From positions 779 through 64,778 of the forward strand of contig CAZBMD010000005.1 in assembly GCA_964493325.1 (NCBI GenBank): 64,000 nucleotides of DNA. Direction: 5' to 3'. Below, piece by piece: positions 1 to 64,000 of the stretch. The DNA comes from an uncultured Pseudomonadota bacterium. Its GTDB lineage: Bacteria > Babelota > Babeliae > Babelales > RVW-14. How positions within the stretch are numbered: the stretch's first letter is position 1; each line of letters starts with the position of its first letter. The notes beneath the pieces are model-generated. The model was not told the DNA's origin. It did not search any database and saw only the letters and a program-made list of their open reading frames with translations. The position numbers were made by a program, and so were the translations under genes.

Positions 1-520
1 ACATTCTATCATCGGCAAGAGCCAAATTACTTCCAAGAATAATTTGGCCGTTATTCATAGCAATATCTGTATTTAAAGCACTTTGAACAGAAACTGTCAG
101 CTCACTCAAGTGATGAGTTAGATTAATGGCATCTGTATTCGTAAAAAGAGGTTGCCCTTCAAGCTTATTTCCATTACGAATAACAGTAATTTTTTGAGCA
201 AAATCGCCAGCATCAGTACGAAGCTGCTGATTTTGAGTAAGCGTAATTTGACGAGCAGCATCGCCATCATACGCACCGGTCATCAAGGCAGGAGTTCCGC
301 TCGTATTTAAAATACCACTAGAGAATAAAATAGGAGAACCAGTAATAGCACCTGTACGCTCAAGCGTCCCATTCCACCCAATAATTGGCTGATTAACGAT
401 AAACTTTGATGACCCAACTTTTATAGTGGAATTTTGATGCGAGAATGTAATAGTCGGAAAAATCGATGTCCACGTACTTGCAATAGAGATCATTATCAAC
501 AGACTAAACCGTCTACACAT
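1..520 (-). CDS. 5' part of a secreted CTM-family paralog, propeller-less subtype; the gene runs off the window start
   Basis: Absent from the ORF track because the window edge truncates it. My translation from ATG 520..518 is open to position 1: MCRRFSLLIMISIASTWTSIFPTITFSHQNSTIKVGSS... The segment 'GAYDGDAARQITL..ITVIRNGNKLEGQPLF..MNNGQIILGSNLALADD' aligns with 'GAYLPGTDNIIHL..INIKNGNNRLEGEILL..LNGGTLYLEENLSFVDG' of the 9043..10533 protein. Confidence 0.6.
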   Translation of the reverse strand, partial: MCRRFSLLIMISIASTWTSIFPTITFSHQNSTIKVGSSKFIVNQPIIGWNGTLERTGAITGSPILFSSGILNTSGTPALMTGAYDGDAARQITLTQNQQLRTDAGDFAQKITVIRNGNKLEGQPLFTNTDAINLTHHLSELTVSVQSALNTDIAMNNGQIILGSNLALADDRM

Positions 521-697
521 CTCTTCCCCTTTTACAGTTTCTATCTTAATTTTATCTGTTTATTATCATCATACAGCCAATTGCTCATGGCCGTATTTTC
601 CTACCAAGACTAAAATTGTTGATGCCTGATGGTCAATATTTTCTCAAATTGACTACGCGTTATGTTGATCTTAAGACACTTCTTCGCATAATCTTTT

Positions 698-2758
698 TTA
701 AATTAATTTTATACGCCCAAAAAGATCTAATACTGCATTCCCCAATAATCGAATGTTTAAATCAGATTTTAGGCTGATTGCTTCACCATTATTTTTTGCC
801 TCACTGCTAAACGTAACTTTATCATCAATAATAAGCGTACCCTGAGCAAGCTGTATACCGGTCCTTGTTGAATGCAAGGTGCATCCATTTAAATACAAAA
901 TTGATGTCTGATCGGGCATATACAGCAAGTTGCTACGCGCGACCGTTGGTGCATAACTAAAAGTTACGCCGTTACTCAAAAGCAATGTTGATGCAGCGTT
1001 AATAGTGTTGGTAAAGCGTGTAGCCAAGGCGAATTTATGTGCTCCGGTAATAATAACATCCTCATCAAACTGCAATGAACCACGTGAGAAAGTATAATCA
1101 GCAGCAAGCGACAAGATGCTGCTTCTTACTGTAATACTGCCATTATCAGTCATGCATCTCAAATTTGAACCGGACAATCCCTGTACTTCGATATCTTCAA
1201 GAATCAACGACCCCCCAGGGCGAACAAACATTGATGAGACACTGCTTTGAATAGTCAATCGTTTACCCCGTCCATTGATTTTGCAGTTCCCTACAAAATA
1301 GGTAGGAACGGTAAAGATCATATCTGAATTCAACAATACCGTTGCGTCTTTAAACAAAAGAGTTGGATTAGCAAGCCCAGAGATAATAACATTACGGCCA
1401 CTATCTCCTCGAACAGTATACTGCCCACTGTGTGACCAATAAGCATCATTAACACTTGTTGCTGATGCAACTGTCTCAACTAAGTTAAGCGTTTTATTAC
1501 TTTGATCAAAAAAGTAAACCTTCATGTCCGAAGAAATTCCAGAATTTGTTCCAACTAACAAGTAAGAACCTGTTTGATCCCAATGCACTGATCGAACGGC
1601 TTTAGTTTCTCCCACACGAGCTGTTTGAACTTCTCTTAAATTTTGAGGCGAAAGCGAGTGCTCATAAATACGAAGTCGCTGAGATCCTGCATTAATACCA
1701 ACAGCTACGTACGTCCCTGTTGGACTCCAATCAACATCATTAACCGTATTTCCAATCTCGGCGCTTGTGGTAATCGTAAGAGAAGTCCCGTTAAAAGAAA
1801 AGACGATAACTTCAGTTTCTCCAACCGTTGCTATACTAGAGGTTCCAATTACAAGATAATTCCCACCAGGAGCGAACGACATAGCTCCATTGCTCACCGT
1901 TCTATTGGGGTTAAGATTGAATGGTGTTTGGTCTGTTAGTATGCCCGTTGTCTGATTAAAGGAATAGACAGGCAACTCTTGAGTTGTTTGGGTGTTCCCC
2001 CCAACCAAATAATTTCCAGATGGATGCCACGCAAGCGCAGACAAAGTTGATGCGCCATAGTCTCGAGTATCGACAACAGGCATTGTTCCATTGTATAAAT
2101 TTAATTTATAAATCCGCAGCTCTTCAGTAGATCCGCCAACTCGACCAAAAGCTAAAAATAATTTTGATGGATGCCACGCAACAGCTAAAGCATGTCGCCC
2201 AATCTCGATTGATTGAGTGGTTGTCATTGTTGCACCATCAAAATAATAAACCTTAAGCTCTTGCCCTCCACCGCTGTTATTAGTTGCTGCAGCAATATAT
2301 TGATCATCAAATGACCAGTGCACGCCATTTACAGAAGAAGCTGCCACCTGAGATGCAAGAGTTGCAAGAGTCAAAGAAGATCCTGCGCCTGCATTTGGAA
2401 TTGATAATGTCGAAATATTTTTACTAAATTCAATTGAATGGTTATTTGCAAAAAATTTTCCAGCCGTTACCATGTTCAGCGTGTTACTAAAAACAAGGTC
2501 TTGCAACAGATAGAGAGAACCACCATTTATTCTCACTGCACCGGAAACAGGCTCAAAATTATCATAGGTACACGTAGTGACGTTACTCTCAAGGGTAAAA
2601 CCATTTTCAAAAATCGCATAACCAAGCATAGTATTATTTGTGTCAACAGCAGGGAATGTTGTTGGTCCTTGGCTTGAGACAACTGTTTTAGAACCAACAG
2701 ACACAGCCTCAAGACCGCTCATGCAGAACAACATAATTAAGAGATAGAATATTATCAT
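698..2758 (-). CDS. Secreted CTM-family protein: N-terminal cap, 7-blade WD40-like propeller, C-terminal CTM module
   Basis: Long ORF. I prefer ATG 2758 (MIIFYLLIMLFCMSGLEA...), which is preceded by GCAGGAGAAAAAAGGGTT, over the track start 2827, which overlaps the upstream gene. Propeller blades such as 'WHPSGNYLV', 'WSPTGTYVAVG' and 'HWDQTGSYLLVG'. CTM landmarks CKINGRGKR, VRPGG, NLRCMT, YTFSRGS, FSYAP, LNGCTLHSTRTG. Confidence 0.85.
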   Translation of the reverse strand: MIIFYLLIMLFCMSGLEAVSVGSKTVVSSQGPTTFPAVDTNNTMLGYAIFENGFTLESNVTTCTYDNFEPVSGAVRINGGSLYLLQDLVFSNTLNMVTAGKFFANNHSIEFSKNISTLSIPNAGAGSSLTLATLASQVAASSVNGVHWSFDDQYIAAATNNSGGGQELKVYYFDGATMTTTQSIEIGRHALAVAWHPSKLFLAFGRVGGSTEELRIYKLNLYNGTMPVVDTRDYGASTLSALAWHPSGNYLVGGNTQTTQELPVYSFNQTTGILTDQTPFNLNPNRTVSNGAMSFAPGGNYLVIGTSSIATVGETEVIVFSFNGTSLTITTSAEIGNTVNDVDWSPTGTYVAVGINAGSQRLRIYEHSLSPQNLREVQTARVGETKAVRSVHWDQTGSYLLVGTNSGISSDMKVYFFDQSNKTLNLVETVASATSVNDAYWSHSGQYTVRGDSGRNVIISGLANPTLLFKDATVLLNSDMIFTVPTYFVGNCKINGRGKRLTIQSSVSSMFVRPGGSLILEDIEVQGLSGSNLRCMTDNGSITVRSSILSLAADYTFSRGSLQFDEDVIITGAHKFALATRFTNTINAASTLLLSNGVTFSYAPTVARSNLLYMPDQTSILYLNGCTLHSTRTGIQLAQGTLIIDDKVTFSSEAKNNGEAISLKSDLNIRLLGNAVLDLFGRIKLI

Positions 2759-2783
2759 AACCCTTTTTTCTCCTGCACAATTC

Positions 2784-4880
2784 TTAGCCATATACCACAC
2801 GACCAAATAGTTCCAACGAAGCCCCACCTCTCACGCGAATATCTAAATTTGAATTCAGGCGCAGCGCCTCAGCATTAAATTTTGCTTCGCTGCTCATGGT
2901 CACTTTGTCATCAAGCGTCAAAATACCGTCACTCAAAGACAGCCCTGTTCGTGTTGAATGGAGCGTACATCCATTCAGATAAAGCTCTGAAGTTGCATCA
3001 GCCATGTACAGCAAATTTTGGACAGCTCTAAGCGGAGCGTAACTAAACGTCACGTCGTGATCAAAAAATAATGTTGATGCTGAAGCAATAGTGCTCGAAA
3101 GTTTTGAGGTATAATTTAATTTATTGGTTCCCGTAAGAACCACATTCTCAGCAAAAAGAAGCGACCCTTGCGAAAAAGTATACTCTCGCGCTAATGTAAG
3201 AATAGTATTCCGCAGCGTGATAGCACCATTGTTGGTCATGCACCTCAAATTCGAAGATCCTATCCCTTGAATTTCAGCATCTTCGATAGTCAATGTAGCG
3301 CCGGGTCGAACAATAAAACTTCCAGAACTCAAATTAATGCGCTTTCCTCGACCATTAATTTTACACGTGCGCCTGAAATTTATGGGAGCCAAAATGTTAA
3401 CATCGGAATCAAGAACAAGGGTAATGTCGTTAAAAACCATGGGACAAAAACCATTGATAATAGTTGAAACCGCAACCACATCGATATTGCCAAGCGTCTC
3501 GTAGCCATGAGCAAGATATTTATTGTTACGCGACCACCTAACCATCATGACTTCTCCACCAATTTCTGGTGTATGGTCGCTCAATAATCGAATAAGTTTT
3601 TTATTAATTTTATCAAAATAATAGACGTCTAATTGTCGAAGCAAAGGGTCCGCATCAAGTCCAACGGCCAGATAGTTACCTGTTCTATCCCAATGCAAGG
3701 ACCACACAATACGCGATTCAGTGATGCGTGCACCAATAATCTCGCGCAAAGTTCCTGCAACCATTTCATACATACGAAGATTCGTTGTTCCACCGTTCAA
3801 ACCAGCAGCAATGAACGTTCCTGTAGGACACCAATCAACAGCTTGTACCGTATTGCCCACATCTAAACTCGTTGTCAAAGTTAGAGATCCATTAAATGAA
3901 TACACCAGCAGTTCGCTCACGTTGGTCGTTGCATTATTCAGAGCTCCGACAGCAAGCTGATTGCCTCCAGGAGCAAAGCTCAAAGCATCACGGCTCACAT
4001 AACTTGCAGTGGTCAAATTAGTTACTGTTCCTGCAGACAGTACAGCTGATGTTGCGGGATATACAATCAGCCGACCACTTGCGCCAACAAGTCCAGTTCC
4101 CGCTATCAAGTAATTCCCTGATGGATGCCAAATAACCGCGTTGACATCGCCAACGACATTCGCACCACTGACCACCGGCAATGTTCCATTGAAAACATTA
4201 TGCTGATAGGTGATGATTTCATTGCCGGCACCAATTAAACGACCTAACGCCAAAAATCGCTGTGTTGGATGCCAGCGCACCGATTGAACTCCAAACCCAA
4301 TATCAATTGATAACGTTGAAGTCAACGTTGTTCCATCAAAGTATCCAAGGTAAAAATCAGAACCTGCAGCATTCTCTGTGCCAACCGCTATGTAATCGTC
4401 GTTAATAGACCAATCAATCGATGTAACATCAAGAATTGTCGTAAAAGATGACAAGCCCGTACGAACAACGCAGGCAAGCCCAGGAAAATCAAAATCAGAA
4501 GAGCGCTTTGCAAGCTCAAAAGCATAAGTGTTTCCGTATACACTTCCACTCGAGACAAAGGTAGCCTGACTATCAAGAACAAGATCTTGCCTTAGATAAA
4601 GCGTCCCTCCGTTAAGCGTGATTGGGCCTGATACCGGTAAATAATTATTGTAAGTACATGTTACCGTTGCGTCTTGCAAGCCAAAACCGCTGTTAAAAGC
4701 AGCAAAACCAAGCACCGTATTATTGGTATCACTGGCTGGAAACTCGATATAATTTTGTACCGAAGGAGTTGTTTTTGAACCAACAACAACCGCTTGAATG
4801 GAGACCGTGAAAATAAAAATCTGGTAAATGAGTAAGCATAAGCAGGCGATTTTCGTGCTATAGAAAAAAGTCTTAACCAT
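2784..4880 (-). CDS. Secreted CTM-family protein (cap + propeller + CTM)
   Basis: 698-aa ORF with a signal-like N-terminus (KIACLCLLIYQIFIFTVSIQA). Its start ATG lies inside ATGGTTAA, which overlaps the stop of the upstream paralog by 8 nt. Same motif set as its neighbours. Confidence 0.9.
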   Translation of the reverse strand: MVKTFFYSTKIACLCLLIYQIFIFTVSIQAVVVGSKTTPSVQNYIEFPASDTNNTVLGFAAFNSGFGLQDATVTCTYNNYLPVSGPITLNGGTLYLRQDLVLDSQATFVSSGSVYGNTYAFELAKRSSDFDFPGLACVVRTGLSSFTTILDVTSIDWSINDDYIAVGTENAAGSDFYLGYFDGTTLTSTLSIDIGFGVQSVRWHPTQRFLALGRLIGAGNEIITYQHNVFNGTLPVVSGANVVGDVNAVIWHPSGNYLIAGTGLVGASGRLIVYPATSAVLSAGTVTNLTTASYVSRDALSFAPGGNQLAVGALNNATTNVSELLVYSFNGSLTLTTSLDVGNTVQAVDWCPTGTFIAAGLNGGTTNLRMYEMVAGTLREIIGARITESRIVWSLHWDRTGNYLAVGLDADPLLRQLDVYYFDKINKKLIRLLSDHTPEIGGEVMMVRWSRNNKYLAHGYETLGNIDVVAVSTIINGFCPMVFNDITLVLDSDVNILAPINFRRTCKINGRGKRINLSSGSFIVRPGATLTIEDAEIQGIGSSNLRCMTNNGAITLRNTILTLAREYTFSQGSLLFAENVVLTGTNKLNYTSKLSSTIASASTLFFDHDVTFSYAPLRAVQNLLYMADATSELYLNGCTLHSTRTGLSLSDGILTLDDKVTMSSEAKFNAEALRLNSNLDIRVRGGASLELFGRVVYG

Positions 4881-6960
4881 AAATCACCCGACCAAACAGT
4901 TCCAACGAAGCCCCACCTCTCACACGAATATCTAAATTTGAATTCAGTCGCAGCGCTTCGGCATTAAACTTTGCCTCGCTGCTCATGGTTACTTTGTCAT
5001 CAAGCGTCAAAATGCCATCACTCAAAGACAATCCTGTTCGTGTTGAATGGAGCGTACATCCATTCAGATATAGCTCAGATGTTGCATCAGCCATGTACAG
5101 CAAATTTTTGACAGCTCTAAGCGGAGCATAACTAAACGTCACATCATGATCCAAAAATAATGTTGATGCCGATGCAATGGTACTCGACAGTTTTGAGGTA
5201 TAGTTAAATTTATTGGTTCCCGTAAGAACAACATTTTCAGCAAAAAGAAGCGACCCTTGCGAAAAAGTATATTCTCGTGCAAGCGTTACTATGCTGTTTC
5301 GTAATATTATAGCGCCATCATTTGTCATACATCTCAAATTTGAAGATCCCATCCCTTGGATTTCAGCATCTTCTATAGTCAATGTAGCCCCAGGTCGCAC
5401 AATAAAACTACCTGCAGTCAAATTAATGCGCTTTCCTCGACCATTAATTTTACACGTGCGCCTGAAATTTATGGGAGCCAAAATGTTAACATCGGAATCA
5501 AGAACAAGGGTAATGTCGTTAAAAACCATGGGACAAAATCCCTTAAAAACGCTCATCACAGTTGCAAGATCTTGTATAACATTTGTTTCATGACCAAGAG
5601 CAAGATGATTATCATTGTGAGACCACCTTACAATCATTGGTTCTCCTTCTGTAACAGGAGGAAAGTCTTTCAAGAGACGAACGAATTGTTTATTAATTTT
5701 ATCAAAATAAAAAATATCAACTTGTTTTGTTAATGAAAAAGCAAAATAACCAACTGCCAAATAATTTCCATTTTTACTCCAATGCAAAGATTGAACTATT
5801 CTAGACTCTGGTATACGCGCACTAAGAATTTCTCGCAATGCACTACCAACTATTTCATACAAACGCAAATTGGACGTTCCACCGCTCAATCCTGCGGCAA
5901 TAAAAGTTCCAGTTGGGCACCAATCTACAGATGCAACAGTATTTCCAGTGTCTAAACTTGTGGTAAGAGTCAAAGCGCCATTAAATGAATAAACCAAAAG
6001 TTCACTTATATTGGTTGTTGCATTATTAATAGCACCAACGGCAAGCATATTACCACCAGGAGAAAAACTTAGAGCATTACTACTGACAAAACTTGACGCT
6101 GGCAAATTTATCACCGTCCCTGCTGAGAGGACGGCTGACGAAGCTGGATAGACAATCAATTGACCGTTACCTCCAACAAGCCCCGTACCTGCAATTAAAA
6201 AATTTCCCGATGGATGCCAACAAACGGCATTAACATCGCCACCAACATTAGCCCCACTAACAACCGATAATGTCCCATTAAAAATCTTATGCTGGTATGT
6301 AATTATTTCGTTACCAGCATTCTGTAGTCGAGATGCTGCTAAAAAACGCTGCGTAGGGTGCCATCTTACAGATTGAAAATCTGTTCCGGCATTAATAGAC
6401 AATGTTGATGTTAAAGTCGTTCCATTAAAATAACCTAGATATAATTCTGGCCCAGATGCATTATAGGTGCTAAAACAAAGGTAATCATCGTTAAATGACC
6501 AATCTAGCGAAGTTAAATCATCTTGAACTTCAAATGAAGTCACACCCGTCTGTACAATGCAAGCAAGTCCCGGAAAATCAAAGTCTAAAGGTCGCTTGGC
6601 AAGCTCAAGCGAGTAATTATTGCCAAAGATCCTGCCGCTTGAAACAAGCTGAGCTTGGCTATCTAGAATAAGATCTTGCCGAAGGTAGAGAGTTCCGCCG
6701 TTAAGCGTAACTATTGAAGAAACAGGTAGATAATTATTATATGTACAAGACGTTGTTACATCTTGCAAACCAAAACCACTATTAAAAGAAGCAAAACCAA
6801 GAGCCGTATTATTGGTATCACTTGCTGGAAATTCAACATAATTCTGTACCGAAGGAGTTGTTTTTGAACCAACAACAACAGCAAAAACCGACGAGCCTAA
6901 AACTAAAACGTAGCTTAAAAATAATAGCGATAATTTATTTTTTTTCACAATTTTTATCAT
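4873..6960 (-). CDS. Secreted CTM-family protein (cap + propeller + CTM)
   Basis: 695-aa ORF. ATGA start/stop overlap with the upstream paralog at 6957-6960. The last 222 aa are about 96% identical to those of the 2784..4880 protein. Confidence 0.9.
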   Translation of the reverse strand: MIKIVKKNKLSLLFLSYVLVLGSSVFAVVVGSKTTPSVQNYVEFPASDTNNTALGFASFNSGFGLQDVTTSCTYNNYLPVSSIVTLNGGTLYLRQDLILDSQAQLVSSGRIFGNNYSLELAKRPLDFDFPGLACIVQTGVTSFEVQDDLTSLDWSFNDDYLCFSTYNASGPELYLGYFNGTTLTSTLSINAGTDFQSVRWHPTQRFLAASRLQNAGNEIITYQHKIFNGTLSVVSGANVGGDVNAVCWHPSGNFLIAGTGLVGGNGQLIVYPASSAVLSAGTVINLPASSFVSSNALSFSPGGNMLAVGAINNATTNISELLVYSFNGALTLTTSLDTGNTVASVDWCPTGTFIAAGLSGGTSNLRLYEIVGSALREILSARIPESRIVQSLHWSKNGNYLAVGYFAFSLTKQVDIFYFDKINKQFVRLLKDFPPVTEGEPMIVRWSHNDNHLALGHETNVIQDLATVMSVFKGFCPMVFNDITLVLDSDVNILAPINFRRTCKINGRGKRINLTAGSFIVRPGATLTIEDAEIQGMGSSNLRCMTNDGAIILRNSIVTLAREYTFSQGSLLFAENVVLTGTNKFNYTSKLSSTIASASTLFLDHDVTFSYAPLRAVKNLLYMADATSELYLNGCTLHSTRTGLSLSDGILTLDDKVTMSSEAKFNAEALRLNSNLDIRVRGGASLELFGRVIYG

Positions 6961-9026
6961 GAGTCATATCTCACTTTTCCAAACAGCTCAAGCGTCGCTC
7001 CACTGAGCACTCGAATATCAAGATCTGTATTGAGTCGCAAACTCTCTGCATTATGCTTTGCTTCACTACTCATCGTTACTTTGTTATCAAGAAATAATTT
7101 ACCCGTTGATAAATGCAAGCCAGTACGAGTTGTATGAAGCGTACAACCATTCAGATACAAAATTGATGAGAGATCTTCCATGACTAAAAGATCTTGTCGA
7201 GCTCGCGCAGGCGCATAACTAAAAGTAATACCTTGATCTAAAAACAACATTGATTGTGATGCAATGGTACTCGAAAGACGTGTTGTATAATTAAATTTAT
7301 TAGTACCGGTGATAAAAACATCTTCATCAAAAAGAATTGAGCCCAAAGAAAAAGTGTAATCTCGAGAAAGCATTAATGAGCTGTTGCGCAGCGTGATAGC
7401 AGAAGAATTTGTAAGACACCGAAGATTAAAATCACTAATATTTTCAAGCATCACATCTTCAAAAATTAGCCTTGAACCCGGACGAACAACTAATGTGCTA
7501 CCAGGGTCAAACGCCATGCGTTTACCTTGGCCGTTGATTTTGCATGATCCTTGGAAGTGCAACGTTGTTGTTACCACAATGTCACTGTTACACAAAAGCG
7601 TTGTATCTTTAAAAATCAGTGGTGCAAATTTTAATCGATTAGTTTCTTCAACGCGCAACGTAAGCGTTGGGATAAAATAAGCAAAGTAATTATTATTTCT
7701 CGACCAGCGCGACCCTTTAATATCTCCCGCAACATCAAAAGCGCGAAGCGGTGTAAGCTTTTTGGTTGTTTTATCGAAAGAAAAAAGTTCAAATTCAGGA
7801 CCAGTGCCGGTAAGTATACTAACCAAAAGATAGGTTCCTGATCGATCCCAGTGAACGGTGTGCACCGATTTTGATTCGGTCACACGAGCACTCTGAACTT
7901 CTTGAATAGTTCCACTAGAGGCATCGTACACGCGAATATTCGTTGTTCCGCCTGCAAGGCCTACCGCAATGTATGACCCTGATGGCGACCAATCAAGCGT
8001 ATTAACAGCAAGACCTATCTCGGCAGACGAGGTGAGCGTAAGAGATCCTCCGCTAAACGAGAAAATTAAAATCTCGGTACCTGCATTTACCGCGGCCGAT
8101 GCTGCAAGTTGATTATTACCTGGGCTAAAAGACATCGATGCAAAAGAACGAACTGGACTTGCAATGAAAGTTACAGGCGAACCAAGTACTCCGCTTGGAG
8201 CTGGATATGTAAGAATTGTTCCAACCGTTGTTGCAGCAACAACATAATTGGCAGGATGCCATACAACGGCGGTAATATCTCCCGTTGCAATGCTTGCCCC
8301 GCTAATAACAGGGATAGTTCCATTCCACGAGCGATGCTCATACACGATAAGTTCATTACCAGCAATAGTACTACTGCCAACAGCAAGATAGCGCAGCGTT
8401 GGATGCCAAGAAAGAGCGTTAATAGCAACAGTAGATGCAACCGAAAGAGTGTTAGTCAGGGTGTTACCATCAAAATAGGTAATGACCAATTCTGGGCCCG
8501 CGTTCACCGCATACCCACTTGCAATATATCTATTGGTCACATCCCAATCAAGCGCGTTCAGTGCACCTGTTTGCACAATACTAGCAGCAAAGTTGTAGGT
8601 CATATCTTTTTCTACAAAATTGAAATCGGTTACTTTTTGAGGCAGTACAATGGCACGGCTATTGCCTTCAATAATCCCACCGGTCATAAACGTAAGATCT
8701 GAATCTAAAATAAGGTCTTGAGCCAGTGTAAGTCGACCCCCATTGAGACGAAAAACCTCAGACACACTTTCAAAATCATTGTACGTACAGGTTGTTGTTC
8801 GGTCTTGAAGCTTGAACCCATCTTCAAATTTGGCAAAACCAAGCATTGTATTATTTGTGTCTGTTGATGGAAAAATCGTAAAAGTCTGACTGGACGGTGT
8901 TGAATTTGAGCCAACAACAACAGCTTGAACTGAGCTTGATACAATAAGCACAACGCTCATAAAAAACAAAGCTTGAACTCTTTGTTTTTTATTGAAAAAA
9001 CGAATTTTTGACCTAAAAAAATTCAT
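6957..9026 (-). CDS. Secreted CTM-family protein (cap + propeller + CTM)
   Basis: 689-aa ORF with a signal-like N-terminus (ALFFMSVVLIVSSSVQA). Blades such as 'WHPTLRYLAVG', 'WSPSGSYIAVG' and 'HWDRSGTYLLVS'. CTM landmarks CKINGQGKR, VRPGS, NLRCLT, YTFSLGS, FSYAP, LNGCTLHTTRTG. Confidence 0.9.
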   Translation of the reverse strand: MNFFRSKIRFFNKKQRVQALFFMSVVLIVSSSVQAVVVGSNSTPSSQTFTIFPSTDTNNTMLGFAKFEDGFKLQDRTTTCTYNDFESVSEVFRLNGGRLTLAQDLILDSDLTFMTGGIIEGNSRAIVLPQKVTDFNFVEKDMTYNFAASIVQTGALNALDWDVTNRYIASGYAVNAGPELVITYFDGNTLTNTLSVASTVAINALSWHPTLRYLAVGSSTIAGNELIVYEHRSWNGTIPVISGASIATGDITAVVWHPANYVVAATTVGTILTYPAPSGVLGSPVTFIASPVRSFASMSFSPGNNQLAASAAVNAGTEILIFSFSGGSLTLTSSAEIGLAVNTLDWSPSGSYIAVGLAGGTTNIRVYDASSGTIQEVQSARVTESKSVHTVHWDRSGTYLLVSILTGTGPEFELFSFDKTTKKLTPLRAFDVAGDIKGSRWSRNNNYFAYFIPTLTLRVEETNRLKFAPLIFKDTTLLCNSDIVVTTTLHFQGSCKINGQGKRMAFDPGSTLVVRPGSRLIFEDVMLENISDFNLRCLTNSSAITLRNSSLMLSRDYTFSLGSILFDEDVFITGTNKFNYTTRLSSTIASQSMLFLDQGITFSYAPARARQDLLVMEDLSSILYLNGCTLHTTRTGLHLSTGKLFLDNKVTMSSEAKHNAESLRLNTDLDIRVLSGATLELFGKVRYDS

Positions 9027-9042
9027 TACCGTCGATCCTTAC

Positions 9043-10533
9043 CTACGTTGCACTAAAAATTTCAATCGAACCGTCCAAATAGTTAGGGCCAGCTTGCAGG
9101 AGCGTTGCTGTTTGCTCAATGCGTAAACGACCCAGACCAAGATACATTGGCTGACAAAGTTTAAGCAACGATGCTGCATTAACCGTTAATGTCGACAAAG
9201 AGTTATACATTTTCCAAGATGATGGAGCTACGTTCTTGTAAATCAGATATCCAGAATTGAGGCTAAGTAAGCCTCCGGGCAATAGTTCACAGGAAAAATC
9301 TTCGCCGGCATCAGATCCAAAAGTTAGCCCCTGCTCTATAACTCTGTAGTTTACAGGGTCTCTGAGCATTTCAACGTAAACATTGGCAAGTCCCTGAACA
9401 ACAAGTTTACCGTTTTTCAGTGCCATACCAGTACTCGTTACATGAAGCGACGCACCACTGCTCATAAAAATAGACGAACTATCATTTACAAAAGCAAGGT
9501 TATCAATCTTCGGGGTTGTAAAGTCAACACTAAACGTCATATTATTAGTCAGATGTAACAGAGAGTTAGCGTTGACGGTACAGGTAGCTGTTGGTTGAAA
9601 AACAAAAGTTTGAGAGCCAATTAGATCGAGTGTTCCAATGACCTCAAACGCTCCAGTACCAAAAGTATATTCACCGCTTTGCACCAGGGCAGCATTCTGA
9701 AATATAATTTTTCCAGCATTATCAAGACAACGCAAATTTGAACCTGCAACATCCTGTAAAATAATATTTTTTAATAATAATGTAGCTCCGCGCTCAACGA
9801 CAATGTTCCCATAATTGCCTAAGTTCAGAATATTGCCATTCCCAATAATTGTGCTATTCCTACCACTAAACGTCCATGTTTGCGCAAGATTGAGAGTCGC
9901 TTTAAGTTCAATATCATTCCCGTTATCAAAATAAATTGAGCCGTTCCATGTCATCTCCTTAGCACCTAAGACAATTTTTCGTCCGTTGCACAATACCGTT
10001 CCATGACAAAGAAGCATTTGACCATCAACAAAACTCAAGTTTTCTTCTAGATAAAGGGTGCCCCCATTAAGCTCAATACTTTTTGCAAGGCTGCGCGTAA
10101 TCGCACACGTTAAGCTTGCATTTTCATCAAAGAATATGATGTTATTGCTCAATAAAATCTCGCCTTCTAAGCGATTGTTGCCATTTTTAATGTTAATTTC
10201 TTGAGCAATTTGTTTACCGGTTCCTTTAAATCGCTTATCACCATCAAGATGAATAATATTATCTGTTCCTGGTAAATAAGCTCCTACCAAAAACATTCTA
10301 TTTCCTGAGTCCTCAAAAATACCTTTATTAAATTGTATTTTTTGACCCGAAATTTCCGCGCCACTCTCCTTAGTCACATGCCCTTTGCACTCTGGAATTG
10401 TTTTTTCAAGAACTAAGCCAGCACCTTCAGCAACTCGAAATCCAGCAGTGGTACTTCTAAAATTTATTAATGCAAAGCTAGATGCATATGACATGCAAAG
10501 AGCAAGTAAAAAAATAATATTTTTTCTATTCAT
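9043..10533 (-). CDS. Secreted CTM-family protein, propeller-less subtype
   Basis: I prefer ATG 10533 (MNRKNIIFLLALCMSYASSFA), which sits 13 nt after the upstream stop and is preceded by AAAAAGGGGGGAG. 'LNGGTLYLEENL' is followed directly by a CTM-like module (IIGNGNIL, NLRCLDNAGKI, EYTFGTGA, ...LNSGYLIYKN). Confidence 0.85.
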   Translation of the reverse strand: MNRKNIIFLLALCMSYASSFALINFRSTTAGFRVAEGAGLVLEKTIPECKGHVTKESGAEISGQKIQFNKGIFEDSGNRMFLVGAYLPGTDNIIHLDGDKRFKGTGKQIAQEINIKNGNNRLEGEILLSNNIIFFDENASLTCAITRSLAKSIELNGGTLYLEENLSFVDGQMLLCHGTVLCNGRKIVLGAKEMTWNGSIYFDNGNDIELKATLNLAQTWTFSGRNSTIIGNGNILNLGNYGNIVVERGATLLLKNIILQDVAGSNLRCLDNAGKIIFQNAALVQSGEYTFGTGAFEVIGTLDLIGSQTFVFQPTATCTVNANSLLHLTNNMTFSVDFTTPKIDNLAFVNDSSSIFMSSGASLHVTSTGMALKNGKLVVQGLANVYVEMLRDPVNYRVIEQGLTFGSDAGEDFSCELLPGGLLSLNSGYLIYKNVAPSSWKMYNSLSTLTVNAASLLKLCQPMYLGLGRLRIEQTATLLQAGPNYLDGSIEIFSAT

Positions 10534-10546
10534 TACTCCCCCCTTT

Positions 10547-13500
10547 TTAAGCAAGATTTTTGTACACTAAATAACCAGAATTAAGCTCAATCCGAGATTC
10601 TGGAAAAATCTCAATCCGCAAATCATTTGTCTCGTCAAGCCCATCTCCAATAATTATTCCCTCAGCAGGATATCCTGCGCCACTAATAAAATTGCACACG
10701 CCTCGCACTTCCAAGTACCCTTTGGTCAATTGCAGGCCTGTTGACGTCGATGCGATCGACGCATTTTTCATAATTAATCTTGTTGTATCATCCGCTAATG
10801 ATAAAAGGGTACGAGACTCAGACGCAGGCTCATACGAGAAAGTAAAGTCATCTCGTAGGTATAAACTTGCTCGAGACTTAACCCTGCTTTCAGCATCTGA
10901 TTGATACAAAAACTGATAATCTCGACCGTTCATATCCATCTGATTAATGACATCAAAACTTCCAAGAGAGAAAGTGAAATTACTATCTTGAGACCAAGTA
11001 ACATTATCAAAAATCAACTTGCCAGCATTATCAATGCAATACAAACTTCCATCCAAAAGTCCATCAATTACTACATTTTTAAATCGAACACGAGACCCTC
11101 TCCCTATTGCTATTTGACCTGTAGGTCCAAAAATAAGTGAATTTCCATCCCCATTAATGGTGCAATCGCCGCTAAATGTCCACTTAGACGTAAGTTGAAG
11201 ATTTGATCGTAAAACTATAGACGCTTTGTTTGAATCCCAATCAAGAGTACTAGTACTGTATAAACTAAGACCACCAACACTGACAGATAAATTAGATAAG
11301 TTTACCTTGCCTTGGCCATTGAAAAATTGATTATCCGAAAACTGAAGAGGTTTTGTTAGCGTTACAGAGCTCTTATTCAATGATATATAACTAGACATAG
11401 CCCCGACAACATCCCATGAAAATGATGCTGATTGATTAGAACAAACAATTGGAGCAGCGATACTCCCTGGTCCACTAATAATATTTCCAGACCCCGCGAT
11501 AAGGGTTGAAAGGGGGAGCGCCCCTGTCTGTGCGGTAATTTTTCCGTTTCCATCAAGCAATGTTGTAAAAAAATTATAACGCTTTCCTGTAATTAAAAAT
11601 TCAATACCAGCAGCTGAAAAAGCACAATCTTTATATGATAAAACTGCACCAGCGCCCACTACCAAGTCCCATGGACCAGAGAACTCTACCGTTAAATTTT
11701 TAAAAGAAGCATTTTTATCAATCACAATATGAAGAGCTGGATCAATCGTTACTCTTGTTAAGCGTGTGATTGATTGAATTCCAGTCTCTGTTGTACAAGC
11801 ATAAATAAAATGCCCTTTAGGCAAATACAAACTTGCTCCAGGATCTAATTTCACACTACAATCTTCTGAACTAATACCATTACCCAAAGATAACCCATAA
11901 TGTGAATGCGTAGAGTTTATATCAAACGTTAATTTCTTATTTACCTTGACCATACCTCTCAGGATCTTCATGCCCGACGAAGTAACCGAAAAAGTCCCAG
12001 AGTCCACCTCTAACACAGATGTTGTATCTTCAAAAAATAGCGGCTCTCTTCCATTATTACGTCCAAGAACCACACCCATATCGTCATGAATTCCCCAAAT
12101 AGAACTCATTCCGATTGAACTTGTTAATGTAGATTCATAATAAAACGTACCAGTTCCGGTAAAATCATTTCTGTTAATAAAATTAAGACTACCATGAGAA
12201 AAAGAGAATGAATCATCTTGATCCCATCTTACTCCATCAAGGATCAAGGAAGCAGAATCGTCTATGCACTCAATGTTATTTCCATCAATGCCTGTGATAA
12301 AAATATTTCTAAACCTTAGCGAACTACCACTACCAATCTTTATCTTTCCTGTAGGCAGAAGAGCAAACCTCTTGCCACCTCCATCAATAATGCAATTTCC
12401 AGAAAACACCCACTCAGAAGACAGTGCAATATCAGCATTTAAATTAATTGATGATCCCTGAGCATTCCAAGATATTGAACTTGTCCAGTTCAAATCTTTT
12501 GAACCCAAAGTACAATCATACGTACCCATGATCACACTACCAGCTCCAACAAAGCCGGTATGCTGCCCAAAAACAATATTTTTTTCCAACGCAACACTTC
12601 CGCCTCCAAGCGTAATATCTGAAAAAAAGCTGCCATCAAGACCGACAGACAAGTGGGACGTTGAATCCAATAATATGGTTGGACCGGAAATATCTCCTGA
12701 TCCTAGGAAGAAATTATACGGCCCTTGAACAAGCGTCGCTGCTGGGTAATTACCCTTGACTAGGTAAAACTCACAACCTCCATAAAGAAGTGTCGCGTCT
12801 GGCGAGTATCGCAAGCCTGTGACCCTAAAATCGGCAAAAGGATAGCTAAAAAAGCAGTTGTCGTAATACAACTGTTTTCCTGGGATAAAAACAATGCTAC
12901 TGGTTAAATTGGAATACACCGAAACGTTATCACAATGAACATCTTGCTTCGAGTAAAAAACACTATTACCACTTCTGATAAATTTTACCTCTACATCGTC
13001 AGTTAAAAAATTTTCAGCGGCAACAACATCATAAATAAAATGTCCTTCATTTAGTTTTAAGACAGCACTCGGAAATAATTTGAATGTGGCATCATCTTCG
13101 GCTATCCCATTACCCAAAATAAAACCATTGGATGTTGATGTTGACTCAATATCTAAAATTACTTCTCGATCACACAAAAAGGTTCCTCTTGTAAACTGCA
13201 TGCCAGAAGCTGTAATAATAAGCGTGCAATGTTCCAAGCGTAAAACGGACGATGCATCCTCGCAAAATAACGGTTCTCGATCAAAAATTCCATTTTTTCG
13301 ACCAAAAGAAACTTGTGCTAAATCTGAAAAAAACCATGTCGAATCTGATGCCACGGTGCTCGTTAAGCCAGAAGAATAGGTAAATCTATATCGGCCTGTA
13401 ACATCAACTTCATTATGAATACGAATACTTCCTTGTGAAAAGGTATAATCATCATCTTGTACCCAACGAACCTCATCCATGATTAAAGATCCTGAGTCGT

Positions 13501-14086
13501 TTAGACAGCGAATGTTGTACCCTGATATTCCATCAACTTCAATATTTTTTAAACGCAACGATGCATTGTTATCGATTAAAATGCAACCGTCTCCGTCAAG
13601 AACAAGGCAATGTCCTCGACCATTAATCACACAGTCACCTCGAATACGCAAAGTCCCCGAGAGATTAATATCTGAATTTATAAAAAGCTTTGTATTGTCA
13701 AGAATTGTATCACTGGATGATGGTAACCCTGTAATGCTTTCACACAAATCAAGAATATGATCATTGCCTCGAATAAAACCAGGAGTAACGAGCTCCGATG
13801 GATTGTTTAGTGACAGATCAGTATCCAAAAACAACTGGCCTCCGTGTAAATTCACGTTACCCGAAACAGGAAACGCCGACCCAAAGGTACACGTTGTTGT
13901 TGCATCTTGAAGCCCAAAACCACTTTTGAACCAACCAAATGCAAGCATAGCATTGTCAGAATCAGCTGATGGAAAAACAAAATAAGGCTCAATCGATAAA
14001 ATCGACTCTGAGCCTTTTTGAACAGCAAAAATTTGTAGGGGAAATAAACAGATGAAAAGGATTAGAAAGAACTTCTTACTCACCAC
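10547..14086 (-). CDS. Giant secreted CTM-family protein with cap plus three tandem CTM-like modules
   Basis: 1179-aa ORF with a signal-like N-terminus (FFLILFICLFPLQIFA). The cap is 'FPSADSDNAMLAFGWFKSGFGLQDATTTCTF..PVSGNVNLHGGQLFL'. Three modules each contain C-x-I-[ND]-G-x-G, N-I-[RE]-C / L-Y-C, [YF]-[TS]-FS-x-GS and a G-[HY]-[FL]-[IV]-Y end. Confidence 0.9.
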   Translation of the reverse strand: MVSKKFFLILFICLFPLQIFAVQKGSESILSIEPYFVFPSADSDNAMLAFGWFKSGFGLQDATTTCTFGSAFPVSGNVNLHGGQLFLDTDLSLNNPSELVTPGFIRGNDHILDLCESITGLPSSSDTILDNTKLFINSDINLSGTLRIRGDCVINGRGHCLVLDGDGCILIDNNASLRLKNIEVDGISGYNIRCLNDSGSLIMDEVRWVQDDDYTFSQGSIRIHNEVDVTGRYRFTYSSGLTSTVASDSTWFFSDLAQVSFGRKNGIFDREPLFCEDASSVLRLEHCTLIITASGMQFTRGTFLCDREVILDIESTSTSNGFILGNGIAEDDATFKLFPSAVLKLNEGHFIYDVVAAENFLTDDVEVKFIRSGNSVFYSKQDVHCDNVSVYSNLTSSIVFIPGKQLYYDNCFFSYPFADFRVTGLRYSPDATLLYGGCEFYLVKGNYPAATLVQGPYNFFLGSGDISGPTILLDSTSHLSVGLDGSFFSDITLGGGSVALEKNIVFGQHTGFVGAGSVIMGTYDCTLGSKDLNWTSSISWNAQGSSINLNADIALSSEWVFSGNCIIDGGGKRFALLPTGKIKIGSGSSLRFRNIFITGIDGNNIECIDDSASLILDGVRWDQDDSFSFSHGSLNFINRNDFTGTGTFYYESTLTSSIGMSSIWGIHDDMGVVLGRNNGREPLFFEDTTSVLEVDSGTFSVTSSGMKILRGMVKVNKKLTFDINSTHSHYGLSLGNGISSEDCSVKLDPGASLYLPKGHFIYACTTETGIQSITRLTRVTIDPALHIVIDKNASFKNLTVEFSGPWDLVVGAGAVLSYKDCAFSAAGIEFLITGKRYNFFTTLLDGNGKITAQTGALPLSTLIAGSGNIISGPGSIAAPIVCSNQSASFSWDVVGAMSSYISLNKSSVTLTKPLQFSDNQFFNGQGKVNLSNLSVSVGGLSLYSTSTLDWDSNKASIVLRSNLQLTSKWTFSGDCTINGDGNSLIFGPTGQIAIGRGSRVRFKNVVIDGLLDGSLYCIDNAGKLIFDNVTWSQDSNFTFSLGSFDVINQMDMNGRDYQFLYQSDAESRVKSRASLYLRDDFTFSYEPASESRTLLSLADDTTRLIMKNASIASTSTGLQLTKGYLEVRGVCNFISGAGYPAEGIIIGDGLDETNDLRIEIFPESRIELNSGYLVYKNLA

Positions 14087-14348
14087 TCAACTCCCTTTTT
14101 TATGTCTTGCATTATCGTGACACCACTTTCAAATGCGTGATGAGGTGCCGTATAGACACTACACACCTGTAGTTGGTGTTACTCTCCTTAATTTCAATCG
14201 TATATCGTTTCAAAAAACAATCAAGCTTTAAAATTTGATCATTAATTACACCAAGTTTGCATTGTCTTTTTCAACAGATGTGAGAAAATCAACGAATCTT
14301 TTTCTGTTGATCACCTTTACACAACATCTTTCGATTGTTCAATGAATC

Positions 14349-15614
14349 ATGAATTTTAAAAAAATTACTCTGTTGAGTACACTTCTTATAGGATGCACAC
14401 TGATAGTTGTCTGTTATATTCTTTTTACTCAAGGCAATCTTAAATTTGTTAATTTTGAAACAGCAACAAAAAATCAATCAGAAGGACCTCGTGTTCTTTT
14501 TGTTCATGTTACTCAAGGATCTGGCGGAGCAGAAACGCACAGCATAGCTCTTTATAAAGAAGCTCTGTCACACGGAATGAATGCAACTATGCTTGTCCAA
14601 AAAAATTCTTTTATCCAACAAGAACTCAAGCAGTTTCAAATTCCACACTACGAAACATCAGCTGCATCATTCATAAAAATGAGCAAACTTTACAAATATA
14701 TTCTCACAAAAAATATTCAAGCAATTCATAAAAAACAACCAATTGATATCGTACAATGCAATACCGAACGAGAAACATATGCTGCAAAAAAGGCTCAGCT
14801 TTATTACCCAATAAAAGTCATCTGGGTTCGGCACAATGAAGAGCTTCCTCGCTGCATGCAAGTCCTTAAAAATCTCAATGGCATCATTGCAGTCAGCCCA
14901 CAAATTGAACAGTTACTTACTCACGCAAACAAACAGTACAAACTCGATATTGATGAGATAAGAACTATCTACCCATTTTTTAATCAAGAACGCCTTCTTT
15001 CATACAATCCTCAAGAATCCAGAAAAATTTTTTTTCAAAAATATTTTAATCTTTCGGTTGATAACAACACTGTCTTACTGTGCATGGTTGCCAATCTATA
15101 CTCGAACATTGATCACAAAAATCATCCGCTTCTTCTCAAGGCCACAGCAAAGCTCATTCATGAAAAACAAAAAAATATCCAGGTTCTGTTGGTTGGTGAT
15201 GGCCGCGCTCGCTCAGAATTAGAAAAACAGTGCTCGGACTTAAACATCTCAAAATATGTTCATTTTCTTGGATTTACCGCGCATGTTCCCGCAATCCTCT
15301 ATCACTCAGATATTAAAGTTCTTTCGTCACGCAGCGAAGGACAAGCAATCGCCCTTACCGAAGCTGCATTCATGCAAAAACCGCTCATTGCAGCAACTGG
15401 AACAAGCGCTGTAAATATAGTCATTGATGGTAAAACAGGATACCTTTTTAGAAATAATAATGCTGATGATTTGGCAGAAAAAATTGAAATCCTAGTTGAT
15501 AATCCTCTACTTCGTATACAAATGGGAAAAGCAGCTCAAGATCTTGCTTTTAAAGAATTTGCAAATGCCAGCAAATTAAAAAAGCTGAAAAAATTCTATC
15601 AAAGACTGAAATGA
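14349..15614 (+). CDS. Glycosyltransferase, GT4 / group-1 family, with an N-terminal TM segment
   Basis: 421-aa ORF. The C-terminal half has the GT-B group-1 pattern (..LLVGDGRARSELE..HFLGF..SSRSEGQAIALTEAAFMQKPLIAT....DGKTGYLF). Confidence 0.75.
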   Translation: MNFKKITLLSTLLIGCTLIVVCYILFTQGNLKFVNFETATKNQSEGPRVLFVHVTQGSGGAETHSIALYKEALSHGMNATMLVQKNSFIQQELKQFQIPHYETSAASFIKMSKLYKYILTKNIQAIHKKQPIDIVQCNTERETYAAKKAQLYYPIKVIWVRHNEELPRCMQVLKNLNGIIAVSPQIEQLLTHANKQYKLDIDEIRTIYPFFNQERLLSYNPQESRKIFFQKYFNLSVDNNTVLLCMVANLYSNIDHKNHPLLLKATAKLIHEKQKNIQVLLVGDGRARSELEKQCSDLNISKYVHFLGFTAHVPAILYHSDIKVLSSRSEGQAIALTEAAFMQKPLIAATGTSAVNIVIDGKTGYLFRNNNADDLAEKIEILVDNPLLRIQMGKAAQDLAFKEFANASKLKKLKKFYQRLK

Positions 15615-15640
15615 CTCTTGTAAGAGTCATTTCAGTCTTT
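15601..15640. terminator. Bidirectional hairpin between convergent genes
   Basis: Perfect 19-bp inverted repeat, aaagactgaaatgactctt / aagagtcatttcagtcttt. It overlaps the GT4 stop codon and lies 17 nt from the stop of the minus-strand fibre gene. Confidence 0.65.
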
Positions 15641-15656
15641 GTTGTATTAGAAGAGA

Positions 15657-17804
15657 TTAAATGTTTTCACTCATTTCTAACAACGCCTGCTGCATAATAG
15701 GACTATCTTTCAAAGAATCACACACTGCTTCGATTTCTTCATTTTGCAGAGGAGATTTTAGCGTCATCAGATAGTGAAGAATAGTAGTAAGAGTTTGTTT
15801 ACACTCAACCAACTGGTCATAATAAGCCTTAATTTTTTCGTCACCTCTTAGATACTCATTAAGTAACAGTATCGATATTGCATCATACCGGACCGAGATA
15901 GGATTCCCATCAGCATCATACGCAACAATCTCTGGATACACTTGCGCAACTTCTTCAGCAATCAAACCATATTGAAGAGTTTGTTCAGGATCATTATTAT
16001 ACGCAAAAACGACAGGACGAAGTTTTGTCACATAACGGCTGCGTTCAGATATGTCTCTGATATCTTTTTTATAATTACGTGAGGATAATACTGTACCAAG
16101 CTTGCCATCGGCTGAAATAACAACCGGCAAAGAAGAAAGCACATCAGTTGTTGATTGCCCAGAAATTCCTGCAATAAAACAGCCGGTATGGGTAGCCGTC
16201 GTACCAAGCCGTATAATTGTATCTTCTTGACCAACACCAGCAGCGCCTATATAAATATTATCACTTCCTGCTATTAGGTTTTCGCCTACATAAGCTCCAA
16301 GCCCAATATTAGACGAACCAGATTCAAGATTTAAGAAACTCTCAAACCCAATAGCGGTGTTACCCGAGTCAACAGAATTTTGTAAGGACCATGCTCCAAT
16401 AGCTGTATTGCCATTGCCAGTACTATTATTGAAAAGGCTCTCGCCTCCACAAGCTACGTTGTCTTGACCAGAAGTATTGTAAGTCATGCTCGACTGACCA
16501 ACTGCTGTATTATTACTTCCTTCATCATTACTTACAAGGCACCCAGCACCAACAGCAGTATTCAAGGCACCCGTGTAATCATTAACCAATGTCATTGTCC
16601 CCAAGCCAGTATTGCCCAAAGCACTACCTGTATCCAATGAAAAATTACCAGAACTTGATCCTACAAAGGTATTGTACATCCCATAATCACTAATAAATGA
16701 AGATCCATTAATTTGCAAAGAACCATTGTTTGCAGCTGTTGTACTTGGAAGACCAAGACCCCCACCAACAGATACCACCGTTTCAGGAGCACATGGATTA
16801 ACTTGATCTGTAAATAAAGTTCCACTGCAAAGATAAATATCACCCAAAACAGAAAGATCTTCCGCAAAGACTGGTGTGCCAACGCCAAGTTTTCCCGTTG
16901 CGGTGTCAATAACTACAGCTGTTCCATCAACAATTGCAGTATTTGCAATGGTAGGAATAAAACACCCTGTATGGGTCATAGCTGTACCCAAGCGAATAAC
17001 GCCATATTCTTGGCCACAACCTGCGTTACCAATATAAATATTATTGTTTCCTTCTACAAAATTTCCTCCAGCATAGTCTCCAAGCGCAATATTAGATGAG
17101 CCGCCAACCATGTTGATTAAACTTTCATAACCAACCGCTGTGTTAAATGATTCTGTTGAATTTTGAAGAGATCGAGTTCCAACTGCAGTATTTCCATCAC
17201 CATAGAAAGAATTTAAAAGAGCTTCTCCCCCTAAAGCAACGTTACTTTGACCGGAAATATTATTGGTCAAACTGCTCTGCCCTACTGATGTATTGTTGTT
17301 TCCATCAGTGTTATTTGCAAGGCAAGCCGCACCAACAGCTGTATTTAATGCTCCAAAAGCATTATTGGAAAGTGCAAAGGCACCAACACCTGTATTTCCA
17401 AAGGCGTCAACAGGGTCAAGAGTAAAGTTTCCAGCATTGGCTCCAGCAAAAGTATTATCCGATCCGTAGTTATGAAGGAATCTAGCCCCATCAATTTGCA
17501 AAGACCCATTGTTTGCTGTTGTTGCCGTAGGAAGATTAATGCTCCCTCCAAATGATGTCGTTGTCGTTGGACAGCATGGATCAATCTCATTGGTAAAAAA
17601 TGTCCCGCGTACGGTTAGATCTTCTCTAATAAGCAAATCATGAATACATTTAGGAAATTGCAGATTCACACATACCGAAACATCATTGTTTGTAGCCTCA
17701 CATGGAAGACCGCAATGACCTCCATACAAAGAAAATGATGTTGTAACTAATAATGAGATCGCAGCAAGCTTTTTTATAAGAACCTGCACAGAATGATAAG
17801 CCAT
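15657..17804 (-). CDS. Tail-fibre-like protein with a C-terminal Peptidase_S74 intramolecular-chaperone domain and an internally duplicated fibre unit
   Basis: I prefer ATG 17804, preceded by AAAAAAGGAGTATT. The C-terminus 'GKLGTVL-SSRNYKKDIRDI..LRPVVFAYNND..YGLIAEEVAQVYPEIVAYD..ISVRYDAISILLLNE' matches the S74 S-x-R-x-x-K signature. Two fibre units of ~250-260 aa carry NTAVG/NTAIG repeats. Confidence 0.85.
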   Translation of the reverse strand: MAYHSVQVLIKKLAAISLLVTTSFSLYGGHCGLPCEATNNDVSVCVNLQFPKCIHDLLIREDLTVRGTFFTNEIDPCCPTTTTSFGGSINLPTATTANNGSLQIDGARFLHNYGSDNTFAGANAGNFTLDPVDAFGNTGVGAFALSNNAFGALNTAVGAACLANNTDGNNNTSVGQSSLTNNISGQSNVALGGEALLNSFYGDGNTAVGTRSLQNSTESFNTAVGYESLINMVGGSSNIALGDYAGGNFVEGNNNIYIGNAGCGQEYGVIRLGTAMTHTGCFIPTIANTAIVDGTAVVIDTATGKLGVGTPVFAEDLSVLGDIYLCSGTLFTDQVNPCAPETVVSVGGGLGLPSTTAANNGSLQINGSSFISDYGMYNTFVGSSSGNFSLDTGSALGNTGLGTMTLVNDYTGALNTAVGAGCLVSNDEGSNNTAVGQSSMTYNTSGQDNVACGGESLFNNSTGNGNTAIGAWSLQNSVDSGNTAIGFESFLNLESGSSNIGLGAYVGENLIAGSDNIYIGAAGVGQEDTIIRLGTTATHTGCFIAGISGQSTTDVLSSLPVVISADGKLGTVLSSRNYKKDIRDISERSRYVTKLRPVVFAYNNDPEQTLQYGLIAEEVAQVYPEIVAYDADGNPISVRYDAISILLLNEYLRGDEKIKAYYDQLVECKQTLTTILHYLMTLKSPLQNEEIEAVCDSLKDSPIMQQALLEMSENI

Positions 17805-17844
17805 AATACTCCTTTTTTGGCTACAACTAAAAATAGAACATTTT

Positions 17845-18837
17845 TTAAGCACCATTCAATAATGCAAAAAGCTCATTAATTTGTTTCGCTTGAGTTATAA
17901 ACTTATCGTCATACAGGGAAATTACATTGCGCAGAGATTTAAGCTGTTCTTGAAGCTCTGCCAACTGCTCCTTTTGCTGCAAATATTCATTAAGAATAAG
18001 AACAGGTATTTCATCATATCTTACAGAAAGAGGATTTCCCTCTTCATCATATACGGCAAGTTCAGGAAAATTTTGCGCAACTTCCTCGGCAATCAAACCA
18101 TATTGAATTATTTTTTTAGGATCATTTTTGTAGACAAAAGCAACAGGCCGCAGCTTTGTTAAGTTATTGCTTCGAGTATAAATATCCTGAATATCATCCT
18201 TGTAACGACGAGAAGATAGGATAGTACCAAGCTTACCATCTGAAGAAATAACAACAGCCAAACTGGAAAGAATATCCGTTGTAGCTTTCCCGGCAATACC
18301 TGCAATAAAACATCCCGTATGGGTGATAGTTGAACCAAACCGCATAACATTATCCTCAGCTCCAGCGCCATTATTTCCAAGGTAAATATTATTACTGCCC
18401 AACAATAATGAAGATCCAGCATTATAACCAATTGCCGTATTTTCAGTACCGGTAATTAAGTTATTCAAACTATTTGCTCCAATACCAACGTTCGTTGTTA
18501 GGTTGTCAACATCTTCCAATACCAGACTGCCTACTCCCAAGTGACCTTCACTATTGATAACAACCGGAGAACCGCTTATCACGTTGGCAGCTGTTGAAGG
18601 AAGAGTAACCAATCCCAATATAGTGGCAGAACCCGTCATACGAATATCGGCATTATGATCAGCATTTACTTTGATAAATGAATCGTTAAGCACTCTGAGA
18701 TTTTCGTCCTGTGTCACGATATAAAATTGATCGCTCACATGCTCTATTGCGTAAAGATATCCATTTGGAATAAAGAAAATTATAAAAATCTTGAAAGAAA
18801 AAAGAATACTCCTGCTCAATCGGTTTATGTTCGTCAC
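17845..18837 (-). CDS. Tail-fibre-like protein with a C-terminal Peptidase_S74 chaperone domain (short paralog)
   Basis: 330-aa ORF with 'GKLGTIL-SSRRYKDDIQDI..LRPVAFVYKND..YGLIAEEVAQNFPELAVYD..LSVRYDEIPVLILNE'. The N-terminus is hydrophobic. Confidence 0.85.
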   Translation of the reverse strand: MTNINRLSRSILFSFKIFIIFFIPNGYLYAIEHVSDQFYIVTQDENLRVLNDSFIKVNADHNADIRMTGSATILGLVTLPSTAANVISGSPVVINSEGHLGVGSLVLEDVDNLTTNVGIGANSLNNLITGTENTAIGYNAGSSLLLGSNNIYLGNNGAGAEDNVMRFGSTITHTGCFIAGIAGKATTDILSSLAVVISSDGKLGTILSSRRYKDDIQDIYTRSNNLTKLRPVAFVYKNDPKKIIQYGLIAEEVAQNFPELAVYDEEGNPLSVRYDEIPVLILNEYLQQKEQLAELQEQLKSLRNVISLYDDKFITQAKQINELFALLNGA

Positions 18838-18995
18838 GCCAATACTCCTTTAATAATATCGATTAATTTAGGTATTAAACTCGATATTTTCGAGCTATTG
18901 CGTTTGATGATATCTTATGCAGGATCTTAATTGTCAATAAAACATAGAAAATTCAGCAATAGATTTTTATTTTGATAAAGGGAACATATGGCTGC

Positions 18996-19340
18996 TTAAT
19001 TTTTCTTGGCTCGCTTCGCAGCTTGTACAGCCAGAAGCACCCATTCAGCAAGATTATCTGGATTCTCAAGTATATCGGCAGGAACCTCCCAATAACTCAT
19101 GACAATTGTTTTCTTATTTTTTCCCTCATAAGAAAAAGGTTTTGAACCGTACGACTCATATTTGAAGCGGGTGGCATCATCAACTTTAAAATACAAAATT
19201 TCATCTGCTATTAAAGCAAAAAAAATTCCATCTTTATAAAAGCCAACGCCACCAAACATTTTGCGAGATTTAATATTACCAAGCGGTGTCAGCAGATCGA
19301 TAACATATTCAGCAAAGCCATTTTTAGACATAAGCGCCAC
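18996..19340 (-). CDS. TfoX/Sxy N-terminal-domain protein
   Basis: 114 aa. 'LTPLGNIKSRKMFGGVGFYKDGIFFALIADEILYFKVDD' is the TfoX_N pattern. Confidence 0.7.
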   Translation of the reverse strand: MALMSKNGFAEYVIDLLTPLGNIKSRKMFGGVGFYKDGIFFALIADEILYFKVDDATRFKYESYGSKPFSYEGKNKKTIVMSYWEVPADILENPDNLAEWVLLAVQAAKRAKKN

Positions 19341-19344
19341 CCAA

Positions 19345-20475
19345 TCAGCTTAATCTACCAACAACTTCTTCAATAGTTTTTACAACCTGTTTTGCTGGAA
19401 TGTCTTTAATCCAGTCGCTACGCTTTGCGCACATGACAAGCTCCCCATTATTTAAGTCCCATGGTACCCACTCAGGATTTTTTTGCCGCATGAGGGCGAC
19501 AACGGGAACTTTAAGCGCACTTGCCAGATGAATAACCGACGTCTCAACCGAGATAACAAGATCGCATAATGAAATAATTGCAGGCAACTGGAAAAAATGG
19601 TATTGAGCAGAAAAAAAGACAATACTGTTAATGGAATGGCTTGCAAAAAACTTTTGAACACGCTTTTGCTCTGCAGGATCAACATTGACAATAAAATTTA
19701 TATCTGCCCAATTATCGTGCTGCTTAATCAGCGTAAGAACCTCAAAAAGATTCTCAAGCGGCCAACATCGTTTATCGTTTTTTGCAAAGGCATTAATAAA
19801 AAACACTTTGCCAAATCGCTGTGATCGCTTGTCAAAACCCCACATCAAAAAGCGTAGCTTGGCAAACGAAATCCATTGTCGAGGAATAGCCACAAACGGA
19901 GCACGAGCACTACCTTCTGCGACTTCAAGACCAAAAAGTTCCAAAAACCAAGCAGCATAACAATTTGAAATATGACCCTGATTTGCAAATTTTTTCACAT
20001 CCAGAGCTGCATCCAATTTTTTGTATGCTAATTTTGTAAAAAATTGCAGCATCCTGGTTGGTTGACGTACACCCACAACAAATCCGTTGGGGCTAAGGTT
20101 CCGCGCAAGCTTGGCATACTTTTCAGACCGCAAGGTACAAAGCGAAACAACAATAGGATAGTTTTCTGCTTGCGCATCTTGAATGGATTTTTTGAACAAT
20201 GAAACGGAATAAGTTTGGTCGTAAATTTTATGGAAAAAAGAACACGCTCGTACCCAATCGTAAAGAACATACCGCTTGAGATTATCCCACTTCCAAAAGC
20301 AACGTGTTCGGCGTACCTCGTCAACCCAAAGATGAATTTTTATGTGGGGATATTGCCGAGCAAAAGCGGCAAAATAAGTTTGCATGTACGTAAAATCACC
20401 AAGCGCCAGATGCGTAACAAACAATATTTTATCTGCTTTTTGCAAAAGATCATGCGGAACAAGTTGATTAGACAT
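19345..20475 (-). CDS. Glycosyltransferase family 9 (heptosyltransferase-like)
   Basis: 376 aa with 'ILFVTHLALGDFTYMQ' near the N-terminus and 'LISLCDLVISVETSVIHLASALKVPVVAL' near the C-terminus. Both are typical of GT9. Confidence 0.7.
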   Translation of the reverse strand: MSNQLVPHDLLQKADKILFVTHLALGDFTYMQTYFAAFARQYPHIKIHLWVDEVRRTRCFWKWDNLKRYVLYDWVRACSFFHKIYDQTYSVSLFKKSIQDAQAENYPIVVSLCTLRSEKYAKLARNLSPNGFVVGVRQPTRMLQFFTKLAYKKLDAALDVKKFANQGHISNCYAAWFLELFGLEVAEGSARAPFVAIPRQWISFAKLRFLMWGFDKRSQRFGKVFFINAFAKNDKRCWPLENLFEVLTLIKQHDNWADINFIVNVDPAEQKRVQKFFASHSINSIVFFSAQYHFFQLPAIISLCDLVISVETSVIHLASALKVPVVALMRQKNPEWVPWDLNNGELVMCAKRSDWIKDIPAKQVVKTIEEVVGRLS

Positions 20476-20489
20476 AACTCCCTTGTGGT

Positions 20490-21380
20490 CTAGACGATAT
20501 TTTGAACCTGTTCTCGAACTTTTTCCAGTTCCACTTTGACGTCAACACCCAACGTACTAATATCAAAGCTTGAACATTTTGCCATGATGGTATTGGTTTC
20601 GCGCAAGAGCTCTTGAGCAATAAAATCAAGGCGTTTCCCCTTATCTTCTTTTGAGGTCACAAGAAACGTTTTGATACTTGCAAGGTGGCTGTTAAAACGG
20701 GTGATTTCTTCATGAATATCCAATTTATTTAGCGCCGCGTACAAATCATCTAGTTGAATTTTTGCGGTCTCATCACCACTTTGAACAAGCGCAATATGCT
20801 GGGCAATAAGCGCTTTCTGATCGCTAATTAATTTTTCAGAAATTTTATAGATTGCTTCCATTTTTTCAGAACAAATAACAAACCGTTTTTGTAAATCGTT
20901 TTCTAGCGAGACACCTTCTTCTAGACGCGTTAGGCATAGCTGTTTGGCAACTTTTTCAACCAGCACCAAAATACTTTTTTCTTCGTCTTCGCTTAATTCT
21001 GTTTTTTCAGAAACAAAAACATTGGGAAGATTAATAACATCATTAATCGAAAGATGCCCCTGCAATTCAAAACGCTGCTGAATATTTTTTACGGCATCAA
21101 GATAGCCTTCAATGGTTCGATGGCTTGCCTCGATAGATTCAAATATTTCATTATCTTTGCCCAGCCTTATAACAACAGACACCCTGCCGCGATGAAGGCT
21201 TTTTTGTAGCAAATGAATAATCTTAACCTCAAGCGCACTCAGCGCTGTTGGCATCTTGCAAACAGCCTCAAAAAAGCGTGAATTTATCGCTTTGATTTCG
21301 ACTGTACAAGGAACCTTACCAGCCGATTTAAAGTCAATAAAATCAGTACCATTCGCATAGCCTGTCATACTTAAAAGCAC
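20490..21380 (-). CDS. yicC: YicC-family stress-induced protein
   Basis: 296 aa with the N-terminus 'MTGYA' and the C-terminus 'GKRLDFIAQELLRETNTIMAKC....VDVKVELEKVREQVQNIV'. Confidence 0.8.
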   Translation of the reverse strand: MLLSMTGYANGTDFIDFKSAGKVPCTVEIKAINSRFFEAVCKMPTALSALEVKIIHLLQKSLHRGRVSVVIRLGKDNEIFESIEASHRTIEGYLDAVKNIQQRFELQGHLSINDVINLPNVFVSEKTELSEDEEKSILVLVEKVAKQLCLTRLEEGVSLENDLQKRFVICSEKMEAIYKISEKLISDQKALIAQHIALVQSGDETAKIQLDDLYAALNKLDIHEEITRFNSHLASIKTFLVTSKEDKGKRLDFIAQELLRETNTIMAKCSSFDISTLGVDVKVELEKVREQVQNIV

Positions 21381-21398
21381 AAGCGTTCTCCCAACTGT

Positions 21399-22118
21399 TC
21401 AGTCGCCAATATTTGGATATACATCTTGCACGTCATCAAGATCTTCAAGTTGCTCAAGAAATTTAAAAACAGCTTCTTCCTGCGTTGAGTCAGTAATTGA
21501 AACGTAATTCTTTGGCACCCATTCAATTTCTGCAGATTCAATTTTAAGCCCAGTTTTTTCTACTGTTTTTTTTACTGTATCAAGGTCTTGAAGAGGGCAC
21601 TCGATAGTAATGACATCATCTTGGATAGAAACATCATCAATATTGCTATCGAGCAATTTTTCCAACAGCTCATCTTCGCTCATCTTACCAGCAGCTCTAA
21701 TCACACCTTTGTGTCCAAACATCCAGGCAACAGCTCCGTCAGCAGCAAGGCTGCCGCCACTTTTACTAAAAACATGCCTCAGTTCCGACACCGTTCTATT
21801 TTTATTATCACTGAGCGTTTCAACCATAACAGCCGTTCCATGAGGACCATAGCCTTCGTAGGTATGTGCTTCGTAATGAGCGCCTTCAAGCTCGCCTGTC
21901 CCTTTTTTAATGGCTCGGGTAATATTATCAAGCGGCATATTAACAGATTTTGCTTTTTCCAAAATTAAGCGGAGCTTTGCATTCCCAGCAGGATCTCCCC
22001 CACCTTCTCGTGCCGCAACTGTAATTTCCCGGACTATCTTGGTAAAAACCTTGCCACGCGCATTATCAAGTTTTGCTTTTTTATGTTTAATCGTAGACCA
22101 TTTAGAATGTCCAGACAT
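21399..22118 (-). CDS. yebC: YebC/PmpR-family transcriptional regulator
   Basis: 239 aa, 'MSGHSKWSTIKHKKAKLDNARGKVFTKIVREITVAAREGGGDP..NAKLR'. Confidence 0.92.
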   Translation of the reverse strand: MSGHSKWSTIKHKKAKLDNARGKVFTKIVREITVAAREGGGDPAGNAKLRLILEKAKSVNMPLDNITRAIKKGTGELEGAHYEAHTYEGYGPHGTAVMVETLSDNKNRTVSELRHVFSKSGGSLAADGAVAWMFGHKGVIRAAGKMSEDELLEKLLDSNIDDVSIQDDVITIECPLQDLDTVKKTVEKTGLKIESAEIEWVPKNYVSITDSTQEEAVFKFLEQLEDLDDVQDVYPNIGD

Positions 22119-22353
22119 GTCCAGCTCCTTAGCACTTTCAGACTATGTGATAGTAACCACGCTCACGTACCAACCGTGAAAATAATGTAACGAGTTTCTC
22201 TTTTTTTGTCGATAGACCTGGCATTTTTGGCAAATTTGTTAGAAAACATTTTATCACAAATCACCTACTAGTCTTGCCAATTGATAAAATATACTTAAAA
22301 CTAAATGCCGTTATCTGTGATAATAAATTTTTTAATAAAAAAGGAATAACAAG

Positions 22354-23049
22354 ATGGCTTTAAAAAAATTACATTCTATTTTGTTCTCAATTGTTTTATG
22401 CATCAATTTTTTCTCAATTCAGCCAATAGGAACTCAGCAAATAAGCGAAAAATCTATTAGCTATCATTTTTCACACGAACAAGTCACAGATTTTTTTAAA
22501 ACACATGGGAATTTAACCCTTCACAATGAATGGAGTGCTTATCAAGAATTTATGAGCCTTGATACTTTTAAAAAATATACCGCCAATGCATGCGCTAATG
22601 CAGAAAAAAATATCAATATTGAAGAGAACGCCACAATTGAAGATATGCTGACAACAAGCCTTGGTGATTTTTCTGACAATCAATTAGACTTCTCAATTCA
22701 TATCAACCTTAATAAAACAAACACGCCTTCTACCCAGAAAAAAAACTTTATAGACTTACTGAGTCAAGGTATATCGTTGCTACTCGAGCATAGTCCAATT
22801 AACGAAAACCTTCCAAATATGGCCCTTAGAGTAGAAATAAGCGATAAGGAAGAGTTTGTATCAATATCGATCCCAGATAAATTAAAGAATTTAAATTATT
22901 CAGAGAAAGAAGACTTAGCCACTGATAATGACTTTTTTTCTGAAGTATGGGAATTTGCATCTTCAGATTCCAAAGCACTTTTTATAGCTAGCTCCGGCGC
23001 TGGATTTGTTATTATTGCAGGACTAACCTTTCTTGGTTATCTTGCCTAA
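22354..23049 (+). CDS. Hypothetical protein with an N-terminal signal-like segment and a C-terminal TM anchor
   Basis: 231 aa. It shares 'YHFSHEQV' and 'DFFSEVWEF...LTFLGYLA' with the next gene. Confidence 0.6.
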   Translation: MALKKLHSILFSIVLCINFFSIQPIGTQQISEKSISYHFSHEQVTDFFKTHGNLTLHNEWSAYQEFMSLDTFKKYTANACANAEKNINIEENATIEDMLTTSLGDFSDNQLDFSIHINLNKTNTPSTQKKNFIDLLSQGISLLLEHSPINENLPNMALRVEISDKEEFVSISIPDKLKNLNYSEKEDLATDNDFFSEVWEFASSDSKALFIASSGAGFVIIAGLTFLGYLA

Positions 23050-23097
23050 ATATCACGAGTCTTTTCTTTGTCATCTTAAGATGTAAGAGTTTTTATA

Positions 23098-23376
23098 ATG
23101 CCAAGAATCGCTTTAATTATTTTTTTCACAAGCTTTTCACTTCTCCAAGTCTCTCCCAATAACAACGTTCCCCACTATCATTTTGTTTCAGAAGAAGCTG
23201 TTTTTATTTATCAACATCCTGAACAAGAAGAAGAACTAACAAGACCCTCTCTCGATGATTTTCTTGATGAAATATGGGATAGCGCACCTCCCTATACTCA
23301 AAACATCATACTCTTCATTGGAGGAATTGGGCTTGTGTCAGGAGTGCTTATCTCCCTTGGCTATCTTAGCGAATAG
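23098..23376 (+). CDS. Hypothetical small membrane protein, a mini-paralog of 22354..23049
   Basis: 92 aa with 'HYHFVSEEAV' and 'DDFLDEIWD...LISLGYLSE'. It keeps the N- and C-terminal blocks of its neighbour and lacks the middle. Confidence 0.55.
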   Translation: MPRIALIIFFTSFSLLQVSPNNNVPHYHFVSEEAVFIYQHPEQEEELTRPSLDDFLDEIWDSAPPYTQNIILFIGGIGLVSGVLISLGYLSE

Positions 23377-23996
23377 TCTCGATATTAAATCAACAAATGC
23401 TTTTTCTGTTATATTGCCGTTTTCATCTATGAAGAAATCGATAGTTGAAGCTCATGAAGCTATCCTTCAGAAAATTAAGATTGCTGTAGAAAACAAAAAA
23501 GTGTGTTTATAAAGTTATTCAGCTCGGGAGCAAGCTCCCAAGATTTCCGCTTTCGCGGTTAAAAAAATTAGTGCCTTGATTATTTCTAGCTTTTTCATTA
23601 CTATTTAGATATTAGATGCGAATTGTTATTGGTTTTACAAAAGGAATATATGTTACAATATATTGAATATCAGGCTCAAACCTGCCAAATGTTAGTCATT
23701 CCGGCGTCGATTCATTTTCATGATCGCGATGCTAAGACGTTCCCTTCATTTGCCTTTTTCTCAAAACGATTCTTTTCAAAACAGGGCGGCCTTCTTAAAC
23801 GATAAAGAAGCGCCTTTCAATTCGGTACGATCGACCTACGGTCTCTCGCTGCCAGCATAGTTTTTTTAATTTTTTTATTTTTGTTAGAGCTGGCAAAGCG
23901 CCAAGCTCATAATTTTTTTGTTAACTTTATGCCTTTTTTTGTTGTATTTTGCTGTGCAAAATACTTCATCAGATGAGTCATCTAGAGGATTTTATT

Positions 23997-24797
23997 ATGA
24001 TGCCTAATCATCGTTATTCACGCTTGTACTGCATATTTTTTGTACTAATTTCAACGCTTGCATTCTCTTCTTGTGGCAACAAAAATAACACTTCAAGCAA
24101 TCAACTCATAGTGGGGATGCTTCCAGCTGATGCACCATTCATGTCAACCAACAACGACGGAGTATGCGAAGGATTTGATGTTGATATAGCACATGCAATT
24201 GGTGACCTTCTGAACAAAGAGATCATTATCAAAGAGTACAATATGGCGGGATTGTGGACTGCATTTGAATTTGGAAAGATTGATCTCATGATGTGTGGCT
24301 TGAGCATCACACAAGCTCGTTTGGAAAAATTTAACATGGTTCACTACCAAGGAAGCGGCTTATCAACGTTCCCTCTTGTTTTTTGGGGAGCCGTTCCGGA
24401 AGGTATTACCTCGATAGAAGACTTGCGTGGAAAAAACATGACCATTGCTGTTTTGCCTGGAACAACCCAGGAGGAGTTTGCGCAACAGTTTGATTTTATA
24501 ACCCTCAAAACAATGGGCTCCTACGCTGAAATTATTCTTGATCTACAATACGGCAAAGTCAATGCTGCATTGTGCGATGAAGGAATTGAACCAATGGCAA
24601 AAAAGATTCCAAATCTCCAGATCCTTCAGGTACCAATCGGCATCTTTGAATCTCGTGGTCACGGCATAGCAATAAGCAGAAAAAACGCAATACTTGCCGC
24701 CCAGGTTGAAACTGCGATTGATCAACTCAAGAGCAATGGAACAATCGCCGCGTTAGAACGACGATGGGGCTTTATTCAAGAGGGCAATCATGCATAA
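23997..24797 (+). CDS. Polar amino-acid ABC transporter substrate-binding protein (SBP_bac_3), probable lipoprotein
   Basis: ATG 23997 gives MMPNHRYSRLYCIFFVLISTLAFSSCGN, a lipobox-like sequence. 'GFDVDIAHAIGDLL' and 'DLMMCGLSITQARLEKF' are typical of family 3 SBPs. The track start 23949 is a TTG. Confidence 0.8.
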   Translation: MMPNHRYSRLYCIFFVLISTLAFSSCGNKNNTSSNQLIVGMLPADAPFMSTNNDGVCEGFDVDIAHAIGDLLNKEIIIKEYNMAGLWTAFEFGKIDLMMCGLSITQARLEKFNMVHYQGSGLSTFPLVFWGAVPEGITSIEDLRGKNMTIAVLPGTTQEEFAQQFDFITLKTMGSYAEIILDLQYGKVNAALCDEGIEPMAKKIPNLQILQVPIGIFESRGHGIAISRKNAILAAQVETAIDQLKSNGTIAALERRWGFIQEGNHA

Positions 24798-25464
24798 CAC
24801 AATGATTACACAACTTAATCTATTCACGCCTTTGCTCCTGCAAGGACTATGGACAACTATCATTCTGGCTCTTTGCTCATCAATAATCGGACTTATACTT
24901 GGAACAGTAGTAGGAGTTTTAACGAGCACTCACTCTCGCATCCCAATTCTGGCACCACTTCTTGATGCTTATGTTTTTTGTATGCGTGGCATCCCATTTT
25001 TTGTACAACTTCTGATTATGTACTTTGTCATACCAAATCTATGCGGAATAGATCTCTCTCCTTTTGCCGCAGGAGCGCTAGCCCTCGGTTTGTGCTCAAC
25101 AAGCTATGTTGCAGAAATTATTCGCGCAGGTATTAACGCAATTCCCAAAGGGCAGTGGCATGCAAGCCTTGTTTTAGGATACACGCGAGCAGAAGCTCTG
25201 CGCTTTATTATTTTGCCGCAAGTTATAGCTCAGACTATTCCAACTCTTGCAAATGAACTTATATCTGTTCTTTTAAGCACTTCAATCATATCACAGATTG
25301 GTACCCTTGAGCTTACGAAAGTAGGCTCAAACATCATTTCACGCGAGATGAATCCACTTTTTATTTATCTCATTATTGCGGCAATGTACCTTGTAATCAC
25401 CTCTTTCATCTTGGGGCTAACCAGACTTATTGAAAGGAAACTGAATCATGCTCAGCGTCAATAA
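24790..25464 (+). CDS. Amino-acid ABC transporter permease (His/Glu/Gln/Arg/opine family)
   Basis: 224 aa and multi-TM. EAA-like loop 'AEALRFIILPQVIAQTIPTLANE'. It overlaps the neighbouring genes by 8 and 17 nt. Confidence 0.85.
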   Translation: MHNTMITQLNLFTPLLLQGLWTTIILALCSSIIGLILGTVVGVLTSTHSRIPILAPLLDAYVFCMRGIPFFVQLLIMYFVIPNLCGIDLSPFAAGALALGLCSTSYVAEIIRAGINAIPKGQWHASLVLGYTRAEALRFIILPQVIAQTIPTLANELISVLLSTSIISQIGTLELTKVGSNIISREMNPLFIYLIIAAMYLVITSFILGLTRLIERKLNHAQRQ

Positions 25465-26167
25465 TGTATCACTTCGATACTCAGTAACTGGTCAACAAAT
25501 TTTGAATAACATTTCTTTAAAATTTGCAAAAAACCGAATTACAACTCTTGTTGGAAAAAGTGGCGCAGGTAAAACTTCGCTGTTGAGCTGCATTGGAGGC
25601 ATTCAGACCAATTACCAGGGGATCATTGCCATCGAAGGTCAGAATATTGAACAAAGCTCACGCAAGCAACGTGCAATGCTGATAGGCTTTGTCTTTCAAC
25701 AATTCAACCTATTCCCACATTTAACCGTCTTACAAAATTGCACACAACCACTGATCTTAACAAAACAGCTTCCTCAAGACGAAGCTCTTGCTATCGCCCA
25801 TCATTGGCTTAAGGAAGTTGATATGGCAAGCTTTGCCAATGTTTATCCTCAACAAATTTCAGGAGGACAACAACAGCGTACCGCTATTGCTCGAGCACTG
25901 TGTTTATCTCCCCGAATACTTATACTTGATGAGCCAACCTCAGCGCTTGACCCTACAAACAGCAAGCTACTATGTGCGCTGCTCAAAAAACTTGCCGATC
26001 AAGGACTTACCGTAGCTGTTTCAAGCCACGATATGGACTTTGTTAGAAATGTTTTTGATCATGCATATTTGATTGATAAAGGCTCTGTAATCGACCACTA
26101 TGACTCAGAATTAGGAAATGATTTGAATAAAAATTGCCCGATCGGTCAATTTTTGAAAACAACCTAG
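25448..26167 (+). CDS. Amino-acid ABC transporter ATP-binding protein
   Basis: Walker A GKSGAGKTS, signature ISGGQQQR, Walker B ILILDEPTSALD. Confidence 0.9.
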   Translation: MLSVNNVSLRYSVTGQQILNNISLKFAKNRITTLVGKSGAGKTSLLSCIGGIQTNYQGIIAIEGQNIEQSSRKQRAMLIGFVFQQFNLFPHLTVLQNCTQPLILTKQLPQDEALAIAHHWLKEVDMASFANVYPQQISGGQQQRTAIARALCLSPRILILDEPTSALDPTNSKLLCALLKKLADQGLTVAVSSHDMDFVRNVFDHAYLIDKGSVIDHYDSELGNDLNKNCPIGQFLKTT

Positions 26168-26180
26168 CAATAACCAAATA

Positions 26181-26226
26181 ATCACAAAGGGCGCCGTGAA
26201 AAATTTTTCACGGCGCCCTTTGTGAT
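26181..26226. terminator. Bidirectional rho-independent-type hairpin between convergent genes
   Basis: Near-perfect inverted repeat atcacaaagggcgccgtgaaa...tttcacggcgccctttgtgat, with a GC-rich core and A/T tracts on both sides. Confidence 0.75.
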
Positions 26227-26245
26227 GTTATCTCAGCTCCAAGAT

Positions 26246-28285
26246 TTAGCTTGCGTTAGCGTACACAAGTTCTCCAGACTGCAGTTGAATTTTACCGCCT
26301 GGTAAAATTTCTACAGCCAGATCATTTGCAGCAGTTCCATTACCAAACGCTATTGCTTCAGAAGCACTTAAAGCACCGGTGTTGTAGAACTGATTCTTGT
26401 GATCAACTACCAGCGTTCCATTGGTCAAACGCATACCTGTTACTGTTGATTGAACTGTACAGCCGTTAAGAAAAAATACTGATGATCGATCAGCCATACC
26501 AAGCAAGTCTCGATTTGCAGAAACTGGCGCATAGCTGAACGTCGTTCCAATATCCATCATCAAGCGTGAACATGGCAGAATTTTTGAACTAGCGTTGGTT
26601 GGACGATAACCAAAAACATTGGTTCCAACCATACGAACATCCATCTCAAATAAAATTCTTCCAGAGGTAAATGAATAATCATTGGATAAACAAAGAACTG
26701 CGTTCTTAAGTTTAAGAGATGCACTTGTTCCCTGGCATCGAATGTTATTCTGCTTGAGTCCTTCAACAAAGATATCCTGCATTGTTAAACGACCACCAGG
26801 CCGAACAGTAATAACAGAATTGCCCATCATAATCTTGTTGCCAAAGCCCTCTATTAACGTTGTTCCCGAAAAAGTCATATTGCTTGTTAACGTCTGCATG
26901 TCTGGCAACTCAATAATCGTACCTTCACCAAATACTACAGAAGCCCCAGCTCCAAGCGTGATAGAACCATCTGTAAAGTTTTTAAGTACGACGTCTGTTA
27001 GTATCAAATTCTTCCCAGCTGATATATTAAAGTTTCCAGCCTGACGCGCAAAGTCAAAAGCATGACCATTACCATCAAGAACTGTGTGCCCTGTTACCGA
27101 AACAGTTGAGTCTACCGATACCACAAAATTCTTTTGAAGAGTGTATGTTGGCCCAGGAATTATCAGGTTGCCAGTGCCAGCAAACAAAAGGATAATTGCT
27201 TGGCTGTTGTTGGTGGTCAATCTTAGTAAAGTATTACTATTATTTTTACAACAGGACAAAAGCGCATTGCTGTTATTTGTTGTCAGTTGTAACATTGCGT
27301 TACTATCTGTTCTTTCTTTGCGGTCTAAAACAATAATTGAGTTGCTCAAATTATTGGTCAAATATAAGAGAGCGTTACTATTATTATTACAGCATGCGAG
27401 CAGCGCATTACTCAGATTTTTTGTCAAATAAAGCAGAGCGTTACTATCTGTTCTCTCTTTGCTATCTAATACAATAATCGAGTTACTCAAATTCTTGGTC
27501 AAATATAAGAGAGCGTTACTATTATTATTGCAGCATGCAAGCAGAGCATTACTCAGATTTTTTGTCAAATAAAGCAGAGCGTTACTATCTGCTCTCTCCT
27601 TGCTATTGAGCACAAGAATTGCATTACTATTATTATTGCAGCAGGCAAGAAGCGCATTGCTCAGATTTTTTGTCAGATATAAAAGAGCATTACTATCTGT
27701 TCTCTCTTTGCGATCTAATACAATAATCGAGTTACTCAAATTCTTAGTCAAATATAAGAGAGCGTTACTTGTAGCCGCAGCAAGAGATGCCCCGCCAGGA
27801 CCGTTAGCAATAATGGCGTTGCTATTGTTAGTTGTCAGTCTTAAAAGCGCATTGCTCAGATTTTTGCAGCAAACCAAAATTGCATTACTATTATTTCTTG
27901 TAAGTCTTAGGAGAGCATTACTATTATTCCTTGTAAGCCTTAAAAGAGCATTACTGTTATTTCTGATATTACGAAGAGCGTTACTATTTGAATAGACTAG
28001 ATTTGTATGAGCTCCTCCGCCTGCACGGCTAACTACAATGCCGTCCGTGTAGGTGCCGATCCAGCTTGTTGCTGCATTATTTCCAAACTCTTTAACAATT
28101 GACTCTTCGCTCCACCCTGTAATTGCTGATGCCGTGTTTACTCGTAACAGAGAATTTGTCGACTTTATCGCAATCATAGAGCTGCGATTATGAAAATTTA
28201 CGGTCGCAGAAAGTTGCTGGGAAAACCCCAAGCAGAGAACCGCAGCCATCAATAAAGATTGCTTACTAACCTGAGTATTCTTCAT
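26246..28285 (-). CDS. Secreted protein: 11-residue (hendecad) repeat array fused to a CTM module
   Basis: ATG 28285 (MKNTQVSKQSLLMAAVLCLGFSQQLSA) is preceded by GAGGGGATA. About 24 copies of S-N-A-L-L-x-L-T-x-N-x. The C-terminal module reads 'VRPGGRLTMQDIFVEGLKQNNIRCQG..NDYSFTSGRILF..FSYAPVSANRDLL..LNGCTVQSTVTG..SGELVYANAS'. Confidence 0.88.
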   Translation of the reverse strand: MKNTQVSKQSLLMAAVLCLGFSQQLSATVNFHNRSSMIAIKSTNSLLRVNTASAITGWSEESIVKEFGNNAATSWIGTYTDGIVVSRAGGGAHTNLVYSNSNALRNIRNNSNALLRLTRNNSNALLRLTRNNSNAILVCCKNLSNALLRLTTNNSNAIIANGPGGASLAAATSNALLYLTKNLSNSIIVLDRKERTDSNALLYLTKNLSNALLACCNNNSNAILVLNSKERADSNALLYLTKNLSNALLACCNNNSNALLYLTKNLSNSIIVLDSKERTDSNALLYLTKNLSNALLACCNNNSNALLYLTNNLSNSIIVLDRKERTDSNAMLQLTTNNSNALLSCCKNNSNTLLRLTTNNSQAIILLFAGTGNLIIPGPTYTLQKNFVVSVDSTVSVTGHTVLDGNGHAFDFARQAGNFNISAGKNLILTDVVLKNFTDGSITLGAGASVVFGEGTIIELPDMQTLTSNMTFSGTTLIEGFGNKIMMGNSVITVRPGGRLTMQDIFVEGLKQNNIRCQGTSASLKLKNAVLCLSNDYSFTSGRILFEMDVRMVGTNVFGYRPTNASSKILPCSRLMMDIGTTFSYAPVSANRDLLGMADRSSVFFLNGCTVQSTVTGMRLTNGTLVVDHKNQFYNTGALSASEAIAFGNGTAANDLAVEILPGGKIQLQSGELVYANAS
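27188..27991 (-). repeat. In-frame coding tandem repeat: 33-nt subunits organised into 141-nt higher-order units
   Basis: The units SNALLYLTKNL / SNALLACCNNN / SNSIIVLDRKERTD recur. Two complete 141-nt (47-aa) higher-order copies at 27305..27586 are highly similar by eye at the DNA level. Confidence 0.85.
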
Positions 28286-28584
28286 TATCCCCTCTTCTCT
28301 CCACAATTTATTATGTGATTACCTTAAACATTCTTCCTTTTCTTCTCTTAATCTAAGATAACATTTACACAGAATTCACCTTTTTACCATTGGTCTGCTA
28401 AAGAACTGAGACCAATGCTGGCAAAAAATTGGACCTCCGTTCAAGTATTAAAAATTTTTAGCTTTTTGCAAGATGAAAGAATTGAATTGAAATATTTCAA
28501 AAATCTTGTCAATTCAAAACATAGTCTCATACATTTTGAATAGGCGACGCCCTCCATTTTCAAAGTTTTTATAAAGGATATCTA

Positions 28585-30021
28585 ATGAAAGTTTACTTAT
28601 CTCACCTTTCCTTAATCCTAACAGGAAGCATCTTAACTCTCACGCTACAGGTACAGAGCTCAGCTCACTCTATGTTGCAAAAGCCTATTTTTGTTCGACA
28701 AAACAATTCTCTCTGCAATCAAGAATTAATTACTCAAAAAAACCGCATGCCAAAAATTAAAGCTGCCTTAGAAATTCTTCTCAACCAACAACTCAACGAT
28801 AACCAAGTTCCACGAATTGCAATTGCAGGAAGTGGAGGCGGCTATCGATCAATGATTGCGACACTTGGAGGCATGCTCGGACTTGAAAAAACCGGAATAC
28901 TTAATACCTGTATGTATTTTTCAACAATATCTGGATCAACATGGATGAACGCACCAATGCTGGCTCGAGATGAATCACTTTCCACTTTTCGATCATTTCT
29001 CAAAGAACAAACAACTAAAAATCTGTATATCAAAGATTTTGACCTGAGCACAATTACCTCTTCGATTATCAAAAAAGCATCATACAACCAGTACGTCAAT
29101 CTTGCCGATCTCTGGGGAGGCTTGCTTGCCGACCTTCTGCTTGAAGGGCTTCCAAATCAAGGACAAGATGTTTTTCTTTCATCGCTCGCACCAAAAATTC
29201 AATCAGGAAATCACCCTATACCACTTTTTTCTTCGATCATAGATAATACAAAACCATATACTTGGGTTGAATTTTCACCATTCGAAATTGGCAGCCAAAC
29301 TATGAATGCCTGGATTCCAACCTGGGCCTTTGGAAAAAAATTCGAAAAAGGAACCAGTACAGATGCTGCCCCTGAAGTTAATTTAGGATTTTTACTCGGC
29401 ATGTGGGGATCAGCCTACGCCTCTAATTTTAGAGATATTTTAAAAGAAATTTTTACAAAAATTGAAGAACTTGTCGCCCCTCCAAGCAAAGAAATTCGCT
29501 GCTGCGGCTGGATTTCAGATATTATAAACACAATTGGCGAAGGACAACTTCCCCCTCCAACCGTATTCAATCCAGTTCATGGGATGGCAAACCACCTCTA
29601 TGCAGACCGTCCAACCATATCACTCATCGATCCAGGCGTTTGCGTAAACATCGCCTTTCCACCTCTGCTGCGGAGAAGCATTGATATTTATATCGTCTTT
29701 GACTGTACCGATAATGCATTTTTTAACGAAATGCGTAATGTCCAAAAATATGCATCTGATAACGGATTTAAGCTTCCAGAAATTCCTCTTATCATTAACA
29801 CAGACTCTGTTTCAATTTTTGTCGATGACAAGGACCCATCTCTCCCAATAATCATTTACCTGCGTAATCAAGTTAATTATTCAACCTTTAAATATGAATA
29901 CACCAAACAAGAATTTGAAACACTCTGTACCCACATGCAAACAAAAATCGAACAAGCGCAGGATAAAATTGTGCAAGCAATTAAAAAATCAGTTGAAAAC
30001 AAAACCAAATTAATGCAATAA
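28585..30021 (+). CDS. Secreted cytosolic-phospholipase-A2-type lipase (PLA2_B / lysophospholipase catalytic domain), copy 1
   Basis: Signal-like N-terminus. 'AGSGGGYRSM' matches the cPLA2 G-G-G-x-R oxyanion/Arg motif. 'ISGSTW' matches the cPLA2 G-x-S-G-S-T-W nucleophile elbow. 'DPGVCVNIAFPPL' matches the D-x-G..N.P.P Asp motif. Confidence 0.8.
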   Translation: MKVYLSHLSLILTGSILTLTLQVQSSAHSMLQKPIFVRQNNSLCNQELITQKNRMPKIKAALEILLNQQLNDNQVPRIAIAGSGGGYRSMIATLGGMLGLEKTGILNTCMYFSTISGSTWMNAPMLARDESLSTFRSFLKEQTTKNLYIKDFDLSTITSSIIKKASYNQYVNLADLWGGLLADLLLEGLPNQGQDVFLSSLAPKIQSGNHPIPLFSSIIDNTKPYTWVEFSPFEIGSQTMNAWIPTWAFGKKFEKGTSTDAAPEVNLGFLLGMWGSAYASNFRDILKEIFTKIEELVAPPSKEIRCCGWISDIINTIGEGQLPPPTVFNPVHGMANHLYADRPTISLIDPGVCVNIAFPPLLRRSIDIYIVFDCTDNAFFNEMRNVQKYASDNGFKLPEIPLIINTDSVSIFVDDKDPSLPIIIYLRNQVNYSTFKYEYTKQEFETLCTHMQTKIEQAQDKIVQAIKKSVENKTKLMQ

Positions 30022-30041
30022 AGCTTAAGGAGAGCGATTCT

Positions 30042-31685
30042 ATGAAAAAATTAATTTTAGGATTCTTGCTTCTTTCTACCATAGCCTTAGTCCAACCTCA
30101 ACAAGAATCACAAATTAAACCTCAAGAAAAAGCAAAAGAAGGAAAACTTAGCCTTATTCAAAAGGCATTATTTTCAGCTCTCCATTTACCTCAACTAACA
30201 AAAATAGATCCTATTTTTCTTCGCAAAGGAACTGATTTATGTGAAGAAGAAAAAGAATCAATTAAAATACGTCAAAAAACAACCCATAAAGCACTTCAAA
30301 AATTACTCAATGACCAAACACTAGATGAAGACTCAATGCCATCCATTGGGATTGTTTCAAGCGGAGGTGGCGAAAGAGCTATGATTTCAACGATTGGCCT
30401 TCTTGCAGGATTGCAGCAAAACGGCATTGTTGACTGTTGCCAATATATATCCACGCTCTCAGGATCAACATGGGCAATTCTCTCATGGATTTTTCACGAT
30501 ATATCACTACTAGAATTAGGAAAATTTCTAAGAAAAAATCAGATCACAAAAACAGTTAATCTTACTAAACAAGATTATGAAGCAACAGTTCATCGTCTTT
30601 TAGAAAAAATGGCATATGATCAACCCATTAGTTTTGGTGACCTTTGGGGCGCTTTTTTAACATCGCTTCTTTTTTCAGACCTACCAAATCGCGGCCACTC
30701 ATTAAAAATTTCTTCAATTCAAGGAAAAATTTTAGAGGGAAATTATCCTATGCCTATTTTCACCTGCATAGAAAATGATTCAGGGCAATTTGCAGAGTGG
30801 ATAGAAGTTTCACCCTTTGAAGCTGGATCAAAATATTTTAAAGCGTGGTGTCCATTATCTGCTTTTGGCAAAAAATTTGTAAAAGGCCAGACCACAGATC
30901 CTGCCCCAGAACAATCACTTGGCTTTTTTATCAGTGTCTTCGGATCTGCATACGCGGTTACATTTCACAGAATTCTTTTTGAAATATATTGGCAGCTAAA
31001 AGCTTCGTTGCAAGCTCGTCTCGATAAACTTCCTCTCCCTAAAACGATCACAAATAATTTGAGTTCATTTATCCTTAGAAATTTTGATAAATTTCTCAAT
31101 TCCGATAAATCTGATTTCACTAAGGATATTCAATTTTCACCACCAGAAGTAAGAAACCTAACGTACAAAATGTCTGGGTATCCTCTTGAAAAAAGTAAAT
31201 TTCTTCAACTTTTTGATGCCGGCATTGATTTTAATCTGCCTTTTCCACCACTCATGAGACGCGGTGTTGATGTTATGATTGTTTGTGATGCTTCATCCAA
31301 TATTAATGATGGACCAGACCATGCCATGCGGGGCGCAATGGCGTATGCCAAGCGCAAAGGGTATTCATTTCCCCAAATAGATTTTACCAATATCGATAAA
31401 AAAAGAGTAAACCTGTTCTACGATGAAAACGATAGTAGAGCTCCAATAATCGTCTATTGCCCCAATCTTAAACCATTTCCCACGCTGAAATTTACATACA
31501 CTGATAAAGAATTTAAAAATCTTGAAACATTCATGCGTGAATCAGGAGTACAAGCAAAAGACACTATCATACAGGCAATTAAAATTGCAATGCAAAATAA
31601 ACAGGCTAACAACTCTATTGATAGTAATGATCTGAGTAAAATATTAGACCAACTTGATGAAGATTACATATCAAAAGGAATGTGA
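30042..31685 (+). CDS. Secreted cPLA2-type lipase (PLA2_B), copy 2
   Basis: 'SSGGGERAM', 'LSGSTW', 'FDAGIDFNLPFPPLMRRGVDVMIVCDAS'. Confidence 0.82.
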   Translation: MKKLILGFLLLSTIALVQPQQESQIKPQEKAKEGKLSLIQKALFSALHLPQLTKIDPIFLRKGTDLCEEEKESIKIRQKTTHKALQKLLNDQTLDEDSMPSIGIVSSGGGERAMISTIGLLAGLQQNGIVDCCQYISTLSGSTWAILSWIFHDISLLELGKFLRKNQITKTVNLTKQDYEATVHRLLEKMAYDQPISFGDLWGAFLTSLLFSDLPNRGHSLKISSIQGKILEGNYPMPIFTCIENDSGQFAEWIEVSPFEAGSKYFKAWCPLSAFGKKFVKGQTTDPAPEQSLGFFISVFGSAYAVTFHRILFEIYWQLKASLQARLDKLPLPKTITNNLSSFILRNFDKFLNSDKSDFTKDIQFSPPEVRNLTYKMSGYPLEKSKFLQLFDAGIDFNLPFPPLMRRGVDVMIVCDASSNINDGPDHAMRGAMAYAKRKGYSFPQIDFTNIDKKRVNLFYDENDSRAPIIVYCPNLKPFPTLKFTYTDKEFKNLETFMRESGVQAKDTIIQAIKIAMQNKQANNSIDSNDLSKILDQLDEDYISKGM

Positions 31686-31687
31686 TC

Positions 31688-33316
31688 ATGGTGATAAAAA
31701 TTTCGGGGCTCATCCTTCTTGCAACAATCAGTTTGATACAAGCACAAACGTCATCACCAGTTGATACACATAATAAACAAGGCTCTAACCACCTTGACCT
31801 AATCAAACAAGCAATAGTCTCCACCCTCCATCTCTCTCAACCAAAAAAAATTGATCCTATCTTTTTACGAACCGGCAATGATTTATGTAAAGAAGAAAAA
31901 AATAGTATCGCAGGACGTCAACCTAAAATTCATCGAGCTCTTGAACAATTATTAAGTCAACGGTTAGACAAAGAATCAATCCCTAAAATAGGAATAGTTA
32001 CAAGTGGTGGCGGCGCTCGCGCAATGATATCAACAATAGGACTTCTCGAAGGACTATCTCAAACGGGCGTCCTTGATTGTTGTGAGTATATATCATCACT
32101 TTCAGGATCAACATGGGGCATTCTGGTATGGCTTTTTCAGGGAATCTCTCCTCTGGAATTAGGAAAGTTCTTAAGAGAAAAAAATATTACAAAAAAAATC
32201 AAACTCACAGATACTGATTATGCAGCAACCATAAATAGAATTTTAGCCAAAATTGCGTATGACCAACCAATAAACTTTGGTGATATTTTTGGAACTTTTT
32301 TAACAGCGCTTTTTTTCTCCAATCTACCAGATAGAGGACATTCGTTAAAACTTTCATCGATACAAGAAAAAATATTACGCGGAAACTTTCCTTTTCCTAT
32401 TTTTGCCAGCATTAAAAACAATGGCAATGCTTACGAATGGTTTGAAGTATCTCCCTTTGAAGCGGGATCTGACTTTTTAAACATCTGGTGTCCAATTACA
32501 GCTTTTGGAAAAAAATTTAAAAACGGACAAAGCACCGATGCTGCCCCAGAACAGCCGCTTGGATTTTTTTTAAGTATGTTTGGATCTGCCTATGCTGTAC
32601 CATTTTATGAAATTCTCTTTGGCGTGTATCAAGAACTGAAAAACTCATTACAAGCCCAGCTTGCAAAACTGCCATTACCTCACATTGTGACAAAAACTCT
32701 TACAGACATGATATTAAAAAATTTCGATAAATTTCTTAATTCAGATAAATCTAATTTTACCAGGGACCTTCAATTTTCTCCGCCAGAAGTAAAAAACCTT
32801 AGTTACAAAATACCTGGATTGCCTTTTGAAAAAGAAAAATACATTCAACTTTTTGATGCTGGAATCGATTTTAACTTGTCGTTTCCATCGCTTATGAGAC
32901 GAGGCGTTGAGCTCATGATTGTAACAGACGCATCAGCCAGCATTAGCCTTGGCCTAAAAGGTGCAAGCAATTACGCCAAACGGAAAGGGTATGCATTTCC
33001 TCCAATCAATTTCACCGACATCGACAAGAAAAGAGTTAGCTTATTTTATGATGAAAACGATAGCAGTGCACCGGTAATCGTCTATTGCCCCAACCTCAAA
33101 CCATTTCCTACGCTGAAATTTACGTACACTGATCAAGAATTTAAAGATCTTGAAACATTCATGCGCGAATCAGGAGTACAAGCCAAAGACACTATCATAC
33201 AGGCAATCAAAATTGCGATGCGGAATAAACAAGTTAACAGCTCTATTGATAGTAATACGCTAAGTAAAATATTAGACCAACTTGATGCAGATTACACAAA
33301 TAAGCCTTTAAAATAA
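31688..33316 (+). CDS. Secreted cPLA2-type lipase (PLA2_B), copy 3
   Basis: 'TSGGGARAM', 'LSGSTW', 'FDAGIDFNLSFPSLMRRGVELMIVTDAS'. It looks closely similar to copy 2 by eye. I prefer ATG 31688, with AAGGAA 7 nt upstream, over the track's GTG 31682. Confidence 0.82.
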   Translation: MVIKISGLILLATISLIQAQTSSPVDTHNKQGSNHLDLIKQAIVSTLHLSQPKKIDPIFLRTGNDLCKEEKNSIAGRQPKIHRALEQLLSQRLDKESIPKIGIVTSGGGARAMISTIGLLEGLSQTGVLDCCEYISSLSGSTWGILVWLFQGISPLELGKFLREKNITKKIKLTDTDYAATINRILAKIAYDQPINFGDIFGTFLTALFFSNLPDRGHSLKLSSIQEKILRGNFPFPIFASIKNNGNAYEWFEVSPFEAGSDFLNIWCPITAFGKKFKNGQSTDAAPEQPLGFFLSMFGSAYAVPFYEILFGVYQELKNSLQAQLAKLPLPHIVTKTLTDMILKNFDKFLNSDKSNFTRDLQFSPPEVKNLSYKIPGLPFEKEKYIQLFDAGIDFNLSFPSLMRRGVELMIVTDASASISLGLKGASNYAKRKGYAFPPINFTDIDKKRVSLFYDENDSSAPVIVYCPNLKPFPTLKFTYTDQEFKDLETFMRESGVQAKDTIIQAIKIAMRNKQVNSSIDSNTLSKILDQLDADYTNKPLK

Positions 33317-33373
33317 GTCACTTTGCTCATCAAGTTTTTCACCAAAAATTTTACGCTAAGAAAGAATATCGTT

Positions 33374-34498
33374 ATGATCATTAGATACTTATTATTGTTC
33401 TTCATAACATGCATAGCTCACAGTAGTTCGTTAGATAGAAAACCGGTGCAACAGAAACAAATAGAACAAGACAACCAATCAAATATCACAAAAACCGATA
33501 AAAAATCTTTTTACTCTCGCAGTCTAAACTCATTATATCAGACATATTCAACATTTAAGCAGTCAACAGTAAACCTTGCAATGCTAACTGCATTACCTAT
33601 AATATTCTTCTCAATACAATGCATCACCCCTTTAATATCGACAACTGCCCATGAATCTGGACATGCTGTCCTTCTGAAAGCACAAGGAATAGATATAGAA
33701 AGTATCAACATAGGTGACAATAAGATTGAGGAATTCGAGCTTTTTCGTTTTTTTCCTCACAACAAAAAGTTATTTTCATTTTGGAAATTCAATTTTTTCG
33801 ACCATTTTACCAGTCATTATAGAGATTTTGGAATTGTCGGTGGTTTTTTAACACCATTGATGATCCCTGGGTCAGTCATCCCTAACGGAGAACCTTCTAA
33901 CAAATTATTAAAAGGCGCAACCGCCTTGGCGGGGCCTTTTGCCGGTATGGCTGTGCTATACGGACTACAATCATTGGTGATAGGATATACCAAATATCGT
34001 AATAATAAAAATTTTAAAGAAGCTTTTTTAAGCGGCATAAAAAATGGATTTAATCCATATGCTTCAATTGTCAATAACAATAATATGTCTACCCTAAAAA
34101 AACTAAGCTTATTATACTTTTTTCTTAGATCTAATAATGAGATAGTGGGTAACCTGATGCAATTATCACCCTTCCCTGGCTCTGACGGATACCAATTCGT
34201 AACTGAAGTATTAGGCATGAAAATAAAGGAGGAATTAATGGAAAAAATAATGGCTAGCAGTCAAATACTTGCAATTGCCGCATTAAATCTTCTTTTTATA
34301 AAGTTTATATATCACACTTGTCAAGTAATACTCCAATCAAAACTAATACCTGATAAATATACACTTCAATTAACTCAGTTCATGCGTAGATTGCATCTTA
34401 TATCTCACCAAGATGCCACTGCTACCTCAAAGCAACCAATTACTCCTACGACGCTCACCAAAGAAGCGATATTAGAACAAATCCCGTTGATTAGCTGA
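33374..34498 (+). CDS. Multi-pass membrane zinc metalloprotease, M50 (site-2-protease)-like
   Basis: 'TAHESGHAVLL' (HExxH in a hydrophobic segment) plus a later 'GNLMQLSPFPGSDGYQF', which resembles the M50 N-x-x-P-x-x-P-x-D-G motif. The start is uncertain: ATG 33374 or TTG 33323. Confidence 0.55.
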   Translation: MIIRYLLLFFITCIAHSSSLDRKPVQQKQIEQDNQSNITKTDKKSFYSRSLNSLYQTYSTFKQSTVNLAMLTALPIIFFSIQCITPLISTTAHESGHAVLLKAQGIDIESINIGDNKIEEFELFRFFPHNKKLFSFWKFNFFDHFTSHYRDFGIVGGFLTPLMIPGSVIPNGEPSNKLLKGATALAGPFAGMAVLYGLQSLVIGYTKYRNNKNFKEAFLSGIKNGFNPYASIVNNNNMSTLKKLSLLYFFLRSNNEIVGNLMQLSPFPGSDGYQFVTEVLGMKIKEELMEKIMASSQILAIAALNLLFIKFIYHTCQVILQSKLIPDKYTLQLTQFMRRLHLISHQDATATSKQPITPTTLTKEAILEQIPLIS

Positions 34499-35509
34499 AT
34501 TACTATCTCCAAAAAGCTTACGCTTCAACTGCTGCATTTTCTTTGGTGGAATAACACGGCCACGAGCAGTCTTTTGAATAAGCCCTTGACGAATCAGAAA
34601 GGGCTCACAAACCTCTTCGAGCGTTTCACGATCCTCACCCGTCATGGCAGCAAGCGTCTCAATCCCCACGGGCCCGCCATCAAAATCTTTAATCATATGA
34701 GCAAGTACAACGCGATCAAGTTTGTTAAGACCATCCTCGTCAATATCCAAAAAGTTTAATGCTTGATCAACTACAGAAACATCAACAATAGTAAATTTAT
34801 GTACCTGAGCAAAATCTCGAACACGACGCAAAATACGTTTAACAATACGAGGCGTCCCTCGAGCACGACGGCCAATTGCAAAAGCAGCTTCGGGCAAAAG
34901 TGGTAACCCCAAAAACTGAGCATTTTGCATGACAATTGCCGACAACTCGTCTGGTTCATAAAAATTAAGGCGCTCAACAATCCCAAATCGCGTCTGCAAT
35001 GGGCCAGAGATAAGCGATGTTTTAGTGGTTGCGCCAATTAAAGTAAAAGGATTAAGCGGCAATCGAATTGATTTTGCTCCAGCCCCTTGACCAATGATCA
35101 CATCGACACAAAAGTTTTCCATAGCTGAATAGAGCACTTCTTCAACATTTTTTGGTAAACGATGGATTTCGTCAATAAAAAGAATTTCTCGAGAACTCAA
35201 GCCAGAAAGAATTGCAACAAGGTCCCCCATACGCTCCAAAACCGGCGCGCTAGTAATTTTAATGTTCCCCTCAAGCTCTTTTGCCATAACGCGGGCAAGC
35301 GTTGTCTTGCCAAGCCCTGGAGGCCCAAATAACAAGAGGTGATCCAAGGGCTCATTGCGCATTCTGGCAGCAGTAACAAAAACCTTAAGCTTTTCTTTGA
35401 TCTCACGCTGCCCCAGATATTCATCAAAAGAATTGGGTTCAAATACCGGAATCCGATCTTCTGGAGTCTCTTGTAAACTTAATAATTCGATAGGTCCATC
35501 TAAATTCAT
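34472..35509 (-). CDS. ruvB: Holliday junction branch migration helicase RuvB
   Basis: 'LLFGPPGLGKTTLARVMA', 'ILFIDEIHRL', 'TLIGATT', 'RGTPRI'. The start is ATG 35509 or TTG 35536. The 3' end overlaps the convergent M50-like gene by 27 nt. Confidence 0.93.
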   Translation of the reverse strand: MNLDGPIELLSLQETPEDRIPVFEPNSFDEYLGQREIKEKLKVFVTAARMRNEPLDHLLLFGPPGLGKTTLARVMAKELEGNIKITSAPVLERMGDLVAILSGLSSREILFIDEIHRLPKNVEEVLYSAMENFCVDVIIGQGAGAKSIRLPLNPFTLIGATTKTSLISGPLQTRFGIVERLNFYEPDELSAIVMQNAQFLGLPLLPEAAFAIGRRARGTPRIVKRILRRVRDFAQVHKFTIVDVSVVDQALNFLDIDEDGLNKLDRVVLAHMIKDFDGGPVGIETLAAMTGEDRETLEEVCEPFLIRQGLIQKTARGRVIPPKKMQQLKRKLFGDSNSANQRDLF

Positions 35510-35625
35510 CGTGCTCACTTTCTGTTTTTCTAACAACCATCCGAAAGTTTATCATAAAAATCTTTCTGGTAACACTAGACAGATAAGAAGGCTTGAATTA
35601 ATCTATTGAATGTCTTTTTTTAGAT

Positions 35626-35701
35626 GGGTTGCTAGCTCAATTGGTAGAGCAACAGACTCTTAATCTGCAGGTTCAGGGTTCGAGTCCCTGGCGACCCACC
35701 A
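35626..35701 (+). tRNA. tRNA-Lys (anticodon CUU), CCA encoded
   Basis: Manual fold. Acceptor GGGTTGC/GCGACCC, D arm GCTC..GAGC, anticodon loop CT-CTT-AA, T arm CAGGG-TTCGAGT-CCCTG, 3' ACCA. Confidence 0.9.
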
Positions 35702-35768
35702 TTCGCCCTTGCTTTTATTAAGCTATGGCGAGAACTTATCGAAAAAAATTATTTCTTAGAGCAAGCTT

Positions 35769-35855
35769 GCAAGAGTGGCGGAATTGGTAGACGCACTGGC
35801 CTTAGGAGCCAGCCCTCGAAAGAGGATGGGGGTTCGAGTCCCCCCTCTTGCACCA
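35769..35855 (+). tRNA. tRNA-Leu (anticodon UAG), class II with a long variable arm, CCA encoded
   Basis: Manual fold. Acceptor GCAAGAG/CTCTTGC, anticodon stem CTGGC/GCCAG with loop CT-TAG-GA, variable arm CCTC-GAAA-GAGG, T arm GGGGG-TTCGAGT-CCCCC, 3' ACCA. Confidence 0.9.
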
Positions 35856-36003
35856 AGTTTCTTATTCTGAAAACTTGACCTCTTCCCATATTTCATTCTT
35901 ATACTAAACGCGACACATCTTTTTTTACACTCATGACAAATTTTCTTAACCTTGAGAAAAATACTCTCCTCAATAATTTTTTTATCAAAGGAAAGGAGTC
36001 CGC

Positions 36004-37386
36004 ATGTTACTAGATACGCTATCTAGCGTCGCACAAGACACTTTGGATGCAGAAGAATTTGGGCAAATTAATCGAGATCTTGAATCAACTTCAAGTGGCA
36101 ACGGAGTCCATCTTTCCTTTTTAATATCACCGATATCATCACATCTTCTTACCGTAACCATTGATATTAACCATGAATTGATCAAGCAAATTCATAAATG
36201 CACGCTTGAATTATTTGGACAAAACCGCCTCGACGGACTTGATAACTTCATGATTCCAGCAGAATATTTACTCGAACACTTTAAAAATGAAATCGAAAGT
36301 AAAATAAAAAATATTTTTTTTCGGATTATCGTTCTGGATTATTTAACGGAACAACTTATTAGACGCAAAATCCTTATCGCTAACTACCCGCGCCTTGTAC
36401 GCATCGACAACAATCCTCCCGAAGCTATTTCTTATCACTTTGACATCTCCACAGCCGATCAGATCGAGCTCAAAGAATGGAAACATTTTGCGTTCAAATC
36501 TCCCAAACGGAAAAAATACAAAGATCTTGATAAACAAGTAGTATATTTTCTTGATGCCGAAGCTATCCTTTCAAAAAAACAAAACCACAATGTCATAGAA
36601 GAAAACGACTGGGTCTGCTTTACTGCGATGCCTGTTGATGCACAGCACTCACCAATTGCTTCATCGATGTTCAGCTCTTTTTGGTGCCGCGTCAAAACCA
36701 AAGATGTGCCTAGCCACTTTTCATCACTCTTTTTAAATAAAACCCAAGGCGACCATTTTGTTACCAACGCGTTTGAACTTGACGACTCTATTGGGGAGTA
36801 CGACCAAAAACAATTCAACTTTCTGATAACAATCAAAGCAATCACCAAGGGCATGACGCTCAACCTTGATCACTTCAAGGGATTATTCAAATTGAAAAAT
36901 AAAATAGAAATTCACAATAAACTGATGGAAGTTTTTTCCTATCGCAACGATATATCCCAACGCAAGACAATCATTGAAGAGGTGTTCCATCTCTTTCTTG
37001 CTAAACACCGATTTGAAGTGCCCAAACACCTTGTATTACGACGCCAGGAGGACATTTTACTTGCCCTTATGAAGCAACCAGACTATCAGGTCTACAAAAT
37101 GCAAAAAGACTTTGGTGAACAAATAGAACTACTCGCAGAAAAACAACTTAAGGAAGAAATTATTATCGATCAGATAGCATATCAAGAAAACATTGAATGC
37201 AGCACACGTGATATTCAGCAATATCTACACCTTTTTAATAATAAACGCCTACGAGAATTCGTCTATTTTAGGCCTATTTTAGAGCGAATTGATACTACTG
37301 ATCGACCAATAAATGCTTGTATTCTAGGTCAAGCTGTTACGCGAGAAAAAACTCTTAACCATATGATCCTTCAACTTTCTCAGTAG
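36004..37386 (+). CDS. Trigger-factor-like chaperone (divergent)
   Basis: 460 aa, immediately downstream of tRNA-Leu. 'ELFGQNRLDGLDNFMIPAEYLLEHF' resembles the trigger factor N-domain 'V.IDGFRKGKVP...V...YG'. A degenerate FKBP-like middle region is present. 'FEVPKHLVLRRQEDIL' resembles the trigger factor C-domain 'F.LP..LV..E...L'. Confidence 0.5.
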   Translation: MLLDTLSSVAQDTLDAEEFGQINRDLESTSSGNGVHLSFLISPISSHLLTVTIDINHELIKQIHKCTLELFGQNRLDGLDNFMIPAEYLLEHFKNEIESKIKNIFFRIIVLDYLTEQLIRRKILIANYPRLVRIDNNPPEAISYHFDISTADQIELKEWKHFAFKSPKRKKYKDLDKQVVYFLDAEAILSKKQNHNVIEENDWVCFTAMPVDAQHSPIASSMFSSFWCRVKTKDVPSHFSSLFLNKTQGDHFVTNAFELDDSIGEYDQKQFNFLITIKAITKGMTLNLDHFKGLFKLKNKIEIHNKLMEVFSYRNDISQRKTIIEEVFHLFLAKHRFEVPKHLVLRRQEDILLALMKQPDYQVYKMQKDFGEQIELLAEKQLKEEIIIDQIAYQENIECSTRDIQQYLHLFNNKRLREFVYFRPILERIDTTDRPINACILGQAVTREKTLNHMILQLSQ

Positions 37387-37421
37387 GAACAGACGTTTGA
37401 ACCTTGCACTCATCTCATTTC

Positions 37422-37452
37422 TTGGCTAAACTAAAGACAATTACCTTATAAT
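37422..37452 (+). promoter_or_regulatory. Candidate sigma70-type promoter for rpmH
   Basis: TTGGCT (37422-27), a 19-nt spacer, then TATAAT (37447-52), about 64 nt upstream of the rpmH ATG. The spacer is long for a canonical promoter. Confidence 0.35.
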
Positions 37453-37515
37453 TTTGTCAACTTACAGCGTTCGTCTGGCCATGCCAGGAAATGAATATTG
37501 CAAACAGGAGCTACT

Positions 37516-37650
37516 ATGTCAGTAACCTACCAACCGAGTGTTATCAAACGTAAAAGAAAACACGGTTTTCGTAAAAGAATGGCCACCAAAGATGGTCGTA
37601 AAGTTATCAACAGACGCCGCAGCAAAGGTCGCAAGCGTCTTGCTGTCTAA
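37516..37650 (+). CDS. rpmH: 50S ribosomal protein L34
   Basis: Below the ORF-track size cutoff. My translation is [44 protein letters not shown], preceded by AACAGGAGCTACT. Confidence 0.95.
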
Positions 37651-37655
37651 TTTAT

Positions 37656-37681
37656 CGTAGGCTTATTTTGATAAGCCTACG
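37656..37681 (+). promoter_or_regulatory. Stem-loop between rpmH and rnpA (possible attenuator or processing site)
   Basis: Perfect 11-bp stem cgtaggcttat-tttg-ataagcctacg. It starts 6 nt after the rpmH stop and ends 10 nt before the rnpA ATG. No U-tract follows it. Confidence 0.5.
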
Positions 37682-37691
37682 AACACTTCTC

Positions 37692-38063
37692 ATGAAAAAT
37701 TTCTCGACTCTTTTTCACTTTTCTCGTTCCGAAATTACTCGTTTTTTTTCTCGTGCTCAGCTCAAGAAAAAAACTGGCGGCTTACGTTTGCTCCAAGCGC
37801 AACCAGAAGCTCCTATTGAATTTGGAAAGCTTTTAATTGTAACACCACGAGCATCTGGCAACGCATGTCAGCGCAACCGCCTTCGTCGTAGGCTCAAGGC
37901 TATTTTTTACGAAAATCAGCTGTATCAGCACAAAGTTATCTCGGCAGTACTTGTCTACAAACAAGCACAGGATCTCTCTTTTGAGCAACTCACCAGTTTT
38001 TTAATGAAGCACATTCCATTAGTCACCTCTCCAGATCAATCTCATGATAAAGATAAAATCTAA
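37692..38063 (+). CDS. rnpA: Ribonuclease P protein component
   Basis: 'IVTPRASGNACQRNRLRRRLKAIF' is the RnpA RNR motif, and the gene has the conserved position after rpmH. I prefer ATG 37692 over the track's TTG 37668, which lies inside the hairpin. Confidence 0.8.
   Translation: MKNFSTLFHFSRSEITRFFSRAQLKKKTGGLRLLQAQPEAPIEFGKLLIVTPRASGNACQRNRLRRRLKAIFYENQLYQHKVISAVLVYKQAQDLSFEQLTSFLMKHIPLVTSPDQSHDKDKI

Positions 38064-64000: not shown

Follow-up and report, generated by a model that had tools for sequence, protein, structure and literature searches.

An array of predicted exported beta-helix proteins in Dependentiae, built from one repeating unit and carrying in four members a WD40 propeller

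Several well-described groups of bacterial proteins resemble the proteins reported here. The passengers of Ag43, AIDA-I, TibA, the SPATEs, pertactin and Hap combine a signal peptide with a long right-handed beta-helix rod, and they serve as adhesins. The chlamydial Pmp proteins are tandem paralogs of an obligate intracellular bacterium, are exported by Sec and are predicted to be beta-helical. FHA/FhaB and EtpA are fibres, very long and beta-helical, in which the signal peptide is immediately followed by a conserved N-terminal element. The PbH1/pectate-lyase-like superfamily, to which PL6 lyases and phage tailspikes belong, is of the same fold class, with a rung of ~22 residues. RTX adhesins are T1SS substrates without an N-terminal signal peptide and have Ig-like stalk repeats; according to one report, their ligand-binding domains emerge from 'split' domains (PMC12077191).

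We analysed a 64,000-nucleotide stretch of DNA (the window), in which positions 1-14086 are filled by seven co-directional minus-strand genes, P0 to P6. Their junctions are 4-8 nt overlaps or short gaps, and both reading frames and junctions are as the initial annotation had described them for this 14-kb run. P4 and P3 overlap in ATGA at 6957-6960, and P3 and P2 overlap in ATGGTTAA at 4873-4880. The P5 ATG is preceded at 10534-10546 by 13 spacer nucleotides, AAAGGGGGGAGTA; 16 nt (9027-9042) separate P5 from P4, and 177 nt (521-697) separate P1 from the truncated P0, whose start ATG is at 518-520 with GGGGAAGAG just upstream. The ribosome-binding region of P5 contains a G6 tract. Two starts are candidates for P1: ATG 2791 produces an 8-nt overlap with P2, ATGGCTAA, and ATG 2758 leaves a 25-nt gap. 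The overlap from ATG 2791 is homologous to the P3/P2 junction, and the n-region is better than that from ATG 2758. An eighth family member, P7, sits outside the annotated range. Given that promoter and terminator scans of the array returned chance-level candidates only, it is from the spacing that we infer that the seven-gene run is an operon. Since the intergenic region 14087-14348 is the sole long gap upstream of the run, it is likely to be the array promoter region, although no specific promoter rose above chance there in the scan.

Table 1. Coordinates of array members (signal peptides putative) and neighbouring features in the window.
Feature	Position	Strand	Content or basis
P0, first 173 codons, runs off window	1..520	-	signal peptide and P0-type first half-unit
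P1	698..2791 (or start 2758)	-	signal peptide, cap, WD40 propeller (~1358-2395), CTM (701-1360)
P2, 698 aa	2784..4880	-	signal peptide, cap (4476-4790), 7-bladed WD40 propeller (3441-4475), CTM (2787-3440)
P3, 695 aa	4873..6960	-	P2-like architecture; propeller ~5530-6570, CTM 4876-5529
P4, 689 aa	6957..9026	-	P2-like architecture; propeller ~7617-8612, CTM 6960-7619
P5, 496 aa from ATG 10533	9043..10533	-	signal peptide, divergent first half-unit, CTM (9226-9939), C-terminal extension
P6, 1179 aa	10547..14086	-	signal peptide, cap, three units; CTMs 13019-13711, 11789-12478, 10550-11248
Intergenic region, 262 nt	14087..14348		between P6 and divergent GT4 gene; only long gap upstream of run
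GT4 glycosyltransferase	14349-15614	+	Pfam
Two fibre-like proteins with C-terminal Peptidase_S74 chaperone domain	15657-17855 and 17845-18837	-	Pfam
P7, eighth family member	26246..28306 (also given as 26246..28285)	-	signal peptide, P0020-22-like N-terminus, tandem repeats, partial unit, full CTM

The array proteins are built on a module of ~220 aa, the CTM, of which the array contains eight full copies that align with one another (an HMM built from them gives E 1e-88 to 1e-98) and P7 a ninth (residues 471-689, E 1e-57). As the initial annotation had it, the module is real and is not recognised by sequence: it has no match in Pfam or NCBIfam, and none of its matches to PDB sequences is convincing, the best having E values of 0.097 (Jun a 1) and 2.6. 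The three-module member that had been noticed is P6, according to the CTM HMM. A cap HMM matches P1-P4 and P6 (E 1e-29 to 1e-44), and the linkers between the CTMs of P6 are homologous to the first half-unit. Rather than being separate parts, as had been proposed, the cap (or a divergent equivalent) and the CTM together make up a single repeating unit of ~330-410 aa, of which they form the first and the second half. This unit is concatenated 1-14 times per protein across the homologues, and protein lengths step by ~410 aa. The claim that every complete member has the cap fails for P5, whose N-terminal region of ~180 aa differs from the canonical cap and has only a weak cap-like stretch (residues 119-202, cap HMM E 1e-5). 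P5 and P0, which had been singled out as members lacking the propeller, both have a divergent first half in place of the canonical cap.

P0 has orthologues at the N-terminal ends of giant proteins of 1,399-5,208 aa with multiple units (phmmer, E 1e-26 to 1e-57); these orthologues start a 2842-aa gene in related locus L001, a 1399-aa gene in L003, genes of 2015 and 2548 aa in L009, and P0177 (5208 aa). P2 and P3 are 77% identical, and across the CTM query P4 is 100% identical to P0001, a fragment in a JGI metagenome. The C-terminal extension of P5 (~60 aa, about 9046-9225) is a conserved feature of 94 of the 179 representatives of the family. P6 has 30 orthologues of 1175-1270 aa with identities of 28-45%. 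P7 contains ~300 aa of short 'SNALLxLTxN' tandem repeats, with DNA repeat periods of 141 nt and 33 nt.

AF2 models of P2 (pLDDT 85.2) and P6 (pLDDT 91.5), with pTM values of 0.54-0.66, are all-beta, with 57% strand and 3% helix. Their strand pattern has periodicities of 7-8 and 21-22 residues, the latter corresponding to a rung of ~21-22 residues. When the P6 model was compared with PDB and viral structures using Foldseek, it matched only beta-helix proteins, all of them weakly: Ag43, PL6 lyases, Hap, Pet, EspC, TibA, pertactin, EtpA, tailspikes and giant-virus fibre proteins. The best match was Ag43 (7koh; E 1e-3, TM < 0.3). Window proteins have no Pfam Beta_helix or Pectate_lyase match at E <= 1; homologues yield weak echoes of Pectate_lyase_5, Bactofilin and Beta_helix, and one homologue a weak echo of PF13229, all below the family thresholds. 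The models place the proteins in the beta-solenoid class, with a pectate-lyase-like parallel beta-helix that is predicted to be right-handed, which agrees with the beta-solenoid scaffold suggested at the outset. In contrast to the passengers of Ag43, AIDA-I, TibA and the SPATEs, the array proteins have no C-terminal barrel translocator and no sequence similarity to them; they are further set apart from autotransporter passengers by the concatenated ~400-aa unit and by the inserted WD40 propeller.

This propeller, which had been recognised as WD40-like and seven-bladed in four members, is found in P1-P4, proteins of ~700 aa that pass the Pfam WD40 cut-off (PF00400: 44.5, 48.1, 44.8 and 32.8 bits against 27). 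In the P2 model, 28 strands over residues 136-478 form seven blades of four strands each, and the propeller matches the seven-bladed Gbeta, TLE1 and WDR91 (Foldseek, E 1e-13, TM 0.73-0.80). A homologous propeller is present in 22 family representatives, including proteins of 1175-3769 aa, always at the junction of cap and CTM in the first unit. It is the most divergent part of the proteins, at 34-44% identity compared with 46-61% for the cap and CTM, and gene-conversion patches between P2 and P3 are restricted to the cap and CTM. The window holds three types of head, namely the propeller, the P5/P0-type N-terminus and the short tandem repeats. These data fit the idea, already put forward in the initial annotation, of a constant scaffold that carries variable heads. 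As far as the account of RTX adhesins in that one report goes, the design principle appears to be shared: a stalk domain takes up a binding domain, which projects from the fibre. In the array version, the interrupted stalk domain is the first beta-helix unit, with the propeller spliced between its halves.

The window comes from the genome of a bacterium of the Dependentiae (TM6), a parasite of protists. Every named homologue of the array proteins belongs to Dependentiae, TM6 or Babeliales, as do the best named relatives of RuvB, in keeping with the lineage specificity that had been proposed. With 2,668 clusters at 50% identity, and judged on its named members, this is a large family without a name, so far confined to Dependentiae. 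Other MAGs have syntenic arrays whose members match in type and order (L001, L003/8/9, L005, L006 and L007), and the order runs from the three-unit type through the P5 type and the single-unit and propeller types to the giant. By this comparison of sequences, the locus is a conserved Dependentiae multi-gene set and not a recent random expansion. Its neighbourhood in the window is envelope-related, with GT4, GT9, S74 fibre proteins and a TolC-like OEP. L007 repeats the combination, with tandem GT4 genes, an S74 protein and then the array, and the GT4 and S74 neighbours may be linked to the array.

Signal-peptide-like N-termini, judged heuristically by inspection and hydropathy rather than by SignalP, are present in all seven array members: a charged n-region or hydrophobic core leads to an A-x-A-type site, and VVVGS, VQKGS or LINF comes immediately after that site. 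Such N-termini occur in 146 of 164 full-length family representatives, and a TM-like segment elsewhere in the sequence occurs in 1 of 179. No lipobox is present in the seven window N-termini. The 12-stranded autotransporter barrel PF03797 has no Pfam or NCBIfam match among the window proteins and none in the giants, and in the P2 and P6 models the beta-helix carries on up to the final residue. Likewise, in the window proteins the T9SS CTD has no match in either database, LPXTG and GGxGxD counts are zero, the latter, like the putative N-terminal signal peptide, setting them apart from RTX adhesins, and the TPS domain of the FHA type is represented by neither a PF05860 match nor an NPNL/NPNG motif. 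No TpsB/Omp85 partner was found among annotated window ORFs or neighbours in L005, L007 and L010. The absences listed in the initial annotation (GGA[ILV], LPXTG, barrel and T9SS CTD) hold. Neither a translocator gene nor any anchoring domain, beta-barrel, lipobox or sorting motif was found in the window, seven related loci or the giants, which counts against surface attachment. To our knowledge, substrates of the type II secretion system (T2SS) share no sequence signature. In Babela no secretion system other than the T2SS has been detected, and nearly all TM6 genomes that were compared have one (PMC4378268, PMC4776705).

Our main reading, to which we assign a probability of roughly 0.55, is that these are Sec-exported, non-enzymatic beta-helix proteins, most likely extracellular or surface fibres and adhesin-like, that contact the protist host. 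The one repeating unit would build every rod, at ~7 nm per unit, giving ~25 nm for the three-unit P6 and at least 100 nm for the giants. In four paralogs the seven-bladed WD40 propeller would occupy a loop between the halves of the N-terminal unit and, being spliced in there, would act as a binding head on a stalk. After Sec export, the proteins would leave the periplasm through the T2SS, no other secretion system having been reported from the phylum, to be released or displayed; surface display and host recognition are proposed by analogy.

WD40 propellers are typically intracellular interaction modules of eukaryotes, so released effectors acting inside the host are equally compatible with this domain. 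The proteins could be soluble effectors: the T2SS or outer-membrane vesicles would deliver them to the vacuole or cytosol of the host, where the WD40 and other heads would bind host proteins and the beta-helix would be merely a stable carrier. Putative signal peptides without an anchor are in keeping with such a role, as is the host action proposed for other secreted, eukaryote-like repeat proteins of Dependentiae in the Babela and Chromulinavorax papers (PMC4378268, PMC6561590). Nevertheless, we consider it rather unlikely, since fibres account better for stalks graded up to 14 units (5208 aa) and for the conserved arrays of several types, and since the closest relatives of the propeller all lie within its own family, so that nothing points to a recent transfer from a eukaryote.

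The lack of an outer-membrane translocation or anchoring device would also suit periplasmic or envelope structural proteins whose units polymerise or scaffold within the envelope, in the manner of bactofilins, and never leave the cell. Echoes of Bactofilin in 5 of 30 orthologues point the same way, but they are far below threshold, and bactofilins, at about 100 aa, are short proteins of the cytoplasm. A periplasm is, moreover, usually too narrow for propeller-headed rods of 25-100 nm, and we hold this explanation to be quite improbable.

The fold class is also that of PL6 and pectate lyases and phage depolymerases, and the Jun a 1 match together with weak Pectate_lyase_5 matches (6 of 30 orthologues, best E 1e-3) could suggest lyases, hydrolases or depolymerases that degrade host or prey glycans. 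Such an enzymatic role is very improbable. Across 506 CTM copies, conservation falls on Gly, Cys, Phe/Tyr, Ser/Thr and two Asp, and no Lys, Arg, His or Glu is conserved, a pattern that speaks for a structural and not a catalytic role; unlike in the pectate-lyase-like superfamily, there are no conserved acidic or basic catalytic residues, no sequence match reaches its family threshold, and enzymes of this kind do not typically string the unit together in tandem.

That the proteins are Pmp-like autotransporter adhesins for antigenic or phase variation is scarcely credible: tandem paralogs in an obligate intracellular lineage, putative signal peptides, a beta-helix, the G6 tract of P5 and a PMP middle-domain match (PF07548, ChlamPMP_M) in P5 only (E 0.034, 14.6 bits, below the 25-bit cut-off) speak for it, but GGA[ILV] is absent from P1-P7, FxxN occurs at chance level (1-5 per protein), PF02415 has no match, the models lack a terminal barrel, member types are orthologous across genomes, dN/dS is below 1 wherever estimable (with dS saturated in some comparisons), and P7 differs by one residue between strains 97.8% identical in DNA.

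The adhesin-like fibre reading that we prefer can be extended, in what we regard as a doubtful step, to a Dependentiae-specific multi-component extracellular fibre. Its subunits would be distinct orthologous beta-helix types encoded by the conserved locus (three-unit proteins, those of the P5 type, single-unit and propeller-headed ones, and a giant), docking head-to-tail through the unit-to-unit interface that is covalent in the giants. The resulting WD40-tipped filaments would be exported by a route without a known translocator signature and might serve in attachment to, or uptake by, the protist host.

The initial annotation had described seven consecutive minus-strand genes filling 14 kb, and this is borne out by seven co-directional minus-strand ORFs, P0 to P6, between 1 and 14086. 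The junctions that it quoted are all exact, namely an ATGA overlap, an 8-nt start/stop overlap ATGGTTAA at the P3/P2 junction (4873-4880), a 13-nt spacer reading AAAGGGGGGAGTA and a 177-nt gap ahead of P0; a further junction is a 16-nt gap. The six junctions had been reported to range from an 8-nt overlap to a 25-nt gap, but P1 may instead start at ATG 2791, which gives it a better charged n-region than ATG 2758 and creates a second 8-nt overlap, ATGGCTAA, at the P2/P1 junction (2784-2791). This overlap is homologous to that at the P3/P2 junction and takes the same 8-nt start/stop form, suggesting that the junction was duplicated together with the module, the ~220-aa cysteine-marked region at the C-terminus of these proteins. 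Scans for promoter-like and terminator-like sites gave no more of them than shuffled sequence does, with none at an array junction, so it is only the gene spacing that points to co-transcription. An Rfam scan of the window returned only two tRNAs, both distant from the array. By heuristic inspection, the array N-termini have a hydrophobic core and then an A-x-A-type site that abuts the conserved mature N-terminus (predicted cleavage sites include xQA↓VVVGS, IFA↓VQKGS and SFA↓LINF), and none of them has a lipobox. A 4.6-kb contig with 99.94% identity to the window also carries P2. For sequence beyond the left end of the window, P1 and P4 gave no match in exact look-ups, and coordinate mapping indicates that the contig of a 97.8%-identical strain appears to end approximately where the window begins.

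Members of the protein family and other genes of interest in the window
Feature	Position	Strand	Description
P0	1-520	minus	cut by window edge
P1	698-2758 or 698-2791	minus	two possible starts
P2	2784-4880	minus	
P3	4873-6960	minus	
P4	6957-9026	minus	
P5	9043-10533	minus	
P5 extension	9046-9225	minus	residues 437-496, ~60 aa, after last module
P6	10547-14086	minus	
GT4 glycosyltransferase			immediate array neighbour (Pfam)
Two fibre-like proteins	15657-17855, 17845-18837	minus	immediate array neighbours, adjacent to each other; G-N-x-A-x-G-type repeats, C-terminal Peptidase_S74 chaperone domain
GT9	19345-20475		
P7	26246-28306	minus	signal peptide, distinct N-terminus, ~300 aa of 'SNALLxLTxN' tandem repeats, then module
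P7 DNA tandem repeats	27297-27964 (in P7)		repeat head 'SNALLxLTxN...CC' encoded by units of 141 nt (2.2 copies, 92% matches) and of 33 nt
Three tandem PLA2_B paralogs	28585-33316	plus	eukaryote-type lysophospholipase catalytic domain, E 1e-24 to 1e-31
506-aa ORF	43958-45478	plus	internal hydrophobic segment, no Pfam match
Three proteins	48921-50444, 61745-63994, 60778-61716	minus	Methyltransf_FA in two, Tectonin in one
ORFs of 1037, 636 and 340 aa	51509-54622, 58808-60718, 50476-51498	minus	no significant Pfam match

Eight copies of the module align over their full length, and an HMM built from them finds only one further match in the window, P7 (E 1e-57), a member that lies outside the array. 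The cap, a conserved region that follows the signal peptide, had been reported in every complete member; its HMM matches P1-P4 and P6 strongly (E 1e-29 to 1e-44) but P5 only weakly, just upstream of the module. Since P5 and P0 have N-terminal regions that share homology with the linkers between modules in P6-type proteins (E down to 1e-10), and since the cap HMM also matches internal units of P6-type proteins at other loci, the cap and the module are not separate parts, as was initially described, but together make up one repeating unit of ~330-410 aa, the cap being its first half and the module its second; P5 and P0 have a divergent first half instead of a canonical cap. The extension at the C-terminus of P5 is found in no other complete window member (the C-terminus of P0 lies outside the window) and is conserved, at the protein end, in 94 of 179 family representatives, with the consensus Y.N..S..M.N..S.L...L.L.Q.L.LG.G...A.GK.L.GSV. 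In appearance it resembles additional capping rungs, and since a conserved terminal aromatic residue and a Pfam match are both lacking, we do not regard it as a sorting signal.

An AlphaFold2 model of P2, made from a 26-sequence alignment (mean pLDDT 85.2), shows an N-terminal helix that corresponds to the signal peptide, twelve short cap strands, 28 strands across residues 136-478 and short C-terminal strands that run on to the last residue. Only two linkers (residues 131-150 and 471-480) are modelled with low confidence, which fits a predicted insertion of the middle domain via two adjacent connections. In Foldseek, this domain matches the seven-bladed WD40 propellers Gbeta, TLE1 and WDR91 (E ~1e-13, TM 0.73-0.80), in agreement with the seven-blade insert recognized earlier. 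The model of P6, built with 30 orthologues, has a mean pLDDT of 91.5 and is 57% strand and 3% helix, with strand periods of 7-8 and 21-22 residues, the signature of three-stranded rungs. Its structural matches are only to right-handed beta-helix proteins, all with low TM-scores: Ag43 is the best (E 1e-3), and the others include PL6 alginate lyases, Hap, Pet, EspC, TibA, pertactin, EtpA, phage tailspikes and giant-virus beta-helical fibre proteins. These matches place the predicted fold of P6 in the beta-solenoid class without a close solved relative, as had been proposed for the scaffold. At 21.5 residues and 0.48 nm per rung, the rod would measure ~7 nm per unit and ~25 nm for P6.

The idea of a constant scaffold with variable heads also holds when P1-P4 are compared, the propeller being their most divergent part (34-44% identity, versus 46-53% for the cap and 54-61% for the module). 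dN/dS is below 1 wherever it is estimable, dS being saturated in some comparisons, with larger values for the propeller (0.24-0.46) than for the scaffold (0.06-0.24). When P2 and P3 are compared in windows of 30 residues, nucleotide identity reaches 100% at residues 484-513 and ~90% at residues 34-63 and 574-693 against a background of 62-77% with saturated third positions, indicating gene conversion limited to the scaffold. The pattern fits a scaffold that is homogenized while the heads diverge. Rapid antigenic variation does not fit; the P7 proteins of two strains with 97.8% DNA identity have the same repeat copy number and are a single amino acid apart.

Arrays with the same member types are present in other Dependentiae contigs. 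The L001 array encodes one protein of 3359 aa, one of P6 type (1229 aa), one of P5 type (506 aa) and one with a single unit (350 aa), then several propeller types, and ends in a P0-type giant of 2842 aa; in L005 and L006, a P0-type gene comes after propeller and single-unit members; and L007 has a single-unit protein and propeller, P6 and P5 types. P0 is itself most likely the gene of a giant protein. Given this recurrence and given that the P6-type proteins form an orthologous group (1175-1270 aa, 28-45% identity), the array locus is a conserved set of differentiated components and not a recent burst of redundant copies. A far larger array lies on contig JABCZU010000005.1 (L008/L009), where family genes occupy at least 36 kb (40.9-76.8 kb) and number at least 13, including those for proteins of 1353-2548 aa.

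A word-indexed search returned 28 relatives, all unnamed or labelled 'Candidatus Babeliales' or TM6. An exhaustive profile search gave 2,668 cluster representatives (50% identity) at E <= 1e-3, 1,567 of them at E <= 1e-30; a pattern-limited GTDB scan with a narrower module alignment, which is no census, gave 6 loci. All named members are from Dependentiae or TM6, consistent with the proposed lineage specificity, and the labels 'Pseudomonadota' and 'Methylophilaceae' belong to short or unrefined bins. The window DNA, judged by its sequence, is itself from Dependentiae: its RuvB shares 72-78% identity with proteins from named Babeliales and Dependentiae and 96% with a JGI metagenome protein, and the contig of that JGI strain is syntenic with the window at 97.8% DNA identity. 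Protein lengths in the family rise in ~410-aa steps (~350, 830-850, 1180-1260, 1650-1670, 2000-2090, 2495, 3366 and up to 4562 aa), the longest cluster member has 5208 aa, and 179 sequences contain 1-14 full modules each. Propellers homologous to those of the window occur in 22 representatives, including proteins of 1175-3769 aa (E 1e-18 to 1e-99), at the cap/CTM junction of the first unit (residues ~120-480), CTM being the module. Among 5.8 billion sequences searched, the closest relatives of the propeller are fragments of the same beta-helix family.

Several other genes of the window (see table) are described here in their own right. The Peptidase_S74 domain is an endosialidase intramolecular chaperone, a phage tail-fibre-like module that here sits in a bacterial chromosome. 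Tandem GT4 genes, an S74 protein and an array are again found together at L007, where the S74 homologue is at 8162-8983. Against the PDB, the GT4 protein has no matches beyond generic GT4 enzymes, TarM and PglH-like proteins among them. Further along lie GT9 heptosyltransferases as well as a TolC-like protein; for the nearby GT9 the PDB holds no relative at E <= 0.01, and a link to TibC/Aah-like heptosyltransferase glycosylation found no support. The PLA2_B paralogs, candidate host-membrane-active enzymes, are also present in the 97.8%-identical strain (L011). Methyltransf_FA, the farnesoic acid O-methyltransferase domain, and Tectonin are better known from eukaryotes. The ~1.5 kb with the 506-aa ORF is missing from the otherwise collinear related strain (L011 1389-1704), and therefore represents a strain-level indel.

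Taken together, these data show a family of non-catalytic beta-helix proteins that are built from a concatenable unit, are encoded in conserved multi-gene arrays and, in one conserved subfamily, have a WD40 propeller spliced into the first unit. The family bears Sec signals, as assigned by heuristic, and appears confined to Dependentiae as far as its named members tell. We conclude that the array proteins are most likely secreted beta-solenoid adhesin-like proteins; their family is large and unannotated, its propeller insertion is unusual, and no export or anchoring device is recognizable in it. They would leave the periplasm, plausibly by a T2SS, and act as fibres or adhesin-like proteins whose heads may bind host structures.

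The chief alternative is that of effectors released to act inside the host. A TM-like segment beyond the signal peptide is found in only 1 of 179 representatives, and Pfam detects no anchoring or barrel domain in the giants. Less likely is a periplasmic scaffold. The search for a conserved neighbouring transporter found no TpsB/Omp85, T2SS or other translocator gene in the window or beside the arrays at related loci, and no known outer-membrane export or anchoring device was found in the family. A glycan enzyme is also less likely. Pectate_lyase_5 (like Bactofilin) has sub-threshold matches in a minority of orthologues, one homologue bears a precomputed Beta_helix tag that is a sub-threshold echo, and the best hit of profile searches against PDB sequences (E 0.097) is Jun a 1, an allergen with the pectate-lyase fold. 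Across 506 module copies, however, conservation is limited to Gly, Cys, Phe/Tyr, Ser/Thr and two Asp, and no Lys, Arg, His or Glu is conserved, which argues for a structural scaffold and not a lyase or hydrolase. A Pmp-like autotransporter, hinted at by a sub-threshold ChlamPMP_M match in P5 of 14.6 bits against a 25-bit cut-off, is less likely as well, GGA[ILV] being absent and FxxN at chance level, as was first noted.

The module also remains outside any named family, as initially stated: neither it nor the cap has a match in Pfam or NCBIfam, and LPXTG, NPNL/NPNG and GGxGxD motifs were not found. In design, the array proteins resemble autotransporter passengers, TPS exoproteins and Pmps, all beta-helix adhesins, but by its defining features none of these families, nor that of the RTX adhesins, includes them.

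The phylum Dependentiae is widespread and made up of obligate protist parasites, and to our knowledge almost nothing of their molecular biology is known, host attachment and entry being unexplained. The splice of a head into a stalk follows the same working principle as the split-domain ligand-binding inserts of RTX adhesins (PMC12077191). Very many signal-peptide proteins of unassigned function are reported in the literature (PMC4378268, PMC4776705, PMC6561590), but neither full-text literature searches nor the parts covered of the Dependentiae genome papers yielded a description of the present family. The family, which is absent from domain databases, is now defined as ~2,700 clusters at 50% identity, with proteins of up to 5,208 aa; its fold class is modelled with confidence, its multi-gene locus is conserved, and its architecture, with a WD40 propeller spliced into a beta-helix unit, is unusual. 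With its HMM, thousands of proteins now labelled 'hypothetical' can be annotated. The family offers a test case for how a diderm cell may export beta-helix fibres that have neither an autotransporter nor a TPS partner, and it provides concrete candidates for the host-contact structures of Dependentiae.

Follow-up and report, generated by a model that had tools for sequence, protein, structure and literature searches.

Two neighbouring, co-directional minus-strand genes, here called gene A and gene B, on the chromosome of a Candidatus Dependentiae/Babeliales (TM6) bacterium, an obligate parasite of protists, are paralogues that probably share a transcript; their products are probably exported trimeric fibre proteins derived from phage tail fibres. 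They lie in a 64-kb stretch of DNA, hereafter the window; RuvB has its best named relatives in TM6, Babeliales and Dependentiae (72–77% identity). For both proteins, a domesticated trimeric fibre used as an adhesin, as an earlier note on this DNA suggested, is the best reading, although the adhesin function is argued from analogy with the Bdellovibrio MAT fibres (PMC10769870), and the data would also suit a role in glycan degradation or a structural one. The fibre pair is real, yet such proteins form a very large class that is already recognised in bacteria, which makes the finding only modestly novel. What is new is that the N-terminal domain of the gene B protein marks a tiny lineage-restricted group with alternative tips.

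Layout of the two genes and their fibre units

The open reading frame of gene A can be read back to 17855 (15657..17855, 732 aa). Its start is likely the ATG at 17804, which lies 7 nt after an AAAGGAG site and was also chosen (715 aa) by independent gene callers on three metagenome contigs. For gene B, the identical 330-aa call is found on JGI and Logan contigs. The pair comprises the following features:

15600..15641, no strand: perfect hairpin with 20-bp arms between gene A and the convergent GT4 gene
15657..17804, minus strand: gene A, putatively secreted two-unit S74-terminated fibre protein, 715 aa, ATG at 17804
17721..17804, minus strand: gene A residues 1–28, signal-peptide-like leader MAYHSVQVLIKKLAAISLLVTTSFSLYG, KK then a hydrophobic core (heuristic)
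17625..17720, minus strand: gene A residues 29–60, short Cys-rich N-terminal linker with 4 Cys (AF2 pLDDT <50)
16884..17624, minus strand: gene A residues 61–307, fibre unit 1, consisting of a cap, 7–8 17-residue repeats, IRLGTAMTHTGCFI and VVIDTATGKLG
16863..16883, minus strand: gene A residues 308–314, inter-unit connector VGTPVFA
16095..16862, minus strand: gene A residues 315–570, fibre unit 2, consisting of a cap, repeats, IRLGTTATHTGCFI and VVISADGKLG
16083..16085, minus strand: Ser codon of the predicted gene A cleavage between L573 and S574 (dyad S574/K579)
15660..16085, minus strand: gene A residues 574–715, S74 chaperone/autoprotease domain and C-terminal helices
17845..18837, minus strand: gene B, putatively secreted S74-terminated short fibre protein, 330-aa ORF, GTG start, AAGGAG ribosome-binding site
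18748..18837, minus strand: gene B residues 1–30, signal-peptide-like leader MTNINRLSRSILFSFKIFIIFFIPNGYLYA (hydrophobicity heuristic)
18529..18747, minus strand: gene B residues 31–103, lineage-restricted N-terminal domain with the connector motif VVINSEGHLGVG at its end
18226..18528, minus strand: gene B residues 104–204, shortened fibre unit with 2–3 NTAxG repeats, NNIYLGN, MRFGSTITHTGCFIAGI and VVISSDGKLG
18214..18216, minus strand: Ser codon of the predicted gene B cleavage between L207 and S208 (dyad S208/K213)
17848..18216, minus strand: gene B residues 208–330, S74 intramolecular chaperone/autoprotease domain (PF13884 profile)
18838..18995, minus strand: intergenic region 5' of gene B, 158 bp, with a TTGACA hexamer and a ribosome-binding site

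A consensus scan found no full promoter in 18838..18995, so that its likely role as the promoter region of the B–A pair is one we infer. At the other end, the hairpin, whose arms are 100% complementary around a 2-nt loop, is probably a bidirectional terminator closing the two-gene unit. The gene B leader has a basic n-region followed by a hydrophobic core, with a mean Kyte-Doolittle value of up to 2.6 over 12 residues by the same heuristic. Gene A has no N-terminal domain of the gene B type, which might serve as an anchor.

The NTA[VI]G-type fibre repeats described upstream of the S74 domains are real and periodic: gene A has thirteen matches, spaced 17, 16 or 34 residues apart inside each of its two units, and gene B has two, 17 residues apart. 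In gene A unit 1 the repeat consensus is NTAxGxxALxxNxxGxx (17 residues), and sequence and AF2 models together give the shaft a 17-residue periodicity with one short strand per repeat (pLDDT 72–91 for gene A residues 390–490 in unit 2; 73–90 for gene B residues 110–170, with strands at 17-residue spacing). A relation to phage tail fibres is borne out, in that both the repeat and the chaperone parts match tail-spike and virion families of PHROG, with E values from 1e-27 to 1e-33 for the two parts and from 2e-30 to 4e-33 for the fibre part, including phrog_6002 for gene A unit 1 (E 3.8e-33) and the tail spike phrog_4636 for unit 2 (E 2e-30). The gene B fibre unit shares 52% identity with the end of unit 2 together with the S74 domain of gene A.

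That gene A contains two fibre units (placed by the earlier note at 16875..17624 and 16086..16862) holds: they align with 55% identity over 256 aa (E 1e-91; 55–57% overall), and IRLGTxxTHTGCFI is present in both. The further proposal that two fibre genes fused to give gene A, the first losing its chaperone, found no specific support. No S74 remnant was found at the junction GKLGVGTPVFAEDLSV, which is an ordinary module connector of the family, also present between N-terminal domain and fibre in gene B and the orthologue-like protein P0004. Unit 1 and unit 2 are about as far from each other as either is from the P0004 unit (54–57% identity), so the duplication is old and its route beyond reconstruction; judged by sequence, the two gene A units are anciently diverged. 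A fusion can still be entertained, since in one relative, P0003, a single ORF encodes three complete S74 domains.

S74 domains and the predicted maturation route

Both proteins end in a Peptidase_S74 domain, as claimed earlier. Pfam profile PF13884 (gathering cut-off 22 bits) matches gene A with 40.2 bits (E 4.2e-10) and gene B with 41.1 bits (E 2.2e-10), the alignments covering profile positions 1–57 of 58 in both. In these alignments the first Ser of SSRNYK and of SSRRYK occupies profile position 1, which places the predicted scissile bonds after GKLGTVL in gene A and GKLGTIL in gene B; the Ser codons, 16083..16085 and 18214..18216, agree exactly with the sites anticipated at about 16085 and 18216. 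The columns of the S-x4-K dyad are invariant, in 61 sequences for S574/K579 and in 43 for S208/K213.

The S74 domains are predicted with an AF2 pLDDT of about 90 or higher in both proteins (~88–96 for gene B residues 220–330), in monomer models that are mediocre as wholes (mean pLDDT 70 and 65). With these predicted structures as queries, Foldseek matched the gene B domain to the MyRF ICA (7dc3, probability 1.00, E 4e-4) and then to the chaperones of endoNF (3gw6) and phi29 gp12 (3gud), and the gene A domain to 7dc3, 3gud and 3gw6; probabilities were 1.00 for 7dc3 and 0.8–1.0 for the other two. No significant PDB match was found beyond the S74 domain for the monomer models of either protein. 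The family profile matches phage S16 gp37 (6f45) at E 2e-4. Domain, dyad and predicted fold are found in both proteins; cleavage is predicted, as an autocleavage that would depend on trimerisation and release the C-terminal S74 domain.

These features suggest a maturation route in which Sec would export each precursor via its N-terminal leader. The C-terminal S74 chaperone would then gather three chains and template the beta-rich shaft of 17-residue repeats, as its family membership implies, whereupon the Ser-Lys dyad would cut at its predicted site and free the chaperone. The stable mature fibre would correspond to about residues 29–573 in gene A, with two tandem units, and about residues 31–207 in gene B, that is, the lineage-specific N-terminal domain and a short shaft. 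No element for outer-membrane translocation or anchoring was identified in either protein. Speculatively, the fibre could reach the cell surface or medium by a type II secretion system, components of which, including two gspD copies, occur in all TM6 genomes analysed (PMC4776705). Once there, it may serve to adhere to the protist host or to recognise it; the grounds are the parallel with the MAT fibres of Bdellovibrio and the occurrence elsewhere of the gene B-type N-terminal domain joined to a non-S74 tip, BclA_C-like in one member.

Genomic setting and alternative explanations

As far as the 64 kb shows, the pair belongs to no prophage, tailocin or contractile injection locus. The flanking genes are, as first described, GT4-type (PF00534/PF13439), TfoX_N and GT9 by Pfam, and the claimed absence of capsid, terminase, baseplate and integrase genes was confirmed: a Pfam search of the 45 ORFs of at least 150 aa in the window returned no capsid, terminase, portal, tail, tube, baseplate, sheath or integrase family. 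Eight large unannotated ORFs of the window had no PHROG matches, phage families were absent within 15 kb on one side of the pair and 45 kb on the other, and no att-like repeats were found flanking it. Genes on both sides are housekeeping and host-interaction genes, with probable secreted or effector paralogue families nearby (WD40 proteins, PLA2_B proteins and a 1179-aa module family). The locus is conserved on three other contigs, and dN/dS values of 0.08 for gene A (54 synonymous and 15 nonsynonymous differences) and 0.24 for gene B (against the L001 orthologue) indicate purifying selection. Because of these values, the leaders and a GC content equal to that of the surroundings with no anomaly, both genes are taken to be cellular and functional.

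These observations bear on several other explanations. The window, with no phage structural module, no contractile-tail cluster and no sheath, tube or baseplate family, together with the export-like leaders, led us to reject a virion fibre of a local phage or prophage and a tail fibre of a local eCIS or tailocin. It is improbable that the pair provides the receptor-binding fibres of a prophage, a tailocin or an extracellular contractile injection system located elsewhere in the genome: S74-terminated fibres do occur on eCIS particles (bioRxiv 10.1101/2025.05.13.653841), both halves of the proteins have phage relatives and our view of the context spans 64 kb of a 94-kb contig, against at least 1.35 Mb for a contig of a near-identical strain, but the fibres of phages and eCIS are put together in the cytoplasm and have virion- or baseplate-attachment N-termini. 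Gene A and gene B instead carry leaders, as do 88% of the 113 Met-initiated proteins among the best 120 of more than 7,200 relatives, whereas only 12% of homologues on viral contigs do (the same crude heuristic in both cases). The empty 15 kb and 45 kb on either side argue in the same direction, and a literature search found no paper tying contractile injection systems to Dependentiae. Still less credible is that a prophage tail module decayed here and left the two genes as non-functional remnants; homology to phage tail fibres with other phage genes absent nearby would suit it, but the ORFs are intact with ribosome-binding sites, have acquired export leaders, match their flanks in GC content, are conserved in at least three other samples at the low dN/dS values above, and have orthologue-like counterparts in a similar neighbourhood in related Dependentiae.

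Exported, S74-processed trimers with a role other than adhesion (depolymerase-like enzymes that degrade surface glycans, a structural coat on the surface, or secreted factors active in the host vacuole) are an unlikely but more serious prospect. Among phage proteins that end in S74, many are tailspikes that cleave glycans, endosialidase for example; in the cultivated Dependentiae Chromulinavorax, signal peptides are present on 44% of CDS, many of them presumed effectors (PMC6561590); and the paralogue families next to the pair are themselves probably secreted or effectors. Against this, Pfam, NCBIfam and fold searches found no catalytic domain in either protein, the shaft is a simple short-period repeat with no evident enzymatic beta-helix groove, and one member with the gene B-type N-terminal domain has a BclA_C-like tip, below the Pfam cut-off. 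The JGI pipeline labels many relatives 'trimeric autotransporter adhesin', and Foldseek gave a weak match to the SadA stalk (2yo3, probability 0.6, E 0.03); that the proteins are type Vc autotransporters is nevertheless close to excluded, as there is no YadA-anchor beta-barrel (PF03895 or related) and no Hep_Hag/YadA head at E <= 0.01. The domain architecture refutes it: both chains end in an S74 domain whose predicted removal by cleavage leaves no room for a membrane anchor at that end. An exported, phage-derived trimeric fibre is the preferred reading, more likely than not.

Relatives and comparison with known systems

The arrangement had been presented as something unusual, which did not hold up: the two proteins have more than 7,200 sequence relatives, and tandem S74 pairs or triplets without phage genes recur elsewhere, in a Verrucomicrobiae MAG and another assembly. 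The N-terminal domain of gene B is far rarer. An exhaustive phmmer search of 1.84 billion representatives with residues 31–110 found only 9 clusters, among them P0004, whose N-terminal domain is 60% identical. This domain precedes an S74 fibre in P0004, P0267 and P0269, and a C-terminal region of ~135–190 aa lacking S74 in P0265, P0266, P0268 and P0271; on L091, an S74-tipped and a non-S74-tipped member form a tandem pair. The P0265 tip matches BclA_C at E 2.6e-8, below the Pfam cut-off, and the BclA_C fold commonly serves receptor binding.

By sequence, both proteins are ordinary members of the PGAP 'tail fiber domain-containing protein' class (E down to 1e-125), found for example in Verrucomicrobia and Candidatus Udaeobacter, with which they share the leader, NTAxG repeats, the series NNIYIGN...IRIG...FIAGI...GxLG and S74. 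The class exists as an annotation name, with no function studied, and the Dependentiae members differ from it in their own N-terminal domain and in the two-unit shaft of gene A. Phage tail fibres and tailspikes (K1F endoNF, phi29 gp12, T5 pb1 and S16 gp37; PF13884/MEROPS S74) resemble the pair in C-terminal sequence, dyad and predicted fold, and homologues of the repeat shaft are found among the tail-spike and virion families of PHROG. Unlike them, gene A and gene B have an export leader, no virion-attachment N-terminus and no phage genome context. Phage fibres of the same overall layout reach 26–28% identity over 72–83% of the protein, against 35–48% for the closest full-length relatives, which lie outside recognised phage records and viral contigs; relatives on podovirus-size viral contigs show 40–45% identity over the last ~200 precursor residues, S74 included. 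MyRF, source of the best structural match to the C-terminal domain, is a membrane-bound transcription factor of eukaryotes; the trimerise-then-autocleave module is all that it has in common with the pair.

Giant viruses of protists (Edafosvirus, Bodo saltans virus with its 'FhaB-like adhesion protein', Tupanvirus, Medusavirus and GVMAG contigs) encode S74-terminated proteins of similar predicted architecture (BFVD Foldseek E 1e-8 to 1e-11; 32–37% identity on GVMAG contigs) and, like Dependentiae, infect protists. Their proteins are no closer than phage or bacterial homologues, so nothing here points to a direct exchange.

Among characterised proteins, the analogues are the Bdellovibrio MAT fibres of the S74 subgroup, such as Bd3182 (Caulton et al. 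2024, PMC10769870), which have a signal peptide, are displayed on the surface, autocleave at the Ser of SDxxxK and bind prey glycans. In common with these, gene A and gene B are chromosomal non-phage genes whose products have an N-terminal signal peptide (leaders by heuristic here), a long beta-rich fibre that would be trimeric, and a C-terminal S74 domain with an S-x4-K dyad. Both systems are also mosaic families that combine a conserved N-terminal domain with alternative tips: S74 or TNF-like, lectin and others in Bdellovibrio, S74 or others, BclA_C-like in one member, in the Dependentiae lineage. The differences are considerable. Bdellovibrio, of another phylum, preys on bacteria, whereas the host of gene A and gene B parasitises protists; the shaft here is a 17-residue NTAxG repeat; the proteins have 330 and 715 aa, against about 1,000; and two copies are seen in the 64-kb window, against 21. 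The N-terminal domains differ as well: in place of the ~130-aa beta-rich domain that follows the MAT signal peptide, gene A lacks such a domain and has only the 32-residue Cys-rich linker, and the 73-residue domain of gene B has its 9 clusters, none MAT-like, in a comparison made through the 1.84 billion representatives.

It is conceivable, though we hold this tentatively, that a small Dependentiae lineage assembled a mosaic fibre family of its own out of parts derived from phages, and that these fibres recognise the protist host and set host range. In such a design, a standard 'VVIxxxGxLG' connector would link an N-terminal domain specific to the lineage with distal modules that can be exchanged, either an S74-matured NTAxG shaft or a different tip, BclA_C-like in one member. 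If true, this would parallel in function the MAT fibres of Bdellovibrio as well as the S74-terminated fibres of giant viruses, the latter infecting the same hosts.

The fibre pair and its S74 domains

The pair and its downstream hairpin are laid out as follows:

17845..18837, minus strand: gene B, a 330-aa ORF with a GTG start and an AAGGAG-type ribosome-binding site upstream
15657..17804, minus strand: gene A as used here (715 aa), from an internal ATG at 17804 with an AAGGAG-type site; the maximal ORF is 15657..17855
15600..15641: perfect hairpin with 20-bp arms, in the interval that separates gene A from the convergent GT4 gene

We adopted the gene A start at 17804 on the strength of its ribosome-binding site and of independent gene callers, which give 715 aa, together with 330 aa for gene B, on three metagenome contigs. 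Only 40 bp separate gene B from gene A, the spacer between gene B and the TfoX_N gene upstream is 158 bp, and the hairpin lies beyond gene A, so the two genes look like one two-gene unit; a consensus promoter scan upstream of gene B found no convincing promoter. Pfam agrees with the flanking genes named in the earlier note (GT4-type, TfoX_N and GT9). The TfoX_N gene (18996..19340, minus strand), directly upstream of the pair on the same strand, encodes a stand-alone protein of 111–114 aa (E 6e-31); TfoX_N is a competence-regulator domain, unexpected for a reduced parasite genome.

Both proteins match PF13884 (Peptidase_S74, "chaperone of endosialidase") with scores roughly double the gathering threshold (E 4e-10 for gene A, 2e-10 for gene B). 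The first profile position aligns with the leading Ser of SSRNYK in gene A (S574 in the 715-aa numbering, codon 16083..16085) and of SSRRYK in gene B (S208, codon 18214..18216), the same predicted cleavage sites that the earlier note had proposed. The dyad, formed by this Ser and a Lys five residues on, is intact in both proteins and does not vary across the alignments, which hold 43 and 61 homologues. AlphaFold2 models computed from these alignments had mediocre mean pLDDT (70 and 65 for the two proteins) and a confident C-terminal domain (about 88–96) with the expected predicted fold: Foldseek against the PDB matched the MyRF ICA domain 7dc3 (probability 1.00), then the chaperones of endoNF (3gw6) and phi29 gp12 (3gud), with no other significant match. 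Both proteins belong to the S74/ICA-domain family, with all of its features testable here present. NCBIfam assigned a family neither to the fibre proteins nor to five neighbours.

Shaft repeats and exchangeable modules

The NTA[VI]G motifs noticed earlier are part of a true 17-residue repeat, NTAxGxxALxxNxxGxx, with 13 NTA[VI]G matches in gene A spaced 17, 16 or 34 residues apart within units and one short strand per repeat predicted by AlphaFold2. This periodic, beta-rich shaft is homologous to phage fibres: the phage S16 long-tail-fibre protein 6f45 was reached (E 2e-4) only once a family profile replaced the single-sequence PDB search, in which gene A matched nothing meaningful (LytE at E 0.17 only).

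The two fibre units that had been distinguished in gene A are 55% identical in a 256-residue alignment (E 1e-91). P0004, a 543-aa protein from MAG GCA_964429765.1, is the closest relative outside the species among the matches listed. It begins with an N-terminal domain 60% identical to that of gene B, passes through 'GQLGVGTPTFTSDLSV' into a single complete fibre unit and has S74 at its C-terminal end; its gene neighbours include WD40 proteins and paralogues of a 1179-aa protein resembling those of the window. Any two of unit 1, unit 2 and the P0004 unit are 54–57% identical, which makes the duplication as old as the divergence of these genomes. We therefore reject the idea that the two units arose by a recent internal duplication: they are 57% identical to each other, versus 54–57% to the unit of another genome.

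The inter-unit junction of gene A, 'GKLGVGTPVFAEDLSV', and the sequence after the N-terminal domain of gene B, 'GHLGVGSLVLEDV', are the same element, which indicates that VVIxxxGxLG closes every module. When T-x-L-S-S-x-x-x-K comes next, this motif forms the predicted S74 cleavage site; when VGTPxF..DLSV comes next, it forms a connector into the following module. The earlier note had read gene A as a fusion of two fibre genes with loss of the first chaperone. Such a fusion is possible, yet the junction is an ordinary connector with no S74 remnant, and nothing supports the loss specifically, since both alternative states occur in relatives: internal connectors without S74 in P0007 and P0060, and several S74 domains in P0003 (972 aa; NCBI/ENA, 305-kb contig), where one ORF encodes three fibre units, each complete with its own S74 domain (PF13884 in three stretches, total E 2e-35). 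Modular shuffling accounts equally well for the gene A data. Judged from its sequence, P0003 would be a "polyprotein" that processes itself, and its predicted products are three individual fibres.

Residues 31–110 of gene B, searched exhaustively with phmmer against 1.84 billion representatives, matched only nine clusters. Three (P0004, P0267 and P0269) combine the N-terminal domain with a fibre and S74, and four (P0265, P0266, P0268 and P0271) join it through a connector to a non-S74 C-terminal region of about 135–190 aa. P0265 matches BclA_C at E 2.6e-8, below the Pfam cut-off, and C1q weakly. On one metagenomic contig (Logan ERR11523672, 206..1768), two tandem genes have near-identical leaders and gene-B-type N-terminal domains; the first is P0265, with its BclA_C-like tip, and the second, directly after it, runs into an NTAxG fibre unit. 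This tiny, lineage-specific mosaic subfamily, defined by the N-terminal domain of gene B, is part of what is new here, and the novelty is modest.

Genomic context, leaders and selection

The window RuvB is 72–77% identical to proteins named candidate division TM6, Candidatus Babeliales and Candidatus Dependentiae, which identifies the organism as a member of Dependentiae, a phylum whose members live as obligate parasites of protists (PMC6561590, PMC4776705). The window sits in a 94-kb contig, and a 96–98% identical strain has a 1.35-Mb contig. Searching GTDB-representative genome contigs with gene A gave six loci, all distant (Saprospiraceae, Lentimicrobiaceae, Ferruginibacter, Fibrisoma, Verrucomicrobiae).

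That the pair has no prophage context, as the earlier note held, is upheld by a Pfam scan of all 45 window ORFs of at least 150 aa, in which no family of phage structure, packaging or integration appeared; eight large unannotated ORFs likewise had no match in PHROG. The window instead carries housekeeping genes (RuvB, trigger factor, AsnRS, ThyA, DHFR, dCTP deaminase, YebC, YicC, an ABC transporter, an M16 protease, a TolC-like protein and two GT9 genes) and eukaryote-like or host-interaction genes (four tandem WD40, three tandem PLA2_B, Tectonin and Methyltransf_FA proteins). We also considered a mobile island, which we reject because no att-like or other flanking direct repeats surround the fibre locus; the nearest tRNA genes, the only ones, are 17 kb away, and GC content is flat across the locus.

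Several neighbouring families are of interest in their own right. A large paralogous family with leader-like starts and no Pfam, NCBIfam or PHROG match occupies 2..14086 and 26246..28306 (minus strand). Its 1179-aa ORF (10547..14086, minus strand) contains three copies of a module of about 330 aa, which recurs at 25–41% identity in ORFs 9043..10554 and 26246..28306 and in partial ORF 2..532; the four tandem WD40 proteins (698..9026) have it too, both N- and C-terminally. In a related MAG, paralogues of this family lie beside the S74 fibre gene. The three tandem PLA2_B paralogues (28585..33316, plus strand; 478, 547 and 544 aa) have a eukaryote-type lysophospholipase catalytic domain (E 1e-24 to 1e-31) and are probable host-directed effectors. 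Two large Methyltransf_FA (farnesoic acid O-methyltransferase-like) proteins and one Tectonin protein, all eukaryote-like, are encoded at 48921..50444, 60778..61716 and 61745..63994 (minus strand).

At the N-terminus of both fibre proteins, basic residues precede a hydrophobic core, resembling a Sec signal peptide. We counted a protein as leader-bearing when the best 10-residue Kyte-Doolittle window close to its N-terminus scored at least 1.8 and had a K or R before it. By this rough criterion, 88% of the 113 Met-initiated homologues among the best 120 of at least 7,203 have such a leader, versus only 12% of 33 homologues rebuilt from IMG/VR viral contigs, figures that are approximate as a few reconstructed viral ORFs are incomplete; the viral-contig homologues begin instead with typical fibre-adaptor sequences. 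Purifying selection acts on both genes: against orthologues on contigs L001 (91 kb, JGI sample 3300055001) and L002, gene A shows 54 synonymous and 15 nonsynonymous differences (dN/dS 0.08) and gene B 20 and 17 (dN/dS 0.24). The genes are maintained and are not prophage debris. Across 10547..20475, dS against L001 is uneven (about 0.09–0.11 for genes A and B and the 1179-aa gene, 0.019 for GT4, 0.038 for GT9), which may reflect recombination or quicker turnover of surface-protein genes.

Relatives, proposed role and known fibre systems

A word-indexed search found at least 7,203 proteins at E <= 0.001 among 8,000 candidates scored, nearly all with PF13884 and many on large contigs (up to 1.37 Mb). 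They are named "tail fiber domain-containing protein" (NCBI; Verrucomicrobia, Udaeobacter) or "trimeric autotransporter adhesin" or "hypothetical protein" (JGI). Among the matches listed, the best full-length relatives (35–48% identity) lie outside recognised phage records and viral contigs. A Verrucomicrobiae MAG (CAWEAA010000004.1, 9122..13999) has a tandem S74-terminated pair (615 and 1005 aa) flanked by Kelch, sedolisin-like and sortilin-like genes, again without a prophage and in an unrelated phylum. Three consecutive S74-terminated genes (833, 267 and 1048 aa), bordered by giant ORFs (2,629 and >4,100 aa) without Pfam match, occur in GCA_001468865.1 (10001..16673) and JGI 3300003324 (2377..9049). 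The window pair is typical of a huge class that already has a label; proteins of this kind are very common, and tandem arrays of them recur.

Whole-architecture phage relatives are more distant, at 26–28% identity (Roseobacter phage CRP-1, Methylophilales phage Venkman, Pelagibacter phage HTVC111P), and podovirus-sized viral contigs reach 40–45% over the last ~200 precursor residues, including S74. For the window proteins, context and N-terminus speak against phage virion fibres. Trimeric autotransporters, the name given to some homologues, are rejected on the absence of an anchor barrel, and an eCIS fibre identity is not demonstrable. Six GVMAG contigs (L021, L054, L074, L076, L079 and L083; IMG/VR, including Marseillevirus and Mimivirus MAGs) match the C-terminal half of gene B at 32–37%, and BFVD fold matches include Edafosvirus, Bodo saltans virus, Tupanvirus and Medusavirus proteins. 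Giant viruses of protists share the repeat-plus-S74 architecture and have the same kind of hosts as Dependentiae; a specific link to them is rejected, as 32–37% identity is not above that of phage or bacterial homologues.

The observation is real, and the earlier note was correct in essentials. Our literature searches on Dependentiae found no paper on a fibre or adhesin in the phylum and nothing relevant linking it with tail fibre, S74 or contractile injection; as far as they show, this is the first notice of such fibres in Dependentiae, a modest novelty. Genes A and B, with the few relatives sharing gene B's N-terminal domain, are concrete candidates for a role in attachment to the protist host or in uptake by it, steps of which, to our knowledge, almost nothing is known in Dependentiae. 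We know of experimental demonstration that a cell re-uses a phage fibre for Bdellovibrio only, and the pair extends this theme to an obligate parasite of eukaryotes. The result also cautions annotators that a bacterial Peptidase_S74 or "tail fiber" match is no evidence of a prophage: the closest relatives are mostly leader-bearing, and the tandem arrays inspected lie outside any phage context.

By the trimerise-template-cleave scheme of Schulz et al. 2010, as relayed in PMC10769870, the C-terminal S74 domains would trimerise, template shaft folding and then self-cleave at L573|S574 (gene A) and L207|S208 (gene B), leaving stable trimers of ~545 and ~177 residues per chain. Export would be by Sec, and the outer membrane might be crossed by a type II system, which all analysed TM6 genomes encode (PMC4776705). 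From their context, the mature proteins could serve as adhesion or recognition fibres toward the protist host. Gene A lacks the N-terminal domain of gene B, so the two may have separate attachments, or may co-assemble.

The closest parallel is provided by the mosaic adhesive trimer (MAT) fibres of Bdellovibrio, which comprise 13 S74 and 8 non-S74 members, carry a signal peptide and are displayed on the surface; autocleavage is lost on mutating the dyad Ser, and one tip binds prey glycans (PMC10769870). Like them, the family sharing gene B's N-terminal domain joins a constant proximal domain to exchangeable distal modules. The window proteins, however, lack the MAT N-terminal domain, and we therefore do not class them as MAT members; by analogy, they may function like the S74-type MAT fibres of Bdellovibrio.

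What the first reader, a model, noticed from the sequence alone, without database searches (positions are those of the whole stretch)
26246..28285. Distant eighth CTM gene fuses the module to a hendecad (11-residue) repeat array with recurring Cys-Cys pairs, encoded by near-identical 141-nt DNA repeats
Twelve kb from the main array, a secreted protein ends in the same CTM. Its landmarks are VRPGG, NNIRC, DYSFTSG, FSYAP, LNGCTVQSTVTG and SGELVYANAS.

Instead of a propeller it carries about 24 units of S-N-A-L-L-x-L-T-x-N-x (27188..27991). These are interspersed with 14-residue SNSIIVLDRKERTD units and with units containing A-C-C, V-C-C or S-C-C.

An 11-residue periodicity is characteristic of hendecad, non-heptad coiled-coil stalks. 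Two 141-nt higher-order copies (27305..27586) look near-identical, so repeat number is likely unstable by slipped-strand mispairing or recombination.

This gene supports the idea of the CTM as a portable scaffold for interchangeable heads or stalks.
Basis: partly seen in the sequence, partly recalled or inferred. Interest (0 to 1): 0.6.

Follow-up and report, generated by a model that had tools for sequence, protein, structure and literature searches.

The report
Length-variable repeat spacer before a beta-helix
A secreted protein of an amoeba-associated bacterium (Dependentiae) carries a real 11/14-residue "S-N-A" repeat block that gains and loses whole units between near-identical strains, but it looks more like a strand-and-turn rod than the coiled-coil stalk first proposed.

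Summary
Window 26246..28285 (-) encodes a 679-aa protein with four parts: a signal peptide, a ~70-aa N-domain, 23 tandem units and a C-terminal module.

- **Units:** seventeen 11-mers, four 14-mers, one 18-mer and a degenerate last unit. Five units carry Cys-Cys. Two 141-nt higher-order copies are 131/141 identical.
- **C-terminal module (CTM):** it occurs nine times in seven genes of the window. AlphaFold2 models it as a right-handed beta-helix at pLDDT 96-98.
- **Instability: supported.** One strain, about 99% identical, lacks exactly one 141-nt copy. A 95-97% identical strain differs by whole-unit indels. Positional orthologues carry 0, about 14 or 23 units.
- **Portable CTM: supported.** It combines with WD40 propellers, with arrays, or with itself.
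- **Hendecad coiled coil: not supported.** With a whole-protein alignment AF2 gives helices below pLDDT 50. With a unit-level alignment it gives one beta-strand per unit (pLDDT 62, pTM 0.58) and only beta-solenoid look-alikes. The array has 21% Asn, Gly at position 7 in 38% of family units, and Gly/Pro-rich insertions at one fixed point in the unit.

The fold is unresolved. The repeat matches no Pfam, NCBIfam, PHROG or PDB entry, and its profile finds only 189 clusters among 1.84 billion. This is an ordinary kind of protein built from an undescribed repeat.

The parts
26246..28285 (-). Whole gene: 679-aa exported modular protein, stop codon included
   Evidence: ORF. ATG 28285 follows a GAGGGG site. 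The identical or 1-aa-different protein is seen on at least 5 public contigs. Between strains the C-terminal domain shows only 2 amino-acid changes for 24 nt differences.
28205..28285 (-). Predicted Sec signal peptide (aa 1-27, MKNTQVSKQSLLMAAVLCLGFSQQLSA|TV)
   Evidence: Read from the sequence. AF2 models a helix at aa 8-21. No signal-peptide predictor was run.
27989..28204 (-). N-terminal domain (aa 28-99) with the conserved G-W-x-E-x-S-I motif
   Evidence: Conserved in orthologues and most family members. AF2 confidence is low, pLDDT about 40-74.
27173..27988 (-). S-N-A repeat array (aa 100-371): 23 units of 11, 14 or 18 residues
   Evidence: Unit table. TRF. Family-wide spacing of 11 (566 cases) and 14 (259 cases).
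27446..27586 (-). Higher-order repeat copy 1 (47 aa: 11+11+11+14)
   Evidence: 131/141 nt identical to copy 2. A 141-nt block offset by 7 nt from this copy (about 27439..27579) is absent from strain L001; its exact position is ambiguous because the copies repeat.
27305..27445 (-). Higher-order repeat copy 2
27857..27889 (-). Cys-Cys unit SNAILVCCKNL
27629..27661 (-). Cys-Cys unit SNALLACCNNN
27521..27553 (-). Cys-Cys unit SNALLACCNNN
27380..27412 (-). Cys-Cys unit SNALLACCNNN
27239..27271 (-). Cys-Cys unit SNALLSCCKNN
27770..27823 (-). 18-residue unit SNAIIANGPGGASLAAAT with a Gly/Pro loop
   Evidence: The family's 17- to 19-residue units are Gly/Pro-rich in the middle.
26249..27172 (-). C-terminal module (CTM, aa 372-679): right-handed parallel beta-helix
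   Evidence: AF2 pLDDT 96-98 with three strands per coil of 21-24 residues. Foldseek matches are beta-helices only: TibA, Ag43, RbmB, polygalacturonases and tailspikes. 27-39% identical to eight other copies in the window.
26181..26226 (.). Perfect 20-bp-stem hairpin between the convergent ends of this gene and the ABC-transporter ATPase gene; likely a bidirectional terminator

Best explanation
The gene encodes a Sec-exported, modular protein of a Dependentiae (TM6, Babeliales-like) bacterium. It probably acts at the cell surface or after release, in contact with the host.

Its parts run in this order: signal peptide, small N-terminal domain, S-N-A repeat array, and a C-terminal right-handed beta-helix of the adhesin / pectate-lyase-like kind.

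Each array unit keeps a fixed head (S-N-A plus two or three aliphatic residues) and a fixed tail ([K/R]-[N/T]-[N/D/T]). All extra length goes in between. The array is therefore most likely a stack of strand-plus-turn elements: a beta-solenoid-like rod that lengthens the beta-helix. It is less likely an alpha-helical coiled coil.

The units are encoded by 33-nt repeats organised into a 141-nt higher-order repeat. Unequal recombination or replication slippage adds or removes whole units in frame, so the length of the spacer between the N-domain and the beta-helix varies among strains.

- **Shown:** the anatomy, the family-wide unit grammar, the beta-helix fold of the CTM, and whole-unit length polymorphism.
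- **Inferred:** export, the beta-type fold of the array, and the spacer or host-contact role.
For: **Anatomy and repeats:**

**Lineage.** All named homologues are Babeliales, Dependentiae or TM6. [quoted passage not shown]

**CTM fold.** AF2 pLDDT is 96-98. Structural neighbours are all beta-helices. One relative passes the Pfam Pectate_lyase_5 'adhesive domain' threshold.

**Conserved architecture.** In about 60 relatives the array lies 12-60 residues before a CTM that ends the protein.

**Beta-type array.**
- AF2 with the unit-level alignment A2 places one strand on residues 2-7 of every unit (pLDDT 61.6, pTM 0.58).
- Its Foldseek neighbours are solely beta-solenoids: Ag43, MpAFP, IcsA, PL3, SufD, CsgA and RTX.
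- Two 11-mers make 22 residues, which equals the 21-24-residue coil of the CTM.
- Units of 13-35 residues keep head and tail, while the middle holds Gly/Pro. Pro occurs in 73% of 19-mers and Gly in 63% of 18-mers.
- Relatives tolerate 16-residue Pro-flanked helical inserts at the same point.
- The array is 21% Asn and only 14% D+E+K+R+Q.

**Length variation.**
- One exact 141-nt deletion in a strain that is 98.6-99.5% identical.
- Whole-unit indels in a strain that is 94-97% identical.
- Syntenic orthologues with 0, about 14 and 23 units.
- Family range of 0-40 units.
Against: **The fold of the array is not settled.**
- The beta model is only moderately confident. Its five seeds scatter widely: 61.6, 50.3, 47.9, 36.3 and 25.6.
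- All its structural matches have E above 0.5.
- The first AF2 run drew low-confidence helices over the same residues.
- Only monomers could be modelled. Hendecad and polar-core coiled coils are known to be hard for AlphaFold and to look disordered (PMC11676326; PMC13580157).
- Spacings of 11, 14 and 18 are all sums of 7 and 11, as in non-heptad coiled coils.
- The window's own units (SNALLYLTKNL) are more helix-friendly than the family consensus.

**No membrane anchor or secretion signal other than the N-terminal signal peptide was found.** Surface display is therefore a guess.

**The length variants come from short-read metagenome assemblies.** The 23-unit allele recurs unchanged on at least 5 contigs, so the array is polymorphic rather than hypermutable.
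Confidence: 0.5

Rival explanations
1. The array is a parallel, probably trimeric, non-heptad coiled coil built from hendecads (11), double heptads (14) and 7+11 units (18).

Asn just before S-N-A would sit in the core (N at h or d), as in the ion-binding Asn layers of trimeric autotransporter stalks. The Cys-Cys pairs would sit at d/e and form interchain disulfide rings.
For: - The spacings 11, 14 and 18 dominate, and minor peaks such as 25, 28 and 29 are also sums of 7 and 11.
- The register a4-d7-e8-h11 puts L, L/C, T/I/C and N in the core. The 14-mer reads a4-d7-a11-d14, for example SNAIVKNTEDIKNN = IxxNTxxIxxNS.
- N at position d, followed by T at e, is the commonest polar core motif of trimeric autotransporter adhesin (TAA) stalks. 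Such cores score as disordered or low-confidence (PMC13580157).
- The period-3.67 harmonic is substantial, 100.8.
- The first AF2 run drew helices across runs of 11-mers.
- Isolated Cys-Cys units are most easily satisfied in an in-register oligomer.
Against: - Six consecutive hydrophobic residues followed by five polar ones make a banded pattern, not an amphipathic one. Period 11 power is 200.9 against 100.8.
- L5 and Y/F6 would be exposed yet are conserved.
- N2, K/R9 and N10, which would face outward, are 74-95% conserved.
- Gly is at position 7 in 38% of units, and tails such as GDRNNSN occur.
- Pro/Gly loops and 16-residue inserts occur inside units.
- Charged residues plus Gln make up only 14%.
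- The AF2 run with the better alignment gives beta-strands.
- No YadA-type anchor or other trimerisation domain is present in any relative.
Confidence: 0.2
2. The array is a flexible, largely unstructured Asn/Leu-rich low-complexity linker. Its periodicity reflects recent DNA amplification rather than a fold.
For: - pLDDT is below 50 over most of the array in the full-length model.
- No match in any family or structure library.
- Orthologue P0008 does without the array altogether.
Against: - The unit grammar (S-N-A head, basic and Asn tail, lengths of 11 and 14) is kept in proteins whose beta-helix domains are only 30-40% identical, and in 189 clusters at 50% identity. That is far beyond recent amplification.
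- Each unit has a hydrophobic block, which is unlike a disordered linker.
- The unit-level AF2 model reaches pTM 0.58.
Confidence: 0.15
3. The copy-number differences between strains are assembly artefacts, with repeats collapsed in short-read metagenome assemblies, rather than real alleles.
For: - L001 and L002 are contigs of 11.6 kb and 5.5 kb from metagenome assemblies. Each variant is seen once.
- The 23-unit form recurs on several contigs.
Against: - The two 141-nt copies share no identical run longer than 41 nt, whereas the L001 contig carries a k=119 label (k119_...).
- L002 also has an extra 33-nt unit, and collapse cannot create that.
- More distant syntenic orthologues differ hugely, from 0 to 23 units.
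Confidence: 0.1

Closest known systems
Self-associating autotransporter passengers with repeat-built beta-helices (AIDA-I, TibA, Ag43)
   Same: - Exported protein dominated by a right-handed beta-helix.
- TibA (4q1q) is the best PDB neighbour of the CTM and Ag43 (4kh3) the best neighbour of the array model.
- Short imperfect sequence repeats each contribute a fixed piece of a coil.
   Different: - No C-terminal beta-barrel translocator. The protein ends with the beta-helix.
- The matches are weak: E 4.6e-3 and 0.52.
- The unit sequence is unrelated.
- The lineage is Dependentiae.
Polar-core, non-heptad coiled-coil stalks of trimeric autotransporter adhesins (N at position d; hendecad/pentadecad stalks)
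   Same: - 11- and 14-residue periods.
- A recurrent Asn followed by Ser that can be placed in a core position.
- Low AlphaFold confidence is expected for such stalks (PMC13580157, PMC11676326).
   Different: - No YadA anchor, head or neck.
- A contiguous hydrophobic block.
- Gly/Pro inside units.
- Very few charged residues.
- The better AF2 model is all-beta.
Curli subunit CsgA-type two-sheet beta-solenoid
   Same: By my recollection of CsgA, each 22-23-residue curlin repeat is two strand-plus-turn halves of 11-12 residues with conserved Ser, Asn and Gln. This shows that an 11-residue strand-turn unit can build a solenoid. The CsgA fibril (8enq) is among the neighbours of the array model.
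   Different: Here the array is part of a larger protein with a globular beta-helix, not a secreted amyloid subunit.
Length-polymorphic tandem-repeat surface proteins of bacteria (for example alpha C/Rib and other repeat-spacer adhesins)
   Same: - Highly similar DNA repeats.
- In-frame gain and loss of whole units between strains.
- The repeat region lies between two other domains.
   Different: - Unrelated repeat sequence and fold.
- The host is a protist rather than an animal with adaptive immunity.
- No cell-wall or membrane anchor was identified.

Membership tests
Hendecad (11/3) coiled coil | 11-residue sequence periodicity | tested here: met
   Seventeen 11-mers in the gene. A spacing of 11 occurs 566 times in the family.
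Hendecad (11/3) coiled coil | Amphipathic pattern: hydrophobic residues at a, d, e and h and polar residues elsewhere, so that the 3.67-residue harmonic dominates | tested here: not met
   Positions 3-8 form one hydrophobic block. Period-11 power is 200.9 against 100.8 for period 3.67. Positions 5 and 6, which would be b and c, are conserved hydrophobic or aromatic.
Hendecad (11/3) coiled coil | Uninterrupted helix-compatible sequence, without recurrent Gly/Pro | tested here: not met
   Gly is at position 7 in 217 of 566 units. There is a GPGG in the window's 18-mer. Pro occurs in 7-73% of the longer unit classes.
Hendecad (11/3) coiled coil | Helical structure prediction with knobs-into-holes packing in an oligomer | tested here: inconclusive
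   Monomer AF2 gives helices at pLDDT below 50 with alignment A1, and beta-strands at pLDDT 62 with alignment A2. Multimer modelling is not available here.
Trimeric autotransporter adhesin | C-terminal YadA-type membrane anchor | tested here: not met
   No Pfam hit in the target or in the eight homologues and four largest relatives that were scanned. The protein ends in the beta-helix.
Classical autotransporter (AIDA-I / Ag43 / TibA type) | Right-handed beta-helical passenger | tested here: met
   AF2 pLDDT 96-98. The Foldseek neighbours TibA and Ag43 have weak E-values.
Classical autotransporter (AIDA-I / Ag43 / TibA type) | C-terminal 12-strand beta-barrel translocator | tested here: not met
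   No Pfam autotransporter domain. In most relatives the CTM reaches within 0-14 residues of the C-terminus.
Pectate-lyase-like beta-helix (Pfam Pectate_lyase_5, 'adhesive domain') | Profile match above the curated threshold | tested here: inconclusive
   The target scores E 0.023 and 15.3 bits against a 24.3-bit cut-off. Relative P0047 scores 25.0 bits and passes.
Curli CsgA-like beta-solenoid | Sequence homology to curlin repeats | tested here: not met
   hhalign probability 0.04%. The CsgA sequence was recalled from memory.
Length-polymorphic tandem-repeat (contingency-type) gene | High-identity DNA repeats plus in-frame whole-unit indels between closely related strains | tested here: met
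   TRF. Copies 93% identical. A 141-nt deletion and indels on the 33-nt unit grid (+33, -33, about -273 nt) in strains that are 95-99% identical.

The most novel reading that the evidence does not exclude
The S-N-A repeat is a previously undescribed fibrous fold confined to Dependentiae. There are two candidate forms:
- a minimal solenoid built from 11-residue strand-turn units;
- an in-register oligomeric rod, with a polar Asn core, stapled at intervals by interchain Cys-Cys disulfide rings.

In either form its length would be tuned by recombination to set how far the N-terminal domain is held from the beta-helix during contact with the protist host.
Probability: 0.2. Interest if true: 0.65.

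Novelty: new variant of a known kind. Interest (0 to 1): 0.4.

Why it matters
Dependentiae are widespread, uncultured or barely cultured parasites of protists, and almost nothing is known about their surface or secreted proteins.

This locus defines a lineage-restricted module family: the S-N-A array plus a C-terminal beta-helix, sometimes with WD40 propellers. The family is expanded in the genome and varies in length between near-identical strains, which is the usual signature of host-interface proteins.

For structural biology, the repeat is a compact and very regular 11/14-residue unit with no known family. It is a tractable target for deciding between a polar-core non-heptad coiled coil and a minimal beta-solenoid.

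The kind of protein, a repeat-spacer adhesin-like protein, is familiar. The finding does not open a long-standing question.

Tried and rejected
**Library searches that found nothing**
- Pfam, NCBIfam and PHROGs on the whole protein and on each part gave nothing credible for the array.
- Weak Pfam hits on relatives (MYND, DUF7761, Peptidase_M48 and others) are short low-complexity matches and were discarded.
- phmmer against PDB sequences gave only chance PCNA and acetyltransferase matches.
- Foldseek of the full model against PDB and BFVD gave generic beta-helix matches only, none with E at or below 0.001.

**Searches that were uninformative or unavailable**
- An array-only word-index search returned just 13 proteins and missed the closest homologues.
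- The genome-contig scan did not contain the source genome. The nearest relative was 61% identical, in MAGs titled 'uncultured Pseudomonadota'.
- The paper on new hendecad families (J Struct Biol 2023, 215:108007) is not held. I could not check whether this family is listed there.

**Ideas considered and dropped**
- Leucine-rich repeat: the L/N spacing does not fit LxxLxLxxN, and the units are too short.
- Lipoprotein: the signal peptide has no lipobox.
- Relationship to the YadA-head or Hep_Hag repeats of the neighbouring tail-fibre-like genes: only an S-x-A-I resemblance, with different spacing.
- The antisense ORFs inside the array (27141..27431 and 27600..27995, plus strand): treated as by-products of the repeat, not genes.

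**Idea left open**
- The N10-x-S1 sequon or glycosylation idea is speculation only.
Full report
**1. What is there**

The finding sits on the minus strand. The ORF listing gives 26246..28306 from a TTG. A perfect 20-bp-stem hairpin at 26181..26226 separates its 3' end from the convergent ABC-transporter ATPase gene.

The protein reads as follows:
- a Sec-type signal peptide (aa 1-27, judged by eye);
- a roughly 70-aa N-domain;
- 23 tandem units (aa 100-371, window 27988..27173);
- a 308-aa C-terminal module (CTM).

The units comprise seventeen 11-mers of the form S-N-A-L-L-x-L-T-x-N-x, four 14-mers (SNSIIVLD[RS]KERTD and SNAILVLNSKERAD), one 18-mer (SNAIIANGPGGASLAAAT) and a degenerate last unit. 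Five 11-mers carry Cys-Cys.

At the DNA level, TRF finds period 141, 2.2 copies, 92% matches and score 536. The two full copies, 27586..27446 and 27445..27305, are 131/141 identical, and most of the differences are synonymous. No other frame of the window contains such an array. The only quibbles are that '93%' is more accurate than 'near-identical', and that the CTM occurs nine times in seven genes, so 'eighth gene' is a miscount.

**2. Whose gene, and is it real**

Homologues number 82 in the word-indexed search. Every one that has a name comes from Candidatus Babeliales, Dependentiae or TM6. The identical or 1-aa-different protein is on at least five public contigs, one of them 1.35 Mb.

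Between the window and a 95-97% identical strain, the CTM shows 24 nucleotide differences but only two amino-acid changes. The gene is therefore under purifying selection.

The neighbourhood is conserved in relatives: three tandem PLA2_B genes on one side and an amino-acid ABC transporter on the other.

**3. The C-terminal module**

AF2 with a 79-sequence alignment models aa 372-679 at pLDDT 96-98. The model is all-beta, with three short strands per coil of 21-24 residues.

Foldseek neighbours in the PDB and in viral models are exclusively right-handed beta-helices: TibA, Ag43, RbmB, polygalacturonases, tailspikes and neck appendages. All have weak E-values, the best being 4.6e-3. The target grazes Pfam Pectate_lyase_5 ('putative pectate lyase-like adhesive domain') at E 0.023, and one relative passes that threshold.

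Within the window the module follows four WD40 propellers, occurs once in a 503-aa protein and occurs three times in a 1179-aa protein. In the wider family it nearly always ends the protein, with the S-N-A array 12-60 residues before it. A few relatives have about 370 residues after it.

So the 'portable module' reading is supported. 'Scaffold' remains an interpretation. No anchor domain, neither an autotransporter barrel nor a YadA anchor, was found in the target or the relatives scanned.

**4. The array as a family-wide module**

Across 79 homologues the distance between successive S-N-A anchors is 11 in 566 cases and 14 in 259 cases. Spacings of 18 (38 cases) and 17 (24 cases) are minor peaks, and everything else is rare.

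The 11-mer consensus is S(100% by definition)-N(95%)-A(82%)-[L/F]-[L/A]-[Y/F]-[G/L/C]-[I/C/T]-[K/R](84%)-N(74%)-N(62%). Cys-Cys always lies five and four residues before the next Ser (positions 7-8 of 11-mers, 10-11 of 14-mers).

Longer units keep the head (S-N-A plus aliphatic residues) and the tail ([K/R]-[T/N]-[N/D]). All extra residues go between them, and the insert is rich in Gly and Pro. Pro occurs in 73% of 19-mers and Gly in 63% of 18-mers. Some relatives carry 16-residue acidic helices flanked by Pro or Gly at the same site, and some of those lack the CTM.

A profile of the array finds only 189 clusters at E of 1e-3 or better among 1.84 billion representatives. The only recognisable partner domains are WD40 propellers. 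No Pfam, NCBIfam, PHROG or PDB sequence match exists.

**5. Coiled coil or not**

- The 11-residue period is real.
- The spacings 11, 14 and 18 are all sums of 7 and 11.
- A register a4-d7-e8-h11 (and a4-d7-a11-d14 for 14-mers) puts Leu, Leu/Cys, Thr/Ile/Cys and Asn in core positions.
- The junction N-S-N-A-[I/L] resembles the N-at-d, T/S-at-e motif of trimeric autotransporter stalks.
- Such polar cores are known to be scored as disordered, and hendecads are known to be hard for AlphaFold (PMC13580157; PMC11676326).
- The first AF2 run drew helices across runs of 11-mers, but at pLDDT 30-60.

*Against it:*
- The hydrophobic residues form one contiguous block (positions 3-8) followed by K-N-N-S-N. 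The period-11 harmonic of the hydropathy profile (200.9) is twice the 3.67 harmonic (100.8). In 14-mers the period-2 harmonic is the largest, at 199.
- Positions that would face outward (N2, K/R9, N10, L5, Y6) are among the most conserved.
- Gly occupies position 7 in 38% of units.
- Pro/Gly inserts occur inside units.
- The window's array is 21% Asn, with only 14% charged residues plus Gln.

I then built a unit-level alignment: 44 array segments aligned unit by unit on window aa 198-349. AF2's best model became all-beta, with one strand on residues 2-7 of every unit, pLDDT 61.6 and pTM 0.58. Its Foldseek neighbours were only beta-solenoids: Ag43, MpAFP, IcsA, family-3 pectate lyase, SufD, CsgA fibril and RTX. 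All had E above 0.5.

That model is not robust. Its five seeds range from 25.6 to 61.6, and only monomers could be run. Two 11-mers (22 residues) match the coil length of the adjacent beta-helix. A variable-length solenoid extension of that helix is therefore geometrically natural.

My estimate is:
- beta-type strand-turn rod, about 0.5;
- polar-core non-heptad coiled coil, about 0.2;
- flexible linker, about 0.15;
- something else, the remainder.

**6. Instability**

Locus L001 is 98.6-99.5% identical in its flanks. Its gene is identical to the window gene apart from three substitutions and a clean 141-nt deletion, exactly one higher-order copy.

Locus L002 is 94-97% identical. It has one extra SNALLRLTRNN unit (+33 nt), lacks one Cys-Cys unit (-33 nt) and lacks a further block of about 273 nt.

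The two 141-nt copies share no identical run longer than 41 nt, so collapse in the assembly that produced the k119-labelled L001 contig is unlikely. It is not excluded.

Positional orthologues beside the same PLA2_B genes carry 0 units (P0008, 419 aa), about 14 units (P0004, 569 aa) or 23 units. The family spans 0-40 units.

Every change seen in the two strains follows the unit grid and preserves the reading frame. This is length variation, not on/off switching. The recurrence of the 23-unit allele on several contigs argues against extreme mutability.

**7. Most likely working model and what remains open**

The protein is exported through Sec. Dependentiae also encode a type II secretion system (PMC4776705).

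It presents a conserved adhesin-like beta-helix joined to a small N-domain through a rod or spacer. The length of that spacer is reset by recombination among 33-nt and 141-nt repeats.

Still open:
- the role of the Cys-Cys pairs, which are isolated, 3-6 units apart and show no fixed parity. Options are a vicinal disulfide, interchain staples in an in-register oligomer, or something else;
- the near-invariance of S-N-A;
- the cellular location of the protein.

**8. Verdict**

- The headline structural claim, a hendecad coiled coil, is not supported by the best evidence obtainable here.

The kind of protein is familiar, but the repeat itself is undescribed and lineage-restricted. Interest is moderate.

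Noticed in passing
window 15657..17855 and 17845..18837 (-): Two adjacent tail-fibre or tailspike-like genes in a cellular Dependentiae genome. They have Hep_Hag-like Gly/Asn repeats and a C-terminal Peptidase_S74 intramolecular-chaperone domain (Pfam E 4e-10). PHROG tail spike, tail fibre and virion structural protein hits reach E 1e-33. A GT4-like glycosyltransferase gene (14349..15614), identified by eye only, lies between them and the CTM gene cluster.
   Followed up: partly
window 28585..33316 (+): Three tandem PLA2_B (cytosolic phospholipase A2-like) genes lie immediately upstream of the target. Two or three PLA2_B genes are kept next to the target's orthologues in L001, L002, L006, L007 and L008.
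   Followed up: partly
window 23485..26175: The complete three-gene amino-acid ABC transporter operon (binding protein, permease, ATPase) is absent from the 95-97% identical strain L002. This is a clean 2.7-kb presence/absence polymorphism next to the target gene.
   Followed up: partly
window 10547..14086 (-): One 1179-aa protein contains three successive copies of the CTM beta-helix module. The next gene (9043..10554) has one copy followed by about 60 extra residues. The module is therefore not strictly C-terminal.
   Followed up: partly
window 26181..26226: A perfect palindromic hairpin (20-bp stem, 11 G-C pairs) lies between two convergent genes. It is also present in strain L001.
   Followed up: no
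relatives P0083, P0084, P0061: In these relatives the S-N-A/Cys-Cys units alternate with about 16-residue acidic helical inserts, for example FTEEEKTDLLEDVRT. They end in a different, possibly propeller-blade-like, C-terminal region instead of the CTM. The array is therefore a module in its own right.
   Followed up: no
loci L003-L005 (genome contigs): MAGs that carry clear homologues of this Dependentiae-specific family are titled 'uncultured Pseudomonadota bacterium' in their records. This is probably a taxonomic mislabel.
   Followed up: no
window 27141..27431 and 27600..27995 (+): Antisense ORFs of 96 and 131 aa run through the array. They are Leu-rich and repetitive, and are best explained as by-products of the repeat's codon pattern rather than genes.
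   Followed up: no
array units, window 27173..27988: N10-x-S1 forms an N-x-S sequon at most 11-mer junctions. A GT9 (heptosyltransferase-family) gene lies a few kb away in the syntenic locus L006. A link to glycosylation is pure speculation.
   Followed up: no
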